Assembly (NCBI GenBank): GCA_038848185.1
Contig: JAWCNV010000006.1
Location: forward strand, 16,315 to 80,314
DNA from: Thermoproteota archaeon
GTDB lineage: Archaea > Thermoproteota > EX4484-205 > JAAOZP01
Direction of reading: 5' to 3'
DNA: 64,000 nt
Shown: piece after piece, positions 1 through 64,000 of the stretch
Numbering within the stretch: the stretch's first letter is position 1
How the letters are laid out: every line of letters starts with the position of its first letter
The notes under the pieces: generated by a model
Seen by the model: only the letters and a program-made list of their open reading frames with translations
The model's database searches: none
Told to the model about the DNA's origin: nothing
Position numbers and translations under genes: made by a program

Positions 1-1154
1 TTGCGTGGGTGCTGGATAGGCTGAAGGAGGAGCGTGAGCGTGGTGTAACCATCGACGCGATGTACGTGAAGTTTGAAACAAAGAAGTATTACTATACTGT
101 TATTGATGCTCCTGGCCACCGTGACTTTGTGAAGAATATGATTACTGGTGCTAGTCAGGCTGATAGTGCTTTGCTGATTGTTTCTGCTAAGAAGGGTGAG
201 TTTGAGGCTGGTGTTAGTGCTGAGGGTCAGACGACTGAGCATGCTTTTCTGTTGTTTACTCTTGGTGTGAGGCAGATTGTTATTGGCGCTAATAAGATGG
301 ATGATCCTACGGTGAACTGGAGTGAGGAGCGTTTTAACGAGGTTAAGAAGGGTATTGAGGATTTGCTTAGGCGTATTGGTTTTAACCTTGAGAAGAATCC
401 GATTCCTATTATTCCTATTAGCGGGTGGACTGGTGATAATCTTGTTAAGAAGAGTGAGAAGATGCCGTGGTATAAGGGTCCTACTTTGCTTGAGGCTTTT
501 GACCTGTTTCAGGCGCCGCCTAGGCCTGTGGATAAGCCTTTGAGGATTCCGATTCAGCAGGTTTTCACTATTACTGGTGTTGGGACTGTTCCTGTTGGCA
601 GGGTTGAGACTGGTGTGTTGAAGCCTAATACTAAGATTGTTGTGAGGCCTGTGGATAAGGTTGGTGAGTTGAAGACTATTGAGATGCATCATACGCAGCT
701 GGAGAAGGCTGAGCCTGGTGATAATATTGGTATGGCTGTTAAGGGCCTTGCTAAGGAGGAGTTGAAGAGGGGTAATGTTATTGGTTACCCTGATGCTCCG
801 CCGACTGTTGCTAAGAGTTTCGTTGGCAGGATTATTGTGATTAGGCATCCGACTGCTATCGCTGCGGGTTATACTCCTGTGCTTCACGTGCATACTGAGC
901 AGGTTGCTTGCACTTTTGAGGAGTTGCAGAAGAAGATTGATCCTCGTACTGGCGCGGTTGTTCAGGAGAAGCCTGATTTCTTGAAGACGGGTGACGCGGC
1001 TCTCGTGAAGTTTAGGCCTTTGAAGCCTGTTGCTATTGAGGTTTACTCTGAGTTTCCGCAGCTGGGCAGGTTTGCCATCAGGGATATGGGTATGACTGTT
1101 GCTGCTGGCATTGTGACTGAGATTCCTGAGAAGGTTCCGTTTGAAGCGAAGTAG
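1..1154 (+). CDS. tuf: Translation elongation factor 1-alpha (aEF-1A/EF-Tu), C-terminal portion; 5' end lies upstream of window
   Basis: The frame stays open back to nt 1. The translation 'WVLDRLKEERERGVTIDAMYVKFETKKYYYTVIDAPGHRDFVKNMITG' matches the G-domain switch and DxxGH region of EF-1alpha. Domains II and III are complete through the stop at 1154. Confidence 0.95.
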   Translation, partial: AWVLDRLKEERERGVTIDAMYVKFETKKYYYTVIDAPGHRDFVKNMITGASQADSALLIVSAKKGEFEAGVSAEGQTTEHAFLLFTLGVRQIVIGANKMDDPTVNWSEERFNEVKKGIEDLLRRIGFNLEKNPIPIIPISGWTGDNLVKKSEKMPWYKGPTLLEAFDLFQAPPRPVDKPLRIPIQQVFTITGVGTVPVGRVETGVLKPNTKIVVRPVDKVGELKTIEMHHTQLEKAEPGDNIGMAVKGLAKEELKRGNVIGYPDAPPTVAKSFVGRIIVIRHPTAIAAGYTPVLHVHTEQVACTFEELQKKIDPRTGAVVQEKPDFLKTGDAALVKFRPLKPVAIEVYSEFPQLGRFAIRDMGMTVAAGIVTEIPEKVPFEAK

Positions 1155-1175
1155 CTGGGTTTCTAAGTTTCTCTA

Positions 1176-1200
1176 GGTTTTTCTATGTTTTTTCAGTTTT
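1176..1200 (+). terminator. Oligo-T tracts downstream of tuf (archaeal-style intrinsic terminator candidate)
   Basis: Three T runs (ggttttt, tgtttttt, tttt) lie 20-45 nt after the tuf stop codon. Confidence 0.35.
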
Positions 1201-1378
1201 AGCGTGGGCTAGTCGTCATAGGTGAATCGTTAAGCCTGTATGGGATGCTGTCCAGAGCGTTTCGGGCAATGCGTGTTTAACTTTGCTGAGGCTTGTTTTC
1301 CCGGAAATTAGAGAACCGTTTTTCTCAAGCTTTGTTTATCTTGTTTCTTAAGGGGCTGGTGGAATTTTATTACGATGA

Positions 1379-2080
1379 CTAGGTTGACGGGCTCAGCATG
1401 AAGTCGGCTGCTGCTTTCGCATGGATTTCTGTCGTGTTGAACACGGGGATGGCTGCGTCCTCCTGTTTTACGAGGAGCGGGATCTCGGTGCATCCTAGGA
1501 TTACTCCTTCGGCGCCTTCTGCGGCGAGTTTTCTTATGATTTTTACGAGCTCCTTCTTGGATGACTTTTTTACTATTCCCTTGCATAGTTCGCTGTAGAT
1601 GATTCTGTGGATTTTTTCACGGTCTGTTTTCCCGGGTGTGATTGTGTCGATGCCGTGTTTCTCCCTTAGTCTTCTCCTGTAGAAATCGTCCTCCATTGTG
1701 AACCTGGTTCCCAGCAGGGCTATTTTCTTCAAGCTTTTCTTCTTGATTTCGGCGGCTGTTGCGTCAACTATGTGGATAAGGGGGATTTTCAAGTTTTCTT
1801 GAACTTTTTCCGCCACCTTATACATGGTGTTTGAACATATGATTACTCCTTGAGCACCCGCGTCCTGGAGTTTCAGAGCTATGTTGATCATTATTGCTGC
1901 GAGCTCTCCCCATTCCTCCGCGTGCTGGAGTTTCTCAATTTTTTCAAGGTCGACGGAGTAGAGTATGCACTCCGCGGAATGCAGTCCTCCCAGTCTTTCC
2001 TTAACCTGCTCGTTTATTATACGGTAGTATTCTAGTGAGGATTCCCAGCTCATTCCGCCGATAAGCCCTATTGTCTTCAT
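1379..2080 (-). CDS. Aspartate/glutamate/hydantoin racemase family protein
   Basis: 233 aa. The N-terminus 'MKTIGLIGGMSWESSLEYYRIIN' and the 'GVILGCTEIPLL' block containing the second catalytic Cys are typical of Asp/Glu racemases. Confidence 0.8.
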   Translation of the reverse strand: MKTIGLIGGMSWESSLEYYRIINEQVKERLGGLHSAECILYSVDLEKIEKLQHAEEWGELAAIMINIALKLQDAGAQGVIICSNTMYKVAEKVQENLKIPLIHIVDATAAEIKKKSLKKIALLGTRFTMEDDFYRRRLREKHGIDTITPGKTDREKIHRIIYSELCKGIVKKSSKKELVKIIRKLAAEGAEGVILGCTEIPLLVKQEDAAIPVFNTTEIHAKAAADFMLSPST

Positions 2081-2319
2081 CCGCTAAAATTTTGTTCTTC
2101 AGGCTTAAATCCTTTGTCGAGCAGTGTAGGTCGACTGGTTAAATAACTATAAACTTTGAAAACTTTTGGCTAGTAGTCTATAAGAGGGAAATTTTGAAAA
2201 AGGCGTGGATTTACGCGGGAGAAAGTGTGGCATAACGAGGTTTCATGGCTTCTTGTAGCTTGTATTTGGTAGGAATATCCTTAAATAGGATAATCTGGAT
2301 GTAGGATATGTAACTATAA

Positions 2320-2544
2320 ATGACGGAGGTAGTTGTGACGCGTCGCGGGCAGACGACTATTCCTGCTAAGATAAGGAGGAAGTATAGGATTGTTGAGGGG
2401 ACTCGGCTTGAGGTTCTGGATAAGGATGGGGTGATAATTATCAGGAGGAAGCGTACGACCTCAGACTTAATAGGGACGGGGAGCATAGATGTTGAAAAGG
2501 CGTATGAGTTACTCTCCAAGATGAGAGAAGAGGATGACCGCTAG
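2320..2544 (+). CDS. vapB: AbrB/SpoVT-type antitoxin (VapB-like)
   Basis: 74 aa. 'VVVTRRGQTTIPAKIRRKYRI' is an AbrB swapped-hairpin motif. It overlaps the start of the downstream PIN gene by 11 nt. Confidence 0.75.
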   Translation: MTEVVVTRRGQTTIPAKIRRKYRIVEGTRLEVLDKDGVIIIRRKRTTSDLIGTGSIDVEKAYELLSKMREEDDR

Positions 2545-2929
2545 AAGGAAGGCGGTGTATGATACAAGGTTTTTCGCGACGCTTTATTACTCGAAGAATC
2601 AGGATGAGAAGGAAAGGTTGAGGCGGGAGCTTGCTGGGAGACAGTTGAAGTATGTTTCAGCAGTCAGCGTCTACGAGGTCTATAAGCTTTCAGTCCAGAC
2701 GGATGGGAAGGAGGCTGCGGACTTGAGAACAAGTCTTCTCGAGAAAGACTTCAAGGTGGTTGATGTTGACAGTAGGATAGCGAGGGAGGCGGCGTTAACA
2801 TGGTATAAGTATCATGTTCCGATGGCTGATGCTATAATAGTGGCTACAGCAAAATTATTGAAGGCGGAATGCGTCACTAATGACCCGCATCTTACCTCAA
2901 TACGGGAAATCAGGTCGCGGTGGATCTAG
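2534..2929 (+). CDS. vapC: PIN-domain ribonuclease toxin VapC
   Basis: 131 aa. The N-terminus 'AVYDTRFF' carries a conserved Asp and the C-terminus 'ECVTNDPHL' carries a conserved acidic residue, as in PIN domains. Translationally coupled to the upstream antitoxin. Confidence 0.75.
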   Translation: MTARRKAVYDTRFFATLYYSKNQDEKERLRRELAGRQLKYVSAVSVYEVYKLSVQTDGKEAADLRTSLLEKDFKVVDVDSRIAREAALTWYKYHVPMADAIIVATAKLLKAECVTNDPHLTSIREIRSRWI

Positions 2930-3053
2930 TCAAAGTCAATAGCGGGGCGGTACAACCTTTAGCCAAGCGGGCTTCTTGAAACTGGCTTGATGAAAGATAG
3001 GCATGGAGGAAATTGTTTTATTCAAGAGTAGGCTGTTTTCCGGCTGAGTGTAA

Positions 3054-4433
3054 ATGCTGCGTAACCGTGAGATTGAGGAGGTTCATGGGGCTGCGCTGCA
3101 GGTTTTGGAGGAGGTTGGGGTGATGTTTGAAAACGGGGAGGCGCTTCAGATTCTGAAGTCTAATGGGGCTGAGGTGAGGGGGAGTGTTGCACATATTCCT
3201 GAGGAGCTGGCGAAGGAGTGTTTGAAGCAGGTTCCCTCCTCCATTAACCTCTATGATCTGGATGGAAGGTTAAGCTGCAGGCTTGGGGGTGACGAGGTTT
3301 ACTTCAACCCGGGTTCAACGGCGAGCTGGTATATCGATGAGAATGGGGAGAGGAGGAGACCTTTTTACAGGGACATGGTGAGGTTTGCACAAGTAGTTGA
3401 GAAGCTGCCTTTTCTGCAGATGCAGAGCACGGCCCTGGTTGTTCAGGATGTTGAGGAGGATTTGCGCGCTGTCTCTAGGCTTCAGGCTGTTCTCGAGGCC
3501 TCTAGGAAGCCGGTTGTCACAGGTGTTTTCAGGGAGGATGATTTTGATAAGATGAAAAATGTTCTTTCGAAGTATACGGATTTGAGCGGGAAGCCGGTTG
3601 CGATATTTGATGCTTGCCCAAACAGCCCTTTACGCTGGAGCAGGCATTTAACCCATAGTGTAATTGAGTGCGCGAGGAACAATATTCCGGCGACGATTAT
3701 TTCGATGCCGATGCCCTTCATCTGTTCTCCCCCGACTCTCGCCGGGAGCCTTGTTCAGCATCATGCAGAGAACCTTAGTGGAATCGTGCTGGCTGAGTGC
3801 GCTGAGCCGGGGGCTAAGGTTATCTACGGGGGCTCTCCCTCCCTACAGGCTAAAAACCCTTTAATGAGCCACCCCGGGGTCTTGAAGCTTATTCTCGCCT
3901 ACAATCAGGTTGGGAAATACTTTGGGATTCCGACCCACGCCTACCTGGGTGTGTCTGATTCCTCAATGGTTGACGAGAGGGCTTTCGTCGAGTCAGCCTA
4001 CTGTTTGGCTAAGGGGAAGGAGGCGGGGGTAAACGTGGTTTCCGGACCCGGGATGCTGGAGGGTGAGAATACTCAAAGCATCCTGAAACTGGTGATTGAC
4101 GGTTTTATTTGCGAAAACGCTTTCACCCGAGGATCATCATTGATAAACAGGGTTCTAGAGGTAATAGATTCTGAGGATGTTTATTCTTACCGCTCCTTTC
4201 TGGAGAAGGAGATTAAGGTGAGCGAGGATACGCTTTGCCTCGGTCTGATTAAGGAGGTTGGCCCTGGCGGTAGCTATCTTAAGCCTAGTTGCGTGAGGGA
4301 GTATCATAGGGTTTTCAGCAGCGAGTTCACAATGCCCTCAGCCAGAGATTTTCAGCAGGAACCTTTGAAAGAACTGTTCGAGGAGGCAAAGAGGAAATCA
4401 GCCTCGTTTCTTAAAGCCTTTGGAAAACTTTGA
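3054..4433 (+). CDS. Trimethylamine methyltransferase (MttB) superfamily protein, non-pyrrolysine type
   Basis: 459 aa. The N-terminus 'REIEEVHGAALQVLEEVGVMFENGEALQILKSNGAEV' matches the MttB family N-terminal signature. Length fits a TIM-barrel MttB. No in-frame amber codon. Confidence 0.65.
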   Translation: MLRNREIEEVHGAALQVLEEVGVMFENGEALQILKSNGAEVRGSVAHIPEELAKECLKQVPSSINLYDLDGRLSCRLGGDEVYFNPGSTASWYIDENGERRRPFYRDMVRFAQVVEKLPFLQMQSTALVVQDVEEDLRAVSRLQAVLEASRKPVVTGVFREDDFDKMKNVLSKYTDLSGKPVAIFDACPNSPLRWSRHLTHSVIECARNNIPATIISMPMPFICSPPTLAGSLVQHHAENLSGIVLAECAEPGAKVIYGGSPSLQAKNPLMSHPGVLKLILAYNQVGKYFGIPTHAYLGVSDSSMVDERAFVESAYCLAKGKEAGVNVVSGPGMLEGENTQSILKLVIDGFICENAFTRGSSLINRVLEVIDSEDVYSYRSFLEKEIKVSEDTLCLGLIKEVGPGGSYLKPSCVREYHRVFSSEFTMPSARDFQQEPLKELFEEAKRKSASFLKAFGKL

Positions 4434-4465
4434 ACACCCTATGAACGAGGGTTGCTAAGCCTTTT

Positions 4466-5290
4466 TCACGGTTTCTGGCATCTGGGGCAGTAGTAGATGC
4501 TTCCACCCAAGTATGCTTCTTTCCTGATGGTTTTTTTGCAGACTGGGCATGGTTTGCCCACGGTTTTCTTGCTTAGTATCGTCTTGTACCCGCCGTGCTT
4601 ACCGTATAGGTCTACCTCCGTTTCTCTGCCGCCTTCAGCAACCATTTTAGCCAGGGTTGACTTGAGTGAGCTGAACAGTTCTTTCCTGTCTTTCTCCGTG
4701 AGCGTGTTCACCCTCTTCTTCGGGTGCATCTTGGCGTTGAACAGGATGTCTTGCAGGACTCCGTTCCCTAGGCCGGGGATGCGTTGCTCAGTTGCTAGAA
4801 ATGCTTTCAGCGATAGTTTACCCGTTTCCTCGCTGAACAGGGTGTTGAAATAGGCTTTGCCGAATGTTGCTTGCAGGGGTGAGGGTTTTTTCTTTGCCAT
4901 CCAGTAATACTTGTTGTCGAAACTGTCTCCAGAGAAAGCCCATAGCCCACCGTACATTTGAACCTTGGCGACTAGGGATGAACCGTCTTCGAATTCAACC
5001 CAGAGTTGATGCTTATCCGGTAGTTTTTCACTCTTCGCGTAATACTGCATGACTACTCCGTCCCCGAAAAGCAGGGTAGCGTTGCCGGCTTTTATTTCAA
5101 CCATGCCGCCATGGTTTACAGCATTGCCGACGGTTTTCCCAGTTAACAGGCTGTTGTATTTCTTCGGGTCACCGTAGTACCAGGCGAATTTATGCGGGCT
5201 TTGGGCAGCAACCACCTTCTTGATTCTCCTGCCAGTAACTGTCTCGTTAACCTGCTTGGCTAAAACAGCGGCTTCCGGCAGCTCTATCAT
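4466..5290 (-). CDS. Fpg/Nei family DNA glycosylase / AP lyase
   Basis: 274 aa. Starts 'MIELPEA' (catalytic Pro2 and Glu3 analogues). The C-terminal zinc finger 'CPVCKK...CPRCQ' is as in Fpg/Nei. Confidence 0.75.
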   Translation of the reverse strand: MIELPEAAVLAKQVNETVTGRRIKKVVAAQSPHKFAWYYGDPKKYNSLLTGKTVGNAVNHGGMVEIKAGNATLLFGDGVVMQYYAKSEKLPDKHQLWVEFEDGSSLVAKVQMYGGLWAFSGDSFDNKYYWMAKKKPSPLQATFGKAYFNTLFSEETGKLSLKAFLATEQRIPGLGNGVLQDILFNAKMHPKKRVNTLTEKDRKELFSSLKSTLAKMVAEGGRETEVDLYGKHGGYKTILSKKTVGKPCPVCKKTIRKEAYLGGSIYYCPRCQKP

Positions 5291-5372
5291 TATTTTCAGC
5301 CTAATCCCTGTCTCGACCTATTTAAGGCAATATGGTACTTATGGAGAAAAAAGTAATGAGGAAGCCTACGGT

Positions 5373-6527
5373 TTAAGTGCTTTCTACGATTTTCTTCCCC
5401 TTGCCTTTGCCTTTCCCTTTTCCCTGCCCAGGATTGGTTTTTGAACCCTGCTCCGAAGAGTCTTCTGACGTTGAATTTCCCTTACCCTTTCCTTTTCCAT
5501 TGTTCTTCATAGATGAGACTGTATCCTCCATTTTTTCGACGAGGGCTTGGGCCTGCTGTATCAGCTGGTCAGCAGTCTCCTCGTCTATGTGTTTGCCTTT
5601 CTGGGCTTGGACATGGCGGATGAAGGCTCTGAGTTTGTTTATGGCGGCATTAAGCATGTTGGCTGCAGTTTTATTCTTCTCCTCTTCAACCCAGCTTGCG
5701 AACTGATTAATCTTCCTAGCGACTCCGGTTACCCGTTGAATCAGGCTGATGTTTATCCCTATGACGTCTGCGTTGATTAAGGCTTTCAGAGCCTCAAGTT
5801 CCTTAAGCATTGCCTCAGTCTTAGCGGCTGCTGAAGCGTTCACTTGGAAGGTTGTTGAGGCGAGTAGGACACCTTTGCTTGGCTCCGTGTCGTTGTAGGC
5901 GTTGGCAACGTAGGTTCCGTTAGGAGCGTCAAAGGGTATTGCCCATTCTACGCCCGGTGGAATCGTGCCGTCGGATTGTGAAAGGAAGCTGAGCGTGGCT
6001 AGGATTTCCCCTTCGAACTCTACCTCTATCACGTAGCTGGTTTCACCGGGAACATAGCTGGTTCCGGAAAACACTACTGTCTCCTCAACCATGTACAATT
6101 GCTTGTCTGTCTGAAGAACCGGTTGGAGAATGGTAGTGTTCACGGTGAAGCTTGCGCTAGCCACTTCCTGCATGTAGGTTTCAGTGTTTTCCGGATCCGT
6201 CGTGTTGTAGACCTTTGCCTCATACAGACCACTGAGCAAGTCGCCCGGTGTACTCCACTCTACGCCGCCCGGAATCGATCCTTCCTGCGTAGAGGTGAAC
6301 TCTATGGTTGCGTAGAGGGTGCTTTCCCGAGTAATGCTTATCGAATAGGTTCCGCCGGGCAAATAACCTTCTCCAGAGAACACGACGGTTTCTCCAGCTA
6401 TGTAGCTGTCTTTATCTGTGTAGAGGGTTGGTTGTGAAACATCGCCATCCGTCGGCACGACCCGTGTCAGCACGAGTAGAGTCATGGTGATCAGGATGAT
6501 GCTTACCGCGGTCTTTCTCGTCCCCAT
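5373..6527 (-). CDS. Secreted/anchored protein with two ~100-aa tandem repeats, a coiled coil and a (GK)n tail
   Basis: N-terminal hydrophobic segment. Two repeats share '(D)KDSY..ETVVFSG.GY.PG.TY'. Central 'AAAKTEAMLKELEALKALI' heptads. C-terminal 'GKGKGKG...GKGKGKGKGKK'. Confidence 0.5.
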   Translation of the reverse strand: MGTRKTAVSIILITMTLLVLTRVVPTDGDVSQPTLYTDKDSYIAGETVVFSGEGYLPGGTYSISITRESTLYATIEFTSTQEGSIPGGVEWSTPGDLLSGLYEAKVYNTTDPENTETYMQEVASASFTVNTTILQPVLQTDKQLYMVEETVVFSGTSYVPGETSYVIEVEFEGEILATLSFLSQSDGTIPPGVEWAIPFDAPNGTYVANAYNDTEPSKGVLLASTTFQVNASAAAKTEAMLKELEALKALINADVIGINISLIQRVTGVARKINQFASWVEEEKNKTAANMLNAAINKLRAFIRHVQAQKGKHIDEETADQLIQQAQALVEKMEDTVSSMKNNGKGKGKGNSTSEDSSEQGSKTNPGQGKGKGKGKGKKIVEST

Positions 6528-6892
6528 TTACAGTAAGATGTTTCGAAAAATATTTATTATAAGCGTTTTAGGGTTGTCTACCCTTAAATCTCTTGGAAAA
6601 AAATTTATTTCAGTTCAGAATGGTTTAGAAAAGTTCTCAACTATAAATTGGCTCTAAATGAGCGGCGAATTGCTTCGCCGTGGAAATATTGGTCTTGATG
6701 AAAAATGTTTTCCGCACCTAATATTTTCCTATTGTTAAACTACCGGCGGCTTATGAGACACTTAGCTTATTCCACTGTGTTTCAGTTTAACCCATTATTG
6801 CTGTCGCCAGCGTATCTAATCAGTTTGGAGCAGAAATGTTCCAGTTTGAAGTATTGTTTATTAACCTTGAAGCAGGGTGGGAGGCATCTATT

Positions 6893-7591
6893 ATGATTGG
6901 GCCGGTTCACGCTTTGATAGGGTATCTCGTCGCATACGTTACCGTAGAGATGTTGAAGAGCAGGGGGCCTCGCGACGGGGTGCTTGCAGCTATACTTGGG
7001 GCAGCACCTGACGTTGATTACGTATCACCATTTCCGTTCGGAACGCCGTTCGGGCATCATGGGGTTACTCACTCACCGTTACTGCTGACGCTGGTCTCTG
7101 TACCATTTTTAGCCAAGTACAGGTGGAGAGCAGCCCCGTATTTCCTAGCGCTCATGTCGCATATCGTAGCGGATTTTATAGATAATACTGCTCCCCTATT
7201 GTCGCCATTCTCATGGGGGGAGTTCGGCCTGCGTCTTTCACTCTCCTCTTCGTCTATGCTGCTGGCTCATTTCCTGCAGCTTTTCATCACTGTTGCTTCA
7301 GCATACGCTATTGCTAAAGGGTGGAGGAGTTTTCCAGTATCTCTACCTGCGAAGTATGATAAGCTGGCAACACCAGTCCTAATATTGCTTGTGTCAGCCG
7401 TCCCGTTTCTGCCATGGTTAACGTATAGCGACCTCCAGTTTTTCCTCAGCTTGTCCACGGAGCCTTATTTTGCAATATCCGTTGTATTGGTACTGTCTTC
7501 CTCAATACTTGTCCTCTTGATCCTGATGCTGAACAGTAGGTTCTTAGCCCCGAGGATTTTAAGCAGATTAGCCGGATTCCTACAGTATTAA
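6893..7591 (+). CDS. Membrane-bound metal-dependent hydrolase (DUF457/YdjM-like)
   Basis: Start placed at the internal ATG 'MIGPVHALIGY' (nt 6893). A purine-rich 'gggtgggagg' lies about 8 nt upstream. His-rich motifs HHGVTHS and SHIVAD sit in a polytopic membrane protein. Confidence 0.6.
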   Translation: MIGPVHALIGYLVAYVTVEMLKSRGPRDGVLAAILGAAPDVDYVSPFPFGTPFGHHGVTHSPLLLTLVSVPFLAKYRWRAAPYFLALMSHIVADFIDNTAPLLSPFSWGEFGLRLSLSSSSMLLAHFLQLFITVASAYAIAKGWRSFPVSLPAKYDKLATPVLILLVSAVPFLPWLTYSDLQFFLSLSTEPYFAISVVLVLSSSILVLLILMLNSRFLAPRILSRLAGFLQY

Positions 7592-7624
7592 TCAAGCTAT
7601 GAGATGGCTGACGACAAGGATGTT

Positions 7625-7951
7625 TCAATATTCAAGGTATTGAAGGATGCTGGCCTGTTCCCCCGGGCTTCGAACATGCTTCTTCGCAAGACTGTAGAAT
7701 CTTCTAGCCAGGGAGAGCCTCGTGTTCTTATCTTCATCCCGGTTCAGAGCCAGTTCTCCTGAGAAAAAGTCTTCTAATAACACTGGGATATCTAGACCCT
7801 CCGCTCTTCTCCTCTCAACATATTGCAGGAATGCTTTGAAAAGAATCATTGAACAGTCACTCATCTTTCTGAGGCTACTTAGTGTTTTAAGCCTCAGCTC
7901 GCCGTAGTGTTTTGCAATGGTTTTCAGGTCTTCAGAGCAGGTTATGCTCAC
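7625..7951 (-). CDS. Hypothetical protein
   Basis: 108-aa ORF with no recognisable motif. It fills the gap between two flanking genes. Confidence 0.3.
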   Translation of the reverse strand: MSITCSEDLKTIAKHYGELRLKTLSSLRKMSDCSMILFKAFLQYVERRRAEGLDIPVLLEDFFSGELALNRDEDKNTRLSLARRFYSLAKKHVRSPGEQASILQYLEY

Positions 7952-8010
7952 TGTCTTCTAACACTATTCTAAAACTGTTTTTAAGCTCCCAGAGAACCCT
8001 GCTAATGTTT

Positions 8011-8619
8011 TTAACTCGGATAGTTTTCCTCAGCGGGACCCGTTTTATCCAGTATAAGCAGATCTATACCGTTTCCGCTCGCCGAGTCTCTCTGCAGGGC
8101 TGTCCTTATCGCCTTCAAAGCAAGCTCCTTCGCCTCGATCCTGTTCATCTTATCCCTGTACTCTGCCTCCAGTATTCCGAGCGCTATTTCTGTCCCGCTT
8201 CCTGCTGCAGCATACTTGTCCTCTATCACTGAGCCGAGGGCGTCGAGCACGTATATGCCGTGAGAGTTGAGGGTGAAGCCTCCTATAACTGTCTGCGTTA
8301 TCAGTGGGTAGAGCCTGTTCGCGAAGAGGATGTTTGATAGGAGCTTCGACAATGCTTTGGCGGTTATCTCCCTAGAGGTGTTGTACTGGAACATTCTAGC
8401 GTGGTAGTTAAGCTCCCTGACTATCGTCTGAACATCCGATATTAATCCTGCTGAGGCGAGACCTATCTTCGGAGTTATCCGGTAGAGTTTTTTAACGGAT
8501 TTACTTACCACGAATGTTCCGTATGCGGCTCTTCTGTCTGCTCCAAGTATAACTCCATCATTATACACTATTCCGACGACGGTTGCCCCAGGCATTATTT
8601 CACCCATCTTTCTGAACAC
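8011..8619 (-). CDS. psmB: Proteasome subunit beta
   Basis: 202 aa. Propeptide then 'GATVVGIVYNDGVILGADRR' with active-site Thr. Ntn-hydrolase beta-subunit pattern. Confidence 0.9.
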   Translation of the reverse strand: MFRKMGEIMPGATVVGIVYNDGVILGADRRAAYGTFVVSKSVKKLYRITPKIGLASAGLISDVQTIVRELNYHARMFQYNTSREITAKALSKLLSNILFANRLYPLITQTVIGGFTLNSHGIYVLDALGSVIEDKYAAAGSGTEIALGILEAEYRDKMNRIEAKELALKAIRTALQRDSASGNGIDLLILDKTGPAEENYPS

Positions 8620-8679
8620 CCTTGTCTATGCTTCTCCAGCCGCGAGGCCGGAAATAAGCTTTTATAGATAAATTCTTGC

Positions 8680-9783
8680 ATGTGCTTAGATAATATGGGT
8701 GAAACGCTTGAAATAGACGGCTCCATGGGTGAAGGAGGAGGCCAGGTTTTAAGAACTGCAGTAGCTCTTTCAGCGTTGCTGAGGAAGCCTATTAGGGTTT
8801 TCAACATTAGGGCTAAGCGCTCCAACCCTGGTTTAAGACCTCAGCATCTTGCCGCTGTGAAGACGGTTGCACTTTTAACGGGTGCGAAGACTGAGGGCTT
8901 GGAGGTTGGTTCAAGACAGATCGTTTTCACCCCGGGCGAGGCGAATGTTTCAAACATAGTGCTTGACGTCGGTACTGCTGGAAGCGTTCCTCTCGTGCTT
9001 CAAGCGTTGATGCCTGTTCTAGCATTCTCCCCAAGGGAGTCAAGCCTAGTGCTTAAAGGCGGTACGAACAACCCTAGAGCACCGCCAATAGACTACATTA
9101 AGGAGGTGCTTGCTAAAGCCTTGGAGGCAATGGGGTATATGGTTGGGATAAGTGTTGAGCGCAGGGGATTCTACCCGAGGGGCGGAGGCATTGTACACTT
9201 CAAGTCTAAGCCAGTCGAGTTCCTGAAGCCTTTCAGCCTCACAGAGTTCCCTAGGCTTAAAAGCATTAGGATTCTTGTTTACAGCGCTAGACTCCCCAAG
9301 CACGTGGGTGAAAGGATTGCCCGCTCAGCCGCCTCAGAGATAAGCAGGAGGCTTAGAATAGAGCCTTCTGTGGAGTATGAGTTTATGACGGGGGAGGAGC
9401 GTAATGCGCCTCTAGACCCTGGGTGCGGAATCATCATAGTTGGGACTCTTGAGAACAATATTGTGTTTGCTTCAAGCGCTCTAGGGGAGAGGGGTAAGCC
9501 TTCTGAGAGGGTTGGAGGCGAGGCGGCTCTAGAGTTCGTGAGGCAGGTTGAGCTTAAGGCTCCTGCCGACAGGAATCTTGCGGACCAGCTTGTGGTCTAC
9601 GCGGCTCTTGCTAAAGGTGTTTCAGCGTTGAGAACAAGCGAGGTGACGCTGCATGCTTTAACCACGATACGTTTGATGGAGCTTTTTCTACCTGTCAGGT
9701 TTCAGGTTGAGGGTGGGCTGGGTTCACCAGGTGGCTACAGGGTTGAAGGAGTAGGTTTTAAACGCTTAGCGGTGGAAACCTAA
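8680..9783 (+). CDS. rtcA: RNA 3'-terminal phosphate cyclase
   Basis: 367 aa. 'IDGSMGEGGGQVLRTAVALSALL' matches the RtcA N-terminal signature. A start at 8695 (MGETLEIDGS) is also possible. Confidence 0.85.
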   Translation: MCLDNMGETLEIDGSMGEGGGQVLRTAVALSALLRKPIRVFNIRAKRSNPGLRPQHLAAVKTVALLTGAKTEGLEVGSRQIVFTPGEANVSNIVLDVGTAGSVPLVLQALMPVLAFSPRESSLVLKGGTNNPRAPPIDYIKEVLAKALEAMGYMVGISVERRGFYPRGGGIVHFKSKPVEFLKPFSLTEFPRLKSIRILVYSARLPKHVGERIARSAASEISRRLRIEPSVEYEFMTGEERNAPLDPGCGIIIVGTLENNIVFASSALGERGKPSERVGGEAALEFVRQVELKAPADRNLADQLVVYAALAKGVSALRTSEVTLHALTTIRLMELFLPVRFQVEGGLGSPGGYRVEGVGFKRLAVET

Positions 9784-9822
9784 TATTTATCAAGCCTTCT
9801 AAAGCTATCTGCACGGTTAAAC

Positions 9823-10365
9823 ATGAACACGGGGGCACGCCCACTCTACGTCGGCCGTTTCCAGCCTGTTCACCTTGGCCATGTTCACGCTATAAAGCAT
9901 ATTCTCTCAAACCATGCGGAGATTATTGTTGCAGTAGGCAGCTCCCTGACCAGCCACGATAAGGATAATCCCTTCACGTTCGGGGAGAGGCTTCAAATGC
10001 TTCACCTAGCCTTGGAGGAGTCGGGCATAGAGGTTGAGAAATGCGTTGTAACAGGGGTTCCGGATGTTCCCGGGATGCATTTTCTCTGGGTGCGTCTGGT
10101 TGAAGCTATGTCTCCCCCCTTCAGAATGGTTTATACTAACCAGCCTTTCACGAGCCGGCTTTTCCAGGAGGCGGGTTACGAGGTTAAGCCTATTCCCTAT
10201 CTTGAGCGCGAGAAATACTCTGGCATAGAGATAAGGAGAAGGATGCTCTCAGACCTAGATTGGAGCCGGCTGGTGCCCAGGAAAGTATACGAGTATATTA
10301 ACAGTATTGGGGGGGTTGAAAGAGTAAGGTCGCTTTCCTCCTCAGACGAGGCGGCTCAGCGGTGA
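9823..10365 (+). CDS. nadM: Nicotinamide-nucleotide adenylyltransferase (archaeal type)
   Basis: 'YVGRFQPVHLGHVHAI' matches the archaeal NMNAT (H/T)xGH-type motif. 180 aa. Confidence 0.85.
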   Translation: MNTGARPLYVGRFQPVHLGHVHAIKHILSNHAEIIVAVGSSLTSHDKDNPFTFGERLQMLHLALEESGIEVEKCVVTGVPDVPGMHFLWVRLVEAMSPPFRMVYTNQPFTSRLFQEAGYEVKPIPYLEREKYSGIEIRRRMLSDLDWSRLVPRKVYEYINSIGGVERVRSLSSSDEAAQR

Positions 10366-10404
10366 GAGTATTTATAAACACCCTTCCTCAACCAGTTTCT
10401 AAGT

Positions 10405-11133
10405 ATGGAACCAGGTTCACTCATACTCGTGGACTATACGCTTACTGTTAAGGAGACGGGTAGCGTCATAGAGACCACTGTGGAGGAGGAGGCGAAGAAG
10501 GCTTCAGTATATAGGGAGGGCGAGAAGTATTCTCCCCGTTTAATCTACCTTGGGGGTAAATGGGTTTTAGAAAGCTGGGAAGAGGAGCTGCTGAAGAGTG
10601 AGATCGGTGTTGAAAGAGTTGTCGAGATTCCTCCCGAGAAAGCCTACGGCTTCAGAGACCCGAATAAGGTGAAAACCTACGCAGCCAGAAGATTCTCCAA
10701 GCCTCAAGAGCTTGCACCAGGTGCACTGGTTGAAATGGATAACAGGATAGGGATTGTGAGAAACCTGAGCGGCGGCAGGGTTCAGGTTGATTTCAACCCG
10801 CCTCTCGCAGGGAGAACCCTCGTCTACAGGTTTAAAATAGTCAGGATGCTTGAAGACGATGCTGAGAAGATTAAGCATCTTGTTAACAGGCGTCTCCCAG
10901 AGGTTTCCGTCGACGAGGTTTCTGTTGAGCTTAATGGTGACACTGCTTCCATAAGGCTTCCGGAGAAAGCACTGTTTTCAGAAGGGATTCAACAGGTTAA
11001 GAAAGCCGTCTTCGAAGATGTTGCGAGTATTCTTAAGAACATTAAGAAAGTATGTTTCATAGATGTTTTCACAGCACCTAGCGAGGAGCAGGCTTCGAAA
11101 CCAGCCCAGGAAGCTGAAACCACTCAAAAATAG
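10405..11133 (+). CDS. FKBP-type peptidyl-prolyl cis-trans isomerase (long archaeal form with IF/flap insert)
   Basis: 'LILVDYTL' FKBP core. 'VQVDFNPPLAGRTLVYRFKI' matches the archaeal FKBP/SlyD 'DFNHPLAGK' signature. Confidence 0.8.
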   Translation: MEPGSLILVDYTLTVKETGSVIETTVEEEAKKASVYREGEKYSPRLIYLGGKWVLESWEEELLKSEIGVERVVEIPPEKAYGFRDPNKVKTYAARRFSKPQELAPGALVEMDNRIGIVRNLSGGRVQVDFNPPLAGRTLVYRFKIVRMLEDDAEKIKHLVNRRLPEVSVDEVSVELNGDTASIRLPEKALFSEGIQQVKKAVFEDVASILKNIKKVCFIDVFTAPSEEQASKPAQEAETTQK

Positions 11134-11141
11134 TTCCAGTT

Positions 11142-11582
11142 TTAATCCAGCATCTCTGCCTTAAATAGGACAAGGTTTTTCTCAGGACAGTTGAAGTCTC
11201 CGATTTTCTCCAGAACTCTGACCCTGCGGCCAGCAGCAAGCATGTTGAAGAGAACAGGGCATTCCCCGATTCTGCTGCACCCGGGTTTGCAGAAGGCTTC
11301 TGGATTTGGCTCCATCACTGCCCCAGCCTTCACTTTTCCGGATGGCGCTAGAAGGATGAATGGTTCAAGAGCAATTTCATAAGGCGCTATTTCACTGCCC
11401 CTCAGTATGCAGTATATGCTGACTCCCTCTGTTCTCCTAACAACCCTGTAGGTGAAGCCGATGTTTAGAGACCCGTGGCACCTGTTTCTGTTCTCGCATT
11501 TCTCACACTCGTATGCTTCACCTGTGTAGGTGAAAACATGCCCAGGCTTAACCTCAGCTTCTAGATAACTGTACTTGCCCAA
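11142..11582 (-). CDS. UPF0179-family archaeal protein (Cys-rich)
   Basis: 146 aa with 'CEKCENRNRCHG' and 'CKPGCSRIGECP' motifs. Resembles the conserved archaeal UPF0179 family. Confidence 0.5.
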   Translation of the reverse strand: MGKYSYLEAEVKPGHVFTYTGEAYECEKCENRNRCHGSLNIGFTYRVVRRTEGVSIYCILRGSEIAPYEIALEPFILLAPSGKVKAGAVMEPNPEAFCKPGCSRIGECPVLFNMLAAGRRVRVLEKIGDFNCPEKNLVLFKAEMLD

Positions 11583-11596
11583 GGCAGCTCATCCAG

Positions 11597-12667
11597 CTAT
11601 ATTACCATAGTGCTTCTAGCAAGCTCTTCAGCAGCCTTCTTGGTTAAACCCTTGTCTCCGAGAATAGTGTATCTTTCAGGCCTTATTGTATGTGCAATGG
11701 TCAAGGCCTCAACCACTTTTTTCTCAGACACGTTGATCTCCCTCGCCGTAACAGGCGCCTTAACAGTTGAAAGAGTATTCCTTATCCCAGTCCAATCACC
11801 GTTGTGAAGCCGGCTCATCATTATCGTCCCTATTCCAACCTGCTCCCCGTGGAGAGCAGGGTAGCCTGCAACAAGGTCGAGAGCATGGCTGAAAAGATGC
11901 TCAGAACCGCTACACGGTCTACTGCTCCCAGCTATCCCGATTAAGACTCCGGAGTGTATCAGCGCCTCTATAAGAATACTTGCACCCTCAAACTTGTCGC
12001 TCGCAATAGTTTCCGCACACTTCATTATTCTCTCCGCAATGGTTTCAGCAAGGCTGGCAGCATACTCACCATAGTATTCCCCCCTGAGCGACCGGGATAG
12101 CCTCCAGTCTCTCACCGCAGTATACTTCGCCACCAGGTCGCCGACTCCTGCGCCGAAATACCTGTCGGGTGCGGTTGCAAGTATCGAAACATCTCCTATT
12201 ATTACGGAGGGCATCACTGTGTAGAAAGAGTATCGCTTCCTTCCTTTTGGAGTTGAGGCTAATGGGCTTGCGATCCCGTCGTGCGAAGGCACGGTTGGGA
12301 CGCTTATAAACTCTAGGCTGTTCCTCCAAGCTATGATCTTACCTGCATCTATCACTCTCCCCCCGCCGATGCTTGCTACAACAGTTTCACCCGGCTTCCT
12401 ATCCCGCTGAGCAAGTTTCTTCTCAAGCTTCATCGCCTCGGAGAAAGCGTCTCCACCGCCTATCAAAACCATTTTGAAGGAAACCTTGTTTTCCGACAGG
12501 TTTTTCCTAATTCTTTCTCCGAAGACCTTTAGAGGGGTCCTGCTCGTTAAAACAATCACCTGCTTCGCGCCAAGCTCCCTTATGCTTGCACCTAGCTCAT
12601 CCACTGCCCCTTTCCCAAGTATTATATGTCTGGGAAGCTTTATCACATGCCTATTCTTGTCCTTCAA
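11597..12667 (-). CDS. egsA: Glycerol-1-phosphate dehydrogenase [NAD(P)+]
   Basis: 356 aa. Dehydroquinate-synthase-like fold. The 'GGGRVIDAGK' glycine-rich loop and the 'GSEHLFSHALD' metal site are typical of archaeal G1PDH. Confidence 0.85.
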   Translation of the reverse strand: MKDKNRHVIKLPRHIILGKGAVDELGASIRELGAKQVIVLTSRTPLKVFGERIRKNLSENKVSFKMVLIGGGDAFSEAMKLEKKLAQRDRKPGETVVASIGGGRVIDAGKIIAWRNSLEFISVPTVPSHDGIASPLASTPKGRKRYSFYTVMPSVIIGDVSILATAPDRYFGAGVGDLVAKYTAVRDWRLSRSLRGEYYGEYAASLAETIAERIMKCAETIASDKFEGASILIEALIHSGVLIGIAGSSRPCSGSEHLFSHALDLVAGYPALHGEQVGIGTIMMSRLHNGDWTGIRNTLSTVKAPVTAREINVSEKKVVEALTIAHTIRPERYTILGDKGLTKKAAEELARSTMVI

Positions 12668-12736
12668 TAGTTTAACGATGTTAGGGAAAGGTTTATCTTT
12701 AAGCCTTTCCCTGAAAATGCGGTTAAGGTTCTAGAG

Positions 12737-13402
12737 GTGTTAAGAGAGTTGAACACTATTACTGGAAGAACTGTAGGAGAGGGTTCACCATTATGGGGTA
12801 CCACTACCGTCGGAATCTCCTGTACAGACGGCGTTGTATTCGCTTCAGACACTAGGGTTGTTCAAGGCTACTATTTCATAGCTCATAAACGTGGAAAAAA
12901 GATCCTTAAGATAGATGACTATATAGCTGCAACAATATCCGGCGGAGTGGCTGATGCTCAGGCCATAGTGGCAGCACTCCAATGGGAGGCGAGAACATAC
13001 AAGCTTGAAAGAGGAGTAAACATGCCTGTTAAGGCAGCAGCCAACATAGCTTCAATAATTCTTTCATCCACGCGCATGGCACCCCTGTACATACAGCTGG
13101 TAATAGGAGGCTACGACAAGGAGGGAACAAGCCTCTATATACTTGACCCCCTCGGAGGCTTCTCGAAGGAATCTTTCGTAGGATCAGGCTCAGGCTCCCC
13201 AGTTGCACTGGGATATCTTGAGGCTGAGCTTAAAAACCCGGTGGACACTGCCACAGCCATACCTGTTGCGGTTAAAGCCATTCTGGCAGCGATGCAGAGA
13301 GATACTGCTACCGGCAATGATTTTGAAGTTATGGTGGTTGACTCCAAGGGGTGCAGGGAGCTGAGTGTCGAGGAGAAGGCTAGGCTTGTGAAGATGAAAT
13401 GA
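12737..13402 (+). CDS. psmB: Proteasome subunit beta (second paralog)
   Basis: 'LWGTTTVGISCTDGVVFASDTR' with catalytic Thr after the propeptide. 221 aa. Confidence 0.9.
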   Translation: MLRELNTITGRTVGEGSPLWGTTTVGISCTDGVVFASDTRVVQGYYFIAHKRGKKILKIDDYIAATISGGVADAQAIVAALQWEARTYKLERGVNMPVKAAANIASIILSSTRMAPLYIQLVIGGYDKEGTSLYILDPLGGFSKESFVGSGSGSPVALGYLEAELKNPVDTATAIPVAVKAILAAMQRDTATGNDFEVMVVDSKGCRELSVEEKARLVKMK

Positions 13403-15300
13403 GTTCTGAAAACACTATTAAAGAAGTTATTTTTGAAAAGATCTCTAGAGACGCGAGAGTAGTGGGCATAGAGATGGAGGGGCCCACGATAGCGGTCTAC
13501 ATTGAAAACCTTGACTTCTTAGTGAACGGGCAGCAGGTTTTAGCTGAGGTTGCGAAACAGCTTAGGAAGAGGATCGTCGTTAGGCCAGCTGCAACAGTCA
13601 GAGCTGCGAAGGAGGAGGCTGAGAAAACCATTAGGCAGATAGTCCCTCCGAAAGCAGGTTTAGAGGCAGTTGTGTTCAACGAGGTTTTCGGCGAAGTGCT
13701 GATATCAGTCAGGCACCCTAGTATTGTGGAGGAGCTGGGAGAAAAGGTTCTGAACGAAATACTTGTTAAAACAGGGTGGAAGCCAAGCATTATAAGTATC
13801 CCGCCTCTTAACACAACTATTATCCCTCAGGTAATGTATGTTTTCAACCAAAGTGCTGAAGAGAGGTTTAAAATACTCAGGGAGATTGGGGAGAGAATAT
13901 TCAGGAAACCCCTGTTTAAAACTGAGAGCATAACCCTAACCTTCCTAGGGGGTGCTGAACAAGTTGGAAGGTCAAGCATACTTGTGTCAACAGACGAGAG
14001 CAAGGTGTTAATGGATTTCGGAATAAACCCTGCTGCAAACGCTTTCTCAGACTCGTTTCCAAGAATCGACAGGATCCCGGTTTCAGTTGAAGATATTGAT
14101 GCTGTTGTGATTTCCCACGCCCACCTGGATCACGTGGGGGGACTCCCGTTCCTTTTCAAATACGGTTACCGGGGACCCGTCTACATGACTGAGCCAACAG
14201 TATACCTTATGTTCCTCCTGCTGAACGACCTCTATGATGTTCTTCAGAAAAATGGCGTAACCCCATTCTTCGAGCTGAAGGATCTTAGAACAATCCTACA
14301 ACACACTATTCCAGTTAAGTTTGGGGTTGTCGTTGATGTTGCTCCAGACATAAAGCTGACCTTCAGGAACGCTGGCCACATACTTGGCTCAGCAATAATA
14401 CACCTGCATATCGGAGAGGGGCTGCACAACATAGTTTTCACAGGAGACCTGAAGTACGACCGCTCCATTCTTCTTGAACATGCTTCCACAATGTTTCCGA
14501 GGGTTGAAACACTCATAACCGAATGCACTTACGGTGGGATTAACGATGTGATGCCTCCCAGGGAAGAAGTGGAGAACAAGCTTATCACGCTAGTTAACTC
14601 CACCCTGGAGAAAAACGGGAACGTGCTTATTCCTACGCTCGCCGTGGGGAGGGCGCAGGAGATAATGCTTATACTCGACAACGCTATAAGAAACAAGAAG
14701 ATTCCTGAGGTACCTATATATGTGGACGGCATGATTTCAGAGGTAACAGCCATACATGCTTCATTCCCAAACTATCTTTCAAAAGACCTTAGAGAGATGA
14801 TGGTGAACGGCGCCAACCCGTTTAAATCAGAATACTTGATACCGGTTAAAAACTCGATTCCTAAGGAGGAGATAACTGAGGGAAGACGCAATATAATACT
14901 CTCACCTTCAGGCATGCTTGAAGGAGGCCCAGTTATGGAGTACTTCAAGCTGATTGCTCCCCAGGAGGAGTCTACAGTAATCTTCGTAAACTACCAGATA
15001 GAGGGGACACTGGGCAGCAGGGTTTTAAGCGGGCTGAGGGAGCTCACTATGCAGAACACTAATGGCAGGGTTGAAGCAATAACTGTAAGAAGCATGGTTG
15101 AGAGGGTTGACGGTTTCTCAGGCCACTCGGACAGAAACCAGCTTTTAAACTATATTAGACGCGTATACACTAAGAGGGGCCCGCTTTTCCTAGTCCACGG
15201 TGAGGCAAAGAAGCTTCAAAACATGAAGAAGATACTTGACAGGGTTTACGGGGACCACGTATATTCTCCGAGGCTTCTCGAAACATACAGGGCTCTTTAA
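13399..15300 (+). CDS. Archaeal CPSF1 (KH-domain beta-CASP/metallo-beta-lactamase ribonuclease)
   Basis: 633 aa. N-terminal KH region, 'HAHLDHVGGLP' MBL motif, beta-CASP region. ATG overlaps the upstream psmB stop codon. Confidence 0.9.
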   Translation: MSSENTIKEVIFEKISRDARVVGIEMEGPTIAVYIENLDFLVNGQQVLAEVAKQLRKRIVVRPAATVRAAKEEAEKTIRQIVPPKAGLEAVVFNEVFGEVLISVRHPSIVEELGEKVLNEILVKTGWKPSIISIPPLNTTIIPQVMYVFNQSAEERFKILREIGERIFRKPLFKTESITLTFLGGAEQVGRSSILVSTDESKVLMDFGINPAANAFSDSFPRIDRIPVSVEDIDAVVISHAHLDHVGGLPFLFKYGYRGPVYMTEPTVYLMFLLLNDLYDVLQKNGVTPFFELKDLRTILQHTIPVKFGVVVDVAPDIKLTFRNAGHILGSAIIHLHIGEGLHNIVFTGDLKYDRSILLEHASTMFPRVETLITECTYGGINDVMPPREEVENKLITLVNSTLEKNGNVLIPTLAVGRAQEIMLILDNAIRNKKIPEVPIYVDGMISEVTAIHASFPNYLSKDLREMMVNGANPFKSEYLIPVKNSIPKEEITEGRRNIILSPSGMLEGGPVMEYFKLIAPQEESTVIFVNYQIEGTLGSRVLSGLRELTMQNTNGRVEAITVRSMVERVDGFSGHSDRNQLLNYIRRVYTKRGPLFLVHGEAKKLQNMKKILDRVYGDHVYSPRLLETYRAL

Positions 15301-15417
15301 CTGCAACCTGTCGACCCAAGTATTTAAAAACTAACGAGGATTACCCTCCTTCTAATGGTTTGAGAATACTAGAATAGAAAAAGTATTTATTTAGGCGGTT
15401 CTCAAAGACACTAAGAA

Positions 15418-15666
15418 TTGTCTACAGACACCACGATGGAGCTGCTTCAAGAATCGCTCGGCAAAAGCATAATAGTGAAGCTGAAGGGAGGCGTCAAGAT
15501 ACGCGGCATCCTAGACGGCTACGACCCGCATCTAAACATAGTCTTATCGGACGCGGAGGAGCTTAAGGGCAGTGAAACAGCCAAGCTAGGGCTAATCGTG
15601 ATAAGGGGTGACAACGTCATCCTGATTTCACCACCTATAGAGTATAAGCCTGAGGAGAAGGGATAG
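15418..15666 (+). CDS. Sm-like (LSm) archaeal protein
   Basis: 'IIVKLKGGVKIRGILDGYDPHLNIVLSDAEE' is the Sm1 motif. 'IVIRGDNVILIS' is the Sm2 motif. Start may be the internal Met at 15436. Confidence 0.85.
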   Translation: MSTDTTMELLQESLGKSIIVKLKGGVKIRGILDGYDPHLNIVLSDAEELKGSETAKLGLIVIRGDNVILISPPIEYKPEEKG

Positions 15667-15673
15667 ATAGAAA

Positions 15674-15874
15674 ATGGGGAAGACTTCAGCAGGTACAACA
15701 GCCTTCGGAAGACTTCACAAGAAGAGCACCCACAGTATCTGCAGAAGGTGTGGGAGAAGATCCTTCAACGTGAGGAAGAAGTACTGCGCCGCATGCGGCT
15801 TCGGCAAATCTCCTAAGATCAGGAAATACTCTTGGCAGAATAAGACTCTTCAAAGAACAGTTAGGATAGTGTAG
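15674..15874 (+). CDS. rpl37e: 50S ribosomal protein L37e
   Basis: 66 aa. '[20 protein letters not shown]' is the C4 zinc ribbon of L37e. Confidence 0.9.
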
Positions 15875-15877
15875 GTC

Positions 15878-16516
15878 TTGCCGAGGGATTTAAATACTAG
15901 GATAAACCTACTTGTTAAAAGCTCCTACGACTTTCTGAGGAGGCAGGAGGATGCTAAATACGAGCTGCTGAGAATGATAAGCAGCCTCATTAAGAAATGC
16001 AGGCAGTCTGCTAAAGCATCCTACGCTAAGGATTTCCCTGCCTCAAGAAGGCTTTTGGAAAACATACAGAGAGACATCGTTAAGGTTGTGAAAACAGCTT
16101 CTGAAGATGGGATTAATGATACTTGGCCACCCATCATCCAAGCATATCAAGAGTTTCTTGAAGCCGTGTTCATATACTGGTTCACATCTGGAAAAGAGTA
16201 CAGGCTGAAAATAGAGCCCCCGCCAGCTTCAATACTCTACGCAGTGTCAGACCTTATAGGAGAGTTGAAGAGGGTGATGATGGAGCATCTTAGGAAGGGA
16301 GATTTAAAGAGGGCTGAGGAAACCTACCAGAGAATGGTACAGCTCTACGAGAACGTTTCCACGATTGCACTGGGTGACGCTGTCCTACCAGGTTTCAAGA
16401 GGAAGATAGATGTTAACAGAGCTTCTGTCGAATCGGCCTACGCGATACTGAACGAGGAACTTAGGAGAAAAGCCTTCCTGTCATCCATGGAAAAATACTT
16501 TGAACAGCCGCGTTAA
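15878..16516 (+). CDS. Translin-family protein (putative)
   Basis: 212 aa, all-helical. The C-terminal half 'LYAVSDLIGELKRVMMEHLRKGDLKRAEETYQRMVQLYENVS...ESAYAILNEEL' resembles the translin 'YLLGVADLTGELMR...LY..F' region. Confidence 0.5.
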   Translation: MPRDLNTRINLLVKSSYDFLRRQEDAKYELLRMISSLIKKCRQSAKASYAKDFPASRRLLENIQRDIVKVVKTASEDGINDTWPPIIQAYQEFLEAVFIYWFTSGKEYRLKIEPPPASILYAVSDLIGELKRVMMEHLRKGDLKRAEETYQRMVQLYENVSTIALGDAVLPGFKRKIDVNRASVESAYAILNEELRRKAFLSSMEKYFEQPR

Positions 16517-17165
16517 CACGGGCAGCGGAAAGCAGAAGACTGGTCTCGACCCGCTTCTATATTATAGGCTCTGCAAAATACAGGAGGCCCTCTCCAAGAG
16601 GGTGGTTGTCTCAGATGAGTGGCTTGAAAGAGTTCGAAGAGTCGCAGGGGTTGACGCCGCCTACATGGAGAATTTAGCTGCCGTAGGCTTCTCGGTTTAC
16701 AGTATTCTTGAGAACAGGATAACCTTGGTAAGCGTTTCAAGAGCCTTTTCTAAAATGCCGTATATCTCGACCCTCCTATGCTTCAAGGAGGGCCCCATCG
16801 TTTTAAAAAGGCTCAGAAGATTCATCAACGATTATGACCTCCTAATTGTTAATGGCCATGGTTTAGCCCATCCTAGGAGGTGCGGCCTCGCAACCTACTT
16901 GGGGATAATGCTTAAAAAACCCGTTATCGGCGTGGCTAAGAAACCCCTTGGAAACCCGGAGGCAGAACATAACGTTAACAATTTAAGAATGTTCGAAGAC
17001 AAGTATTATTATAGTGTAGGCAACATGATGACCCTGGAGGGAGCGTCCAGAATCCTTAGAAGAACCACTCCGGGAGACTCTAAACTACCCATCCCGCTAG
17101 AGGCTGCTCACAGGTTCTCCGTTAAAATGCTTAGGGAGATGGTTAAGAATGCTGAAAGAGTATAA
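16500..17165 (+). CDS. nfi: Endonuclease V
   Basis: 'VAGVDAAY' carries the catalytic Asp. 'LLIVNGHGLAHPRRCGLATYLGI' is the endonuclease V signature. The true start is probably an internal codon, since the ORF overlaps the previous gene. Confidence 0.8.
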   Translation: MNSRVNTGSGKQKTGLDPLLYYRLCKIQEALSKRVVVSDEWLERVRRVAGVDAAYMENLAAVGFSVYSILENRITLVSVSRAFSKMPYISTLLCFKEGPIVLKRLRRFINDYDLLIVNGHGLAHPRRCGLATYLGIMLKKPVIGVAKKPLGNPEAEHNVNNLRMFEDKYYYSVGNMMTLEGASRILRRTTPGDSKLPIPLEAAHRFSVKMLREMVKNAERV

Positions 17166-17838
17166 GAAGACTTACATGCTGCTTGCAATAGCCAAGCTGA
17201 TCGAGGAGGGGAGAACACCTATTTCAACAAGAGAGCTCTCTAAGGAAATAGGCATGTCGCACCAGTCAGCCGCAAGGTATCTTAAGGAGCTTGAGAAAGA
17301 GAAGCTTATAGAGACCATGATGTCCCCGAAAGGCCGTATAGTAAAACTGTCGAACAAAGGGCTTGACCAGATTAAGCTTCACGCAGGCTCATTGCTATCC
17401 ATGGTTAACAAGGTTTACGTTACCCACGTGTTCACTGGAAAAGTTTTCACAGGGCTGGGTGAGGGAGCATACTATATTTCAAAAAAGCCGTATCTCGATC
17501 AGTTTCAATCCAAGCTGGGTTACCAACCCTACCCGGGCACCCTGAACCTGAGGATAGAGCAGTACATGGATCAGCTTCTACTGGCTGAGAGAATGTCTAA
17601 GCCACCTATATTTATACAGGGCTTCACGAACCATGAGAGGGCTTTTGGAGACGGGTACTGTTACCCTGTAATCGTGAACGGCATCTACGAGGGAGCAATA
17701 GTTAAAGCAATAAGAACAGTCTACGATAATTCTGTGGTTGAAATAATCTCTCCCCATAACCTTAGGAAGGAGCTTAACCTTAAGGATGGGGACAAGGTTA
17801 CGTTTGTCTTTAAGACTGCCGCGATAAGAGAAGAATAG
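17149..17838 (+). CDS. ribK: HTH domain fused to CTP-dependent riboflavin kinase (archaeal RibK)
   Basis: N-terminal winged helix ('ISTRELSKEIGMSHQSAARYLKELE'). C-terminal 'PYPGTLNLRI' and 'YEGAIV' match archaeal CTP-dependent riboflavin kinases. Confidence 0.8.
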   Translation: MLKEYKKTYMLLAIAKLIEEGRTPISTRELSKEIGMSHQSAARYLKELEKEKLIETMMSPKGRIVKLSNKGLDQIKLHAGSLLSMVNKVYVTHVFTGKVFTGLGEGAYYISKKPYLDQFQSKLGYQPYPGTLNLRIEQYMDQLLLAERMSKPPIFIQGFTNHERAFGDGYCYPVIVNGIYEGAIVKAIRTVYDNSVVEIISPHNLRKELNLKDGDKVTFVFKTAAIREE

Positions 17839-17862
17839 AAGCCCTAGGGAACATCCTTATCT

Positions 17863-18324
17863 TTAAACATCTCTAATCCGCTCTATTATCTTACTGGTAC
17901 TCATGTTGAAAAACTTCCTCATCCTGATAGTCTTAACCCTGAGCTCCAGTTCACCTATAACCCTACGGGTCTTCTCCATGATAGCAGTCTGATCGTAGCC
18001 GAACACAATAATATCAGGCCTAATCCTCCTCAGAAACCATGCAATGTTTCTCTCGATGTTTCCACGCCTACCGATGTAAACAGCGTCAACAGGCTTAAGT
18101 CGGGAGAGCATGAGAGCCCTGTCCCTAGCCCTGAACATTGGACTCCTACCCTTACTCTTCCTGACGACACTGTCACAAGCAACAATAACTATCAGCCTAC
18201 CGTTTCTACCAGCAAGACGCTTAGCCTCCTCAAGAAACCTGATGTGGCCGGGATGAATAATGTCAAACACTCCAGTAGTAAGAACAACCCTGCCTCTTCC
18301 ACTCATACCGGATTCTCCACACAC
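17863..18324 (-). CDS. ribL: FAD synthase (archaeal RibL, cytidylyltransferase-fold)
   Basis: 'VVLTTGVFDIIHPGHIRFLEEAK' is the (H/T)xGH nucleotidyltransferase motif. 153 aa. Convergent with ribK. Confidence 0.8.
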   Translation of the reverse strand: MCGESGMSGRGRVVLTTGVFDIIHPGHIRFLEEAKRLAGRNGRLIVIVACDSVVRKSKGRSPMFRARDRALMLSRLKPVDAVYIGRRGNIERNIAWFLRRIRPDIIVFGYDQTAIMEKTRRVIGELELRVKTIRMRKFFNMSTSKIIERIRDV

Positions 18325-18380
18325 CGCTATAAAAGCATCGGTTAAAAGTTTTTAAAATCCTAGGTAAAACATTAAGCCGA

Positions 18381-18470
18381 GGGCCCGTAGCTCAGCATGG
18401 CAGAGCAGCAGCCTCTTAAACAAGAATGGAGTCAGCTGAGGGTCGAGGGTTCAAATCCCTCCGGGCCCGC
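18381..18470 (+). tRNA. tRNA-Lys (anticodon CUU) with ~14-nt intron in the anticodon loop
   Basis: Acceptor GGGCCCG/CGGGCCC. D-arm GCTC...GAGC. Anticodon stem GCAGC with loop CTCTTAA. Extra 14-15 nt before the 3' stem half. T-arm GAGGGTTCAAATCCCTC. 90 nt. No encoded CCA. Confidence 0.75.
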
Positions 18471-18597
18471 TAATCTGGCAGTCATGCGTTTAAGCTCCGC
18501 ATCTTAGATCCATGTTACCATGTTTAATTTTATAGGTGAGCAGTTAATCTGGTTAGGAGAAGGAGTAAACTGCAGATACGGATGGAAGCCTGTATGT

Positions 18598-20958
18598 TTA
18601 TCTTCGCACTTGGATGATTATGCTAGCAGTAGGAACCCCGTCTGTGGCAGCGGTGAGAACGATTTCTCCCGGTTCACCGTTGGCACGGACAACTACCATT
18701 GCACGCCCCTCATGAACTCTACGCTGATTCCCAACATACATTTCTTCAGAAACTGGGTTGCCAGTGCCCACGGCCACTATAGAACCAACACCATAGGCAG
18801 TGAAATAAATATTGTTGGTTGCGTTATGGCAAATATTTCCTGAAGAATCCACCAGCTCCACGGTAACATAAGATAGGTCTCCGAATTCTGCCTTTAACAC
18901 ATTGCGGTCAGGTTTCAGACGAATATTTGCAGGTTTCCCTGCTGTTCTCAACACAGTGCGGGAGGCTTCAACACCCTTCTCGTATCCGACTGCCACTAGT
19001 TCACCAGGCTCGTAGACAATCCTGAAGGAAGCAATATACCGGTTGGGCTTCCCCGCTGGTTTTCGACCTAGTGACCTACCGTTGAGTAAGAGTTCAACCT
19101 CGCTGTTGAGGCTGTATACGTCTACCATTATCGGCTTACCCTCGTAACCCGGCCAAGTCCATGAGGATACCACATCAGGCCAGCCCCAGAGTGAGATATG
19201 AGGTTTCTTATTGTAATTCTCTGGTTTATGAACCGCGATATATGGGGCTTTAGATATCCCCCAAACGCAGTCACGGTAGTATGATTGAGGCCTTTTGAAG
19301 CCACAAATATCAATGTCTCCGCAGAATGCTTGGTGCCAAGGATATGATCCTAGAAATGGAAACTCGCCTTCTTCATAACTGACCCGTCCAATACCGGCTT
19401 CACCAAGATAGTCTAGAGCAGTCCAGACGAAATCACCGATGACATAGGGTAGTTTTTCAACCGCTTCCCAGTAGTCGTAAACCATCTGAGGGAAGCTCTC
19501 CGTACAGCATATTATACGATTGGGAAAGGTTTTTCCATCGCTATCGTAGCGATGCAGCATATAGTTGTAGCCTACCACATCCAGAGGCTCTGTGAACTTG
19601 GAAGAATGCTCAATCCAGAGTTCGTCAGGAATTCTCCGGTCAGAAGATTCGACCAAAGAGTAGAGAGAAGATTCGGTCAGAGCACTTGTAATAGCCCTCG
19701 TATTATCTAGGCTACGGATAAATTCCGCCAATCTGCGTGAATAAGCATAGCCCTCGGAGAATCCGGTTAATTCCGGGATTTCATTGCCAATCGACCACAT
19801 GATGATGCATGGATGATTACGGTCGCGAAGAATCATGGAAGCCAGGTCTCTCTGCCACCACTCCTCGAAATACATACTGTAATCATTAGGGTTTTTAGAC
19901 TCACGCCAGCAATCGAAGATCTCGTCTATTACCAGCATGCCCAGCTTGTCGCAAGCATCTAGAAAAGCCGGGGAGGGCGGGTTGTGGGCGCACCTTACTG
20001 CATTGTAACCATTAGCTTTAAGCAGCTCAACCTTGCGCTCCTCAGCCCGGTCATATGACGCTGCTCCAAGCAGCCCACAGTCATGGTGTACACATCCTCC
20101 CCTAAGCTTAATGGGTACACCGTTCAATTGGAAGCCTTTTTTCACGTCGAAAGATATGGAGCGGATTCCCACATTAGTCTTAGTCCTGTCAACAACTGTG
20201 CCATCCCGTATAACTTCACTTCTCAGAATATAAAGGAACGGATTCTCCAAGGACCAGAGTTTTGGAGAAGACACCTTGAGGCCCTGAGCAGCCTCAGCTG
20301 AACCGCCGGCAGGAGCCTTCAGTTCAACTTCTCCTTTTGCAACTTCTAGACCTGAGGCTGTCAGCAGCGTTGAACGGACAGTGACACTGGCTGCTGTGGG
20401 ACCAGTATTTTCAACAGTGGTCTTAACTGAAACAATAGAGGCGTCGGAGGAAACTTTTGGAGTCGTCACATAAACACCCCAAGGAGGAATGTAGATTTTC
20501 TCGCCGACCAGCAACCATACATGGCGGTAAATACCTGAGCCACTGTACCAACGGGTATTTGGGTGAGCACTATTATTCACAAAGACACGGATTTTATTAT
20601 CCCGACCATGAAGCAAATAAGGCGTCACATCGCAAAGGAAACTGGTGTAACCATAGGGGTGTCTGGCCACAAGATTGTTGTTGAAATGCACCGCAGCATT
20701 CATATATACGCCTTCAAACTCGAGAAGGATTTTCTTATCCTTCCAATCCTCAGGGACGAATAGTGTTTTTTCATAAGTCGCCATGCCTCCTGGAAAAAAG
20801 CCGTTAGCAGCACCCGCAGGTGCATTTGGATCACGTTTTTGAATAATGCTGAAATCATGAGGTAAATCCACGATTATTCTTTCAGCCTGCTTTGCGAACG
20901 AGCCTTGGGCTACGCCAAAATTGAAAAACCATTGCCTATCCAGATTATATCGCTTCAT
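18598..20958 (-). CDS. Glycoside hydrolase family 2 (beta-galactosidase/beta-glucuronidase-like)
   Basis: 786 aa. N-terminal sugar-binding domain. 'GIYRHVWLL' and the 'WSIGNE' acid/base region are typical of GH2. Confidence 0.8.
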   Translation of the reverse strand: MKRYNLDRQWFFNFGVAQGSFAKQAERIIVDLPHDFSIIQKRDPNAPAGAANGFFPGGMATYEKTLFVPEDWKDKKILLEFEGVYMNAAVHFNNNLVARHPYGYTSFLCDVTPYLLHGRDNKIRVFVNNSAHPNTRWYSGSGIYRHVWLLVGEKIYIPPWGVYVTTPKVSSDASIVSVKTTVENTGPTAASVTVRSTLLTASGLEVAKGEVELKAPAGGSAEAAQGLKVSSPKLWSLENPFLYILRSEVIRDGTVVDRTKTNVGIRSISFDVKKGFQLNGVPIKLRGGCVHHDCGLLGAASYDRAEERKVELLKANGYNAVRCAHNPPSPAFLDACDKLGMLVIDEIFDCWRESKNPNDYSMYFEEWWQRDLASMILRDRNHPCIIMWSIGNEIPELTGFSEGYAYSRRLAEFIRSLDNTRAITSALTESSLYSLVESSDRRIPDELWIEHSSKFTEPLDVVGYNYMLHRYDSDGKTFPNRIICCTESFPQMVYDYWEAVEKLPYVIGDFVWTALDYLGEAGIGRVSYEEGEFPFLGSYPWHQAFCGDIDICGFKRPQSYYRDCVWGISKAPYIAVHKPENYNKKPHISLWGWPDVVSSWTWPGYEGKPIMVDVYSLNSEVELLLNGRSLGRKPAGKPNRYIASFRIVYEPGELVAVGYEKGVEASRTVLRTAGKPANIRLKPDRNVLKAEFGDLSYVTVELVDSSGNICHNATNNIYFTAYGVGSIVAVGTGNPVSEEMYVGNQRRVHEGRAMVVVRANGEPGEIVLTAATDGVPTASIIIQVRR

Positions 20959-21309
20959 CAGTTAACAGCCTCCTATTCTGCAAGCCTTATTTTTATTTTT
21001 TACCTAATAAAATTCACCTTGTAGGCTTCCGCTTACCCTTTATAAGGATGTGATAAACCCGGTTTACGCTTATAGGCTTGTACCCTACTGAACATAGCTT
21101 CCTTGACATACCACGCGCAGCCTTAACATCACCCTGTTGAATCACACATCGCTTACAGCTTAACGACATAATCCGTATATAATTGCTTACCATTCTTTGG
21201 TTATTTTCTTAGCCTGCTTACGATACGTTTGTGGCTTAGACGAAGAAACCCGAAGCAAGATGTATGCCGATAGTAGAGCAGCAGAATTTTAAATGATGAG
21301 GAACCTGCA

Positions 21310-22698
21310 TCATCCGAATAGGGTTGTTATGCTTTCCGGCGGAACGGCCACATCTAGCAGGTTATTAGATACTGTTATATCGCCAATATAAGCACAGTTT
21401 TCAGATTTTGATGTACGGTACTGTTTGAATAACAGGGGTGAAACGTTTTTCAGATTTATTTTCATGTTGATAGTATCTTGACTCTCGTTTATGATAATGA
21501 TCGTCACATGATTATCAGCCTCATTAAGATATGCAGAGACCAGTATTTTCTGAATATTGGATGCAGCATATATTCTTCTCGATCCTGGAGTGATGAACCC
21601 AGAATATTGTTTTACAGCATAGAATGTCGGATTAACCCTATAGCTATTGTCACTAGGGTTTACGCTAATCAAACCGCCTTTCATGTACCAGAATAAGCCC
21701 CATACAAAGTATGCAGAGGCGTTTTCAACAGTTAGCACATTATGTATATGGTGAGCTGTAGCAAGCGCCTCCTTAAACGTTCCGATATTAGCGTCTTCCG
21801 AACAGCTGTATTCTGTCTGCCATACCGGTCTTTTGAACTGAGCACCGTATCCTGCAATAGTTTCCATCTGAATGGTCTCCTCATCCGGGTTGAAGAAGCT
21901 GACGTCATAAAGATGGTGAGCAAAAACCTCCACGTATTGAGCAGCCTCCGCATCATACATTATAAGAGGTATATATCTTACAGCGCCGGAGCAACCTGCA
22001 GCTTCGGGAACCATTATTTTCGTTGATAAACCCTCAGCCCTAAACTTAGCACCCACGATCTTGATAAGGTCCCTTAGTTGCTCAGGGGTATATGTACATG
22101 TTTCCCACTTATCGGTTGAAAAATCAGGTTCATTCTGCAGGCTTATCCAGCCTATATCTATACCAAAGCGATTTTTATACCCTATTATGTAGGCAGCTAG
22201 AAACTCTGCGAATTCCTCGTACATTTCAGGAAGAAGATAACCTCCTCCTTTCTCCTCACCCGTGTTCTTCATCCATCTGGGTGGACTCCACACAGAAGCC
22301 ATGAATTTCGTAACCCCCCTTTCCTTAGCTTGTTGTGCATTCCAAATCTGCCTATCACTCGCTATGCTGAAATGGAATGCGTCCCAATTAAAGTTATTAG
22401 GGTCAGCATCATCGTTAACCCTTTCAACATCAGTCCACACCCTTAACCGGTAGATGCTTATACCAAGGTCGGAGAACAATAGGTCAAGAACCTTTGTTCT
22501 ACTAGGCTCTTTCAAGAGCATTACTGATGATTCATAATAAGCTCCGGATCCCCCGAAACCTTCAATCTCTTGATATTTTATCGAGCCATCAACTGTCACC
22601 ACATTCTCTTTAGATACTACCCCAGTTCCTAAGAAAAAGATAATTGCAGCAGAGGTTGCTGACAACAGGATTACGATTAAAGATTTCTTCAAAGCCAT
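21310..22698 (-). CDS. Glycoside hydrolase family 30 (xylanase/glucosylceramidase-like), secreted
   Basis: 462 aa. N-terminal signal/TM segment. 'GFGGSGAY', 'LQNEPD' (acid/base Glu) and 'WQTEYS' (nucleophile Glu) match the GH30 pattern. Confidence 0.75.
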   Translation of the reverse strand: MALKKSLIVILLSATSAAIIFFLGTGVVSKENVVTVDGSIKYQEIEGFGGSGAYYESSVMLLKEPSRTKVLDLLFSDLGISIYRLRVWTDVERVNDDADPNNFNWDAFHFSIASDRQIWNAQQAKERGVTKFMASVWSPPRWMKNTGEEKGGGYLLPEMYEEFAEFLAAYIIGYKNRFGIDIGWISLQNEPDFSTDKWETCTYTPEQLRDLIKIVGAKFRAEGLSTKIMVPEAAGCSGAVRYIPLIMYDAEAAQYVEVFAHHLYDVSFFNPDEETIQMETIAGYGAQFKRPVWQTEYSCSEDANIGTFKEALATAHHIHNVLTVENASAYFVWGLFWYMKGGLISVNPSDNSYRVNPTFYAVKQYSGFITPGSRRIYAASNIQKILVSAYLNEADNHVTIIIINESQDTINMKINLKNVSPLLFKQYRTSKSENCAYIGDITVSNNLLDVAVPPESITTLFG

Positions 22699-22818
22699 AT
22701 TTGTGGTCCTTCTAAGGAAAATAAATCTTTTCTTTTTACTTATTCTTGACTAATACGCTCATTCATAAACACAGAACTTATCATGAGTGTAACAAGTTTT
22801 ATTCATCTCGCAGAGAAC

Positions 22819-22828
22819 TTTTATATAA
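22819..22828 (+). promoter_or_regulatory. Archaeal TATA box (TTTATATAA) for the GH10 gene; leaderless or near-leaderless transcript expected
   Basis: 'ttttatataa' lies about 23 nt upstream of the ATG at 22851, in the divergent GH30/GH10 intergenic region. Confidence 0.5.
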
Positions 22829-22850
22829 AAGTTTTGGATACTAATGCAGG

Positions 22851-23987
22851 TTGAATAGGAAAATGATAGGTATAGTTGTAGCAACATCCATACTAGTGCT
22901 TTGCATAGTAGGTTTTGCGGTCTGGCAGAAACCCGGAGAAACAACAGATAATGTTAACCCACAGGACACTATAAACTCCAATGGGGAAATGCTTGAAAAC
23001 CATACTCTGCGACAGTTAGCAGATCAGTGTAACATAATGATCGGAACATGTGTAAGCTATAATGCTTTGAAGCGTGACAGTGTTTACAGGAATATCCTGG
23101 CTCAAGAGTTTAACATAGTTACGCCAGAAAACGAGTTGAAATTTGAACCTGTGCACCCGGCTCCTACACGCTACGTTTTTCAGCAGGCAGATGAAATCAT
23201 TTCTTTTGCAGAAGCTAACGGTATGAAAGTTAGGGGTCATACACTTGTCTGGCATAATCAGCTTCCTCAATGGATAACAAAGGGAGAATATACGAAGGAG
23301 GAGTGGGTTGAAATATTGAGGGAACACATACATACGGTTGTCGAAAGATACCGTGGAAGAATATATGCTTGGGATGTTGTGAACGAGGCTTTTAGCGATG
23401 ATGGTAAGCTTAGGGAGACTGTTTGGCTAAAAAACATCGGTCCTGAATATATCGAGCTGGCCTTCAGGTGGGCGCATGAAGCTGATCCTGATGCACTCTT
23501 ATTCTATAATGATTATGGCATAGAGGGGGTTAATGAGAAGTCTAACGCTGTCTACAACTTCATCAGGGAGCTTCTGAATAAGGGTGTTCCAATACACGGC
23601 GTAGGTCTTCAGATGCATATTGGTTTGGAGTGGTATCCTGATCCATCGAGCATTGCTGAAAACATTAGGAGGTTCAGGGAACTCGGCCTCAAGGTTGAAA
23701 TAACGGAGATGGATGTTAGGATTAAGCTTCCTGCTTCGAATGATGATCTTGCCAGGCAAGCAGAAATATACAAGAATATTTTGAAGACGTATCTAGATAG
23801 CGATAGCCCGGATGCGTTCATACTGTGGGGTTTTACAGATAAATATTCTTGGGTATCTTACTCCTTCTCCGGATACGGATCAGCCGTGATCTTCGACGAG
23901 TCCTATGAGCCTAAGCCAGCCTACTACGCCTTGAAAGAAGCCATGTGGGAGAAGATTCAATCGGGCAATACGGGTGGAACAGGATAA
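22851..23987 (+). CDS. Glycoside hydrolase family 10 endo-1,4-beta-xylanase, membrane-anchored/secreted
   Basis: 378 aa. N-terminal TM segment. 'TPENELKFE', 'GHTLVWHNQLPQW', 'WDVVNEAF' (acid/base) and 'ITEMDV' (nucleophile) are canonical GH10 blocks. Confidence 0.9.
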   Translation: MNRKMIGIVVATSILVLCIVGFAVWQKPGETTDNVNPQDTINSNGEMLENHTLRQLADQCNIMIGTCVSYNALKRDSVYRNILAQEFNIVTPENELKFEPVHPAPTRYVFQQADEIISFAEANGMKVRGHTLVWHNQLPQWITKGEYTKEEWVEILREHIHTVVERYRGRIYAWDVVNEAFSDDGKLRETVWLKNIGPEYIELAFRWAHEADPDALLFYNDYGIEGVNEKSNAVYNFIRELLNKGVPIHGVGLQMHIGLEWYPDPSSIAENIRRFRELGLKVEITEMDVRIKLPASNDDLARQAEIYKNILKTYLDSDSPDAFILWGFTDKYSWVSYSFSGYGSAVIFDESYEPKPAYYALKEAMWEKIQSGNTGGTG

Positions 23988-24118
23988 GACTTATTTAAGC
24001 ACTTGATAAAGCACGATATTTTTAGAGCCATTTACTGTAGGAGTTAAGTGGACGAACTGTTCTTATTGTGGTTTTTAACCTGTGATTAGTATTTTAAGAG
24101 AAAAAAAGAAGGGGATTT

Positions 24119-24466
24119 TTAGATTAGCATAAACACTCCAATTCCGATTAGAGCCAGTATTATGCCTATGATTATGAAGATTATTACCGCAAGAATAGCT
24201 ATGGCAAAAGCCTGTATCCATCCGCAGTCAAAGAAGTGCTTTATCAACGCCAGCCAAACTATAAACATAACCAGAGCCGCAACCAAGCCGCTAAGGAAAA
24301 CACCAACTATTACACCTAGGACTACTCCGAGAACAACAATCCAGATCGCATCTGTGAATTTAGCCTTGCCTTTGCCTGCGATCAGCCTTCCAGCAATCCA
24401 CAATACTGGAGCAACTATTATGACATTTACTATGACCCTTATCAAAAATGCTGTTATATCTATCAT
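24119..24466 (-). CDS. Small integral membrane protein (3-4 TM helices)
   Basis: 115 aa, almost entirely hydrophobic helices. No other motif. Confidence 0.4.
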   Translation of the reverse strand: MIDITAFLIRVIVNVIIVAPVLWIAGRLIAGKGKAKFTDAIWIVVLGVVLGVIVGVFLSGLVAALVMFIVWLALIKHFFDCGWIQAFAIAILAVIIFIIIGIILALIGIGVFMLI

Positions 24467-24666
24467 GTCTTATCCTCCTTTTCACAATATTGATATTGTC
24501 CGCTAGATTTAAAGTTTTATTAGCCTAAAGCAGCTCCACTAATGGAATCTGCATTTTAATAAGAATTTTTTAAATAAATATTTCACGGAGAGACCCCTAA
24601 AACATCCTGTCAAAGATAAGAAGATAACACCAATAAACAAAAACATTTTAATGCATACTGAAAATT

Positions 24667-24753
24667 CGTCGAGGGCGGGATTTGAACCCGCACGGCCCGT
24701 GTGGGCCACGAGCTTAGCAGGCTCGCGCCTTAACCAGGTTTGGCTACCTCGAC
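24667..24753 (-). tRNA. tRNA-Ser (anticodon GCU), long variable arm
   Basis: Reverse complement folds with acceptor GTCGAGG/CCTCGAC, anticodon stem CGAGC with loop CTGCTAA, variable arm GGCCC-ACAC-GGGCC, T-arm GCGGGTTCAAATCCCGC. 87 nt. Confidence 0.85.
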
Positions 24754-24922
24754 ATGATTCCAACTAGTGTGAGTATACGGCTAGATAAAAATTTATCCGT
24801 TTGCCGAGCGTTTCAAATTTGAATAAGGATAGAATAGGGAGAAATATCCTTTTAAAATGCTCTTCTTTTTGACATTATGTTCGTTTAATCCTTTAATACT
24901 TAGTAGGTAGTTTGAATCATGT

Positions 24923-27900
24923 ATGGAGAAAAGAAAGGTTGTTAAGAGGGATGGGAGGATTGTTGATTTCGACCCTGTTAGGATTAGGAATGCTGTTATG
25001 AAGGCTATGCTTAGTGTAAAGCAGTATGACGAGGAGACTCTGGAGAAAGTTGTCAGCTACGTTTTAGGCTTTTTAAACGAGAGGTATGAGCAGGGTGTGA
25101 CCCCACATGTTGAGGACATACAGGACTTGGTGGAGTTTACGCTTGTGAAGTTTGACCTCTACGATGTTGCGAAAGCGTATATTCTTTACAGGAAGGAAAG
25201 GGAGAGAATAAGGGAGGAGAAGAAGGCGCTTCTCCAGAAGGATTTCATAGATGAGGTTGACAAGGAGTTTTCAGTCAACGCGATCAGGCTGATGGCGAGC
25301 CGTTACCTGCTTAAGGATGAGGAGGGGAAGCTTGCGGAAACGCCGAAGCAAATGTTTCAACGGGTTGCTATGGCAATTGTGATACCGGATATACTTCATG
25401 ACCCAAAGGTATTTCTTAAGGACGGAGGTTTACCAGTTTCCCCACGTGAAGAGTTTAACGCTGAATCTTACGCTAACAGGTTTGGCCTCGGAAAGAACGG
25501 TGACGGCTATACTGTTACTTGGAACAGTCATCATCTGGAGCGTATGAAGACGCTTTACGACGAGCTTAATTCACATGGTGAAATGAAGGTTTCTTGGAGC
25601 GATTTCCTGAGGATGCTGGGTTCAGGAGAATTCGAGAATTACTACAATGATTTCAAAGAGTATTATGATCTCATGGTTTCTAAAAGGTTCATGCCGAATT
25701 CACCGACGTTGTTCAACGCTGGAACAAGGCTCGGCCAACTCTCCGCGTGCTTCGTGCTCGACATAGAGGACAATATTGAGTCAATCATGAATGCGGCGAC
25801 TCAGGCAGCAATTATTTTCAAATCCGGTGGCGGAGTGGGAATAAACTATTCTAAGCTGAGGCCTGCCGGGGACATTGTGTCCAGCACTTCAGGAGTGGCA
25901 AGCGGCCCAGTCTCCTTCATGAGGATAATAGATACTGTTACTGATGTGGTGAAGCAAGGAGGTAAGAGGAGAGGGGCGAACATGGGGATTCTCGAGGTTA
26001 ATCACCCTGATATAGAGACGTTCATAACGGCGAAGTCTGAACGAGGAAGGCTTGAAAACTTCAACATATCTGTAATTGTCGGAGAAGATTTCTGGGATTA
26101 CCTTGATAAGGATGCTCCATATCCTCTTGTGAACCCTAGGGACGGAAGAACCTGGAAGACTGTTCAAGCTAAAGAAGTTCTCCGTAAGATGAGCGAGATG
26201 GCTTGGAGGACTGGCGACCCAGGTGTCATATTCCTCGACAACATTAATAGGAGGAACATGCTAGCGAAGCATAAGGGACCCATAAGATCAACCAACCCAT
26301 GCGTCTCCGGTGACACGAGGATTCTTACTCCTGATGGATGGATTAGGGCTGACGAGCTGTTTCATAAGGCTAGGCTTTCTGGTCAAGTTAAGGCTGTAGC
26401 AATCGATGAAGACCTGTTAGGTGATGGAGGTGAGCCACAAGCTTACAGGACGAAGCTAGTAACTATAGAAGGAGAAGAAGTAGTATACAGAACGGTTCAT
26501 GGAGAGGAATTGAATCTTCCCGTTCCTAGGGAAGCAGAGGCTTGGGTCTGGCATGTGGGTAAGAAGCCGGGTTTAGTGGTGAGGACAGAGGAAGGGTATG
26601 AATTGACTGTTACTTACGATCACAAGTTACTGACTCAAGAAGGGTGGAAAAAGGCCAAGGATCTTGCACCAGGAGATAAAGTATTGGCCAGCAGGCTTCA
26701 TCCATGGTTCCTAGAGTATGTTTACAAGGGGAGCTACAATCTTGATGAGGATGTATCGTTCGTATTAGGGTGGCTTGTTGGAGACGGCTCATTCAACAAA
26801 CATTACATTGCTTGGTTTTTCAACGAGGACGATAAAGCAGCCGAGGAATGCATAAGAAGAGGGATAGAGAAGATTGGAGGTAACCCATTATCCCACACTT
26901 ATGTTATAAGTAAGAGCGAGCATAAGATACAGTATAATAAGGACTCCACTGTATACAAGAATATGATGAATCTCATGGGTTCCTTGATGGAGAAGAGTAG
27001 GAATAGAAGATTTCCAGAGGTCATTTGGAAGCTAAGCCCCAGATCTTTAGCATTCTTTCTCAAGGGGCTCTTTACTGCTGACGGGTATGTAGATAACGAT
27101 AGGGCGGTGAGGCTGACGAGTGCCAGCTTACAAATACTTAAGGAGGCTCAACTACTTCTAACAATCTTTGGCATAGCATCCAGAATCTATGAGAGACCAT
27201 ATGAAGGAGAATTCCACTATGTTACCAAGGATGGTGAAGAAAGGAGTTACACGGCTTCTAGTTACTACGAGTTAGTGATAAACGGGTATAGTAGGAGGAT
27301 ATTTAAAGAACTTATAGGTTTTGAAAATATAAGTAAGCTTGAGAAACTTTCCCTAAAAAAGACTAAAAGAGATTCTTTACTAGTGACCGTGTCCTCCCTC
27401 GAAGATGTAGGGCGGGTAGATTTTTACGATTTTACAGTTCCAGCTTATCATAAATACATAGGAAACGGTTTTATAAACCACAATTGCGGTGAGGAACCAT
27501 TATACCCTTACGAATCCTGTAACCTTGGCTCGATAAACCTGTATGCCTTCGTAAAAAGGAATGGGAAAGAAACCTATTTCGATTGGGAGGAGTATTGTAA
27601 CACGATTAGGATTGCCCTGAGGTTTCTGGATAATGTGATAGACGTGAACAGGTTTCCAATACCTGAGATAGAGCGTGAAACTAAACAAACTAGAAAGGTG
27701 GGCTTAGGAGTCATGGGACTGGCAGACATGCTTTTCGCCCTTAGAATACCCTATAATAGTGAGGAGGGCTTTAAGATGATGAACATGGTAGCTGAACACT
27801 TAACCTTCTACGCCATCAGAGAGTCCTGCAGGCTTTCTAAGGAGCGGGGCCCATTCCCCCTATACCCTGACTCGTCCTACCCGGATGGCGAGATGCCTGT

Positions 27901-28726
27901 TGAAGGCTTTTACCATAAGGAGTGGCAGACACTTCCCTGGCAGGAGCTCCAGCAGGAGGTAAAAAGGTTCGGAGTAAGGAATGCTGAAGTAACAACTATC
28001 GCGCCAACAGGCTCAATCTCGATGCTGGCAGACGTTTCCTCCGGTATAGAGCCTCAGTTCGCCCTCATATATGAGAAGAGGGTTAGCATGGGAACATTCT
28101 ACTATGTTGACGCAGAGTTTGAGAAGACTCTTAATGAGAACGGGCTTTACGAGGAGAAGATGCTTAAACTGATTTCAGATAACGGCGGGTCGCTAGTAGG
28201 GCTTGACCCTATTCCAAGGGAATTAGCTGATGTTTTCCTAGTTGCCTACGACATACCTTGGTGGGACCATGTTAGGGCACAGGCAGAGTTTACGAAGTGG
28301 ATCTGTGCCGCGGTGAGCAAGACGATAAATATGCCTAACTGGGTTACTGTTGAAGATGTTGAGAAGGCCTTTATGCTGGCGCATGCTATGGGGGTTAAAG
28401 GCGTAACGATCTACCGGGATGGGTCTCTTCCTACGCAAGTTCTTGTTACACCGTCCTCTAAACTCGGGAGATACGTGAAGACCTTCAACAACTCGACTAT
28501 TAAGATGGCGGAGTCTCTAGGAATAGAGATAAAGGTATATGCGGGGGAAATTACAAATCCTCCTTCCGGAAAGATGATGCCGGAGAAGCCTGTTCTGATT
28601 CTTGAAAGAAACACTGCTCCAAGCAGCTACACGGAGTGTCCGAATTGCGGCAGTAAGCGTCTTACTAGGGAGGGGGGGTGTCTTCACTGTCTCGACTGCG
28701 GGTGGAGCATATGTCCTGTGGCTTAG
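24923..28726 (+). CDS. nrdJ: Ribonucleoside-diphosphate reductase, class II adenosylcobalamin-dependent (NrdJ), intein-containing precursor
   Basis: N-terminal ATP-cone ('VVKRDGRIVDFDPVRIRNAV'). Class II RNR core. Active-site 'STNP|C...HN|CGEEPL' split by a 395-aa insertion. C-terminal Cys4 zinc ribbon 'CPNCG...CLHCLDCG'. 1267 aa including intein. Confidence 0.9.
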   Translation: MEKRKVVKRDGRIVDFDPVRIRNAVMKAMLSVKQYDEETLEKVVSYVLGFLNERYEQGVTPHVEDIQDLVEFTLVKFDLYDVAKAYILYRKERERIREEKKALLQKDFIDEVDKEFSVNAIRLMASRYLLKDEEGKLAETPKQMFQRVAMAIVIPDILHDPKVFLKDGGLPVSPREEFNAESYANRFGLGKNGDGYTVTWNSHHLERMKTLYDELNSHGEMKVSWSDFLRMLGSGEFENYYNDFKEYYDLMVSKRFMPNSPTLFNAGTRLGQLSACFVLDIEDNIESIMNAATQAAIIFKSGGGVGINYSKLRPAGDIVSSTSGVASGPVSFMRIIDTVTDVVKQGGKRRGANMGILEVNHPDIETFITAKSERGRLENFNISVIVGEDFWDYLDKDAPYPLVNPRDGRTWKTVQAKEVLRKMSEMAWRTGDPGVIFLDNINRRNMLAKHKGPIRSTNPCVSGDTRILTPDGWIRADELFHKARLSGQVKAVAIDEDLLGDGGEPQAYRTKLVTIEGEEVVYRTVHGEELNLPVPREAEAWVWHVGKKPGLVVRTEEGYELTVTYDHKLLTQEGWKKAKDLAPGDKVLASRLHPWFLEYVYKGSYNLDEDVSFVLGWLVGDGSFNKHYIAWFFNEDDKAAEECIRRGIEKIGGNPLSHTYVISKSEHKIQYNKDSTVYKNMMNLMGSLMEKSRNRRFPEVIWKLSPRSLAFFLKGLFTADGYVDNDRAVRLTSASLQILKEAQLLLTIFGIASRIYERPYEGEFHYVTKDGEERSYTASSYYELVINGYSRRIFKELIGFENISKLEKLSLKKTKRDSLLVTVSSLEDVGRVDFYDFTVPAYHKYIGNGFINHNCGEEPLYPYESCNLGSINLYAFVKRNGKETYFDWEEYCNTIRIALRFLDNVIDVNRFPIPEIERETKQTRKVGLGVMGLADMLFALRIPYNSEEGFKMMNMVAEHLTFYAIRESCRLSKERGPFPLYPDSSYPDGEMPVEGFYHKEWQTLPWQELQQEVKRFGVRNAEVTTIAPTGSISMLADVSSGIEPQFALIYEKRVSMGTFYYVDAEFEKTLNENGLYEEKMLKLISDNGGSLVGLDPIPRELADVFLVAYDIPWWDHVRAQAEFTKWICAAVSKTINMPNWVTVEDVEKAFMLAHAMGVKGVTIYRDGSLPTQVLVTPSSKLGRYVKTFNNSTIKMAESLGIEIKVYAGEITNPPSGKMMPEKPVLILERNTAPSSYTECPNCGSKRLTREGGCLHCLDCGWSICPVA
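26300..27484 (+). mobile_element. Intein with LAGLIDADG homing-endonuclease domain inside nrdJ
   Basis: Begins with Cys ('CVSGDTRILTPDGW', block A). Ends 'FINHN' followed by extein Cys. Two LAGLIDADG motifs ('VLGWLVGDGSF' and 'FLKGLFTADGYV'). In-frame 1185 nt. Confidence 0.9.
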
Positions 28727-28739
28727 GAGGATGAGTTGA

Positions 28740-29249
28740 ATGGGTAAAGTTTTCCTCTATACAGGAACCGGCGCGGGTAAGACTACTAACGCTATAGGCT
28801 TGGCGATTAGAGCGGTTGGTCACGGGCTTAAGGTTGTGATAATACAGTTCATGAAGGGTTGGAGGAACACTGGGGAATACCTGATAGCTGAACGCTTACA
28901 GCCTGAGTATGAGATTCATCTCGCCGGGGGAGAAGGATGGGTTGACCTTAGAAACCCTTCTGAGGAGGATAGGGAGATGGCGAGAAGAGGACTTTCCCTA
29001 GCTAGAGAAAAACTCAAGGAGAAGCCTGCTCTACTAGTGTTGGATGAGATTGCCCTAGCAGCATTCATAGGGCTTGTGCCTGTCGGAGAAGTATTGAATC
29101 TTTTAGACGAGCTTCCGGAGGAGACGGATGTGGTTTTAACAGGCAGATACACGCCCCCAGAACTGGTTAATAGAGCTGATTTCGTGAACCTAGTGGTTGA
29201 GGCGAAAAGCCACAAGGAAATGTACACGAAAATAGGCATAACTCATTAA
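28740..29249 (+). CDS. cobA: ATP:cob(I)alamin adenosyltransferase (CobA/CobO/BtuR family)
   Basis: 169 aa. P-loop 'YTGTGAGKTTNAIGLA', 'VVIIQFMKG' and 'LLVLDEI' are typical of CobA-type corrinoid adenosyltransferases. Confidence 0.8.
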   Translation: MGKVFLYTGTGAGKTTNAIGLAIRAVGHGLKVVIIQFMKGWRNTGEYLIAERLQPEYEIHLAGGEGWVDLRNPSEEDREMARRGLSLAREKLKEKPALLVLDEIALAAFIGLVPVGEVLNLLDELPEETDVVLTGRYTPPELVNRADFVNLVVEAKSHKEMYTKIGITH

Positions 29250-29938
29250 TAAAAGCACTTAGCAAAGTTCTGCTGAAGAAGTAATTCTCCTAAGACAATT
29301 CAACTATTTTAAACAAGCGGAAAACCCAGCTAATGTGATTTCTATGACACACAGGCTCATCTAAGCCTAGGAACAGGTTTACTGGTTGTAATATCCCGAA
29401 CCATTATGGTTTTGGAGGAACCAGCCTTCCCCATTAATCTTGCATGCCATAGTTTTGAGAAACACGGCGTGTTTCAAACAGTTTCCTCCAAGAGCCGATT
29501 GATTCGAAGCCTCTCTAAGTTTCAACCTGTTTTTTAAACGGGTTAAAAAAATGCTTTAGAAATGACAATACTGTTAGAAGAGTCTTCTGAAGATTAACTG
29601 TTTCGATGCAAAGGGGTTTAGAAGAATCCTCCAGTTATGGTTGAGAAACAGCTTTCTAAGGACTATTTGGAGAGTTACTCTCCTGAAAGATGTGTTTTTT
29701 CAAGATAATCAGGTTAGAAAACTTTTTCCAGTTTCTCCTAGCCTGTTTAAAGCTGTTGAAGAAGTAAAATGGTTCATATCACTGTTTAAAGCATTGGTAC
29801 TAGTTAAGAACATGAATTGGCATTCTAAAGAGGAATTGTTGAAAAGCTTCGTTGAATAACGGGAAAGAACCATGATTCATTTAGTAAAATAGATTTAATT
29901 ATAAGAGAACTTTTATATTTAGCCTTAATTTTAGTAAC

Positions 29939-31012
29939 TTGCTGAAAACGAGAAGAGCAAGCTGCATGCTGGTTGAGGAGAAGGAGCCCGTTACCATAGG
30001 TGTGGAGATAGAGTGCTACACAATTTTAACCGACGAGAAAAGAATATCGAGAAGCGTCCTGCTTCCAAGAGAAAAATCTTCGGAAGACGGGGAAAGATTT
30101 ACTATTGATAAAAGCATAGGCTCAGAATACGTTACTAAGCCTTTTGAAAGCATAGAGGAAGCATTATATGCCATAGAGAGAGGTCTGGGGAAATATGCTG
30201 ATCCATCTAAAAACTATAATGCTCTTCCGCTTCCAATAGGAGGATGGAACGACAGGTTTGCAGGAGCACATTTCCACATCGGTTTTAAAGAGAAAGGATT
30301 AAGGAAAGAAGAAGCGTTGAGCCTAGCAAACTATATTCACGACCATATTCCTCTCCTAATAGCGGTTTCCTCCAATTCACCGGTTTGGAGGAGAAGGATA
30401 ACGGGATACTCATCTAACAGGATGCTGCGCGTGGGAGGAGAGTACTGCATACCTGTTGCTAAAGGCGGGTTGAACCAGAATCACTATAGGGAGATGAATC
30501 TTAACCCTGAGAACAAGCATAAGCCCTCTACGCTTGAAATAAGGGTTTGTGATAGCAATATTCCTCCGTATGTTTGTACTGTGATAACTATACTGAGGAT
30601 TCTGGCTTCAGCTTGGAGGAATGGGGAGAAACCTTGTAACAGCTTGACGCATGAAGCTTATCTTCAGTCTAGGGTTGAGGCGGCTCAGAGAGGGGTTAAC
30701 GCAACACTCTACTGGAATGAGAAACCGGTTACGGTAGGCGAATACCTGAGGCTCTTAACCCTGAGTTATGAGGACGAGGCCAGCATATTAGACCCTCCTA
30801 GGAGTGTTGTTGAAGTCTTAAGCCTCTTGGAGAAAGGGTGGAATAACGCCGAGGCTATTAGGCATGCTGCAATAGAGTCTCGCATAAGGCTTGGAAGAGG
30901 TTGGGAGAAGGATATGGTTGTTAAACTGGCTTCCGCTATGGGAACTCTGTTGAACGGAGGTTCGCTTAAAAACTATCATAGGTCCCTAGGATTAGAAAGC
31001 CTCCCTGATTAA
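29939..31012 (+). CDS. GCS2-family carboxylate-amine ligase (YbdK-like glutamate-cysteine ligase family 2)
   Basis: 357 aa. 'TIGVEIECYTIL' resembles the YbdK 'TLGIELE' block. 'GAHFHIGF' (cf. HVHVG), 'AVSSNSPVW' (cf. SAASP) and 'TLEIRVCDS' (cf. VEVRVMD). Confidence 0.6.
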   Translation: MLKTRRASCMLVEEKEPVTIGVEIECYTILTDEKRISRSVLLPREKSSEDGERFTIDKSIGSEYVTKPFESIEEALYAIERGLGKYADPSKNYNALPLPIGGWNDRFAGAHFHIGFKEKGLRKEEALSLANYIHDHIPLLIAVSSNSPVWRRRITGYSSNRMLRVGGEYCIPVAKGGLNQNHYREMNLNPENKHKPSTLEIRVCDSNIPPYVCTVITILRILASAWRNGEKPCNSLTHEAYLQSRVEAAQRGVNATLYWNEKPVTVGEYLRLLTLSYEDEASILDPPRSVVEVLSLLEKGWNNAEAIRHAAIESRIRLGRGWEKDMVVKLASAMGTLLNGGSLKNYHRSLGLESLPD

Positions 31013-31092
31013 CCAGTATTTTTCTAAACGTAAGAATACAATAGGTTTATAGTTTTCAAACGCATGTCTTTTTCAAGAGCCTGAACGGGAAA

Positions 31093-32700
31093 ATGGGAGA
31101 AAGCAACGATACGCTGTTCGTCGAGCTTGCGGAGCTTTGCGAGAGTCTTTCTAAGACAACCAAAAGGCTGGAGAAGGTTAGGCTAATAGGGGAATTTCTG
31201 AAGAGGCTGAGAAAAGAGGAGATAGCTCCGGCAGCGCTTCTGATAGTTGGAGAAATATTCCCGGAAGCCTCCTCCAAGACTCTCGAAATAGGTTACGCCA
31301 CTATAAGCAGGATCTTTGAAACCCGTTCTCAGAAAACGCTTTTCGAGAAACCCTTGACAATTCTAAACGTTGCAGAGTATTTCGAGAAGATTGCAAGGGC
31401 CTCTGGCTCAGGGTCTAGGGAGAATAAGGATCTTCTCCTCAGGTCGATGCTTGAAAGAGCTTCAGAGCTTGAGGCCAAGTATATTGTGAAGAATATTTTC
31501 GGAGAGATGCAACATGGGGTTGGGGAGGGAATTATGCTGGAGGCGATTGCGAAAGCCTCTGACACCGGTCTGGAACTCGTGAGGAGAGCCCTAATGTTCT
31601 CAGGTAATCTTGGAAGGGTTGCGGAGGTTGCTTTAACTTCTGGCGAAGAGGGCTTGAGGAGAATCGGGCTGACTCTTTTCAACCCAGTGAAACCGATGCT
31701 TGCACAGATGGCTTACAGCGTTAATGAGGTTTTCGAATATCATAAAAATGTTGCGTTCGAATACAAGTTTGACGGGGCGAGAGTGCAAATTCATAAGAAG
31801 GAGACCCAGGTTAGGATTTTCAGCAGACGTTTAACAGATGTCACTGTAAGTATTCCTGAGATAGTTAGCGAGGCTGCTAACGGGATTAATGCTGATGAGG
31901 CTGTGCTTGACGGTGAGGTTATAGCAATTGGTACTGACGGGAAACCCTTGCCCTTCCAGGATTTGATGAGGAGATTCACGAAGGTTAGGAATGTGGAGGA
32001 GGAGATGAAGAGGATTCCACTTAAACTCTACTTGTTTGACGTGATGTATTTGAATGGTGTGCAGCTTATAGATGAGCCCTATGTTAAGAGGTGGAGCAGA
32101 CTTGAGGAAATTGCAAGAGGTGTGAACCTGGCTCCCAGAATAGTTACTTCAAGCGTGAGAGAAGCTGAAAGGTTCATGGAGAAGGCTGTGACTGAGGGGC
32201 ATGAGGGGGTTGTTGCAAAAGCCCTTGACAGCCCCTACATACCTGGCACAAGGGGAAGACTATGGTTTAAGCTGAAGACTGCTGACTATCTTGACCTTGT
32301 TATTGTAGGGGCTCAATGGGGTTACGGTAGGAGGACAGGGTGGCTGAGCGACTATTTTCTCGCCGCTTTAGACGATGAGACAGGCAGCTACGAGATAATC
32401 GGCAAGACTTTCAAGGGTTTAACTGACGAGGAGTTTAAGCAAATGACGAAAAGACTTCTGGAGCTGAAGACAGGGAAGGAGGAGAATACTGTTTGGGTTA
32501 AGCCGGAGATAGTTGTTGAAGTGGCTTACAGCGAGATTCAGAGAAGCCCAAGATACAGGTCTGGTTTCGCACTCAGGTTTGCGAGAATAACTAGGATAAG
32601 GAGCGATAAGAACCCGTCTGAAGCAGACACGTTGAAGAGAGTTAGGGAGCTTTACGAGAGACAGCATGAGAGAAAGGGGATTTTGAAAAACGGTTTTTAA
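31093..32700 (+). CDS. lig: ATP-dependent DNA ligase
   Basis: 535 aa. Adenylation motif I 'EYKFDGARVQIHKK' (KxDG). OB-fold and DNA-binding domain arrangement of archaeal Lig. Confidence 0.9.
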   Translation: MGESNDTLFVELAELCESLSKTTKRLEKVRLIGEFLKRLRKEEIAPAALLIVGEIFPEASSKTLEIGYATISRIFETRSQKTLFEKPLTILNVAEYFEKIARASGSGSRENKDLLLRSMLERASELEAKYIVKNIFGEMQHGVGEGIMLEAIAKASDTGLELVRRALMFSGNLGRVAEVALTSGEEGLRRIGLTLFNPVKPMLAQMAYSVNEVFEYHKNVAFEYKFDGARVQIHKKETQVRIFSRRLTDVTVSIPEIVSEAANGINADEAVLDGEVIAIGTDGKPLPFQDLMRRFTKVRNVEEEMKRIPLKLYLFDVMYLNGVQLIDEPYVKRWSRLEEIARGVNLAPRIVTSSVREAERFMEKAVTEGHEGVVAKALDSPYIPGTRGRLWFKLKTADYLDLVIVGAQWGYGRRTGWLSDYFLAALDDETGSYEIIGKTFKGLTDEEFKQMTKRLLELKTGKEENTVWVKPEIVVEVAYSEIQRSPRYRSGFALRFARITRIRSDKNPSEADTLKRVRELYERQHERKGILKNGF

Positions 32701-32726
32701 GAAGGGTTGAATGCTTAGATGCGCTT

Positions 32727-33245
32727 TTAGGGTTTCTCGATCACGGTTCTCGTTATTATCTCAATTCTAGTCACTTTACCCTTTTCAACATCAACCCATA
32801 CAAATGCTATTCCCGAGGTATTTTTGCGCAGCATGAGGACAGCGCCCTTAGCTTTTGTCACAACGCTTCCATCCCCCTCGATGGTGGTTGAGATGACGGG
32901 TTTGACGCAAGTAATGTTATAACCCTCGGAAAGCAAATTCTGCACATCCTGATCACTCTTAGCTATGTTGGCAACATTTTCCTTAAACTCTTCGCTGACC
33001 TCTATGGAGCCAAGCCCCCGCCTGAAACGGTTGCAATACGGGTTTATCTGAGCAGATTTGTTAAAGTTCTGGCTCCAGCCTCGTCTGAAAAAGACCAGTG
33101 GTCCGCGGCTTGGTTGCCCATAGCCGAATTCTTTTGGAGAAGCGTCTGTTTGCGCGATAACGCTCATTAAGCTAGCGTATATAATCAAGATGCTTATTGA
33201 CAGGAGAGAGGCAAGTAGCACTACCTTAAGAGGCTTGCTCATCAT
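32727..33245 (-). CDS. Secreted hypothetical protein (signal-anchor N-terminus)
   Basis: Likely start at 'MMSKPLKVVLLASLLSISILIIYASL'. The longer ORF extends to 33365. No catalytic motif. Confidence 0.4.
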   Translation of the reverse strand: MMSKPLKVVLLASLLSISILIIYASLMSVIAQTDASPKEFGYGQPSRGPLVFFRRGWSQNFNKSAQINPYCNRFRRGLGSIEVSEEFKENVANIAKSDQDVQNLLSEGYNITCVKPVISTTIEGDGSVVTKAKGAVLMLRKNTSGIAFVWVDVEKGKVTRIEIITRTVIEKP

Positions 33246-33306
33246 TTTGCTACTACTATCAGTAGTAGGTGCTATATAAATTTTTCTTAGCCGGTGTAAA
33301 ATAACT

Positions 33307-34263
33307 ATGGCAATGGCGGTGATAATTTTTCCTGAAAAGTCAGAAGTTTTAAATAGGCTAATCAAATGGTTTCAAAACAATAGATTGGAAATCATTGTTA
33401 AAGAGAGTCTAGATCTAGATAAAGTCACTAGTCTGTTTGAGCGGCATAAGGACATCCCGTTCACATATTTGACGAATATTCCGCTTGTGGAAATGCTCAG
33501 CCGGCTGGAATCCTTCAAAATATTTGTGGCGGAGGTTAATGGTGAAACAGTTGGCTGCATCCATTCCCTAAACTACATTTATGATTGTGGATATATCGGG
33601 GGTCTCCTCATCCACAGGGATTTCAGAAGAATGGGTGTGGGCAGTAAACTGCTGAAGACAGCCTTAGATAGTCTGAATACAAGACACGTTTACCTTTTCG
33701 CAGAGGAGAAGAATACTATGGCAATAAGGTTCTTCGAGAAGACAGGCTTCAGAAAACTCTATAGAAGGCTCTTCTGCATTACTTCAACCCCACTGGATGA
33801 AGCTTTCAGAGGAGACTTACGCATAACGAGTGATGTTGAATGGACGGATTTAAAGGAGGCTGTTGGCTTCCGGGAGAGGAAAGGGGTCGTCAACTTTGGC
33901 TACTACCCGGTTAAGATAACTAGAAGCGTGTTCGAAGATTTGAAGACTAGCGGTAAAGTCTTGAGATGCGGCGGCGTCATAGCGATAGTTGAGAATTCGC
34001 GTGGATTAATAATTGGAGAACACCTTTACAGTTTTAACGACAACATAGTTAAGCATTTACGCGATGTTAATGCGTCGATAAGCATTGTTGAATTAAACCC
34101 TTTCTATACGAAGCCTAAGCCATCAGACTTAGTTAAGCTGGTGAACCATCTGGTATCGGTTGGAGAAGTACATGTTAAAACCTATGATGGAGACCCTGTA
34201 GTCAGTAAACTGCCTCTAACAAGTAGAATTGGAGCGTTAACAATGGAGTATAAAAAAGTATAG
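33307..34263 (+). CDS. GNAT-family N-acetyltransferase with C-terminal extension
   Basis: 'HRDFRRMGVGSKLLKTALDSL' is GNAT motif A (Q/RxxGxG/A). Confidence 0.65.
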   Translation: MAMAVIIFPEKSEVLNRLIKWFQNNRLEIIVKESLDLDKVTSLFERHKDIPFTYLTNIPLVEMLSRLESFKIFVAEVNGETVGCIHSLNYIYDCGYIGGLLIHRDFRRMGVGSKLLKTALDSLNTRHVYLFAEEKNTMAIRFFEKTGFRKLYRRLFCITSTPLDEAFRGDLRITSDVEWTDLKEAVGFRERKGVVNFGYYPVKITRSVFEDLKTSGKVLRCGGVIAIVENSRGLIIGEHLYSFNDNIVKHLRDVNASISIVELNPFYTKPKPSDLVKLVNHLVSVGEVHVKTYDGDPVVSKLPLTSRIGALTMEYKKV

Positions 34264-34303
34264 GAACGCCTAGTAAAGGGCTTATTTGAAAGAAAGAATT
34301 TGT

Positions 34304-35248
34304 CTATTTTTCCTGTCTTCTCGTAAACACCATGTAGGAGGCCACTAGGAAAACTATTGGGAAGACTATGAGTACTACGATATCTATTAAGCGTGTTGAG
34401 AACACTGTAAGAATGTTGACTACTCTCCTCCCCTGTCCGAATTCAATGGGGCCGGCGGCAAAGCCGAAAAGCGAGTTAGTTATCTGATTATAATGGTAGT
34501 TTATTGATAGCATCTGTATTGTACTAGAAATTTCTGAAACTTTTCTTTGATAGTTAATAAATTCTTGAGTAAACTGCTGTGGAAAACTGGCGTTACCATA
34601 TATGATGATTTGAGGGCCTGTTGGGGGTTGACCTAAGAGAGCAACCGCAATAAGAATGCTTATTATGGGCAGTATGAATGTGAAGAAAATCCAGACGCCT
34701 ATACCAATTATGAACGAGTGGCTAGACTTATTTGATAAGGTTGAGACGAAGAGTGAAAAAGCATAGTAGGCAAAAGAGAGAACTATTGAAAAAACGATGA
34801 AGATACCGACCCTTGCAATATCATCAAGTGTCACGGCAATGTTATGTAGCAATATTGATACTGATACTGATGCTAATGAGGACACTGTTATGATTAAACC
34901 TATTACGGCGAGTGCTGATATTATCTTCCCGTTGATCACATCCTCCCTGTATATTGGTCTTGAAAGCAGAATCCTAAGGGTTCCGCGCTCCCTCTCTCCT
35001 GATACGGCGTCAAAGGCCAAGGCTATGCCGAGTAGTGGAACCATGTATGCTGTTGCTGAAGCTATTGTTGAAGCTATCTGGATCATCGGTCTCATTGCTT
35101 GCTGAGCACCCATTTGGAAGCCGAAGGATGTTGAATATGTACTGGCTATTGAAAACAGCAGGAATATGCCTGTAATCAGCCAGAGCCTCTTACTGGTTAC
35201 AGCGTCAGTAAATTCTTTACGTGCAATCGGGAAAGCATTCTTCATCAT
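34304..35248 (-). CDS. ABC-2 type transporter permease
   Basis: 314 aa, 6 predicted TM helices. Start overlaps the stop of the upstream ATPase gene. Confidence 0.65.
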   Translation of the reverse strand: MMKNAFPIARKEFTDAVTSKRLWLITGIFLLFSIASTYSTSFGFQMGAQQAMRPMIQIASTIASATAYMVPLLGIALAFDAVSGERERGTLRILLSRPIYREDVINGKIISALAVIGLIITVSSLASVSVSILLHNIAVTLDDIARVGIFIVFSIVLSFAYYAFSLFVSTLSNKSSHSFIIGIGVWIFFTFILPIISILIAVALLGQPPTGPQIIIYGNASFPQQFTQEFINYQRKVSEISSTIQMLSINYHYNQITNSLFGFAAGPIEFGQGRRVVNILTVFSTRLIDIVVLIVFPIVFLVASYMVFTRRQEK

Positions 35249-36216
35249 TTCTTATTCCCCTCCTGGTAGAACTGGTATATCTCCTCCCACGACGGTTCTA
35301 CGGGCGTTAGTGATTCGACGATCTCCTTATATGGGCTCTTTGTTACCATCGAGAGGAGGTCTCTTCCTATATCGTTGTTCGAGGAAACGGTTATTCTATC
35401 TTCACTTTGCGTTATCTCCCTCACCCCCGGCATAGACTTTATTTCCTGCAACGGGATTTCACTGCCAGGCTTAACGTGGAGCTCGTAACGGTAGCCTTTC
35501 GCTGCTTTAACGGGCCGGTATAATTCCTCTATGCTTCCCTGCGTCAAGATCCTTCCTTCACGTATCATCGCTGCGTGAGTGCACACCATGCCCACCTCGT
35601 ATAGGAGGTGTGTGGACATGAGGATTGTCTTACCCTCTTTGTTCATCTTTCTAACTAGGTTTCTGAATTCAGCAGCCCCTTCCGGGTCTATTCCGACTGT
35701 CGGCTCGTCGAATATCAGTAGCTCCGGATCCTTCAACAGGGCTTGCGCCACTCCCAGCCTCTGCTTCATGCCGCGGGAGAATGTTGAAACTTTGTCGCTA
35801 GCCCTATCTTTTAAACCGACTGTTTCGAGCGCTTCCAATGCTCTTTTCTTCCTCTGGTCGGAAGGTATTCCGTCGAGCGTAGCTAGGAAAGTTAAGTTCT
35901 CGAGGGCAGTCATATGGTCGTAGAAGCCGAAGCCTTCTGGAAGCAGGCTTACTCTCTTTCTTATCTCCACAGAGTCCTTAACAGTGTCTAAACCAAGTAC
36001 TTTAGCACTGCCGCTTGTGGGAAGCAATAACCCTATGAGGATGGAGATTAAGGTCGTTTTTCCAGATCCGTTTGGACCGAATAAGCCGTAGGTGCTTGAC
36101 TTAGGCACCTTCATGTTTACGCCGTTAAGCGCCTTAATTCCTGAATTCTCCTTACCGTATATTTTCACGAGGCTTTCAGTTTCTATTGCTAGACTCATTT
36201 TCTCACCTTCTCCCAT
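35245..36216 (-). CDS. ABC transporter ATP-binding protein (ABC-2 exporter type)
   Basis: Walker A 'GPNGSGKTT', Q-loop, signature 'FSRGMKQRLGVA', Walker B 'LLIFDEPT', H-loop. Confidence 0.9.
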   Translation of the reverse strand: MGEGEKMSLAIETESLVKIYGKENSGIKALNGVNMKVPKSSTYGLFGPNGSGKTTLISILIGLLLPTSGSAKVLGLDTVKDSVEIRKRVSLLPEGFGFYDHMTALENLTFLATLDGIPSDQRKKRALEALETVGLKDRASDKVSTFSRGMKQRLGVAQALLKDPELLIFDEPTVGIDPEGAAEFRNLVRKMNKEGKTILMSTHLLYEVGMVCTHAAMIREGRILTQGSIEELYRPVKAAKGYRYELHVKPGSEIPLQEIKSMPGVREITQSEDRITVSSNNDIGRDLLSMVTKSPYKEIVESLTPVEPSWEEIYQFYQEGNKK

Positions 36217-38020
36217 ACCTACGGTAGATCATGAGTAGTACTCCAATCATCACAACAGCGATGACTGCTCCGATTAACAGGACTTCGCTCCTTTGCTTAA
36301 CGTAAACGTGGAGGCTGCGGGTGGTTGTCTGAGTCTGATCCGCCTTAAGGCTTAGAGTAATGTAGTAGTCGCCAGCACTTATGTCCGCGTCGCTTGTGAT
36401 GGTTAGTGAGAAAACAGCGTTTTCCTGAGGCTTAAGCAATGGCACAACATTAGGATCAGCCTTAACTTCGAAACCGTCAGGCGTATCAGAAACCTCAAGT
36501 TTAAGATTTGAGAGTGAGCTATACCCAGTGTTCTTAACCTCAACTTGGAAAACTATGGATTCGCCGGCTGTCGACTCACAGTAAAAGTTCTGTGTCACGT
36601 ATGCAACACTATACCATCCAAGTATACCTAGTCCCAGATTCAGCCTGTCATTGGATTCCGCTGCACTAGCCTCCAAAACTATTGAAAGTACGTCCGGCTC
36701 AGCTAGTGGAGGTATGCTTACAATCATGTTTAGCTTCCTGCTTTCACCAGCCTTCAAGTAGAGCTTAGACAAGACGCTTCCAGAAGAATCCTTAATCGCC
36801 CAGTTGTAGCCAGCAGGAATACCCGTAACGCTGATGCTTACAATTCCATCCGAGTTCCCAGTGTTCTCAACTTCTATAGGATAGTTGGCAGTATTCCCAG
36901 CGTATGCATCTACGTAAGGAGTGTCTGTACGCAGCTTCAGCTTGGGAGCCCCCTTAACCACTGTTATGTTAAGGGGGAGTGTTGAATAGAAATCCTTGGT
37001 TTTTAAGGAAACAGTTGCCAAATAGTTTCCAGAATCCTCTTCTGCCGGAACATCTATCTTCACCTTCGCATTCACAAATTCGCCTGGTTCTAAAGAGAGC
37101 CCGTAGAGGCTGCTACCGTCGCCTTTAACGATACTTCCTGTCCAACCGTTCGGAATCTCTAAGAATATTGTCCCGGTAAACCTGCTTGTTAAAACATTTT
37201 TGACCGTTAAATCAAAGCTTATTGTTGAGCCCGGAGTGGTTCGGACAATCGGGTATGTTGAAGTTAAGATTTTGAGGTCAGCCTCCTCAACGTATAGTGA
37301 AATAGTTTTCTCTTGGATCGTTGAGCCTGATACTCTAACCGTCAGGTGGTAGAGCCCCTGCGCACTATATGGAGCCTGTATCTTCAGGTTCAGGTTTTGA
37401 ACACTGCCTTGGCTAAGTGTCAAGTTAACTACCTCGGCTGAACCATAGTAGACGCCAGCACCCCATCCTTCTGGAGCCTCTACTGAAACTGTTACCGTCT
37501 CCTCCTCTGACCCCTTGTTCTCTATAGAAACAGGTATGCTGACCTCTGAAAAAGCCTTCACCCTCGTGAATGTTTGAGATATTGAAATACCCAGAGCATA
37601 ATCAAGAAGAATCTCTCCCAGATCCACAGAGGACCTGCTTAAGCTGACTGCCACCGACCTGCTTTCATAACCCTTCTTCTCCAGCTGAATCCTGTAGGTG
37701 TCAGCACTGAGACTCACAGAAAAGTCTCCGCCGAGAAGAGTCCGGGTTTTAGCCACAAATGCTCCTGAAGTATCGTAAACATTAACAGTCACGTAGCTTA
37801 GAGGATTGCCGTTAACATCCTTAACTGTTCCAAGAACAGTGTATGATACGGTGGATTGTTGGCTGGAAAACTGGCCACGAATAGGAATTATTGAATAGGC
37901 TAGCAAAATTGTTGCAAGAATAATGAGCTTATGCGAATGATTTTGATTACTTATTTTTGTTATATCATCTTTCTCCTCAATAGCGGTCCTTCTCATTGTT
38001 ACTATCACCAGTCGTAGCAT
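36203..38020 (-). CDS. Large cell-surface protein with repeated beta-sandwich (CARDB-like) domains and C-terminal TM anchor
   Basis: 605 aa. N-terminal TM. Multiple 'VENTG'/'VKNTGYS'/'IENKGSEE' CARDB-like repeats. C-terminal 'LLIGAVIAVVMIGVLLMIYRRYGRR'. Overlaps the start of the ABC ATPase gene. Confidence 0.6.
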   Translation of the reverse strand: MLRLVIVTMRRTAIEEKDDITKISNQNHSHKLIILATILLAYSIIPIRGQFSSQQSTVSYTVLGTVKDVNGNPLSYVTVNVYDTSGAFVAKTRTLLGGDFSVSLSADTYRIQLEKKGYESRSVAVSLSRSSVDLGEILLDYALGISISQTFTRVKAFSEVSIPVSIENKGSEEETVTVSVEAPEGWGAGVYYGSAEVVNLTLSQGSVQNLNLKIQAPYSAQGLYHLTVRVSGSTIQEKTISLYVEEADLKILTSTYPIVRTTPGSTISFDLTVKNVLTSRFTGTIFLEIPNGWTGSIVKGDGSSLYGLSLEPGEFVNAKVKIDVPAEEDSGNYLATVSLKTKDFYSTLPLNITVVKGAPKLKLRTDTPYVDAYAGNTANYPIEVENTGNSDGIVSISVTGIPAGYNWAIKDSSGSVLSKLYLKAGESRKLNMIVSIPPLAEPDVLSIVLEASAAESNDRLNLGLGILGWYSVAYVTQNFYCESTAGESIVFQVEVKNTGYSSLSNLKLEVSDTPDGFEVKADPNVVPLLKPQENAVFSLTITSDADISAGDYYITLSLKADQTQTTTRSLHVYVKQRSEVLLIGAVIAVVMIGVLLMIYRRYGRR

Positions 38021-38112
38021 TCCTATTTATGCCCCCCTTTATAAATGTTACTATCTTAGATAGTAGGTTAAAAAAAGTTAAATAGCTACTATAAGCCATA
38101 GTATAGGAAAAC

Positions 38113-38559
38113 ATGCCCCGGAAGCTTGCGAAAATATCCCAGTATAACATTGGGGAGAAGGAGCTTCAGGCTTTCCTAGGCCCATTGGAAGCAAGCATAA
38201 TAGAGATCGTGTGGGGTTCTGAGAGTCCTCTTACAGTTAGAGATGTTTATGAGAGGCTTAAGCGGAAGAAGAGGATTGCCTACACCACTGTTATGACTAC
38301 GATGGATAGGCTTTACTGCAAGGGGTTGCTTGACAGACGCGTTGAAAAAGGGAGGGGCGGAGTATTCTATGTTTACTGGTCAAGGTTTGAAAAAAATAGT
38401 TTCAAGAAGTCGGCTGTTCAAGAAGTTTTGAATAGTCTGGTTGAAAACTTTGGCGAGATAGTTGCAAGCTACCTAGTTGAAAGAGTATCTTCAGACGAGC
38501 AGGAGCGTAAGAGTTTGAAGGAGAGGCTTGAGAAAGCTTTGAAGAAGAAGGAGGGTTGA
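38113..38559 (+). CDS. BlaI/MecI/CopY-family (penicillinase repressor-type) winged-helix transcriptional repressor
   Basis: 148 aa. 'LGPLEASIIEIVWGSESPLTVRDVYERL...AYTTVMTTMDRLYCKGLL' matches the Penicillinase_R HTH domain. C-terminal coiled coil. Confidence 0.7.
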   Translation: MPRKLAKISQYNIGEKELQAFLGPLEASIIEIVWGSESPLTVRDVYERLKRKKRIAYTTVMTTMDRLYCKGLLDRRVEKGRGGVFYVYWSRFEKNSFKKSAVQEVLNSLVENFGEIVASYLVERVSSDEQERKSLKERLEKALKKKEG

Positions 38560-48133: not shown

Positions 48134-48733
48134 TTCCCACCATTATTCTCACGTATAAAACAATTAAATAAAGTTTTGCATCTAGTAATGTTAATTCAAA
48201 TCACATTTTACATAAAAACAGAGCCGAGTTGTGCAATAGATAACCTTATCGTCATACTTCTGACTTCAACATGTTCCTAATATGTAATTTCCATACATGC
48301 GTTTTATAAGAGAGTTATTTACTATTCCCGCAATATCTTTCCACATTTCATATGCCAGTTTCCCTGTACCATCGCTTCTCATAAGACCGATATAATCATT
48401 TCACTCAAGTCATGTAGCCACGCCCAACCAAGCAAGTGCAGGCTTATTCCTTGATCTCTAGTTAGGCGCCCTACTACTTGGCATTATGAAATCGGCTTGT
48501 GCCTACTCGCCACCGAAAACATTGAAAGAGACTCCGTCGACTGCAGGAACCCCATTATACTTCTTTACCAACGAATTAACCATTATGATGTTCTGCAATT
48601 ACTTCGCCTTTTTGAAGGCATTAGAAGCCCCTTTATAAAGTTTTACTTTAATCCTCATTCCCATATAGAAGAGAGATTTTTAAATGATATAATCATTAAT
48701 TTAACTTCATATATTTAGCACCATTGAAAAAGA

Positions 48734-48835
48734 TGCGGGAGGTGGGATTTGAACCCACGAACCCCTTCGGGACTGGATCTTAAGTCCAGCGCCTCGAGTC
48801 CATAGTCCCGTTTGACCAGGCTTGGCTACTCCCGC
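48734..48835 (-). tRNA. tRNA-Leu (anticodon UAA) with ~15-nt intron at a non-canonical position (D-arm/anticodon-stem junction)
   Basis: Reverse complement has acceptor GCGGGAG/CTCCCGC, D-arm GCC-AAGCCTGGTCAAA, perfect anticodon hairpin CTGGA-CTTAAGA-TCCAG nested inside GGGAC...GTCCC, long variable arm CCCGAAGGGG, T-arm GTGGGTTCAAATCCCAC. 102 nt vs ~87 expected. Confidence 0.75.
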
Positions 48836-48923
48836 CTTTCTAGGTCTGACAGAAACACTCTGAGCCGATTTATTAAGATTTTTGAGGAGGAGTTTGAGAA
48901 ATACTTGGGTATTGCTTAGGAAT

Positions 48924-51344
48924 TTAATTTATGTTTGAAGGAACCCATACTAGGGCGACTAGCTGAATATTAATACCTGTTTTTGTTGCGGTATACCACA
49001 CGGTTTCAAAGGTTTCAGTAAGGGGGTTGATTTTTGTTTCTATGGTATTGATTTCTGATTGAAACTGCGCTTCGAGTTTTTCTCGTTCTTGCTGCAGGGC
49101 TTTCAAGTTTTCCTCTGCTTTTTCCTTATCCCTCTTTTCCTTCATAGTGCGAGATATTTCTCTCGTGGCTCTTGTAGCGCGGGTGCTCGACTTTCTTCCA
49201 AGAAATGATCCTAAAATGGTTTCGCCTATTGATACCGCAGCCTCGTATTCCCGACTTTTAGCTTGCGCTTGTTGCTCCTCCAGAACCATTTTCGCCCGTC
49301 TTATTCGCTCATCCAGCCTAGCTAGCGCTGAAGCATATTTTTGCCGAAGTTTTTCAACCTGCTGGTCACGCTTTTCCCTAGCTATTTGTTGAAGCCTAAT
49401 CCTGAAGTCGCGTTCAGTTTCTCCAAATTGCGATAGCTCGTTTAGAGAGGGGCTTCTAAATAACTGGAGTTTCTGAGTTCTTAAAAGCCAGTTTGAAAAA
49501 TCTTTTTCCCAATATGCATAGTTTTTTGCATTTGTAGCAGCAGGCGGTAGATCGGTGTAAGGTAAATCTTCTGGGGGCTCTTCTAATAGGTCTGGAACCT
49601 TTACATCCACTTCTTTTGCCTCATCCCAATTGACAGGTATGGGCTTGTCGCTGACGGGAGTAATGAAAACCTTTTCTACCGTTGTGTATATCCCCTCTTT
49701 CGGCACCGAGTATTGTATCTGTGCAGCCCCGATTAGCATAGGTTGATAAATCATACTGATCTGTTTGCCTATGTCTTTTTTGTAAGGCATATAGTATTCT
49801 CTTATGCCAGGCGGTATAATTGGTTTTTTACTGGTCATCGTTAATGCCGATGGAGCAGGTGAGGCTACGGCAGGAGATAGTTTGGAAGTGGTTTGTGGGC
49901 TGATTAAAAGTTTCTGCTGTCTTTTCATCGGCTCAACCAGCATTTTGATTTGTTCTCTTGTTAATGGGCCTCGCAGATATGACATTGCCCACCTAGTTTC
50001 GAAAACGGCTGGCGCGTCTTCATGCACATTATTCATAAGAAAGATTCTTTTCCCAAGACCTGACAAAACCCTGTCGAAATATTGCCTGCTGAATCCTTTT
50101 TGACTTGCCAACGCGACTCCTTCAAGCCCGTCTAGCACCCTTTCCTTATCACGTTCAGTCTGGAGCCTTCCAAGAAACCATGTGCCTGCATTTGAAAGCG
50201 CTTTATAATCTAAGTCTATCGGGTTCTGCGTCGCCAACACTACACCTAGCCCGAAAGCACGTGCCTGCTTCAGAAGAGTTATAAGCGGTAGTTTTGATGG
50301 AGGATTAGCCACAGGGGGAAGGTATCCGAAAACCTCATCGATGTAAAGTATGGCACGTAAACTTGTGGTGCCAGACTGAGTTCTCATCCATCCCACTATC
50401 TGGTTCAGGAGCAAAGATACGAAAAACATGCGTTGAGCATCATTCAAGTGTGCAATGTAAAATATCGATATCCTTGGCTTACCGCTGGGTGAATAAAGGA
50501 GTTGACCTACATCCAGCGGGTCTCCTTCGAGCCACAGGCTGAATCCCGGTGCGGCGAGAAGATTATTCAACCGCAGGGCTAGTTCGAAACGGTCTTTCGA
50601 CGGGTAGAACGATTCCAGGTCAAGAACCCCGATACGCTTCAAAGGCGGAGACTGAATGAGTTGAATCAAGCGTCCCAGATCTAAGTCTTCACCTTGCCGC
50701 CAACATTGCGCAAGAATGTTGGATATCAGAATGTGCTCCCTTGATTTGATTGGATCTGCTTCTATTCCTAAGAGCGAGAGCAGGCTTGTGACCGTTGTGT
50801 TTATTCTCTCCTGTAAAAGCTCTTCATCCTGTATGATCTCTATGGGGGGTGTTGCGAAAGATTTTAAAATTGAAATTTGAAGCCCCGCATTGCTTCCGGG
50901 AGTATAGATGAGGAATTCAGCTGAATCACGGAGCCTTTGAATACGGTTTCCATCCTGACCCCATTTTTGTAACCCTTCCCTCCATAAAGCGGCTTGTTGT
51001 TCAGCAAACTCTTCTGGGGAAAGCCCCTTTTTCCGTGCATCCTCCTCATTTATCCATGGTAAAAAATCTTGACCCTGCAAACGGGGAAACGTTAGAAGTA
51101 GATTTGTAACATCTCCTTTTGGGTCGATCAAAATAGCGGGGACATTGTCAATCGCAGCCTCTTCAATAAGAGAAATGCATAATCCTGTTTTCCCGCTTCC
51201 CGTCATGCCGATGCATACCGCGTGCGTAACCAGATCCTTTGAGTCATAAAGCAACAACTCCTTCAAAGGAGAGCCCTTCTTAATATCGTAAAGACGACCA
51301 AGGTAGAAGACCCCGAGTTTTTCAAAACCTTGCATTCTAATCAT
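48924..51344 (-). CDS. HerA/FtsK-superfamily (DUF87-like) P-loop ATPase with ~250-aa C-terminal coiled-coil/low-complexity extension
   Basis: 806 aa. 'LYDSKDLVTHAVCIGMTGSGKTGLCISLIEEA' is the DUF87/HerA-type Walker A context. 'ILYIDEVFGYLP' is Walker B (DE). 'VVLATQNPIDLD' is sensor-like. C-terminal 'EKRDQQVEKLRQKYASALARLDERIRRAKMVLEEQQAQAKSREYE...KEKRDKEKAEENLKALQQEREKLEAQFQ'. Confidence 0.65.
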   Translation of the reverse strand: MIRMQGFEKLGVFYLGRLYDIKKGSPLKELLLYDSKDLVTHAVCIGMTGSGKTGLCISLIEEAAIDNVPAILIDPKGDVTNLLLTFPRLQGQDFLPWINEEDARKKGLSPEEFAEQQAALWREGLQKWGQDGNRIQRLRDSAEFLIYTPGSNAGLQISILKSFATPPIEIIQDEELLQERINTTVTSLLSLLGIEADPIKSREHILISNILAQCWRQGEDLDLGRLIQLIQSPPLKRIGVLDLESFYPSKDRFELALRLNNLLAAPGFSLWLEGDPLDVGQLLYSPSGKPRISIFYIAHLNDAQRMFFVSLLLNQIVGWMRTQSGTTSLRAILYIDEVFGYLPPVANPPSKLPLITLLKQARAFGLGVVLATQNPIDLDYKALSNAGTWFLGRLQTERDKERVLDGLEGVALASQKGFSRQYFDRVLSGLGKRIFLMNNVHEDAPAVFETRWAMSYLRGPLTREQIKMLVEPMKRQQKLLISPQTTSKLSPAVASPAPSALTMTSKKPIIPPGIREYYMPYKKDIGKQISMIYQPMLIGAAQIQYSVPKEGIYTTVEKVFITPVSDKPIPVNWDEAKEVDVKVPDLLEEPPEDLPYTDLPPAATNAKNYAYWEKDFSNWLLRTQKLQLFRSPSLNELSQFGETERDFRIRLQQIAREKRDQQVEKLRQKYASALARLDERIRRAKMVLEEQQAQAKSREYEAAVSIGETILGSFLGRKSSTRATRATREISRTMKEKRDKEKAEENLKALQQEREKLEAQFQSEINTIETKINPLTETFETVWYTATKTGINIQLVALVWVPSNIN

Positions 51345-51368
51345 ACTCCTGTATTAGAACTGGATAGG

Positions 51369-51401
51369 AAGCGATGCTTATTAATGTTAAGCATCTTGCT
51401 T
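51369..51401. promoter_or_regulatory. Imperfect palindrome immediately upstream of the ATPase gene start (operator or hairpin candidate)
   Basis: 'aagcGATGCTTAttaatgtTAAGCATCttgctt' has 8-bp perfect arms, extendable to ~12 bp. It lies 25-57 nt upstream of the ATG at 51344. Confidence 0.4.
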
Positions 51402-51598
51402 CGGGTGGGCCCAGCCTATTTGCCAAGGCTCTTTATCTTCTGCAAGCGAGTATTAACCCCGTTTTATGACTTTTCATAGTCTGGATTCTTATCCTTCACC
51501 TTTACAAAAACTCACATTCTGAATTTAGCGCAATGGTTTAAAATTACACATAGATCACTAAGAGAAAATATAAAAAGACCCGAGAAGTGGAAGTACTT

Positions 51599-51673
51599 GG
51601 GCCCGTCGCCTAACCTGGATATGGCGGCAGCCTCCTAAGCTGTAATAATCTGGGTTCAAATCCCAGCGGGCCC
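51599..51673 (+). tRNA. tRNA-Arg (anticodon CCU)
   Basis: Acceptor GGGCCCG/CGGGCCC. D-arm GCC...GGC. Anticodon stem GCAGC with loop CTCCTAA. T-arm CTGGGTTCAAATCCCAG. 75 nt, no intron. Confidence 0.85.
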
Positions 51674-51913
51674 GTTTTCAAAGGCTAGTGATTCAGAAGG
51701 AACCTTTTAAAACCATAATATTGTCTAAGAGAATTAGTAATGTTTTAATGTCCTGCTGTATTTTGTTGCATCAGTCGTACTGATGAAGTGTTTGGTCGCG
51801 TGCGTTAAAAGCTGGATAAGAGAAACGTGTTAATTTCGTTAAAGAATCGGTTTTAATACTTCTAGATTTAATTGAGAAACAAGAGGAGTCATAAACCTCT
51901 GGTTAATAGAGAA

Positions 51914-52294
51914 TTACTGCAAGAGTTTCAACCCATGTTCTTCCAGTAGCTTGAAATGTTTAGTGTTAAACGTGTAAAGCTTTGCATTATTGTTGATTGT
52001 CATGGCAGCTATCATGGCGTCTGTTCTCCGAACCGGTTTTCCTTTTCGCTCTGTTCTCAGCTCTAACTCGGATGCTAGGATCGCGTCTTCCTTCCTATAG
52101 TTTAAAACCGGGAGCCTCAGGATATCCTTCACCGGCTTAGCATACTTGCTTAACCCGTAGAGGATTTCGTGAAGGTTGATGACGGTTATACATACTGGCT
52201 CGCCTTTTTCATCAATTTTCTTCAACGCTTCCCCGCCTTTTACAGAGTTCTTGTCGAAAACCTCGATTAAAACATCAGTATCCAAAACAATCAT
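51914..52294 (-). CDS. vapC: PIN-domain ribonuclease toxin VapC
   Basis: 126 aa. 'MIVLDTDVLIE' carries a conserved Asp. '...DAMIAAMTINNNAKLYTFNTKHF' is the PIN C-terminal acidic motif. 4-nt overlap with the upstream antitoxin. Confidence 0.8.
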   Translation of the reverse strand: MIVLDTDVLIEVFDKNSVKGGEALKKIDEKGEPVCITVINLHEILYGLSKYAKPVKDILRLPVLNYRKEDAILASELELRTERKGKPVRRTDAMIAAMTINNNAKLYTFNTKHFKLLEEHGLKLLQ

Positions 52295-52503
52295 GTTCTA
52301 CGCTCAGCCCTCAACGAGTAGATCTCTGAGAGAAGCTTCTCCTTATCCTTAATCTCAACACAGCCCCTTAGTCTCACCAGAACATCAATGGGACTCGCTT
52401 CCTCAATAAGTCTTTCAAGCAGTTCGCTGAAGCTTTCACCTTCCCGCTTAACAGCTAACAGCTTCCTGTAAACCTCTTCTCTAATAGTTATGGTTTTAAC
52501 CAT
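52291..52503 (-). CDS. vapB: VapB-type antitoxin (DUF217/UPF0175-like)
   Basis: 70 aa. 'MVKTITIREEVYRKLLAVKREGESFSELLERL' matches the archaeal VapB antitoxin family signature. Confidence 0.75.
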   Translation of the reverse strand: MVKTITIREEVYRKLLAVKREGESFSELLERLIEEASPIDVLVRLRGCVEIKDKEKLLSEIYSLRAERRT

Positions 52504-52708
52504 TCCCTTATCAGGGAATAATATGTTTAAACTTAAATATAAACTTACCTTTAGGAAATTATTCCTCTAAAAAGAGTAGACGATATCATTTTTACTATAC
52601 TCTAACAAGCATAAACCCTTATGACGGAGCCATTTGCATGAGTAGTTCTATACTAGTCTAGTTTCCAATAAGATTTAATACGTCAAGACACTATAATAAT
52701 GACGGCTA

Positions 52709-54610
52709 GTGACGCTTCCCGTTGTAATCATTGCTGCAGGGGTAGCCTCTAGGCTAAAACCCTACTCGGAGGAGACGCCTAAATGCCTCATGGAGCTGGA
52801 GCCAGGTGTAACAATACTGGACTTTATCCTAAGTAGGTTGGAGGACGTTAAACCTCCCCGCGTCTTTATCATTACAAGACCACAGTTTAGAAGAATACTG
52901 GAGGAGAAGTTAAGGGGGAAGGTGGATTTAGTGGAGACTGACAAGGAGGAGTTTGGAAACCTTTACAGTGTTAGCTTAGCTTTGAAAAGGTTAGGTGCAG
53001 ATAGTTTCCTCATCCTCATGTCTGACCATATTTATGAGAAGGCGGTTGTCGAAGAAGTTTTATCTTCAGGAAATAAGGCGGCGTTCACTGTTTGCCTCGA
53101 GAGAAAGCCTTCGCAGACTGAGGCGGAGGAAGGATTGAAAATCGTGTTAAAAGAGCAGGGAGTAGCCTACGCGGACAAGAAGGTTTTGCCTAGACACGGA
53201 ATAGATACGGGCGTGATACTATGCAGAGAGAAGTCTAAGAAATATATAGAGAAGACAATAGAGGAGTTTGGTCCTAATGCAACAATAGCAGACGTGTTGA
53301 AACTTGCTTCCGCAGAGAATGAAGTGGATTATGTGGATGTTACTGGAAAGCTTTGGAAAGACATAGACACGCCTGAGGATCTGGTTAAGGGTAGAGAGGT
53401 TTACTGGCAAATATTGAGGAGGGAGAACGAGACCGAAGGTGGATTAATCTCGAGATACCTTATTAAGCCTGTATCGACACGTGTTTCTATAGCGGTCTAT
53501 CGAGGCTTTGACGTAGAGCCTCTGGCAATAATGCTGGTTTCGTTTATACTTGCCTTGTCAGCAGGTTTCCTCCTAGCGAGAGGAAGCTCCCTATGGGGAG
53601 GATTGCTTGTTGGACTCGTATCTCTAATTAGTGAAGTGGGCAATGAATTGGTAAACCTTGACAGAGGAGCTTCTTGGAGACTTCACGTAAGTTCATTACT
53701 GGATCGCGTTTCAGATATTGCGATAGTAGGCGGATTTTCAATGCCCCTACTTTCAGTTGAAGACAGTAGCAACTTCCTGTTTGTTATTCTTGCAATCTCT
53801 AATATAATATTGGTGAGTTATGCGACTCAGGTTTTGAACAGTATTGGCATAAAAACAAGGGGTCTAAGAAAAATACCTGCGACCAGAGACGTGCTGTTGT
53901 TCGTAGTTTTTATTGCCTTAATAATTTCGCTTCCCCTATACGGATTATACTATTTGTCTATAGTACCTATTTTCTACCTATTGTACTCTATTATTCTGGC
54001 CTTAAGAAGCAGAAGGGAAAAAGCTAAGCCGGAGAGAAGAAAGAAACCGCCTAAGCCTGAGGTTGTGATAGAGAGGGGGGAAGTGGGTAAGAAGATTGAA
54101 AGCCTTGTTTCCAACTCGCTTAAACTGGCGTTATCACTCCTCTTCCTGCATATGGCTACACCAGTGGTTTCAGACATTACCTTGATAACTATCGATGACT
54201 TGGTTTTGAAGTCAGACCACTTGCTATCCGCCTTATTTCTAGCCATATCAATATACTTCGGGTACCGTATACTTATGTCCTTGAAATTCCTTATAGATGT
54301 CGTGACTAAACGCTTAGTAGCGGTTCTCAGAATCTCGGAGTTCACGCTCAGACACGTGTTGATTGATTCACTATACATCTTGCTGGCTTTAGTGCTTTGG
54401 ATTTATCTGCCTCCCCAGCTTAGGCTCATACCATATATTGGTGAAAACCTTGCAAGGCTAGGAGCATTAGCAATATTCGTCTTCTTCATATTAATACTCT
54501 ACGATATGGCGAAGCTCCTTTACAAGACTTTCGGAGACATCTACAGAAAGATGATAGAGAAGATTACGGAGAAGATTCATGAAAGCACGGAGTCCTCTGA
54601 ACATGCTTAA
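52709..54610 (+). CDS. Bifunctional-architecture protein: sugar-phosphate nucleotidyltransferase (IPCT-like, canonical) fused to a large membrane domain with a divergent CDP-alcohol phosphotransferase-like motif
   Basis: 633 aa. N-terminal 'VVIIAAGVASRLKPYSEETPKCLMEL' is the G-x-G-x-R-L...PK nucleotidyltransferase signature. Then about 9 TM helices. The 'NLDRGASWRLHVSSLLDRVSD' region only loosely matches D-G-x2-A-R...D-x3-D. Confidence 0.6.
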   Translation: MTLPVVIIAAGVASRLKPYSEETPKCLMELEPGVTILDFILSRLEDVKPPRVFIITRPQFRRILEEKLRGKVDLVETDKEEFGNLYSVSLALKRLGADSFLILMSDHIYEKAVVEEVLSSGNKAAFTVCLERKPSQTEAEEGLKIVLKEQGVAYADKKVLPRHGIDTGVILCREKSKKYIEKTIEEFGPNATIADVLKLASAENEVDYVDVTGKLWKDIDTPEDLVKGREVYWQILRRENETEGGLISRYLIKPVSTRVSIAVYRGFDVEPLAIMLVSFILALSAGFLLARGSSLWGGLLVGLVSLISEVGNELVNLDRGASWRLHVSSLLDRVSDIAIVGGFSMPLLSVEDSSNFLFVILAISNIILVSYATQVLNSIGIKTRGLRKIPATRDVLLFVVFIALIISLPLYGLYYLSIVPIFYLLYSIILALRSRREKAKPERRKKPPKPEVVIERGEVGKKIESLVSNSLKLALSLLFLHMATPVVSDITLITIDDLVLKSDHLLSALFLAISIYFGYRILMSLKFLIDVVTKRLVAVLRISEFTLRHVLIDSLYILLALVLWIYLPPQLRLIPYIGENLARLGALAIFVFFILILYDMAKLLYKTFGDIYRKMIEKITEKIHESTESSEHA

Positions 54611-54661
54611 ATTTTTATTCGTAGGAGGAACCAATTAATGAGGATCCTAGAGGGATAAGGG

Positions 54662-55939
54662 ATGAGAGCGATAATACTTGCTACGGAGAAAGATTTCATA
54701 TTCGGCAAGAACAGGCCGCTTGCCTTAGTTAAGGTGTGCAGTGTCTCCCTGATAGCGAGAATCTTGAATTCTGTTAGAGCTGCAGGAATTAGGGAAGCCC
54801 TTATAGTTTTAGGGTCCAAAGGAGAGGAGATACGTGACATGTTTAAAAACGGCGAGGAAATAGGTCTTAAACTACTTTATCTTCAAGCAGGAGAACGCGA
54901 GGTTCCTAAGTTGAGGGAGTTTCTGAATGATGATTTGCTGATAATAAATGGAGATGTCGTTATAGACACGGAGTTTGTAAGCGGAATCATGAAGATAGCA
55001 GGCAGTGTTGCTTGCTATCTTAACAGTGAGTCTATTGGAATTTACAGACTAGACAGGGAGTACTCAAGACTGTTGCAAGACGATGTTGCTTCGAATCTCG
55101 GTAAAATATTAGAGGAGATTGAAGTTAAGATCCTTAGGCTAGACATAACTAAGATGGAGATGGAACATGTTGAGTTAAAGCGCAGGGTTTCTCCAGTCTG
55201 CGTCAAGATAAATAGTAGGAATGCGATTGAGCTTGCTAAAAGGAAACTTGTTTTCAGAACTCAAAAGGGGCTTCACTTCACCTCCTACATAAATAAGCCC
55301 ATAGAGGACCGTGTCACCTATCACATAGCTGAAGTATCTTGGATAACTCCGAACAGGATAACGATTCTTACAAACTTGCTGGCTTTTGCTGTTGCAGTAT
55401 TATTCCTCTTAGGATACATGAAGATAGCGGTGGTTCTGGCTTACATGGTTGGAATATTAGATGGGCTTGACGGGAAACTAGCCAGGGCAAGAGGAATTTT
55501 AACAAGGCTCGGATATATTGAGCACACGTTCGACATGCTTTACGAGCAAGCATGGTATGTATGTTTCGCCTTAAGCCTATACTTGCTGGAAAACAATTAT
55601 CTGCCGTTAGTTCTGGGATTATGCATGCTTATCGCAGACAGCTTTGTGAGGCATTGCTACATGCAGTTTAAAGAGACCATGGGGAAGGCTTTAACAGCGT
55701 ACACCAGTTTCGACAGGACCTTTGCTAGAGTAGATGGTAGGAGAAATGTGTACGTCCTATATATGATACTGTTCTCATGGTTACCCTGGTTAGGGAAACC
55801 CTTGTACGCTATGTATGCAATGCTGATACATTCTTCAGTCACAGCCTTAGTATATGCGATAAGGGCTGTTCAACACATGAGTGCCGCAGATAGGGCAGAA
55901 GGCCTAAGGGGCTTTCTTAAGCTTGTGGGAAAACCGTGA
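54662..55939 (+). CDS. IPCT/DIPPS-like protein: degenerate nucleotidyltransferase-like N-domain fused to intact CDP-alcohol phosphotransferase (di-myo-inositol-phosphate-phosphate synthase-like)
   Basis: 425 aa. N-terminal 'IILATEKDFIFGKNRPL' lacks GxGxR. C-terminal 'PNRITILTNLL...VGILDGLDGKLARARGILTRLGYIEHTFDML' is a canonical CDP-OH phosphotransferase motif. Confidence 0.65.
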   Translation: MRAIILATEKDFIFGKNRPLALVKVCSVSLIARILNSVRAAGIREALIVLGSKGEEIRDMFKNGEEIGLKLLYLQAGEREVPKLREFLNDDLLIINGDVVIDTEFVSGIMKIAGSVACYLNSESIGIYRLDREYSRLLQDDVASNLGKILEEIEVKILRLDITKMEMEHVELKRRVSPVCVKINSRNAIELAKRKLVFRTQKGLHFTSYINKPIEDRVTYHIAEVSWITPNRITILTNLLAFAVAVLFLLGYMKIAVVLAYMVGILDGLDGKLARARGILTRLGYIEHTFDMLYEQAWYVCFALSLYLLENNYLPLVLGLCMLIADSFVRHCYMQFKETMGKALTAYTSFDRTFARVDGRRNVYVLYMILFSWLPWLGKPLYAMYAMLIHSSVTALVYAIRAVQHMSAADRAEGLRGFLKLVGKP

Positions 55940-55957
55940 CTAAAATGTTTCAGTATC

Positions 55958-56248
55958 TTATTCCTTAGTTTGACTGTTACCATACTTCTCCCTTAAGGCC
56001 CGTAGCATCTGTTTCAACTCTTCTCGGGAAGGGAAGCTTATAGCTCCGGCGGGACACCTGTGTTTGCATGATTCGCAGCCCACGACGCACTCATATGGTT
56101 GAGAAACCACAACCTTGTCTCCTCGCCTAGAAAACACTCCATGCATGCAGAACTCGACGCAGGATCCGCATTTGATGCATAGATCCGGATTTATCCTGGG
56201 GTACCACTCTATCTCTTCTCTCGGCGGCCAGAGGTTTGCCTTACTCAT
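55958..56248 (-). CDS. 2x[4Fe-4S] ferredoxin-type protein
   Basis: 'CIKCGSCVEFC' and 'CVVGCESCKHRCP' cluster-binding motifs. 96 aa. Confidence 0.8.
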   Translation of the reverse strand: MSKANLWPPREEIEWYPRINPDLCIKCGSCVEFCMHGVFSRRGDKVVVSQPYECVVGCESCKHRCPAGAISFPSREELKQMLRALREKYGNSQTKE

Positions 56249-56267
56249 CCTCGTAAACCTCCATTAT

Positions 56268-56654
56268 TCAACTAGCCGTTAATTTTTCAATGGTTTCAGC
56301 AACTTTCTTCATAGCTTCCGGAGTCTCCATGTTTCTAAGATCGAGTGAAAACACCTGTTTATCAAAGTCGAGGCCTTTCTCAGTGAAAACGTCCTTGAAC
56401 ATTTTCCTCTGCATTCTCGGGTCGCACCCGCCAATCACGTAAATCCCATCTTTATCCCCATCTTTCAAGAGGTCTCTTAAGAAGTTGTCTCCATCCGTGA
56501 CGCAGAGCTGCGGGTGAATAACAGCGTACTCAACATCAAGCTCGTTTCTCACGAAATTCACCAGTTTCCACAGCTCTAGTTTCGCGAACCCTGGGCATTC
56601 TCCCGTGCAGAAGCACATTATGAATCTGGGACGATTCTTAGTGTTCTTCATCAT
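56268..56654 (-). CDS. MvhD/FlpD-like hydrogenase/heterodisulfide-reductase-associated iron-sulfur subunit homolog (Cys-depleted)
   Basis: 128 aa. 'RFIMCFCTGECPG' resembles the MvhD 'GFCCNWCSY' block. 'GIYVIGGCDPRMQ' resembles 'VSGCHFGDCHY'. Similar length. Confidence 0.5.
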   Translation of the reverse strand: MMKNTKNRPRFIMCFCTGECPGFAKLELWKLVNFVRNELDVEYAVIHPQLCVTDGDNFLRDLLKDGDKDGIYVIGGCDPRMQRKMFKDVFTEKGLDFDKQVFSLDLRNMETPEAMKKVAETIEKLTAS

Positions 56655-56791
56655 GAGACTGTCGTTTTTAAACAGCGTTTTTAAACTTTTTCTTAAGGTT
56701 TATTTTCTAAATCAACTCGCTTGGTAACCGTTTCATAGCTAGTTAGAATGGCCTTTTCTAAAGAAATTCCCCTAAGTAACGTGTACGACGT

Positions 56792-57199
56792 TTATAATTT
56801 TGCTTCTTCAATTATTATTTGTGCTATTTTTCCCACGTCCGCCTCATAAATATCAAGAGTCGGTATTTTACGCAGGTATTTTGATATGTCGATCTCATAG
56901 TCGATCTTTTTCCCAGTTTTCTCTAAAACTTTTGAGGCACACCTGTTGCCGCATCCGTTTACAGCTATGTTCATTTTAGCTCTTCCAGCTATGTCTAGAT
57001 GTGGCTTCGAGCCTGCTGCTAGGGCTGTCGTGCAACACATTCTAGCCTTACCCATGTTTGTAAGCAAGACTCCCACTTCATGTCCTATTTGGCCGACGTT
57101 TGCAGCCCCGTCGCAAACCCAAACCATGTTTTCATGTTCAGCAACTTGGTGGCAGAGACTAAGAATCTTAGGTTGAGCATCTGCTTTTTTCCCCGTCAT
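56792..57199 (-). CDS. DGC-domain (putative zinc/iron-chelating) protein
   Basis: 135 aa. 'WVCDGAANVGQ' is the DGC motif. 'MCCTTA' and 'NGCGNRCASK' are conserved Cys clusters. Confidence 0.6.
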   Translation of the reverse strand: MTGKKADAQPKILSLCHQVAEHENMVWVCDGAANVGQIGHEVGVLLTNMGKARMCCTTALAAGSKPHLDIAGRAKMNIAVNGCGNRCASKVLEKTGKKIDYEIDISKYLRKIPTLDIYEADVGKIAQIIIEEAKL

Positions 57200-57202
57200 T
57201 AT

Positions 57203-58186
57203 TTATTCACCTTTTCCCTTTGAAGTGGTATTACTTTTATCTTCATCCCGAACATCTTCGGGGCGTGTGGTTCTCATATTCATACCGTTTTTATCTAAGA
57301 ATCTTTCTATTTTCTCCGTAATCTTCATGAATTCTTCCGCCGCCGGAGAATCAGTTTGGCTGATTATGAAGGGCAAGCCCTCGTCTGAGGCCTCGCATAT
57401 ACGTGGATCTAAGGGTATCTTTCCGAGGAAATCAGCGTCCAGCTCCTCCGCTATTTTTTCTCCTCCTCCCGTTTTGAAAACATCTATTCTAGTCCCGCAG
57501 TTAGGACATATTAAGCCACTCATGTTCTCCACCACGCCTATGATGGGAACGTTAAGCTCCTTGGCGAACATCACTGCCTTCTTAACCACATCCTGAGAAA
57601 CCTCTGAAGGTATTGTGACGATGACTACGCCATCCATCTCTGGCAGAAGCTGCATAACGCTCAGAGCCTCGTCCCCAGTGCCCGGAGGCAGGTCTATGAG
57701 AAGAAGGTTAAGCTCACCCCAAGTGATATCGGATAAGAATTGTCTGATCGCCGACATTTTAAGGGGGCCACGCCATATGACCGGTGTCTCTTGGCTCGGC
57801 AGCAGGAAATCGATTGAAACAACTTTAATCCCAAGCGGACCCTCCGCAGGGAAGGCCCCTAATGGGCCTGCTCTCAGAATCTCACCCTTCATACCCAGCA
57901 TCCTCGGGACGCATGGGCCATGGATATCAGCGTCCAGAATACCTATCCTACCAAGATTACTCTTCTTAGCGAATGCTATGGCTAGGTTTATCGTCACCAT
58001 CGTCTTCCCAACTCCCCCCTTGCCGCTGATCACTGCGACCTTGTGTTTTACCTTGCTCATCTTTTCCCTAAGCTTCCTCTCCTGTTCCTCTAACTCTCCT
58101 CTTTTGAATCCAGCATGTTGTTCACCTTCAACAAGGGTATCCGTTAGATCGGTTTTCCCCATGACCATAGTTTGAATCGTAAACAA
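57203..58186 (-). CDS. Mrp/NBP35/ApbC-family iron-sulfur cluster carrier ATPase
   Basis: 'VISGKGGVGKT' deviant Walker A. 'CPNCG' CxxC cluster-bridging motif. Acidic/Lys-rich C-terminal tail. The start may be an internal Met. Confidence 0.85.
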   Translation of the reverse strand: MFTIQTMVMGKTDLTDTLVEGEQHAGFKRGELEEQERKLREKMSKVKHKVAVISGKGGVGKTMVTINLAIAFAKKSNLGRIGILDADIHGPCVPRMLGMKGEILRAGPLGAFPAEGPLGIKVVSIDFLLPSQETPVIWRGPLKMSAIRQFLSDITWGELNLLLIDLPPGTGDEALSVMQLLPEMDGVVIVTIPSEVSQDVVKKAVMFAKELNVPIIGVVENMSGLICPNCGTRIDVFKTGGGEKIAEELDADFLGKIPLDPRICEASDEGLPFIISQTDSPAAEEFMKITEKIERFLDKNGMNMRTTRPEDVRDEDKSNTTSKGKGE

Positions 58187-58220
58187 TATTTATCTCTTCC
58201 GTTTAGAATAGAAACTAATT

Positions 58221-58790
58221 ATGGATGAAGTAGATAGGAAGCTGATATCTCAGCTGCAGACTGATGGCCGCATGACCCTCGAGAAACTTGGGAGGATAAC
58301 GGGTTACACGAGTATGGGGGTTAAGAAAAGGCTTGGAAAGCTAGTTGAAAACAAGGCGGTCAAAGTGGCGGCTCAGCTGAACCTGAAGTATTTCGACATG
58401 CGTTCAGCCATTGTTCTGATTGAAACAGACGGGTTTGAAACCATGGAGAGGCTTGTTAAACGCTTTGAAGAATGTCCTCGGATAGTCTATATTTTCACGA
58501 TGATCGGCGGGTATAACATGATGGCACTGATAGTGGCTGAAAACCACGAGACTCTGGAAAGCATATCTATGGGGAAATGCTCGTTGAGAAGCGGGAGAGG
58601 AATACGTAGATCAGAGTTCTACCAGATAAAGGATATCAGCTATTCCCCGCTTATGCCTGTTAGAATAGAGTTGGCACATAGAAGGTTAAAAGAAGCACCA
58701 TGTGGCACGAACTGTGATTCCTGCACCCGGTATAAGTCTGAGGAATGTGTAGGATGCCCGGCAACCGAGTGTTACCGAGGTAGTCTCTAG
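58221..58790 (+). CDS. Lrp/AsnC-family transcriptional regulator with C-terminal cysteine-rich extension
   Basis: HTH 'DRKLISQLQTDGRMTLEKLGRITGYTSMGVKKRLGKL'. RAM domain. Tail 'CGTNCDSCTRYKSEECVGCPATECY' has 8 Cys in 25 aa. Confidence 0.75.
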   Translation: MDEVDRKLISQLQTDGRMTLEKLGRITGYTSMGVKKRLGKLVENKAVKVAAQLNLKYFDMRSAIVLIETDGFETMERLVKRFEECPRIVYIFTMIGGYNMMALIVAENHETLESISMGKCSLRSGRGIRRSEFYQIKDISYSPLMPVRIELAHRRLKEAPCGTNCDSCTRYKSEECVGCPATECYRGSL

Positions 58791-59701
58791 CCTTCTCTCC
58801 TGTAAGGGGAGCCTAGTGCCGCAGGTGCGCCGAGCCTCTTCTTCATAAACCCTATCGAACTCACCACTAGGACTATGATTGTGGCAGCGTAAGGGAGTGC
58901 GCCGAGAAGACTGGCGGGAACCCCGTACTCCTGCAGGTGGAACTGGAGGACTTCAACGCCGCCGAACAGGAATGCTCCAAACATGCTTCCAACGGGATTC
59001 CACAGTGAAAATATTGTTAACGCTAGGGCTATCCATCCTCTGCCCATCATAACGCCCTCTCTCCAGCCAGGAGTATAGGAGAGGGTTACGTAGGCACCTC
59101 CAAGACCTCCGAACATTCCTCCCAGGAAGACGCAGAGATATCTGACTAAGTACACGTTGACACCTGCTGCATCAGCTGCCTCAGGCTTCTCCCCAACAGT
59201 CCTTATTACTATTCCAAGCCTCGTTTTGAAGAGGATTAGCCACATCACTATTGAAAGCGCTATGCCCAAGTACACTATCGGATCATGGTAGAAAAATCCT
59301 CCGACGAAAGGTATTTCAGATAATACTGGTATTTGGAGCAATGGAAGCCTGTCTGGAAGAGGCTGGCCAACATATTTTGCTCCTAGGAGGCTACTGACCC
59401 CTGTTCCAAGCATTGCGAGAGCTAGTCCTGAAACAGTCTGGTTAGCTCCGAGGCTTATGCTCGTGAAGGCATGTATAAGTGAGAACAGGCCTCCGGCAAT
59501 CATTGCTGAAAACAAGCCTATCCACACTGATCCCGTTACCAGTGTTGCAGCGAAGCCTGTTAGGGCTCCGACCGTCATCACGCCGTCCAGCCCAAGGTTT
59601 AAGACTCCCGACCTTTCACAGTATACTTCGCCAAGGGTTGCGAGCATCAGGGGTGTTCCAGCTTTAACAGCCTCAGCCAGTATTGAAGCCGTTATATCCA
59701 A
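58787..59701 (-). CDS. ABC transporter permease (BMP/CUT2-associated, second subunit)
   Basis: 304 aa polytopic. Overlaps the upstream permease gene. Confidence 0.7.
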   Translation of the reverse strand: MDITASILAEAVKAGTPLMLATLGEVYCERSGVLNLGLDGVMTVGALTGFAATLVTGSVWIGLFSAMIAGGLFSLIHAFTSISLGANQTVSGLALAMLGTGVSSLLGAKYVGQPLPDRLPLLQIPVLSEIPFVGGFFYHDPIVYLGIALSIVMWLILFKTRLGIVIRTVGEKPEAADAAGVNVYLVRYLCVFLGGMFGGLGGAYVTLSYTPGWREGVMMGRGWIALALTIFSLWNPVGSMFGAFLFGGVEVLQFHLQEYGVPASLLGALPYAATIIVLVVSSIGFMKKRLGAPAALGSPYRREG

Positions 59702-60783
59702 AATCTTCTTCCACCTGCCTCCAGTACAATTCTGTACCTAGCTAGAACCTCGCCGCTTATGACGAAGAGTAGAATCATCCCGTTGAACACGTATACGAGG
59801 CTTGACGGCAGTCTGAGTGAAACCTGTATTGCATCACTGCCCACCATCAGGCCACTTATGAAGAATGATGCCACAAGTGTTGCCACTGGGTTTAGTCCTC
59901 CAAGCCAAGCAGGAATTATTGCAGTATAGCCGTAGCCGGGGGATACGCCTCTTATAAGCCGCCCATGTATTCCAGCAACCTCTCCTACTCCAGCTATTCC
60001 AGCAAGCCCTCCGCTCACCAGCATGACCAGTAGAATACTCCTAGACACACTTATTCCAGCATACCTAGCGGCTTCAGGATTGCTTCCAACAACCCTAGCC
60101 TCATAGCCGATTCTAGTCCTGTTTATCAATATATATAGAAGAAACGTTGAGGCAAAGATTATGATTAGAGTGTAGTAGTTTATTCTCGTTCCCTCTAGAA
60201 AGGGAAACCTAGCGTAGCTTGGAAAAGGATCTGTCTGAGGAAAACCCCATTGAGTCAACCCTCTCCATGGGCCAGTTACAACATAATCGAGCAATTTTAA
60301 TGAGATATAGTTCATCATGAGAGTAACTATAACCTCGTTAATGCCGAGTTTCGCTTTCAACAGAGCTGGAAACAGTGCCCACGCTGCCCCAGCGACGAAG
60401 CCTGCGAATAACATTGCAGTAACACTGAGGCTTGGAGGAAGATTGGAGTAGAGTGCAACCCATGTTGCGGCCATTGAGCCAAGTATAAGCTGGCCTTCAG
60501 CACCTATGTTTAACACTCTCGCCTTATATGCAAGTGATAGCCCCACTGCGCATAATCCTATCGGCAGGGTTTTCACAATCGTCTCAGATAAACTATAAGG
60601 GCTCCCGAAGGCTCCTGTGAATATTCTGACGTACGCATCCACAGGGTTAACACCATATGCTGCAAATAAAACACCTATGAACGGAAGGGAGAGTAGCGCA
60701 GCAAGTATTCTGGTAAGTACGCTGAGTCTTCGAGATATGGTTGGTCTCTTCTCCAATCCTACTCTCAGCTTCAAACTCATCAA
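59692..60783 (-). CDS. ABC transporter permease (BMP/CUT2-associated, first subunit)
   Basis: 363 aa polytopic. Typical YufP-like organisation after a tandem-ATPase gene. Confidence 0.7.
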   Translation of the reverse strand: MMSLKLRVGLEKRPTISRRLSVLTRILAALLSLPFIGVLFAAYGVNPVDAYVRIFTGAFGSPYSLSETIVKTLPIGLCAVGLSLAYKARVLNIGAEGQLILGSMAATWVALYSNLPPSLSVTAMLFAGFVAGAAWALFPALLKAKLGINEVIVTLMMNYISLKLLDYVVTGPWRGLTQWGFPQTDPFPSYARFPFLEGTRINYYTLIIIFASTFLLYILINRTRIGYEARVVGSNPEAARYAGISVSRSILLVMLVSGGLAGIAGVGEVAGIHGRLIRGVSPGYGYTAIIPAWLGGLNPVATLVASFFISGLMVGSDAIQVSLRLPSSLVYVFNGMILLFVISGEVLARYRIVLEAGGRRFWI

Positions 60784-60821
60784 TTTTCACACCCTTATCT
60801 CAAACAGGTTCAAACTCATGA

Positions 60822-62333
60822 TCACGACCCTCCCCCAGTCATTGCGAGACCCACTTCGCTGACCGAAGCTCCTTGCTCAAACTCCCTGACAATCTTACCT
60901 CCCCTCATTACGATTATCCTGTTGCTTAATGCTAATACCTCCTCCAAATCCTCTGAGACGAGGATAACACTGCTTCCAGATGATCTAAGCCTGTGGAAAA
61001 CCCAGTGAACGTAGTTTGCAGAAGCAACGTCCAAGCCTGAAGTAGGATTGCTGGCAATAATTATCTTCGGGCTTATTGAGAGCTCCCTGGCCACTATCAG
61101 CTTCTGAATGTTCCCGCCAGATAGTAGGCTGACCGGAGCATCTATGCTTGGAGCAACTATCTCAAACTCTTGGACAAGCCTTTCTGCTTCCCTTCTTATC
61201 GACTCCCTATCCATAAGCATTCTCTTTGAAAACCTTTTACTTAGCTTCATAATCATGTTGTCGGCGACGCTTAACTCAGGTGCCACCCCATACCTAAACC
61301 GGTCTTCAGGGATATGTGCAACACCTAGGCTTATAATCCTCTCCGGAGGACTCTTAGTAACATCTACCCCAAGTATTTTAACAGAGCCTTTCACAGGCTT
61401 TCTTAAACCCGTGATTGCCTCAACGAGTTCCCTCTGGCCGTTTCCCGCAACCCCTGCAACACCTAGGATCTCGCCCTCCATAAGACTTAGTGAAACATCC
61501 CGCACTGCAATAATCCCCCTATCGTCTAAAACCCTCAGATTCTCTATTTCTAGGACCTTTTTTAAACCGGTTTTAAACCCTTTTGCATCAGGCTTGAATT
61601 CCAGAGACTTACCGACCACCATGCCGACCAAGTCAAGCCTATTTGCTTCACTAGGCTTAACATCAGCCGCCACAACCCTCCCCTTTCTTAGAACGGTTAT
61701 GGAGTCGCTGACCCTAAGAGCTTCGTCAAGCCTATGAGTTATTAGAATAATTGATTTGCCTGTCTCAACCATCTTTCTCAAAGATTTGAAAAGCTCTTCA
61801 GATTCAACAGGTGTTAAAACGGAGGTCGGTTCATCCAAAATAAGGAGCCTGACATCCCTGTAGAGTGTTTTAAGTATTTCAACCCTTTGCTGCTCCCCTG
61901 TTGAGAGCTGCCAGATCCTCGCGTCAAGATCAACGCTTAAACCATATGTCTTCGACAGCTCTGCCACCCTGCTCTTAATCCTGTTGACAGGTATTCTCAG
62001 CCCTTCTTCAAGGCTCAGAGTAATATTCTCAAGAACTGTAAGCTTGTCGACCAGCATGAAGTGCTGGTGAACCATGCCTATTCCCAACCTTAAAGCAGTA
62101 CTTGGTGAGTCTATGTTAACTTTACGACCATCCATAATTATCTCCCCCGCGTCAGACCTATACATGCCATAGAGTATTCTCATCAAGGTTGTTTTACCTG
62201 CACCATTCTCACCGAGAAGAGCATGGATCTCTCCAGTTTTCACCCTGAAATCAACTCTATCAAGCGCAGTGACAGAAGGAAACCTTTTCACAATTCCACG
62301 CATCTCAACAAGATAGTCATGATTACTAGCCAA
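60822..62333 (-). CDS. ABC transporter ATP-binding protein with duplicated ATPase domains (CUT2/BMP-type uptake system)
   Basis: 503 aa. First domain has Walker A 'GENGAGKTT', signature 'LSTGEQQRVEI', Walker B 'LLILDEPT'. Second domain has a degenerate signature 'LSGGNIQKL'. Confidence 0.85.
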   Translation of the reverse strand: MASNHDYLVEMRGIVKRFPSVTALDRVDFRVKTGEIHALLGENGAGKTTLMRILYGMYRSDAGEIIMDGRKVNIDSPSTALRLGIGMVHQHFMLVDKLTVLENITLSLEEGLRIPVNRIKSRVAELSKTYGLSVDLDARIWQLSTGEQQRVEILKTLYRDVRLLILDEPTSVLTPVESEELFKSLRKMVETGKSIILITHRLDEALRVSDSITVLRKGRVVAADVKPSEANRLDLVGMVVGKSLEFKPDAKGFKTGLKKVLEIENLRVLDDRGIIAVRDVSLSLMEGEILGVAGVAGNGQRELVEAITGLRKPVKGSVKILGVDVTKSPPERIISLGVAHIPEDRFRYGVAPELSVADNMIMKLSKRFSKRMLMDRESIRREAERLVQEFEIVAPSIDAPVSLLSGGNIQKLIVARELSISPKIIIASNPTSGLDVASANYVHWVFHRLRSSGSSVILVSEDLEEVLALSNRIIVMRGGKIVREFEQGASVSEVGLAMTGGGS

Positions 62334-62392
62334 GCCTTGTCATAACCTTGTTGAGAAAGAAAAAATTTGTTTGGAGAGACTGTTTTCTGGGT

Positions 62393-63694
62393 TCATCCTG
62401 ATGGTGATCCTATTATGTTGTCTAGGAACCAGTTCATCTGCTCCGTGAAAAGCTGCGCTATTGTTGCCCTCTGTCCTTCAGAAACTCTAATGTTACCATC
62501 CTGATCCCTGATTGGACCGATGAACGGGTCGAAAGGTATATTGGCATCCTTCATCAGTGCAAGCCTGTTAATAACAGCGTCATACACGCTCATAGATTGG
62601 CCTGGCAGATACTTACTCTTCAGCTCGTCGACAAACTTCGGATTTATCGGCACACCAAGCTTTCCTCCAAGTTCCACTGCTCCCTCCTTAAGCAACCAAA
62701 GGTAGTCAACGTTAGCCAGATTAGTACTGTTGTAGATACCCAACCTTGTCTTCATAAGTATGTCAGCATAGATTGCCTCCCAGTGAACTATCTGGCCGCT
62801 GACAACAACATCAGGGCCAACATCCTGCATTGGACTGTAGTGTGAGAAAACGTAGAGCTGCTTCCCCTCCTGATACTGCTGCTGGGCAAACTCAACTATG
62901 GCTGTAGAGTCCTCGGTGAAGGCAAGTGTATCAACGCCTAGGCTTACGAGAGATTGAGCAGCTTCCCTAGCATGAGTCGGATCATACCATGCGAAAAGCC
63001 ATCTCACATAAACTCTTGCATCAGGATTAGCTTCTTTAACGCCTAAGGCGAATGCGTTAATATGCCTAAGGACTTCTGGTATTGGGTAGGCAGCCACATA
63101 ACCTACCTTATTGGTCTTGGTTAAAGCACCCGCCATCAGCCCATTAAGATAATACACTTGGTAGAAGTCAGCGAAGTAGGTGCCAGAGTTAGGGAGCCTT
63201 CTGAAGCCACTGCAGTGGAAGAACATTTTGCTAGGATATCTTTCAGCAACCTCTATCGTCGGATCCATGAACCCGAAGCTGGTTGTGAAAACAACGTCTA
63301 CACTTTCCTCTGTAACAAGTCTTTCAATATACCTTGCAGCTTCAGCCTCAGGGACAGACTCCACGTAAACTGTTTCAAGCCAAGGAAAGAGTTTCTCAAC
63401 CTGCCTCCTAGCCTGGTCGTGTGCAGCAGTCCACCCGAAATCTTCGACAGGACCAACATAGATGAAGCCGGCTTTAAGCTTCCGGGTTAGGGAGCTAACT
63501 TCCTGCTGAAGCGCATTATACCTTGATTCAAGATCATCATATTGTGACTTGAGTACTGCGTTCTGCAGAAGCTCGTCATACTGTGACTTAGGTACTTTAT
63601 CGAATCCTCCTACAATGTATCCTACAGCTATGCCTACAGCAAGGAAGATGATTAAGAGAAGAACCACCATCCCACTAAGCTTGGGTAGGCTCAT
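62393..63694 (-). CDS. BMP-family (basic membrane protein/Med) ABC substrate-binding protein, membrane-anchored
   Basis: 433 aa. N-terminal TM anchor plus short coiled coil. 'FIYVGPVEDFGWTAAHDQAR' and 'KVGYVAAYPIPEV' are typical of BMP/PnrA nucleoside- or sugar-binding proteins. Confidence 0.75.
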   Translation of the reverse strand: MSLPKLSGMVVLLLIIFLAVGIAVGYIVGGFDKVPKSQYDELLQNAVLKSQYDDLESRYNALQQEVSSLTRKLKAGFIYVGPVEDFGWTAAHDQARRQVEKLFPWLETVYVESVPEAEAARYIERLVTEESVDVVFTTSFGFMDPTIEVAERYPSKMFFHCSGFRRLPNSGTYFADFYQVYYLNGLMAGALTKTNKVGYVAAYPIPEVLRHINAFALGVKEANPDARVYVRWLFAWYDPTHAREAAQSLVSLGVDTLAFTEDSTAIVEFAQQQYQEGKQLYVFSHYSPMQDVGPDVVVSGQIVHWEAIYADILMKTRLGIYNSTNLANVDYLWLLKEGAVELGGKLGVPINPKFVDELKSKYLPGQSMSVYDAVINRLALMKDANIPFDPFIGPIRDQDGNIRVSEGQRATIAQLFTEQMNWFLDNIIGSPSG

Positions 63695-64000
63695 TTTATA
63701 CTCACAAATGTGATGTGATAGAATGCCGCATTTAAGTTTTTACAACAAGGATGGGAAAAAAGGTTTCATATAATTTACATGAAAATGTTAAATCGGCTAA
63801 CCTTGGAAAAACTGCAGGTATCGTATAAAAGATGTTTAGTAAACCGCCTTATTATTTGTAGGCCTAAGCAGCTTTTAACAAGGGTTTTAAAATGTCACCT
63901 GCCCCCGCTTACTCCGGCGACAAGAATATACGACACGAAAGCCAGAATATATAGTAAAACTAGTTGTAAACGACTATCCAAGAATTTTGAATTGCTGTAA

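Follow-up and report, generated by a model that had tools for sequence, protein, structure and literature searches.

Genomic islands and integrated elements linked to tRNA genes are known from archaea, e.g. SSV-type integration at tRNA genes. The locus described here, situated in a window of 64,000 nucleotides (the whole stretch of DNA that was analysed), resembles such islands in that an accessory-looking block of glycoside hydrolase (GH) genes lies between two tRNA genes and varies in content among relatives. However, it carries no integrase, att duplication or foreign codon usage, and its tRNA genes and core gene stay in place across deep divergence. Most probably, this GH locus has long resided in the chromosome, having been inherited vertically at least since the split from relatives with ~80% identity in housekeeping proteins, and is not a recently integrated island.

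For hot-spring Candidatus Brockarchaeota, xylan degradation was predicted in 2021 on the basis of genes for extracellular GHs and a XylA/XylB route (De Anda et al. 2021, PMC8065059). Our locus belongs to the same lineage and leads to the same prediction of xylan degradation. The published study gives CAZyme counts only, with 0 occurrences of GH10, GH30 and GH2 in its main text, which is likewise silent on the window locus, its synteny and its decay among relatives. Given that study, the remark in the original prediction that bona fide xylanases are uncommon among Crenarchaeota has no bearing here, and the premise of a crenarchaeal host was wrong: the aCPSF1 protein encoded by a flanking housekeeping gene is 84–89% identical to those of 15 species-level MAGs, four of them named Candidatus Brockarchaeota, 87–89% identical to those of Candidatus Brockarchaeota MAGs, and 87–88% identical to those of the De Anda MAGs DRTY-6.bins.80, QC4_43, GD2_1 and JZZ.bins.4. 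Judged by this marker, the host is an uncultured archaeon of the Brockarchaeota lineage and not a classical crenarchaeote. Its relatives are of hot-spring origin.

Gene content of the locus

Table 1. Features of the GH locus and the separate GH42 gene (window coordinates)
Feature	Coordinates	Strand	Remarks
tRNA-Lys(CTT) with 15-nt intron after position 39	18381..18470	+	Conserved left border; Rfam RF00005 54.6 bits and ARAGORN -i
tRNA-Lys/GH2 spacer, ending at GH2 stop codon	18471..18597		Last 46 bp (18552-18597) accompany GH2
GH2 glycosidase, 786 aa, without signal sequence	18598..20958	-	Pfam GH2_N, GH2, GH2_C, DUF4982, GH2_C5
GH2-GH30 spacer	20959..21309		Holds 42-nt stretch 21198-21239 homologous to L006 tRNA-Lys/GH10 spacer
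GH30, xylan-active type, 462 aa	21310..22698	-	Pfam PF02055, PF14587, PF17189
GH30/GH10 divergent intergenic region	22699..22862		Read directly from sequence
GH10 endo-1,4-β-xylanase, 378 aa (TTG start)	22851..23987	+	PF00331 362.8 bits
Small multi-pass membrane protein, 115 aa	24119..24466	-	Conserved locus resident; from translation
tRNA-Ser(GCT), right border	24666..24754	-	ARAGORN and Rfam
GH42-type β-galactosidase, 722 aa, outside cluster	44199..46367	+	PF02449 150.3 bits, PF08532 82.5 bits

The original prediction had placed GH2, GH30 and GH10 genes between tRNA-Lys and tRNA-Ser, and Pfam, Rfam and ARAGORN confirmed this exactly (Table 1); the separate GH42-like gene is also present, its GC3 of 0.375 being the lowest in the window. 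The catalytic blocks announced for GH10 (WDVVNE and ITEMD) and GH30 (NEPD and TEYS) were all found in the translations. The 3' ends of both tRNA genes point toward the GH block. Plain ARAGORN missed the tRNA-Lys gene, which was called in intron mode as Lys(ctt) with intron (39,15) and ends at 18469/18470. In the GH2-GH30 spacer we found no ORF of ≥60 aa and no Rfam match. The small membrane protein had no match in Pfam or NCBIfam; orthologues with 66–83% identity occupy the same place in the relatives L002, L006, L013, L015, L017 and L029.

Predicted properties of the enzymes

By its sequence, the GH10 protein (NCBI name endo-1,4-beta-xylanase, MEM2940214.1) is a clear homologue of endo-1,4-β-xylanases of the Thermotoga XynB type. 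Its best solved relatives are Thermotoga XynB/TpXyl10B (PDB 1VBR and 3NIY, E 1e-111 and 2e-111, residues 48–370), single-domain GH10 enzymes with identical catalytic blocks; in the window protein these cover residues 174–179 (WDVVNE) and 284–288 (ITEMD), with Glu179 and Glu286 as catalytic residues. Unlike them, it has a hydrophobic segment at its N-terminus (anchor or signal, residues ~5–25) and a linker of ~25 residues ahead of the catalytic domain (53–363). It also belongs to a Brockarchaeota clade with 100% bootstrap support, which includes a paralogue group from the MAG of L010/L019, and its activity and thermostability are predictions. Counted from the ATG at 22863 instead of the TTG, which gives 378 aa, the protein has 374 aa. 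The N-terminal hydrophobicity maxima (Kyte-Doolittle, 19 residues) are 2.80 for GH10, 2.37 for GH30 and 0.43 for GH2; the strongly hydrophobic segments of GH10 and GH30 would fit a cleaved ("secreted") or a retained ("anchored") form alike.

The GH30 protein consists of an N-terminal hydrophobic helix (residues 2–23), a (β/α)8 barrel and a β-sandwich. QNEPD (residues 188–192) and QTEYS (294–298) contain the catalytic residues Glu190 and Glu296, and N189, E190 and E296 are invariant across 44 homologues. Using an AlphaFold model (pLDDT 92.9) as Foldseek query, the top 31 matches were all GH30 xylanases; sequence and model together support a placement in the xylan-active part of the GH30 family. 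The closest characterised and solved relative is the subfamily 10 xylobiohydrolase AcXbh30A (PDB 7N6H/7N6O; E 1e-51, 34% identity over 415 residues), which is also the best fold match (TM 0.83/0.88 to 7N6O), with both catalytic Glu aligned; unlike AcXbh30A, the window enzyme sits in an archaeal-only clade. Members of the xylobiohydrolase clade share ≥46% identity, and neighbouring clades at 34–44% include an endoxylanase without xylobiohydrolase activity (PMC8453022). At an identity of just 34%, the mode of action is therefore not transferable, and the window GH30 may be either an endoxylanase or a xylobiohydrolase. Fold and catalytic pair are likewise shared with the subfamily 8 glucuronoxylanases (EcXynA 1NOF, BsXynC 3KL0; E 6e-33, TM 0.74/0.88), and JGI gives GH30 homologues the XynC KEGG name. 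In contrast to subfamily 8, the window protein has WYMKG where EcXynA has WYIRR, i.e. the two Arg are replaced by Lys and Gly. These arginines we take to be the glucuronate-binding Arg-Arg motif, which the window GH30 would then lack. Against the NCBIfam XynC equivalog it scores 117.7 (cut-off 650).

For GH2, five GH2-type Pfam domains were found, the same architecture as in β-galactosidases with DUF4982 and GH2 C-terminal domain 5 (NCBIfam GalA/GalB; BgaD-type 7CWD/4YPJ; 7RSK/6B6L). The best PDB matches are 7RSK/6B6L (full length, E ~1e-196), structural relatives for which we found no published function, followed by β-galactosidases, which match the N-terminal half at E 1e-130. The best NCBIfam matches, GalB and GalA, score 557–584 and thus fall short of the equivalog cut-offs of 900. 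The specificity is a prediction and the link to xylan putative. With no hydrophobic segment at its N-terminus, GH2 is probably a β-galactosidase-like, cytoplasmic enzyme.

Conservation of the locus and gene loss in relatives

GH10 occupies the interval between tRNA-Lys(CTT) and tRNA-Ser(GCT)/ribonucleotide reductase (RNR) in at least six further relatives, each at species level (L002–L004/L017, L006, L013, L015, L018, L029), although housekeeping proteins of these syntenic relatives are only ~80% identical to those of the window. Orthologues of the tRNA-Lys gene, with or without intron, are found in the corresponding position of L002, L006, L013, L015, L017, L018, L019 and L029. The tRNA-Ser(GCT) gene shares its strand with RNR in L002, L006, L013, L017 and L029; in L005 and the window it is on the other one. 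The window's copy is the relatives' gene, inverted along with its upstream AT-rich box.

A GH30 pseudogene bears on the direction of change. By tblastn (E 6e-25), L029 and L030 retain pieces of GH30 in collinear order that are interrupted by stop codons and frameshifts and lack an internal part; they run divergently from GH10 and lie exactly where GH30 lies in the window. In L019, tRNA-Lys is followed by GH30 on the minus strand, at a contig end. The absence of GH30 elsewhere thus reflects loss and not a gain in the window. The divergent GH30(-)/GH10(+) pair recurs in L005, L009 and L010, and in its pseudogene form in L029. The contexts in L009 and L010 differ from that of the window, which implies that the pair has been relocated in at least some cases. 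The locus is also absent after the CTP-transferase gene in clade B (eight other Brockarchaeota species) and hence not universal in Brockarchaeota; synteny breaks off to the right of tRNA-Lys in this clade, with TnpB- and HerA-like genes nearby in L016. Downstream of GH30, the stretch 21198–21239 matches the L006 spacer with 85.7% identity over 42 nt (blastn), which marks it as apparently old GH30-downstream DNA.

Sequence divergence is of a similar order across the region. Between the window and L029/L015, pS is 0.56–0.61 for GH2, 0.55–0.81 for housekeeping neighbours and 0.75–0.89 for GH10, all near saturation, and identities across loci co-vary (63–66% for GH10, 55–68% for GH30). We infer an ancestral layout that would have comprised CTP-transferase, tRNA-Lys(CTT), GH30(-), GH10(+), membrane protein, tRNA-Ser(GCT) and RNR, with GH2 somewhere in the locus; the window lineage would retain all three enzymes, while relatives would have lost GH30 (one keeping the pseudogene) and/or GH2.

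Origin of the GH genes

Phylogenies had been proposed as a check for a bacterial source; in neighbour-joining trees (p-distance-corrected matrices, unrooted or midpoint-rooted, most database sequences without taxon label), GH2, GH30 and GH10 all fall into archaeal clades. Identity is 51–68% within the archaeal GH30 clade and ≤35% to any bacterial sequence. Bootstrap support is 100% for the archaeal GH2 clade and 76% for the group of the window, L005 and L029, whereas the strictly syntenic GH10 sequences are monophyletic with a support of only 46%. Still, an ancient bacterial origin of the archaeal GH10 and GH2 families is plausible and would long predate the locus; we consider the chances about even that GH10, GH2 and perhaps GH30 passed from bacteria to thermophilic TACK archaea, followed by vertical diversification and some exchange among archaea (Brockarchaeota/Bathyarchaeia). 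GH10 is 55–59% identical to sequences labelled bacterium, Abyssubacteria and Bacillota and close to Thermotoga XynB (see above); GH2 shares 55–62% identity, at 100% coverage, with proteins of Paenibacillus, Bacillota and Lachnospiraceae, far above the archaeal-bacterial identity of housekeeping proteins, its tight archaeal clade is nested in a wide radiation with bacterial labels, and it is 80–81% identical between the host lineage and MAGs labelled Bathyarchaeia. However, unrooted or midpoint-rooted trees give no direction, MAG labels may be wrong where matches are labelled at all, and the gap between GH30 and bacteria fits a very old separation equally well. Such a transfer concerns the deep origin of the genes and is compatible with a resident locus.

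Less probable, though with some points in its favour, is that GH2 alone is lineage-specific, i.e. that a 2.8-kb segment was inserted at the 3' end of tRNA-Lys independently of the copy by tRNA-Ser in L015/L029 (by transfer between archaea or intragenomic transposition), GH30 and GH10 being ancestral. The order is tRNA-Lys, GH2, GH30 in the window and L005, but membrane protein, GH2, tRNA-Ser in L015, L029 and L030; no simple inversion converts one layout into the other, which leaves room for an independent insertion beside tRNA-Lys. GH2 abuts a tRNA gene in both layouts, and it separates the old GH30-downstream spacer from tRNA-Lys, while GH30 is only ~70 nt away from tRNA-Lys in L019 and L009. 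A 3' flank travels with the gene, as the blastn match to L015 begins at 18552, 46 bp past the GH2 stop, despite the different neighbour there. No protein of the locus is better conserved than GH2 (85–87% identical to the same-locus GH2 of L015 and L029, 81% to Bathyarchaeia copies). On the other hand, its pS is not clearly below that of GCS2, CTP-transferase and the membrane protein (0.52–0.69), so any transfer of GH2 would date back about as far as the split of the lineages. In agreement with the species tree, the window and L029 group together in the GH2 tree, flanking repeats do not exceed chance matches, and the composition of GH2 is genome-typical.

The original prediction saw a foreign bacterial hemicellulase island, recently integrated site-specifically at tRNA-Lys or tRNA-Ser, a reading that we regard as largely refuted and very improbable. 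It draws on the placement of the block between two inward-facing tRNA 3' ends, on the differing gene content of relatives and on composition. GH30 (GC 0.420, GC3 0.410) and GH10 (0.434, 0.443) are indeed 1–1.5 sd below the window gene means (GC 0.462 ± 0.028, GC3 0.491 ± 0.054), but GH2 (GC 0.476) is not, and about half of the genes rightward in the window are equally AT-rich; of the claimed AT-richness, only a mild form in two genes was confirmed. The different synonymous codon preferences that had been claimed were not seen, the deviation of the GH genes (0.24–0.30) being lower than the window mean (0.35). Among windows of the same size, the 6.4-kb block ranks at the 40th percentile for GC and the 19th for tetranucleotide correlation. 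Its pooled dinucleotide signature is mildly deviant (δ* 68 versus 39 ± 12.5, top 3%); gene by gene, the GH genes (63–74) lie within the range of other genes (33–113). An AT excess and an AG/CT deficit are common to all three GH genes, and so is a high fraction of W/Y/F/N/D/S/T (0.33–0.36 versus 0.287 ± 0.040); we tentatively attribute the pooled deviation to GH-typical amino-acid composition. The search for att sites revealed no repeat of the 3' end of tRNA-Lys or tRNA-Ser anywhere in the window, the sole extra match being a genuine tRNA-Arg, and no integrase or other mobile-element gene was found between the two tRNAs. Acquisition via the flanking tRNAs is further contradicted by the conserved position of both tRNAs and GH10 in relatives, the GH30 pseudogene, synonymous sites saturated like those of neighbouring genes and closest homologues that are archaeal. 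Archaeal clades, conserved synteny and essentially no compositional deviation, which the original prediction itself had named as speaking against an island, are what we found.

A mis-joining of bacterial GH genes into an archaeal contig during assembly or binning has a negligible probability and is for practical purposes refuted: although the source is a metagenome-assembled genome, an independent Logan assembly (SRR8369165, L005) shows the order GH2-GH30-GH10-membrane protein-tRNA-Ser-RNR with 92% nucleotide identity, proteins identical to the window's are encoded on the 218.6-kb contig JAWCPA010000001.1 (NCBI MAG GCA_038870495.1), where archaeal genes flank them left and right and a tRNA gene has an intron, the identical trio has consecutive accessions in three NCBI MAG assemblies, and many relatives carry the same locus.

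Proposed role of the locus

The homology of GH10 to xylanases and the xylan-active type of GH30 support the earlier view of the resident locus as a hemicellulose-related GH cluster. TATA-like AT-rich elements lie ~20–35 nt upstream of the start codons of both GH30 and GH10, and the intergenic region may thus serve as a shared promoter region of 150 nt from which the two genes would be transcribed divergently and possibly co-regulated. Judging from homology, both enzymes would be exported via their N-terminal hydrophobic segments. GH10 would act as a retaining endo-1,4-β-xylanase that cleaves xylan to oligosaccharides, and GH30 would be a second xylan-active enzyme, of endoxylanase or xylobiohydrolase type. 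The oligosaccharides may be imported by a transporter encoded outside the locus; in the cytoplasm, GH2 would act on imported hemicellulose fragments as a β-galactosidase-like exo-glycosidase, and xylose would finally be processed by the XylA/XylB pathway reported from the phylum.

Gene content of the locus and its host

The ORF list, the Pfam scan and the RNA scans match the gene map originally predicted for this locus almost base for base (see table). The ORFs between tRNA-Lys(CTT) and tRNA-Ser(GCT) are GH2, GH30, GH10 and a gene for a 115-aa membrane protein and nothing else, and an Rfam E-value scan of positions 18300-25000 returned the two tRNAs only. GH10 and GH30 start with strongly hydrophobic N-terminal segments, GH2 does not. 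Reading the 164-nt spacer between GH30 and GH10 by eye, we found AT-rich TATA-like boxes at a suitable distance from both start codons, which may represent candidate promoters. The flanking genes are of the housekeeping type (FAD synthase-like CTP-transferase, riboflavin kinase, endonuclease V, ribonucleotide reductase (RNR), DNA ligase). No xylose-catabolic gene, transporter or regulator was found within the locus or nearby, the closest ABC transporters being of other types and more than 10 kb away; the linked transporter and regulator that define a polysaccharide-utilisation cluster are thus absent from the locus.

Features of the locus, of the remaining window and of homologous loci in other genomes (L-numbers)
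Feature	Sequence	Position	Strand	Basis
tRNA-Lys(CTT), 15-nt intron	window	18381-18469/70	+	Rfam; ARAGORN intron mode (missed by plain ARAGORN)
GH2	window	18598-20958	-	ORF list, Pfam
GH30	window	21310-22698	-	ORF list, Pfam
GH10	window	22851-23987	+	ORF list, Pfam
Multi-pass membrane protein, 115 aa	window	24119-24466	-	translation
tRNA-Ser(GCT)	window	24666-24754	-	ARAGORN, Rfam
Stretch with tRNA-Ser(GCT) and its upstream AT-rich box	window	24666-24922		
15-nt inverted repeat	window	24752-24766 / 24908-24922		
RNR with intein	window	24923-28726	+	
GH42	window	44199-46367		Pfam
MttB-family gene	window	3054-4433	+	
BlaI-like repressor and BlaR1-type peptidase	window	38113-39902	+	
Intron-containing tRNA	window	48734-48835	-	Rfam, 55 bits
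806-aa ORF	window	48924-51344	-	
GH30 pseudogene (two short hypothetical ORFs in the source annotation)	L029; L030 at the same place	14670-15427		
Riboflavin-kinase-like gene	L002	11112-11510		
Riboflavin-kinase-like gene	L006	12140-12532		
Riboflavin-kinase-like gene	L009	8430-8822		
Riboflavin-kinase-like gene	L029	12887-13282		
tRNA-Lys(CTT) with intron	L015	14900-14990		
tRNA-Lys(CTT) without intron	L002	9730-9804		
tRNA-Ser(GCT)	L002	12114-12200		
tRNA-Ser(GCT)	L029	9678-9766		
tRNA-Lys(TTT)	L009	5525-5616		
HerA/TraG-like ATPase and TnpB	L016	17459-21892		

The GH10 protein of the window is also encoded on the NCBI MAG contig JAWCPA010000001.1 (GCA_038870495.1, 218.6 kb), and the three GH proteins occur under consecutive accessions in three MAG assemblies, with NCBI names such as "endo-1,4-beta-xylanase [Thermoproteota archaeon]". 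A scan with the flanking protein aCPSF1 (one genome per species) returned 15 archaeal loci with 84-89% identity, 4 of them named Candidatus Brockarchaeota and the rest labelled as Thermoproteota, Nitrososphaerota or Thaumarchaeota MAGs; several isolate names among these relatives agree with Brockarchaeota sampling sites. Because of the aCPSF1 matches, the labels of their MAGs and an MttB-family (trimethylamine methyltransferase-like) gene in the window, we assign the host to the Brockarchaeota lineage. Non-methanogenic methylotrophy has been proposed for Brockarchaeota, and the MttB-family gene agrees with this; the phylum was also reported before to encode extracellular glycoside hydrolases that degrade xylan and a XylA/XylB route for pentoses (PMC8065059).

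Further genes of the window were recorded as side observations. Downstream of a BlaI-like repressor gene (Penicillinase_R) lies one for an M48/M56 membrane peptidase of the BlaR1 type, and this sensor/repressor pair is better known from bacteria. The tRNA found outside the locus is read by ARAGORN in intron mode as tRNA-His with a 26-nt intron and the anticodon ATG, which looks unreliable. The 806-aa ORF next to it has no Pfam match at E <= 1e-5.

Predicted activities of the three enzymes

The catalytic blocks named in the original prediction were all located in the translations, and its reading of the genes as hemicellulases is reasonable, from homology, for GH10 and GH30. GH10 belongs to its family by the profile PF00331, which scores 362.8 bits (cut-off 22.1) across the whole catalytic domain (positions 2-310 of 311), and 131 GH10 chains in the PDB match it at E <= 1e-40, the Thermotoga xylanases 3NIY and 1VBR being the closest solved relatives (E ~1e-111). 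Glu179 in WDVVNE (174-179) occupies the place of the acid/base in xxNE and Glu286 in ITEMD (284-288) that of the nucleophile in TExD. GH10 is therefore a predicted endo-1,4-β-xylanase.

GH30 exceeds the cut-offs of three family profiles (PF02055, 50.9 against 23; PF14587, 56.3 against 27; PF17189, 25.2 against 22), and its AlphaFold model (pLDDT 92.9) consists of an N-terminal helix, a barrel and a C-terminal β-sandwich, i.e. the (β/α)8 barrel with the obligatory side β-sandwich of the family. The model superimposes on GH30 structures with query-normalised Foldseek TM values of 0.72-0.83, and the first 31 matches are without exception GH30 enzymes active on xylan (subfamilies 7, 8 and 10). The catalytic pair, Glu190 in QNEPD (188-192) and Glu296 in QTEYS (294-298), aligns with QNEPN and MTEVS of AcXbh30A as well as with EcXynA, and N189, E190 and E296 are constant across 44 GH30 homologues. 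The Arg-Arg motif in the β8-α8 loop of GH30 subfamily 8 binds the glucuronate carboxylate; in the alignment with the subfamily 8 enzyme EcXynA, its WYIRR corresponds to WYMKG in the window, so this motif is lacking. With the NCBIfam model XynC the window protein reaches 117.7, the cut-off being 650. The nearest relative is the subfamily 10 xylobiohydrolase AcXbh30A (E 1e-51, 34% identity over 415 aligned residues). Members of the xylobiohydrolase clade share >=46% identity with AcXbh30A, and clades at 34-44% differ in function (PMC8453022); the window protein lies at the level of these functionally different neighbours and outside the subfamily 10 xylobiohydrolases. From the Foldseek matches, the 34% identity and the WYMKG sequence, GH30 is predicted to be of the xylan type, with a mode of action that is not predictable.

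GH2 exceeds the thresholds for the sugar-binding N domain (PF02837, 75.0), the Ig-like domain (PF00703, 63.9) and the TIM-barrel domain (PF02836, 85.8), which places it in its family; together with DUF4982 and GH2_C5 it has the five-domain architecture of the β-galactosidase type. Its best match is the uncharacterised protein of 7RSK/6B6L (E 1e-196), with β-galactosidases next, and the GalA and GalB equivalog models of NCBIfam score 584.2 and 556.8, below their cut-off of 900. The literature on PDB 6B6L, 7RSK, 5T98 and 5T99 gave nothing useful on GH2 specificity. Judged by its sequence, GH2 can be called β-galactosidase-like only.

Conservation and history of the locus

The upstream gene order proteasome-aCPSF1-LSm-L37e-212-aa protein-endonuclease V-riboflavin kinase-CTP-transferase is kept in 15 out of 15 species. 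Six flanking proteins, concatenated to 1672 columns, yield a neighbour-joining tree with three deep groups, each ~78-82% identical to the window: the window alone, clade A (L019, L015, L002/L017/L018 and L006/L013) and clade B with eight species. In clade A and in L029/L030, two relatives that contain a GH30 pseudogene, tRNA-Lys(CTT) comes next after the CTP-transferase gene and is followed by GH10, a small riboflavin-kinase-like gene, the 115-aa membrane protein, tRNA-Ser(GCT) and RNR, with the exception of L019, where GH30 (minus strand, at the contig end) and not GH10 follows tRNA-Lys. In clade B the CTP-transferase gene is the last syntenic one, with unrelated genes directly beyond it; in L016 of this clade, a HerA/TraG-like ATPase and a TnpB (OrfB_IS605/Cas12f-like) lie <6 kb from the breakpoint. 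As the site of GH10 is shared, the gene must have been resident since before the split of the window lineage and clade A.

The history of GH30 can be followed in the same spacers. GH10 and tRNA-Lys of L029/L030 are separated by 1.07 kb, and this spacer contains collinear GH30 fragments (residues 33-134, 147-189, 359-417 and 426-462; tblastn E 6e-25) with stop codons, frameshifts and a deleted middle part, on the strand divergent from GH10 as in the window. L019 has an intact GH30 ~75 nt from tRNA-Lys, and L006 retains a 42-nt piece of the spacer downstream of the window's GH30 between tRNA-Lys and GH10; no significant GH30 remnants were found in the spacers of L002, L006, L013, L015 and L018. 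GH30 and GH10 form the divergent pair in L005 (a Logan assembly of SRR8369165 with the gene order of the window), L009 and L010 as well, and the identities of GH10 and GH30 to the window co-vary (64%/68% in L009, 59%/56% in L010). GH30 is thus ancestral at the locus, and its absence elsewhere is loss.

In the GH10 tree, the window lies inside a clade of Brockarchaeota-type sequences only with 100% bootstrap; this clade takes in a paralogue group that includes P0020, a protein from the MAG of L010/L019, and the strictly syntenic subset is monophyletic with only 46% bootstrap. The MAG in question, GCA_038883435.1 (L010, L019, L031), contains two different GH30 genes, one adjoining tRNA-Lys and the other in a pyrimidine-biosynthesis neighbourhood, and at least two GH10 paralogues, reflecting either real paralogy or a strain mixture in the bin.

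GH2 is found at the same locus in L015, L029 and L030 with 85-87% identity. There it separates the membrane protein from tRNA-Ser, and in the window and L005 its neighbours are tRNA-Lys and GH30. Window and L029 sequences group with 76% bootstrap within an archaeal clade of 100% support. A recent transfer of GH2 was suspected from the 85-87% protein identity, a suspicion that the synonymous divergence (pS, Nei-Gojobori) did not support: GH2 pS is 0.56-0.61, at the low end of the neighbours' 0.52-0.81 and overlapping with them, and near saturation, so the GH2 copies split about when the genomes did. Searching by hand, we found no path of one or two inversions that would join the layouts of the window and L029. 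We conclude that GH2 is old in the locus and was either relocated or inserted twice.

Several smaller differences were noted among the relatives. Compared with all other relatives, the window and L005 have tRNA-Ser(GCT) and its conserved upstream AT-rich box in inverted orientation, and a 15-nt inverted repeat lies between the tRNA-Ser 5' end and the RNR start codon. The tRNA-Lys(CTT) intron (15-16 nt after position 39) is present in the window (18381-18470) and in L015 and absent from L002, L006, L013, L018, L019 and L029. RNR contains a ~400-aa intein with a LAGLIDADG endonuclease domain (Intein_splicing 542-854, LAGLIDADG_3 711-799), which is also present in L002, L003, L017 and L029 (1266 aa); it is missing from L006, L007, L013 and L018, where RNR has 871 aa or gives two adjacent HSPs, so it is polymorphic within the lineage. 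The riboflavin-kinase-like gene lies directly 3' of GH10 in every relative, including L009 with its different surroundings; in the window and L005 it is absent and no remnant was found. Its product of ~130 aa is a stand-alone CTP-dependent riboflavin-kinase domain, which shares 34-39% identity with the kinase domain encoded by the HTH-riboflavin kinase gene nearby.

tRNA genes and mobility

According to the original prediction, the locus is probably a laterally acquired island bounded by tRNA genes. This is unsupported: GH10 sits in place in all relatives that keep the interval from tRNA-Lys to RNR, so no empty conserved site was found among them, and in L029 GH30 is caught there as a pseudogene. 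No integrase, recombinase or other mobility gene was found between the tRNAs in the ORF list or by Pfam. Neither tRNA 3' end is repeated as an att site would be; searching the window with 30-32-mers and 19-20-mers of both ends (<=3 mismatches) gave only the ends themselves and a genuine tRNA-Arg. A repeat scan of 17800-25000 gave only short two-copy families at chance level. One of them, a 24-nt match (79%) between the D/anticodon region of tRNA-Lys and 21270-21293, was considered as an att remnant and rejected: it is confined to the 5' half, does not extend into the 3' half and belongs to a set of 22 chance-level families.

The phylogenies do not point to a recent lateral origin of the locus either. 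The best database matches of GH10 are archaeal MAG proteins throughout. The identity of GH2 declines smoothly from 85% in Brockarchaeota over 81% in Bathyarchaeia to 55-62% in Bacillota and Paenibacillus; from this slope and the affinities of GH10, it is plausible that GH10 and GH2 were transferred between the domains in ancient times, at a level far deeper than the locus. For GH30, ~35 archaeal clusters at 51-68% identity are followed by a sharp fall to <=35% for bacterial proteins.

In L009 (GCA_052743655), GH30, GH10 and the kinase-like gene lie ~70 nt from a different tRNA gene, tRNA-Lys(TTT), which has an oddly placed 16-nt intron and unrelated neighbours (TFIIE, Trm56, HD); this placement suggests rearrangement at tRNA-Lys genes. 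It is conceivable, if rather unlikely, that the archaeal-only GH30 clade forms an undescribed subfamily, co-inherited with GH10 as a divergent two-enzyme xylanolytic cassette in thermophilic TACK archaea and relocated at tRNA-Lys genes. As the tRNA-Lys gene that the pair adjoins is CTT in most relatives and TTT in L009, such a cassette would relocate by tRNA-Lys recombination and not by classical integrase-mediated insertion.

Nucleotide composition

The genes had also been described as AT-richer than their neighbours, with different synonymous codon preferences. The former holds for GH30 (GC 0.420, GC3 0.410) and GH10 (0.434, 0.443), which lie 1-1.5 sd under the means of the 54 genes of the window (0.462 ± 0.028; 0.491 ± 0.054), but not for GH2 (GC 0.476), and many genes at 29-56 kb are comparably AT-rich. 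The latter was not found, the leave-one-out codon-usage deviation of the three genes (0.24-0.30) being under the window mean of 0.35. Compared with same-size windows, the 6.4-kb block is ordinary in GC (40th percentile) and tetranucleotide correlation (19th percentile); GC3 and synonymous codon usage are ordinary as well. The sole signal leaning towards lateral acquisition is the pooled dinucleotide signature difference δ*: with 68 × 10^-3 against 39 ± 12.5 the block is in the top 3% and is the most deviant 6.4-kb window, the background being 64 kb of genome. Single GH genes have δ* values of 63-74, within the range of 33-113 of 19 other long genes. An excess of AT and a deficit of AG/CT are common to all three, the AG/CT deficit also being found in GH42. 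Depletion of K/E/R as the source of this deficit was not borne out; the W/Y/F/N/D/S/T content of the three proteins is 1.1-1.9 sd over average, and we read the deviant δ* as a protein-composition effect.

Significance of the locus

The CAZyme cluster described here is ancestral and partly eroding, and its lineage was already known for predicted xylan use. It leaves general views on archaeal biology or horizontal gene transfer unchanged, and it provides a syntenically anchored locus for the xylan-degrading capacity of Brockarchaeota, which until now was only counted in genomes. Three uncharacterised archaeal enzymes are nominated for expression, GH30 being the most interesting because it belongs to an archaeal-only clade and its mode of action is unpredictable. 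The presence or absence of the enzymes among relatives reflects gene loss, caught here as a pseudogene, and not recent import, which matters for inferring niche differentiation of archaea in hot springs.

Follow-up and report, generated by a model that had tools for sequence, protein, structure and literature searches.

Two adjacent genes on one strand of a 64-kb stretch of DNA from a Thermoproteota archaeon (the window) probably encode a two-polypeptide pathway of the IPCT/DIPPS type, in which the CDP-alcohol phosphotransferase (CDP-AP) domain of a long-form protein, P1, would have decayed beside the gene of a K-type protein, P2, whose N-domain was already dead. A live cytidylyltransferase together with a complete CDP-AP signature is found in neither polypeptide. 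The preliminary description had reported two adjacent fusion genes at this locus, and both open reading frames are exactly where it had placed them, with a double architecture that is IPCT/DIPPS-like. The features of the locus are as follows.

52709..54610, + strand: P1, long-form gene, 633 aa, GTG start; live-looking cytidylyltransferase, decayed CDP-AP membrane domain and C-terminal four-helix module
52709..53428, + strand: P1 nucleotidyltransferase domain, aa 1-240
53438..54016, + strand: P1 pseudo-CDP-AP domain, aa 244-436; juxtamembrane helix and six predicted TM helices, fold kept, signature lost
53630..53716, + strand: P1 decayed signature stretch, aa 308-336, SEVGNELVNLDRGASWRLHVSSLLDRVSD; D4 (D332) is the sole survivor of eight residues
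54017..54064, + strand: P1 linker, aa 437-452; Lys/Arg/Pro-rich, predicted disordered, pLDDT <50
54065..54607, + strand: P1 C-terminal extension, aa 453-633; four long hydrophobic helices and a beta-hairpin, model pLDDT 82.6
54611..54661, + strand: P1-P2 spacer, 51 nt, with GGAGG at 54624-54628 and GAGGG at 54650-54654 before the P2 ATG
54662..55939, + strand: P2, K-type short-form gene, 425 aa; dead cytidylyltransferase-like domain and intact CDP-AP domain
54662..55186, + strand: P2 pseudo-nucleotidyltransferase domain, aa 1-175; fold recognisable, catalytic motifs gone
55244..55891, + strand: P2 CDP-AP domain, aa 195-410
55460..55546, + strand: P2 signature, aa 267-295, DGLDGKLARARGILTRLGYIEHTFDMLYE; seven of eight residues kept, E287 at D3

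P1 and P2 probably form a single operon, since the same order, with short gaps or overlaps, recurs at 12 genome loci.

Complementary losses in P1 and P2

The bifunctional IPCT/DIPPS model NF041135 covers both proteins end to end (P1 aa 6-432 against positions 4-417 of 419, E 1e-43; P2, E 2e-20), and the Archaeoglobus IPCT/DIPPS structure 4mnd is matched by P1 (E 2e-22) and by P2 (E 8e-7). Alignment upheld the catalytic losses in both. The equivalog cut-off of NF041135 (580 bits) is reached by neither P1 (149.8 bits) nor P2 (73.4 bits); on these matches the name ‘IPCT/DIPPS-like’ is justified for the two proteins, and plain ‘IPCT/DIPPS’ would go beyond the data.

The nucleotidyltransferase domain of P1 (PF12804, E 1.5e-12; PF00483, E 5.7e-10), to which the closest solved structures are the IPCTs 4mnd, 2xme and 4jd0, has all the family-invariant residues: A9, G11, R15, K25, N84, M104-S-D-H107, G164-I-D-T-G168, W216, D218, D220 and T221. 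The NTP-transferase signature previously read as AAGVASRL...PK is present (A9-A-G11-V-A-S-R15-L ... K25), with Ala at the second glycine, where A and G vary across the family, and every other motif is kept. The motifs G-x-G/A-x-R with its Lys, GN.YS, M.DH, DTG and W.D.DT are thus all found in P1, and nearly none of them in P2.

The membrane domain of P1 has lost the CDP-AP signature D1xxD2GxxAR..G..D3xxxD4, which reads S308, G311, N312, V315, N316, R324/L325, S328 and D332; what had been called a loose phosphotransferase motif is down to one of eight signature residues. E313 is retained, as are R333 and D336 within the same stretch. The Pfam model PF01066 gives no match on P1. The TM domain nevertheless aligns with intact long-form TM domains (hhalign probability 100%, E 3e-41), and the AlphaFold model of P1 (pLDDT 82.7) has 4mnd as its top structural match (E 1.5e-20, 442 columns). 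With its fold homology clear and its signature gone, P1 is, by sequence criteria, a pseudo-member of the class I CDP-alcohol phosphotransferases. The earlier suggestion of another CDP-alcohol-derived solute or lipid head group as the product of the longer copy is excluded for its transferase domain by the loss of seven of the eight residues.

The converse losses are seen in P2, so that the complementary degeneration proposed in the preliminary description is upheld. TIGR03992 (E 2e-10) and several further nucleotidyltransferase models match aa 1-118 of P2, yet the catalytic motifs are nearly all gone: the reported absence of GxGxR is confirmed by the loss of G9 and R13, N83, M96, H99, D124-T125, W180, D182, D184 and T185 are lost as well, and the GK pair is deleted. 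Of the roughly 27 positions with at least 90% conservation across intact domains, about 8 are retained. The CDP-AP domain of P2 scores 36.1 bits with PF01066, against a cut-off of 22, and matches 4mnd and 4o6m. Its phosphotransferase motif, previously described as perfect, keeps seven of eight residues (D267, D270, G271, A274, R275, G284 and D291), but D3 is a Glu, as it is throughout the P2 family, members with an intact nucleotidyltransferase domain included. Both this score and the signature, with Glu at D3, identify P2 as a member of the class I CDP-alcohol phosphotransferases. The family has no basic residue after D4, where P2 carries Met292; in PIP synthase, the residue after D4 (Lys/Arg) is always positive and is needed for inositol-phosphate binding (PMC6506517). 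The models for archaetidylinositol-phosphate and PIP synthases give P2 40.5 and 30.6 bits, below their respective cut-offs of 180 and 170, and they give P1 19.9 bits.

Sequence identity of P1 within the Brockarchaeota clade amounts to 65% in the TM domain, 78% in the N-domain, 80% in the C-extension and 50% in the linker, and clade identity of P2 is 63% in the N-domain vs 83% in the TM domain. Compared helix by helix, the dead domain of P1 shows even conservation, in which TM3/TM4 do not stand out, and this lends no support to a P1-P2 heterodimer. As judged from alignments and models, both dead domains are still folded and are under relaxed purifying selection; they have probably been retained as scaffolds. 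As an autonomous module, the C-extension is also encoded by separate genes of about 165-195 aa; it has just 47 relatives in a set of 1.84 billion representative proteins, namely long forms and small stand-alone proteins.

That the CDP-AP domain of P1 is still catalytic through a non-canonical active site is hardly credible. D4 (the presumed catalytic base) and E313 persist, but D1, D2 and D3, which bind two Mg, and the G, A and R of the nucleotide cleft are gone, the replacement residues differ between lineages, and the TM domain evolves faster than the N-domain by a factor of 1.6, a ratio that is 0.8-1.1 in three intact clades and 1.8 in a fourth. A new role for the membrane part of P1 as a whole (the decayed CDP-AP domain plus the C-module), be it in binding inositol-1-phosphate or the product, in osmotic or thermal sensing to regulate the pair, or in solute export or retention, would be compatible with the main explanation and can be entertained, if with considerable doubt. 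In its favor, the Brockarchaeota clade conserves the replaced motif itself (S-E-V-x-x-E-L-V/I-N-L), its decayed domain is still invariant at 19 of the 47 positions that intact forms conserve, among them D332, R333, D336 and the P390..R393-D394 loop, all on the acceptor side of the site, and the C-extension is conserved as strongly as the catalytic N-domain; stand-alone C-extension genes moreover adjoin an intact short form in L128 and lie among transporter genes in L093. The Thermofilaceae long forms, however, have lost nearly all of those residues and keep the pairing with a P2-type gene, and fully intact long forms have the C-extension just as well, so that it is not an adaptation to the decayed state.

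Distribution and history of the pair

The association between long-form decay and P2-type neighbours was assessed in GTDB species genomes (79 genome loci), intact long forms being counted only where at least 1.5 kb lay downstream. A P2-type gene adjoins the decayed long form at 12 loci and none of the intact long forms, of which 46 stand without it. In the one remaining locus with a decayed long form (L061), a P2-type gene is absent within about 8-10 kb. A Fisher test that ignores phylogeny gave p = 2.5e-10 for 10 decayed loci with and 1 without a P2-type gene, against 0 and 46 intact ones; L072 and L073 were added afterwards, bringing the decayed loci with P2 to 12. A blind prediction held twice, in that a P2-type gene immediately follows each of the partly decayed long forms P0036 and P0019, and the same pair is carried by the cultured Thermofilum pendens Hrk5.

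P2-type proteins are also found in other settings. Fusions with an IPCT-like nucleotidyltransferase are known (P0163, L108), and at 15 metagenome loci a separate nucleotidyltransferase gene lies directly upstream of the P2-type gene. Other P2-type genes lack a nucleotidyltransferase gene in their vicinity (L081, L084, L086, L097, L103), and some stand alone beside UbiA and SDR genes. A P2-type gene and an intact split DIPPS-like gene occur together in L085/L102 and L099, indicating that P2 is not necessarily redundant with DIPPS and that its product may differ. A link to inositol is provided by the gene for myo-inositol-1-phosphate synthase (MIPS), which is present inside 13 of 80 P2-family metagenome loci, forms operons with a nucleotidyltransferase and a P2-type gene in the order MIPS|NT|P2 (L112, L116, L117), and adjoins an intact long form in L025. 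MIPS has been annotated in Brockarchaeota genomes and MAGs, including GD2_1, which carries the pair (PMC8065059 supplementary file 9). A search for MIPS and a DIPP phosphatase elsewhere had been advised; within the 64-kb window, neither a MIPS gene nor an obvious phosphatase gene was found.

The two families have long been separate. The P1 family is a long form of ~625 aa from TACK archaea, usually fully intact, with an extra four-helix C-terminal membrane module, and the P2 family a separate K-type short form of ~425-450 aa with the motif DGxDGKLAR..EHxFD. In neighbour-joining trees, the archaeal P2 types with a dead N-domain form one clade beside intact short forms, from Thermofilaceae to Brockarchaeota, so that the domain died a single time and early, and the CDP-AP domain of P2 types does not appear to nest in the long-form family of the same lineage. 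Neighbour-joining bootstraps on the non-decayed parts grouped the Brockarchaeota with intact Bathyarchaeia to the exclusion of L016 (100%) and gave 0% for monophyly of all decayed long forms. The decayed signatures differ from lineage to lineage, and intermediate states exist (DGVDGELTKL in L082, DGVDGELSEL in P0019). The long-form CDP-AP motif thus decayed at least four times independently, and later than the loss of the P2 N-domain.

The preliminary description had interpreted the pair as a subfunctionalised duplicate. The double architecture and the complementary losses stand, and together with adjacency on the same strand they are what a tandem duplication of a bifunctional IPCT/DIPPS in this lineage would leave behind; the in-place duplication does not hold up. 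Similarity between P1 and P2 is not detectable by BLAST (BLASTP E 4.9, 19% identity), the 180-aa C-terminal module is missing from the P2 family, and the motif dialects differ (DGxDGE..DSxLDR in the P1 family vs DGxDGK..EHxFD). Furthermore, the closest intact relatives of P2 are short forms and not long forms, those of P1 are fully intact long forms of Bathyarchaeia, and the losses are of different age, making such an origin very improbable. It is also unlikely, if somewhat less so, that the genes are independent and their adjacency functionally meaningless, with P2 acting as an Af2299-like or lipid-head-group transferase on a donor made elsewhere (CDP-glycerol, CDP-archaeol) and P1 as a membrane-anchored cytidylyltransferase of another pathway. 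The weak matches of P2 to the lipid-synthase models, its want of a basic residue after D4, the solitary P2-type genes near UbiA and SDR genes, and the CDP-glycerol binding of Af2299, which has the same architecture, would all accord with independence. Against it stand the recurrence of the adjacency in at least four independent lineages, its near-perfect correlation with decay of the P1 transferase, the fusions with an active nucleotidyltransferase, the MIPS|NT|P2 operons, and the higher score of P2 on IPCT/DIPPS (73 bits) than on lipid synthases; in addition, the only CDP-APs reported to have cytidylyltransferase-like N-domains are ones with non-lipid substrates (PMC4634129).

Relation to known systems and proposed pathway

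The pair is a variant of a known enzyme system and of moderate interest as such. The bifunctional IPCT/DIPPS of Archaeoglobus fulgidus (4mnd; NF041135 for Thermococcales) is the best sequence and structure match of P1 and the best sequence match of P2, and it has the same order of N-cytidylyltransferase, juxtamembrane helix and six-TM CDP-AP domain; relatives of both families are found in inositol-1-phosphate synthase neighbourhoods. It carries two live sites on one polypeptide, whereas P1 and P2 carry one live and one dead site each. The four-helix module of P1 is additional to IPCT/DIPPS, and the P2 family differs by a Lys after DG, the Glu at D3, a G..D3 spacing one residue shorter and the missing basic residue after D4. 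IPCT and DIPPS are reportedly split over separate genes in some (hyper)thermophiles, an arrangement attributed to Rodrigues et al. 2007 and Goncalves et al. 2012. In such split systems, as in loci L085, L088 and L112, the two activities reside on two side-by-side polypeptides; P1 and P2, in contrast, are untrimmed, each keeping the other's domain folded, conserved and inactive.

Similarly, Af2299 of A. fulgidus (4o6m) has a layout like that of P2, with a cytidylyltransferase-like domain before a live six-TM CDP-AP domain, and soluble substrates (PMC4634129). Both Af2299 and AfDIPPS carry a cytidylyltransferase-like domain; that of Af2299 is described only in such terms, with no transferase activity reported for it (PMC4634129). 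P2 fits this architecture, with a motif-less cytidylyltransferase-like N-domain before a live-looking CDP-AP; it resembles 4o6m in the TM region only (E 3.7e-6), with no sequence match between the N-domains, and the likeness does not imply orthology. Unlike Af2299, which binds CDP-glycerol and for which the literature cited does not mention a paired pseudo-transferase (PMC4634129), the P2 family is linked to IPCT-like and MIPS genes and not to glycerol-phosphate cytidylyltransferase. The PIP and archaetidylinositol-phosphate synthases (NF045883, NF040950; 6h53) share the CDP-AP fold, the signature and inositol-1-phosphate as acceptor, but their donors are lipids and they lack a cytidylyltransferase-like domain.

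The idea of a division of labour, with substrate activation by one copy and transfer by the other, is supported by the complementary motif losses, with both activities predicted. CDP-inositol is most likely made by P1 and then used by P2 for the transfer, the substrates being assigned from similarity and gene neighbourhood. The N-domain of P1 would form CDP-inositol from CTP and L-myo-inositol-1-phosphate at the membrane surface, and the membrane domain of P2 would pass the phospho-inositol group to an alcohol acceptor with release of CMP. The simplest acceptor would be a second inositol-1-phosphate, yielding di-myo-inositol-phosphate phosphate, although another polyol phosphate may serve. The product, probably an inositol-phosphate protective solute, would be finished by a phosphatase encoded elsewhere. 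As for its evolution, an already N-dead K-type transferase would have become the neighbour of a bifunctional long form and made the transferase site of the latter dispensable, whereupon that site would have decayed.

More speculatively, the dead membrane domain of P1 might pair with P2 as a pseudo-homodimer, given that CDP-APs are obligate TM3/TM4 homodimers. They have been described as homodimers (PMC4634129), with TM3 and TM4 as the interface and residues of the partner chain near the active site (PMC6506517). Such pairing would tether the cytidylyltransferase beside the one live transferase site. An obligate pseudo-symmetric heterodimer, in which the live protomer of P2 needs the dead protomer and four-helix module of P1 in trans to complete or gate its acceptor site, the cytidylyltransferase is kept above that site for channelling of CDP-inositol, and the product is an inositol phosphodiester other than DIP, is a tentative extension with the odds against it. 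If it were true, a non-DIP product would explain the K-type dialect and why P2-type genes are found together with ordinary DIPPS genes, and the repeated evolution of the heterodimer would represent a natural, ratchet-like rise in subunit complexity in a membrane enzyme.

Domain layout and motif states

The feature consists of two genes, whose open reading frames lie exactly where the preliminary description had placed them:
52709-54610, + strand: P1, the upstream gene, 633 aa, GTG start
54662-55939, + strand: P2, the downstream gene, 425 aa
The genes are separated by 51 nt, and GGAGG and GAGGG can be read in the sequence ahead of the P2 start. A 134-aa open reading frame at 53974-54378 was presumed to be an artefact, being inside P1 on the opposite strand.

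Pfam matches only nucleotidyltransferase families in P1 (PF12804, PF00483) and only the CDP-alcohol phosphotransferase (CDP-AP) family in P2 (PF01066). More sensitive comparisons with models and structures indicate the full two-domain layout in both proteins. The NCBIfam model of the bifunctional enzyme IPCT/DIPPS covers residues 6-432 of P1 (model positions 4-417 of 419, E 1e-43) and aligns with P2 in two stretches (E 2e-20), and the solved Archaeoglobus IPCT/DIPPS 4mnd aligns with residues 5-425 of P1 (E 2e-22) and 179-403 of P2 (E 8e-7). Several nucleotidyltransferase models match residues 1-118 of P2, e.g., TIGR03992 (E 2e-10). The AlphaFold model of P1, which is confident (28 homologues, pLDDT 82.7), has 4mnd as its closest solved structure (E 1.5e-20, 442 columns), and the IPCTs 4jd0 and 2xme rank next. 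The IPCT/DIPPS-like architecture first proposed for the two genes is thus borne out by the IPCT/DIPPS model and the 4mnd alignments; both proteins fall outside the curated IPCT/DIPPS equivalog (150 bits for P1 and 73 bits for P2, vs. 580).

The CDP-AP signature comprises eight conserved residues, D1xxD2GxxAR..G..D3xxxD4. Two Mg ions are bound by the four aspartates, of which D4 is the presumed catalytic base, and the nucleotide cleft is lined by the signature residues G, A, and G (PMC4634129; PMC6506517).

Table. Residues of P1 and P2 at the positions of the CDP-AP signature
D1: P1 S308; P2 D267
D2: P1 G311; P2 D270
G (first): P1 N312; P2 G271
A: P1 V315; P2 A274
R: P1 N316; P2 R275
G (second): P1 R324/L325; P2 G284
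D3: P1 S328; P2 E287
D4: P1 D332 (kept); P2 D291

P1 retains one of these eight residues, in keeping with the degenerate motif initially reported. P2 retains seven, so that the motif described as perfect is so except for D3, where Glu represents a conservative, family-wide change. This Glu is universal in the P2 family, with the G..D3 spacing shortened by one residue, and it is also present in members whose cytidylyltransferase domain is fully intact, which rules out degeneration as its explanation. The N-terminal domains show the reverse states. P1 has kept every family-invariant residue (A9, G11, R15, K25, N84, M104-S-D-H107, G164-I-D-T-G168, W216, D218, D220, T221), and its nucleotidyltransferase signature is therefore upheld. 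P2 has lost G9 and R13 of GxGxR, as had been noticed, together with N83, M96, H99, D124, T125, W180, D182, D184, and T185, and a deletion has removed the GK pair; of approximately 27 positions conserved to at least 90% in live domains, approximately 8 remain. The complementary motif states of P1 and P2 are thus confirmed, and they support the suggested division of labor, in which one protein would activate the substrate and the other transfer it.

Two protein families and the decay of the long form

The part of the preliminary description that has to be abandoned is the origin of the pair as duplicated paralogs that subfunctionalized. P1 and P2 share no BLAST-detectable similarity (E 4.9, 19% identity), which rules out a recent tandem duplication, and they belong to two separate families. 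In the P1 family, or long form (approximately 620-650 aa), the nucleotidyltransferase and CDP-AP domains are followed by a basic linker and then by a module of approximately 180 aa, which is made up of four long hydrophobic helices plus a hairpin. The family occurs in Brockarchaeota, Bathyarchaeia, Nitrososphaeria, Caldarchaeales, Korarchaeia, Thermofilaceae, Desulfurococcales, and Hadarchaeota, and the majority of its members have both catalytic domains intact, with the motif DGxDGExARL..G..DSxLDRxxD. The P2 family, or K-type short form, has the motif DGxDGKLAR..G..EHxFDxxxE and includes members of approximately 450 aa with a live cytidylyltransferase (P0167-P0183) as well as archaeal proteins with lost nucleotidyltransferase motifs (dead-N). 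In a neighbor-joining tree of the membrane domain, the latter fall into one clade next to the intact short forms, with sequences from Thermoproteales, Thermofilaceae, Bathyarchaeia, and Brockarchaeota, indicating that the N-terminal domain of P2 died once, long ago. A clade apart from them is made up of bacterial K-type CDP-APs (P0184-P0212; Chthoniobacterales, Novosphingobium, and others), which have 420-480 aa and N-terminal regions likewise without GxGxR. The nearest relatives of the window pair are found in Brockarchaeota MAGs, with identities to QC4_43 of 84% for P1 and 81% for P2.

To relate the motif state of the long forms to their neighbors, the long-form alignment was scanned against one genome per GTDB species, and the resulting 79 loci, with flanks of up to 10 kb, were classed by both properties. 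None of the 46 loci with an intact long form and at least 1.5 kb of downstream sequence has a P2-type gene. A P2-type gene is directly adjacent in the 12 loci in which the CDP-AP signature is lost (decayed long forms) and the contig continues, i.e., seven of the Brockarchaeota clade, one of Bathyarchaeia (L016), three of Thermofilaceae/Infirmifilum, and one of Thermoproteales; it is on the same strand in 11 of them and convergent in L016. Six other loci stop at a contig edge where the neighbor is not visible, four being decayed and two having the motif uncovered. The association has a Fisher p of 2.5e-10 (counts 10, 1, 0, and 46, which predate the inclusion of L072 and L073 among the decayed loci; uncorrected for phylogeny). 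The sole decayed long form with flanks and no P2-type gene within approximately 8-10 kb is that of L061 (8501-10429; Thermoprotei MAG B12_G16), for which two explanations present themselves, loss of the pathway or a partner encoded at some other place in the genome. In a blind test, two more partly decayed long forms, P0036 and P0019, both had a P2-type gene directly downstream. Clustering of open reading frames across the 79 loci revealed no widely conserved neighbor besides the pair, the next being an ABC-transporter ATPase (19 of 79).

A tree of the non-decayed parts (N-terminal domain and C-terminal extension, 400 columns) grouped the Brockarchaeota clade with intact Bathyarchaeia forms, leaving the decayed L016 outside, in 100% of 200 bootstraps; monophyly of all decayed forms was never obtained, and Thermofilaceae grouped with L061/L068 in just 3%. 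The tree therefore indicates that long forms decayed independently at least four times, a count supported by the differing sequences that replace the motif.

Table. Sequences replacing the CDP-AP motif in decayed long forms
Brockarchaeota: SEVGNELVNL
L016: LEIGRDLDKLIGRL
L068: LDEITHELLVL
L061: LGEASDELHSL
Thermofilaceae: unrecognizable

Intermediates are also found. Locus L082 has its long form in two parts, a 234-aa nucleotidyltransferase and a 386-aa membrane remainder, with a P2-type gene after them, and the remainder has the motif DGVDGELTKL, in which A, R, and G are lost; P0019 has DGVDGELSEL..LEHISE. The cultured Thermofilum pendens Hrk5, whose genome is complete, carries a 608-aa decayed long form and then a 410-aa P2-type gene, the product of which is 39% identical to P2 (CP000505.1, approximately 1186233-1188059 and 1188068-1189300, respectively). 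With at least four independent decays, intermediates, and gene splits, these loci constitute a clean natural replicate series, in which the long-form active site has been lost in nearly every lineage where an already half-dead second enzyme adjoins, while the dead domains stay.

Dead domains and the C-terminal module

Across the Brockarchaeota clade, the identity of P1 is 65% in the pseudo-CDP-AP domain, 78% in the N-terminal domain, and 80% in the C-terminal extension. The ratio of the pseudo-CDP-AP rate to the N-terminal rate is 1.6; in intact clades it is 0.8-1.1 in three and 1.8 in a fourth. The pseudo-CDP-AP domain can be aligned from end to end with intact domains (hhalign probability 100%, E 3e-41), and of 47 positions conserved to at least 80% in intact forms, 19 have stayed invariant, including E313, D332, D336, P390, R393, and D394; R333, which follows D4, is kept too. 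For P2, identity across the clade is 63% in the pseudo-nucleotidyltransferase vs. 83% in the membrane domain. Both dead domains are thus relaxed yet clearly constrained rather than eroding, the natural reading of which is a structural role. As CDP-APs are homodimers through TM3 and TM4, in which residues of the partner chain approach the active site (PMC4634129; PMC6506517), a P1-P2 pseudo-homodimer is an attractive possibility. Excess conservation of TM3/TM4 was sought in the dead domain of P1 and not found; conservation is flat over all helices and lends the pairing no specific support.

Intact and decayed long forms both carry the conserved C-terminal membrane module, which outside this enzyme family is seen only in a few free-standing genes. 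The module is modeled confidently as four long helices and a hairpin (pLDDT 82.6), and a structure search with it gave no informative match; the idea that it is a second CDP-AP domain that has diverged was rejected (hhalign probability 0.8%). Just 47 relatives were found among 1.84 billion representative proteins, namely long forms and free-standing proteins of approximately 165-195 aa from Korarchaeota and Nitrososphaeria. The free-standing homologues (P0227-P0253; L093, 6001-6579; L128, 6359-6937) are annotated as 'hypothetical' or, wrongly, as PerM or ABC permease. Among the contexts examined, a link to the enzyme family is seen only in L128, where the free-standing copy directly follows an intact short form; the copy in L093 has transporter genes around it and neither a nucleotidyltransferase nor a CDP-AP gene close by, and the context of another, on a 1.3-kb contig, is uninformative.

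Predicted chemistry and genomic setting

The N-terminal domain of P1 is most similar to the three solved inositol-1-phosphate cytidylyltransferases and is conserved with those of intact long forms, one of which (L025) adjoins a gene for myo-inositol-1-phosphate synthase (MIPS). A metagenome scan for the P2 family yielded 80 loci, whose category counts are approximate because the regular expression used mislabels a few intact N-terminal domains as dead (e.g., L149); L172 is borderline, without the motif Arg (AAGQRSQL) and with the Lys kept.

Table. Approximate arrangement of P2-family genes in 80 metagenome loci
Short form intact and fused: ~40
Dead-N P2 preceded by a separate nucleotidyltransferase gene: 15
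Dead-N P2 preceded by a decayed long form that is whole, is split, or has an unrecognizable membrane domain: 6
Dead-N P2 preceded by a split nucleotidyltransferase and an intact DIPPS-like gene: 2
At least 1.5 kb of upstream sequence in which no nucleotidyltransferase gene is seen: 6
Upstream contig too short to tell: 11

Triple fusions of a live nucleotidyltransferase, a dead nucleotidyltransferase, and a CDP-AP also occur (P0163, L108). A MIPS gene lies within 13 of the 80 loci, including operons of MIPS, nucleotidyltransferase, and dead-N P2 genes (L112, L116, L117), with L080 as a further case. No MIPS gene was detected by tblastn in the 64-kb window; MIPS is annotated in Brockarchaeota MAGs, including the pair-carrying GD2_1 (PMC8065059, supplementary file 9). 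The likeness of the P1 N-terminal domain, together with the neighborhoods, fusions, and MIPS links of the P2 family, best supports a mechanism in which P1 would make CDP-inositol and P2 would move phospho-inositol from it onto an alcohol acceptor, DIPP being the simplest product. A distinct acceptor or product for P2 is a live possibility, since D4 in the P2 family is not followed by the basic residue required to bind inositol phosphate in PIP synthase (PMC6506517), P2-type genes coexist with ordinary DIPPS-like genes in L085 and L099, and some stand alone. Among the lone dead-N genes, those of L081, L086, and L087 are grouped with genes for an SDR, a DAO-like oxidoreductase, and a UbiA prenyltransferase in a block that is conserved, which may be a hint of a lipid-related role in this sub-branch.

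Other genes of the window are as follows:
3054-4433, +: MttB-family protein (trimethylamine methyltransferase-like; E 4e-55)
18598-20958, 21310-22698, and 44199-46367: GH2, GH30, and GH42 glycosidases, respectively
24923-28726, +: 1267-aa ribonucleotide reductase (ATP-cone and barrel domain), split at approximately residues 542-854 by an intein with a LAGLIDADG homing endonuclease
47513-48133, -: 206-aa open reading frame matching the MscS-type channel beta-domain only (PF00924, E 1e-11)
48924-51344, -: 806-aa P-loop protein, borderline HerA/DUF87 (23.1 bits vs. a cut-off of 23.2), with a long coiled-coil-like C-terminus and otherwise no annotation
51914-52294, -: PIN-domain (VapC-like) toxin gene, just upstream of P1
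55958-58186, -: cluster convergent with P2, encoding a small 2x[4Fe-4S] ferredoxin, a DGC-domain protein, an NUBPL/Mrp-type P-loop NTPase, and a Cys-rich 128-aa protein without Pfam match
The MscS-like frame, which may encode a short or truncated channel, sits 4.6 kb upstream of the putative solute genes. PIN and antitoxin genes occur near homologous pairs in two unrelated metagenome loci (L082, 9508-10212; L085, 3358-3989), and an Mrp-type gene is also near the pair in the Brockarchaeota locus L007. A methylotrophic and carbohydrate-degrading lifestyle has reportedly been proposed for the phylum, and the MttB-family protein and the glycosidases would fit it.

Split IPCT and DIPPS genes are already known. 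The pair is predicted to work like IPCT/DIPPS, with the difference that its live sites are on two proteins, each with a dead domain. The architecture of P2, a live CDP-AP behind a cytidylyltransferase-like domain, is also that of Af2299 (PMC4634129). No description seems to exist of dead domains being retained reciprocally, of the long-form family and its extra module, or of the repeated decay of that family with a P2-type neighbor; the literature searched gave no account of such a pair, the primary IPCT/DIPPS papers being outside its coverage and an earlier mention therefore possible, and held nothing relevant on pseudoenzyme CDP-alcohol transferases or on inositol in T. pendens. As read from the sequences, this is a clear, replicated evolutionary pattern, yet one within a known enzyme system. 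The presence of the pair in cultured T. pendens makes the predictions testable, i.e., the split of activity between P1 and P2, their physical association, and the production of a solute. Hundreds of TACK-archaeal genes are labeled 'NTP transferase domain-containing protein,' 'CDP-alcohol phosphatidyltransferase family protein,' or 'bifunctional IPCT/DIPPS,' and for their annotation the present analysis indicates which of the copies are able or unable to carry out each step.

Follow-up and report, generated by a model that had tools for sequence, protein, structure and literature searches.

The genes of the locus

At one locus of the 64-kb stretch of DNA analyzed here (the window), a gene for an Lrp/AsnC-type regulator is read divergently from four minus-strand genes, which encode an Mrp/NBP35 Fe-S cluster carrier, a DGC-domain protein, a short HdrA-N-terminal-like protein, and a ferredoxin (Table 1). 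All five genes appear in the ORF listing at the coordinates reported in an earlier note on this DNA. Pfam confirms that note's Lrp/AsnC, Mrp/NBP35, DGC, and ferredoxin assignments. The Mrp protein matches PF10609 over 245 of 246 model positions and carries the deviant Walker A motif GKGGVGKT and a CPNC motif.

Table 1. Positions of genes, protein domains, and promoter elements in the window
Feature	Position	Strand	Details and evidence
Regulator gene, 189 aa	58221..58790	+	ORF; Pfam HTH_AsnC-type, AsnC_trans_reg; AF2; Foldseek
Winged HTH of regulator (residues 1-50)	58221-58370	+	
RAM domain of regulator (residues 61-136)	58401-58628	+	beta-alpha-beta-beta-alpha-beta
C85 codon, RAM domain of regulator	58473-58475	+	
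C-terminal extension of regulator (residues 146-189)	58656-58787	+	
Cys knot of regulator tail	58701..58757	+	conserved in 81/81 orthologues
Operator box 2, GTTTAGAATAGAAAC	58201..58215	.	begins 31 bp after box 1
TATA-like AT-rich element, AATATTTAT	58185..58193	.	common to both genes; family consensus ATATTAATA
Operator box 1, GTTTGAATCGTAAAC	58170..58184	.	palindrome GTTTA-N5-TAAAC; consensus of 63 loci, 31-bp register
Mrp/NBP35 Fe-S cluster carrier ATPase	57203..58162	-	PF10609, E 1.3e-92; start revised
DGC-domain protein	56792..57199	-	PF08859, E 5.4e-21
Internal promoter-like block in 137-bp gap	56677..56712	-	sequence; clade conservation
HdrA-N-terminal-like protein, 128 aa	56268..56654	-	PDB 7bkb_A, 9sfi_A; NCBIfam HdrA N-terminus
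2x[4Fe-4S]-type ferredoxin	55958..56248	-	Fer4, Fer4_7, related families

The four minus-strand genes had been described as a single operon. Only 3 nt separate the DGC gene from Mrp, so co-transcription of this pair is probable, and the ferredoxin gene lies 19 nt downstream of the HdrA-N-like gene. However, the 137-bp gap between the two pairs contains an operator box and a BRE/TATA-like block. The four genes are real, but they probably form two transcription units, Mrp-DGC and HdrA-N-like-ferredoxin. The four-gene arrangement can also be ruled out as a conserved partner unit, because only Mrp is conserved. The DGC, HdrA-N-terminal-like, and ferredoxin genes are confined to the window's clade, and DGC stands 3′ of Mrp only in the window and in loci L001 and L003-L006.

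The 128-aa protein had been read as a Cys-depleted relative of MvhD/FlpD, with a scaffold or adaptor role drawn from the loss of its Cys ligands. It has no Pfam match at E<=10, FlpD/MvhD (PF02662) included, and no MvhD chain occurs among its PDB sequence matches at that threshold. Its best PDB matches are weak alignments to the N-terminal [4Fe-4S] domain of HdrA (7bkb_A, E 1.6e-3; 9sfi_A, E 2.4e-3), and NCBIfam, consistently, returns a weak HdrA N-terminus match (E 2.5e-4). All four aligned HdrA Cys are retained, as C14, C16, C51, and C77. Thus, the protein is probably HdrA-N-terminal-like; it is not Cys-depleted, and the proposed scaffold role is not supported.

A palindromic operator around a predicted shared promoter

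The intergenic region between the regulator and Mrp had been given as 34 bp (58187-58220) because the longest-ORF TTG start, at 58186, was taken for Mrp. That start would place coding sequence over operator box 1 and the TATA-like element. We have moved it to the ATG at 58162, with 58168 as the alternative; one of these two is most likely the true start, and the intergenic region would therefore be 52-58 bp long.

Two 15-bp palindromes, GTTTA-N5-TAAAC, stand around one TATA-like element immediately 5′ of the regulator gene at 76 of 80 loci, spaced 31 bp apart in 63 loci and 32 bp apart in 11. The motif is rare: GTTT-N7-AAAC has only three matches in the 64-kb window, two of which are boxes 1 and 2. 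The third, at 23421, was set aside as a chance match. Box 1 abuts the TATA-like element and overlies the predicted Mrp transcription start, and box 2 ends 5 nt before the regulator ATG. Measured from the center of the TATA-like element, the Mrp ATG at 58162 is 27 nt away and the regulator ATG at 58221 is 32 nt away. Across the window, A/T 8-mers peak 26-40 nt before start codons, a range that both distances fit, and the element appears to be the promoter of both genes. This predicted two-box operator around a single TATA-like element is new for the regulator-Mrp locus.

The internal block has a related layout. A single operator box, ATTTAGAAAATAAAC (56712-56698), is followed after 8 nt by the BRE/TATA-like sequence AAAG-TTTAAAAAC (56689-56677), whose TATA center precedes the ATG at 56654 by about 27 nt. 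When the six clade members are compared, nothing else in the 137-bp gap is well conserved in all of them, and the search that located operator copies at other genes picked up this box as well.

The earlier note had named two observations that would refute its reading, a Cys tail absent from all orthologs and a regulator beside unrelated genes in relatives; both were looked for, and neither outcome refutes it. Mrp is divergent from and adjacent to the regulator in 49 of 76 informative loci and lies within 7 kb upstream in 6 more. Five displaced Mrp genes have their own two-box/TATA module, 18-26 nt upstream. The operator thus moves with Mrp, which makes the tie between regulator and Mrp operon firmer than position alone would. 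NifX-like, OsmC, and CODH alpha genes are preceded by additional copies of the operator. From these patterns we infer that the regulator itself binds the operator, although another factor could do so instead. Control of this Fe-S locus by an Lrp regulator with a Cys module is, as a prediction from genome comparison, well supported.

The Mrp operon takes, in most Bathyarchaeia, the form of a cluster of orange-protein (ORP) type. There, the regulator gene sits within the cluster, and its control of the cluster is suggested by the operator copies. The partner genes are metal-cluster genes: Mrp, two of Nitro_FeMo-Co type, NifU_N or DUF1847, and two of MinD-2x4Fe4S type. The window's Mrp scores 331 bits against MrpORP (NCBIfam NF041136; cut-off 450 bits) and covers only model positions 1-255 of 365. 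In relatives, separate downstream genes match positions 262-365. No gene for this missing domain, of Nitro_FeMo-Co type, occurs in the 64-kb window. The window's own clade lacks the ORP partners, and Mrp is its only member of that gene set.

The regulator and its cysteine module

Residues 1-145 of the regulator form a complete Lrp/AsnC fold. Its only Pfam domains are HTH_AsnC-type (PF13404; E 1.9e-9, 37.6 bits against a cut-off of 27) and RAM (AsnC_trans_reg; E 5.7e-5, 23.4 bits, slightly under the 25-bit cut-off). The AF2 model, a single chain like all of our regulator structures, has a pLDDT of 93.2 and superposes in Foldseek on full-length Lrp/AsnC structures over 143-147 columns with a TMt of about 0.8. 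The recognition-helix segment, SMGVKKR, is near-invariant.

The protein then continues for 44 residues, reading ...PCGTNCDSCTRYKSEECVGCPATECYRGSL, with the pattern P-C-x3-C-x2-C-x7-C-x-G-C-P...Y-R-G. Its core is a Cys knot, C161-x3-C165-x2-C168-x7-C176-x2-C179, that stands between P160 and P180; an invariant Y185 comes after it. This extension is modeled confidently, at pLDDT 89-95 inside the protein and 87.4 alone. We compared 81 orthologous regulators, each from a different species genome and 53-83% identical. C85, C120, C161, C165, C168, C176, and C179 are invariant in all 81, far more than chance would give, and position 184 is Cys in only 2. The "8-Cys tail" of the earlier note is therefore to be corrected in number: eight is the count for the whole protein, the tail holds six, and five of these are invariant. 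An origin of the tail by read-through can be dismissed, because it is conserved in 81 of 81 orthologues whatever gene lies downstream.

The tail also occurs on far more divergent Lrp-like proteins. All 27 divergent proteins that bear it match HTH_AsnC-type PF13404, and across a set with 15-42% identity the only invariant columns are C85, P86, C165, C168, C176, C179, and Y185. Classical Lrp proteins carry Y or F at the C85 position; C85 thus co-occurs with the tail. We propose that the tail Cys act jointly with C85 of the RAM domain and, within the close family, with C120.

The 44-residue tail matches neither a family in Pfam or NCBIfam nor any solved structure. The best PDB sequence match to the C-terminal module has an E value of 0.28, and NCBIfam searches with 58 diverse tails gave only marginal radical-SAM-type matches that reflect CX3CX2C. 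TRASH and YHS were rejected, with neither found on the protein, its tail, or the 58 diverse tails even at E<=1-10, and HMA was rejected because the tail does not match it. DUF3795 (PF12675), an uncharacterized Cys-rich family, was also rejected, scoring 15.1 bits on the window's tail against a cut-off of 22.6 (E 0.03). It touches 7 of the 58 tails, always below cut-off and at E>=0.014, and covers about 16 of 83 model positions, a weak local resemblance to the first half of the motif (CG..C..C..Y). No function is known for DUF3795, so the likeness gives no clue to mechanism.

The lineages in which the regulator family is found, Bathyarchaeia and one Heimdallarchaeaceae MAG, are anaerobic. In the window's clade A, the majority clade, no copA lies near the regulator, and the 64-kb window contains no CopA. 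In clade-B paralogues, a gene for a CopA-type ATPase (TIGR01511, 627 bits; two HMA motifs and CPC) begins within -4 to 14 bp after the regulator, or an MBL gene intervenes. Distant tail-bearing regulators adjoin DsrE/TusA, TauE, NrdD, and TehA-like transporter genes, some in the arrangement DsrE-REG-TusA-DsrE. These sulfur-trafficking, NrdD, and TehA-like neighbors argue that the module is a general sensor and not specific to Fe-S biogenesis.

A model for regulation, and its relation to known systems

The regulation of Fe-S and metal-cluster assembly in archaea is very poorly understood. Our preferred reading, to which we give even chances, is that the regulator is an autoregulated Lrp-type factor whose Cys module carries an Fe-S cluster and which controls metal-cluster genes. 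The module would consist of the five Cys of the C-terminal mini-domain and the RAM-domain C85, joined in the close family by C120, and would replace or supplement the usual Lrp effector function. Its cofactor would most likely be an Fe-S cluster, and less probably a metal ion or none at all. Regulator dimers would bind the two palindromes, which, at 31 bp or three helical turns apart, would therefore lie on the same face of the DNA. The single TATA-like element would drive the regulator gene and the Mrp-DGC unit in opposite directions, giving leaderless or short-leader mRNAs. Because each box overlies one predicted transcription start, the DNA-bound form should repress both units, a sign of regulation read from box positions alone. 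The third, single box, 5′ of the BRE/TATA-like block, would place the HdrA-N-like-ferredoxin unit in the regulon. If the cluster were lost, oxidized, or never inserted, the oligomer or its DNA binding would change, and Fe-S carrier expression would thereby follow redox state or the supply of clusters. The same coupling would extend, in other Bathyarchaeia, to an entire metal-cluster operon of ORP type. Across Bathyarchaeia, the proposed regulon comprises Mrp, NifX-like, NifU, MinD-4Fe4S, CODH, OsmC, flavodoxin, and CopA genes.

Other cofactors would fit parts of this evidence. We consider it unlikely, though worth weighing, that the module is a direct sensor of the CopR type that binds Cu(I) or another thiophilic metal. 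Metal would then switch the Lrp oligomer, so that clade B would induce export through CopA, and Mrp, NifU, and NifX-like proteins would be induced to replace Fe-S clusters that had been damaged. Orange protein binds a Mo/Cu cluster. Clade-B regulators, like copR, share an operon with a CopA Cu(I) exporter gene, which favors direct metal sensing at least in that clade. Moreover, the CopR of Pyrococcus furiosus itself belongs to the Lrp family, bears a C-terminal Cys (TRASH) sensor, and is encoded divergently from copA, and copper shock in that organism induces Fe-S assembly and antioxidant genes (PMC7830388). However, the tail matches none of the TRASH, YHS, or HMA families, clade A and the window lack a neighboring copA, and distant members stand beside NrdD, DsrE/TusA, and TauE rather than metal exporters. 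In addition, six to seven invariant Cys exceed what a Cu(I) sensor usually needs.

A structural role is less probable again. The C165-x2-C168...C176-x2-C179 pattern also fits a Zn(Cys)4 knuckle, CxxC-x7-CxxC being a common spacing for one. Zinc would merely stabilize the fold or oligomer while a small-molecule RAM effector provided the signal; Mrp would still be controlled, without Fe-S or redox sensing. The RAM domain is complete, the tail alone is predicted as a compact mini-domain, and zinc-finger families match it, weakly and at chance level. Against this, conservation of the tail across 15-42% identity takes in C161, its fifth Cys, and the RAM-domain C85 as well, beyond the needs of Zn(Cys)4. 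C85, in place of the classical RAM aromatic, suggests that the module reaches into the effector domain, and the genomic contexts are consistently related to redox, sulfur, or metal clusters. Quite improbable, in our view, is a metal-free thiol switch, in which oxidants or reactive sulfur species would link the conserved Cys reversibly through disulfides or polysulfide bridges. Thiol-based regulators do exist in archaea, distant members occur in DsrE-REG-TusA-DsrE and TauE contexts, and clade-B OsmC-type peroxidase and flavodoxin genes bear the operator. But so regular a spacing, C-x3-C-x2-C...C-x2-C-P with Pro and Gly at its flanks, is typical of Cys that ligate a metal or cluster and not of one or two redox-active Cys, and six or seven invariant Cys are more than known thiol switches use.

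In literature searches on archaea, Bathyarchaeota included, no Lrp regulator with an Fe-S cluster or a Cys module turned up. The regulator is a strong, previously undescribed candidate for metal-cluster- or redox-sensing control of metal-cluster assembly genes. With slightly less than even confidence, we suggest that it is the first Fe-S-sensing member of Lrp/AsnC and the first candidate archaeal Fe-S-sensing transcription factor, with a portable six-Cys module, an ORP-type regulon, and the standing of a convergent counterpart of OrpR and IscR. For the uncultured, globally abundant Bathyarchaeia, the locus amounts to a complete testable system: the regulator is small and should be obtainable as a recombinant protein, the operator/promoter module is defined and spans 46 bp, and the predicted regulon of metal-cluster genes includes CO dehydrogenase. 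The Cys module, which has no name in Pfam or NCBIfam, is found again on divergent Lrp-type regulators whose neighbors are anaerobic, sulfur, and metal genes, and identifying its cofactor would annotate an entire class of archaeal sensors.

It is useful to compare the regulator with known systems. FL11/PH1519, LrpA, and PH0140 share its fold over about 145 residues (TM about 0.8), and classical Lrp/AsnC (FFRP) proteins use a 15-bp palindromic operator of the kind predicted here. LrpA autoregulates through sites that overlap its promoter. Classical members, however, stop at the end of the RAM domain, have Y or F in place of C85, and respond to amino acids. CopR/CopT (P. furiosus PF0739) resembles the regulator in design and establishes that an Lrp scaffold can bear a C-terminal Cys sensor (PMC7830388). 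Like the regulator, it is divergent from its main target, has several binding sites around the promoter (here predicted), and is tied to Fe-S damage responses, with clade-B paralogues even linked to copA. The two differ in the Cys motif, TRASH C-x19-22-C-x3-C versus C-x3-C-x2-C-x7-C-x2-C plus a RAM Cys, and in the main target, copA versus Mrp/ORP-type genes.

A parallel to the proposed function comes from bacteria. There, orp operons are under the control of OrpR, which uses a [4Fe-4S] cluster to sense redox and is confined to delta-Proteobacteria, whereas ORP itself may be of archaeal origin (PMC8359166). OrpR of Desulfovibrio vulgaris governs divergent operons with Mrp-ORP, orange-protein (Nitro_FeMo-Co), and MinD-4Fe4S genes, is encoded inside the cluster, and senses through Cys ligands, as predicted for the regulator. 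It is, however, a sigma54 enhancer-binding protein of PAS, AAA+, and HTH domains, with the [4Fe-4S] cluster in its PAS domain, that activates from upstream sites, whereas the regulator has neither AAA+ nor PAS nor a sigma54 link and its boxes overlap the core promoter. The likeness is thus one of analogy, not homology; to our knowledge, archaea lack sigma54. The bacterial regulators IscR, SufR, and RirA, which sense Fe-S clusters and control Fe-S biogenesis, have Rrf2 and ArsR/DeoR-like folds and no sequence relationship to the regulator. The proposed logic is nevertheless the same, in that cluster occupancy would feed back on Fe-S carrier or scaffold genes and on the regulator's own gene.

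The regulator and its cysteine module

The five ORFs that the earlier note had read from the sequence are all present at window positions 55958–58790 (table), and the C-terminus it gave for the regulator, ...PCGTNCDSCTRYKSEECVGCPATECYRGSL, is confirmed. Beyond its AsnC-type winged HTH, the regulator approaches the threshold for the Lrp/AsnC ligand-binding domain (PF01037; score 23.4 bits, cut-off 25). The AlphaFold2 model (120 sequences) is confident along its whole length, with a mean pLDDT of 93.2 and values of 89–95 in the tail blocks. In Foldseek, 143–147 columns align to full-length Lrp/AsnC structures at a target-normalised TM of ∼0.8, including PH0061, PH0140, FL11/PH1519 with DNA, LrpA, and E. 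coli AsnC and Lrp. Thus, residues 1–145 form a complete HTH and RAM fold, to which the final 44 residues are appended. This add-on matches no family in Pfam or NCBIfam (no match to TRASH; one to DUF3795 only partially and below threshold), and its sequence matches nothing in the PDB.

Searching 5.8 billion proteins gave 826 relatives, and the top 120 of these are nearly all ∼189 aa long with full query coverage; in a scan of one genome per species, 230 species encode a relative. The 80 loci kept for comparison (numbered L001 onward) come almost entirely from Bathyarchaeia, the six closest being hot-spring Thermoproteota MAGs. Across the window regulator and those of the 80 loci (53–83% identical), C85, C120, C161, C165, C168, C176, and C179 are cysteine in 81 of 81 proteins, and position 184 is cysteine in just 2. 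The alignment indicates that seven of the regulator's eight cysteines are under selection. Six of the eight lie in the tail; the “8-Cys tail” of the earlier note was a miscount. Its concern that the tail might be a lineage-specific read-through is not borne out: all 81 regulators keep the tail, whichever gene stands downstream, and we rule out that origin.

The module reaches well beyond this close family. A profile of residues 118–189, run against 1.84 billion representatives, found 119 clusters, most sharing an architecture of 185–210 aa. In a few clusters an N-terminal KaiC/RecA-like domain is fused to the HTH–RAM–Cys-tail unit, and a tandem form carries two complete units in one protein, each with its own tail (fusion and tandem examples in the representative library: P0128, P0136 (∼455 aa), and P0211 (410 aa)). 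Among 27 divergent proteins, merely 15–42% identical to the window regulator, the invariant columns are solely C85, P86, C165, C168, C176, C179, and Y185; C161, P160, G178, and P180 exceed 90%, and C120 is confined to the narrower family. Since classical Lrp proteins have Tyr or Phe at the C85 position, C85 co-occurs with the tail, and this RAM-domain cysteine probably works together with it.

Distant tail-bearing regulators have varied neighbors. They sit in a DsrE–regulator–TusA–DsrE array, overlapping TusA by 4 nt, neighbor NrdD and thymidylate synthase, neighbor a TauE sulfite exporter, or come after SLAC1/TehA-type transporter genes (loci: L083/L084, 5511–7291; L087, 1361–5624; L088, 597–2132; L085, 3739–5378). 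With DsrE/TusA, TauE, NrdD, and TehA-like genes next to such regulators, the neighborhoods count against a module dedicated to Fe–S biogenesis and argue for a sensor of redox, sulfur, or metal in general.

Features of the regulator locus and other window sites, with clade-B gene orders
Feature	Position in window, or loci	Strand	Details
Regulator ORF	58221–58790	+	189 aa; AsnC-type winged HTH, PF13404, E 1.9e-9
Operator box 1	58170–58184
TATA-like element	58185–58193
Operator box 2	58201–58215
Mrp/NBP35-type P-loop ATPase		−	PF10609, E 1.3e-92
DGC-domain protein		−	PF08859, E 5.4e-21
128-aa protein		−	No Pfam match
Ferredoxin		−	2x[4Fe-4S]-type
Third GTTT-N7-AAAC match	23421–23435		GTTTGGCTAAAAAAC, single box
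Tandem ORFs	52709–55939	+	633 and 425 aa
Rfam tRNA	18381–18469	+	54.6 bits
Rfam tRNA	48734–48835	−	55 bits
Clade B: regulator, then CopA	L037, L038, L041, L066, L074
Clade B: regulator, MBL, then P-type ATPase	L046, L056, L064, L020

A two-box operator between the regulator and Mrp

Directly upstream of the regulator gene, 76 of the 80 loci carry the module AGTTTAAtanaTAAACnATATTAATAnnTTaTGTTTAnAAAaTAAAC, two 15-bp palindromes (GTTTA-N5-TAAAC) around an AT-rich, TATA-like element. From one palindrome start to the next, the distance is 31 bp in 63 loci and 32 bp in 11, and where the module is present, box 2 ends 4–18 nt before the regulator start codon. GTTT-N7-AAAC occurs just three times in the 64-kb window, a total consistent with chance (1.5 expected); two of these matches are boxes 1 and 2. 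The recognition-helix segment SMGVKKR is near-invariant across the regulator family, as would match a conserved operator.

A TTG start for the divergent Mrp gene is ruled out because it would place box 1 and the TATA-like element inside the ORF. From the TATA centre, it is 27 nt to the ATG at 58162 (MGKTD..., compare MGGK... in the nearest relatives) and, on the opposite side, 32 nt to the regulator ATG. A/T-only 8-mers upstream of window ORFs peak 26–40 nt from the ATG; therefore, leaderless or short-leader transcripts are the local norm. We infer that a single TATA element drives both directions, with one box over each predicted transcription start.

The divergent pairing with Mrp that the earlier note saw in the window recurs in relatives: Mrp is the divergent neighbor in 49 of the 76 relatives' loci with enough upstream DNA, and in another 6 it is found upstream at a distance of up to 7 kb. 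Five of these six displaced Mrp genes have a full two-box/TATA module of their own 18–26 nt upstream, and the regulator has one as well. These modules are the strongest evidence that the element would control Mrp and not the regulator alone. We hold it highly probable that the regulator uses the two-box operator to control Mrp.

Predicted regulon and locus variants

In most Bathyarchaeia, Mrp is followed in an operon by two Nitro_FeMo-Co genes (NifX/orange-protein family), with a NifU_N or DUF1847 gene and two MinD-type ATPases bearing a 2x[4Fe-4S] insert. In the NCBIfam MrpORP model, Mrp matches the N-terminal 255 positions, and the C-terminal domain has its counterpart in the NifX-like proteins; together these make up a split MrpORP, and the cluster is ORP-type. 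In 45 loci, the gene after the regulator, on its strand, is of the MBL fold. Most Bathyarchaeia Mrp proteins (e.g., L025, 5956–6915) have an N-terminal Cys-rich extension such as ECDGKCDSCSTSDGC, absent from the window Mrp. A cation-efflux (CDF) transporter fused to a C-terminal Nitro_FeMo-Co domain, an unusual pairing of metal exporter and cluster-binding domain, occurs at L046 (5085–6341) and also in L016 and L070.

The operator also recurs in front of NifX-like, OsmC-like, and CO-dehydrogenase alpha genes. CO dehydrogenase alpha/epsilon genes (families Prismane/CODH and CO_dh) have an operator copy, or the regulator itself, immediately upstream at L046 (4893–4938), L045 (3657), and L056, where cdhA is directly divergent from the regulator. 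The regulon may therefore extend to this Wood–Ljungdahl enzyme. In clade B, a paralogous regulator clade of 19 loci, the regulator faces NifX-like–OsmC–flavodoxin genes instead of Mrp and often shares an apparent operon with a Cu(I) P-type ATPase of the CopA type (TIGR01511, 627 bits), most such ATPases carrying CPC and two HMA motifs.

In the window's own clade, the Mrp locus is reduced. DGC, the HdrA-N-like 128-aa protein, and ferredoxin follow Mrp solely in the window, L001, and L003–L006, and the 64-kb window contains no NifX-like, NifU, MBL, MinD-4Fe4S, or CopA gene. Within the 137 bp that separate DGC from the 128-aa gene, a single block is conserved in all six genomes, (G/A)TTTAGAAAATAAAC, 8 nt, then AAAG-TTTAAAAAC, with a TATA-like centre ∼27 nt from the ATG. 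Given this block, the four genes, which do lie on the minus strand as the earlier note had it, are probably two units, each with an operator, and not its single operon. Nor is its “Cys-depleted MvhD-like” description supported for the 128-aa protein, which has no FlpD/MvhD match at E ≤ 10 and weakly resembles the HdrA N-terminal domain of known structure (E 1.6e-3 and 2.4e-3), keeping four of four aligned cysteines. Upstream of the ferredoxin gene, the two large tandem ORFs are syntenic in L003–L005 (68–73% identity) and absent from the L001 flank. Elsewhere in the window, two tRNAs of 89 and 102 nt, found by Rfam and not by ARAGORN, are probably intron-containing archaeal tRNAs.

Proposed mechanism, rival cofactors, and known systems

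We propose that an autoregulated Lrp-type factor, its dimers cooperating, would bind both boxes from one face of the DNA and in this state repress both divergent promoters. The likeliest occupant of its six-Cys module is an Fe–S cluster that, through its presence or redox state, would set DNA binding. Whether the module holds such a cluster we judge evenly balanced, on circumstantial evidence: the number and spacing of the cysteines with their flanking Pro and Gly, the apparent recruitment of a RAM-domain cysteine, the restriction of the regulator to anaerobic lineages, and a regulon of Fe–S and metal-cluster genes.

Against the Fe–S reading, the CopA operons of clade B favor direct metal sensing in that clade; for the module in general, such sensing seems unlikely. 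Copper attacks Fe–S clusters and induces Fe–S assembly genes in Pyrococcus (PMC7830388); thus, a cluster-damage sensor and a copper sensor would share overlapping regulons. The CxxC-x7-CxxC core of the tail also speaks against that reading in that it fits a Zn knuckle. We regard a structural Zn in the tail as rather improbable and a thiol switch as a distinctly poor prospect.

Within the literature covered, neither an Lrp/AsnC regulator that has an Fe–S cluster or the present Cys module nor any regulator for ORP-type clusters of archaea turned up. CopR is a known example of the general kind, an Lrp-type factor whose Cys sensor is C-terminal; the Cys module, the operator, and the regulon are new. 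CopR combines an Lrp scaffold and C-terminal Cys sensor with divergence from its target (PMC7830388), and OrpR, absent outside the delta-Proteobacteria, controls bacterial orp operons via a [4Fe-4S] cluster (PMC8359166). Both serve as precedents in support of the proposed design.
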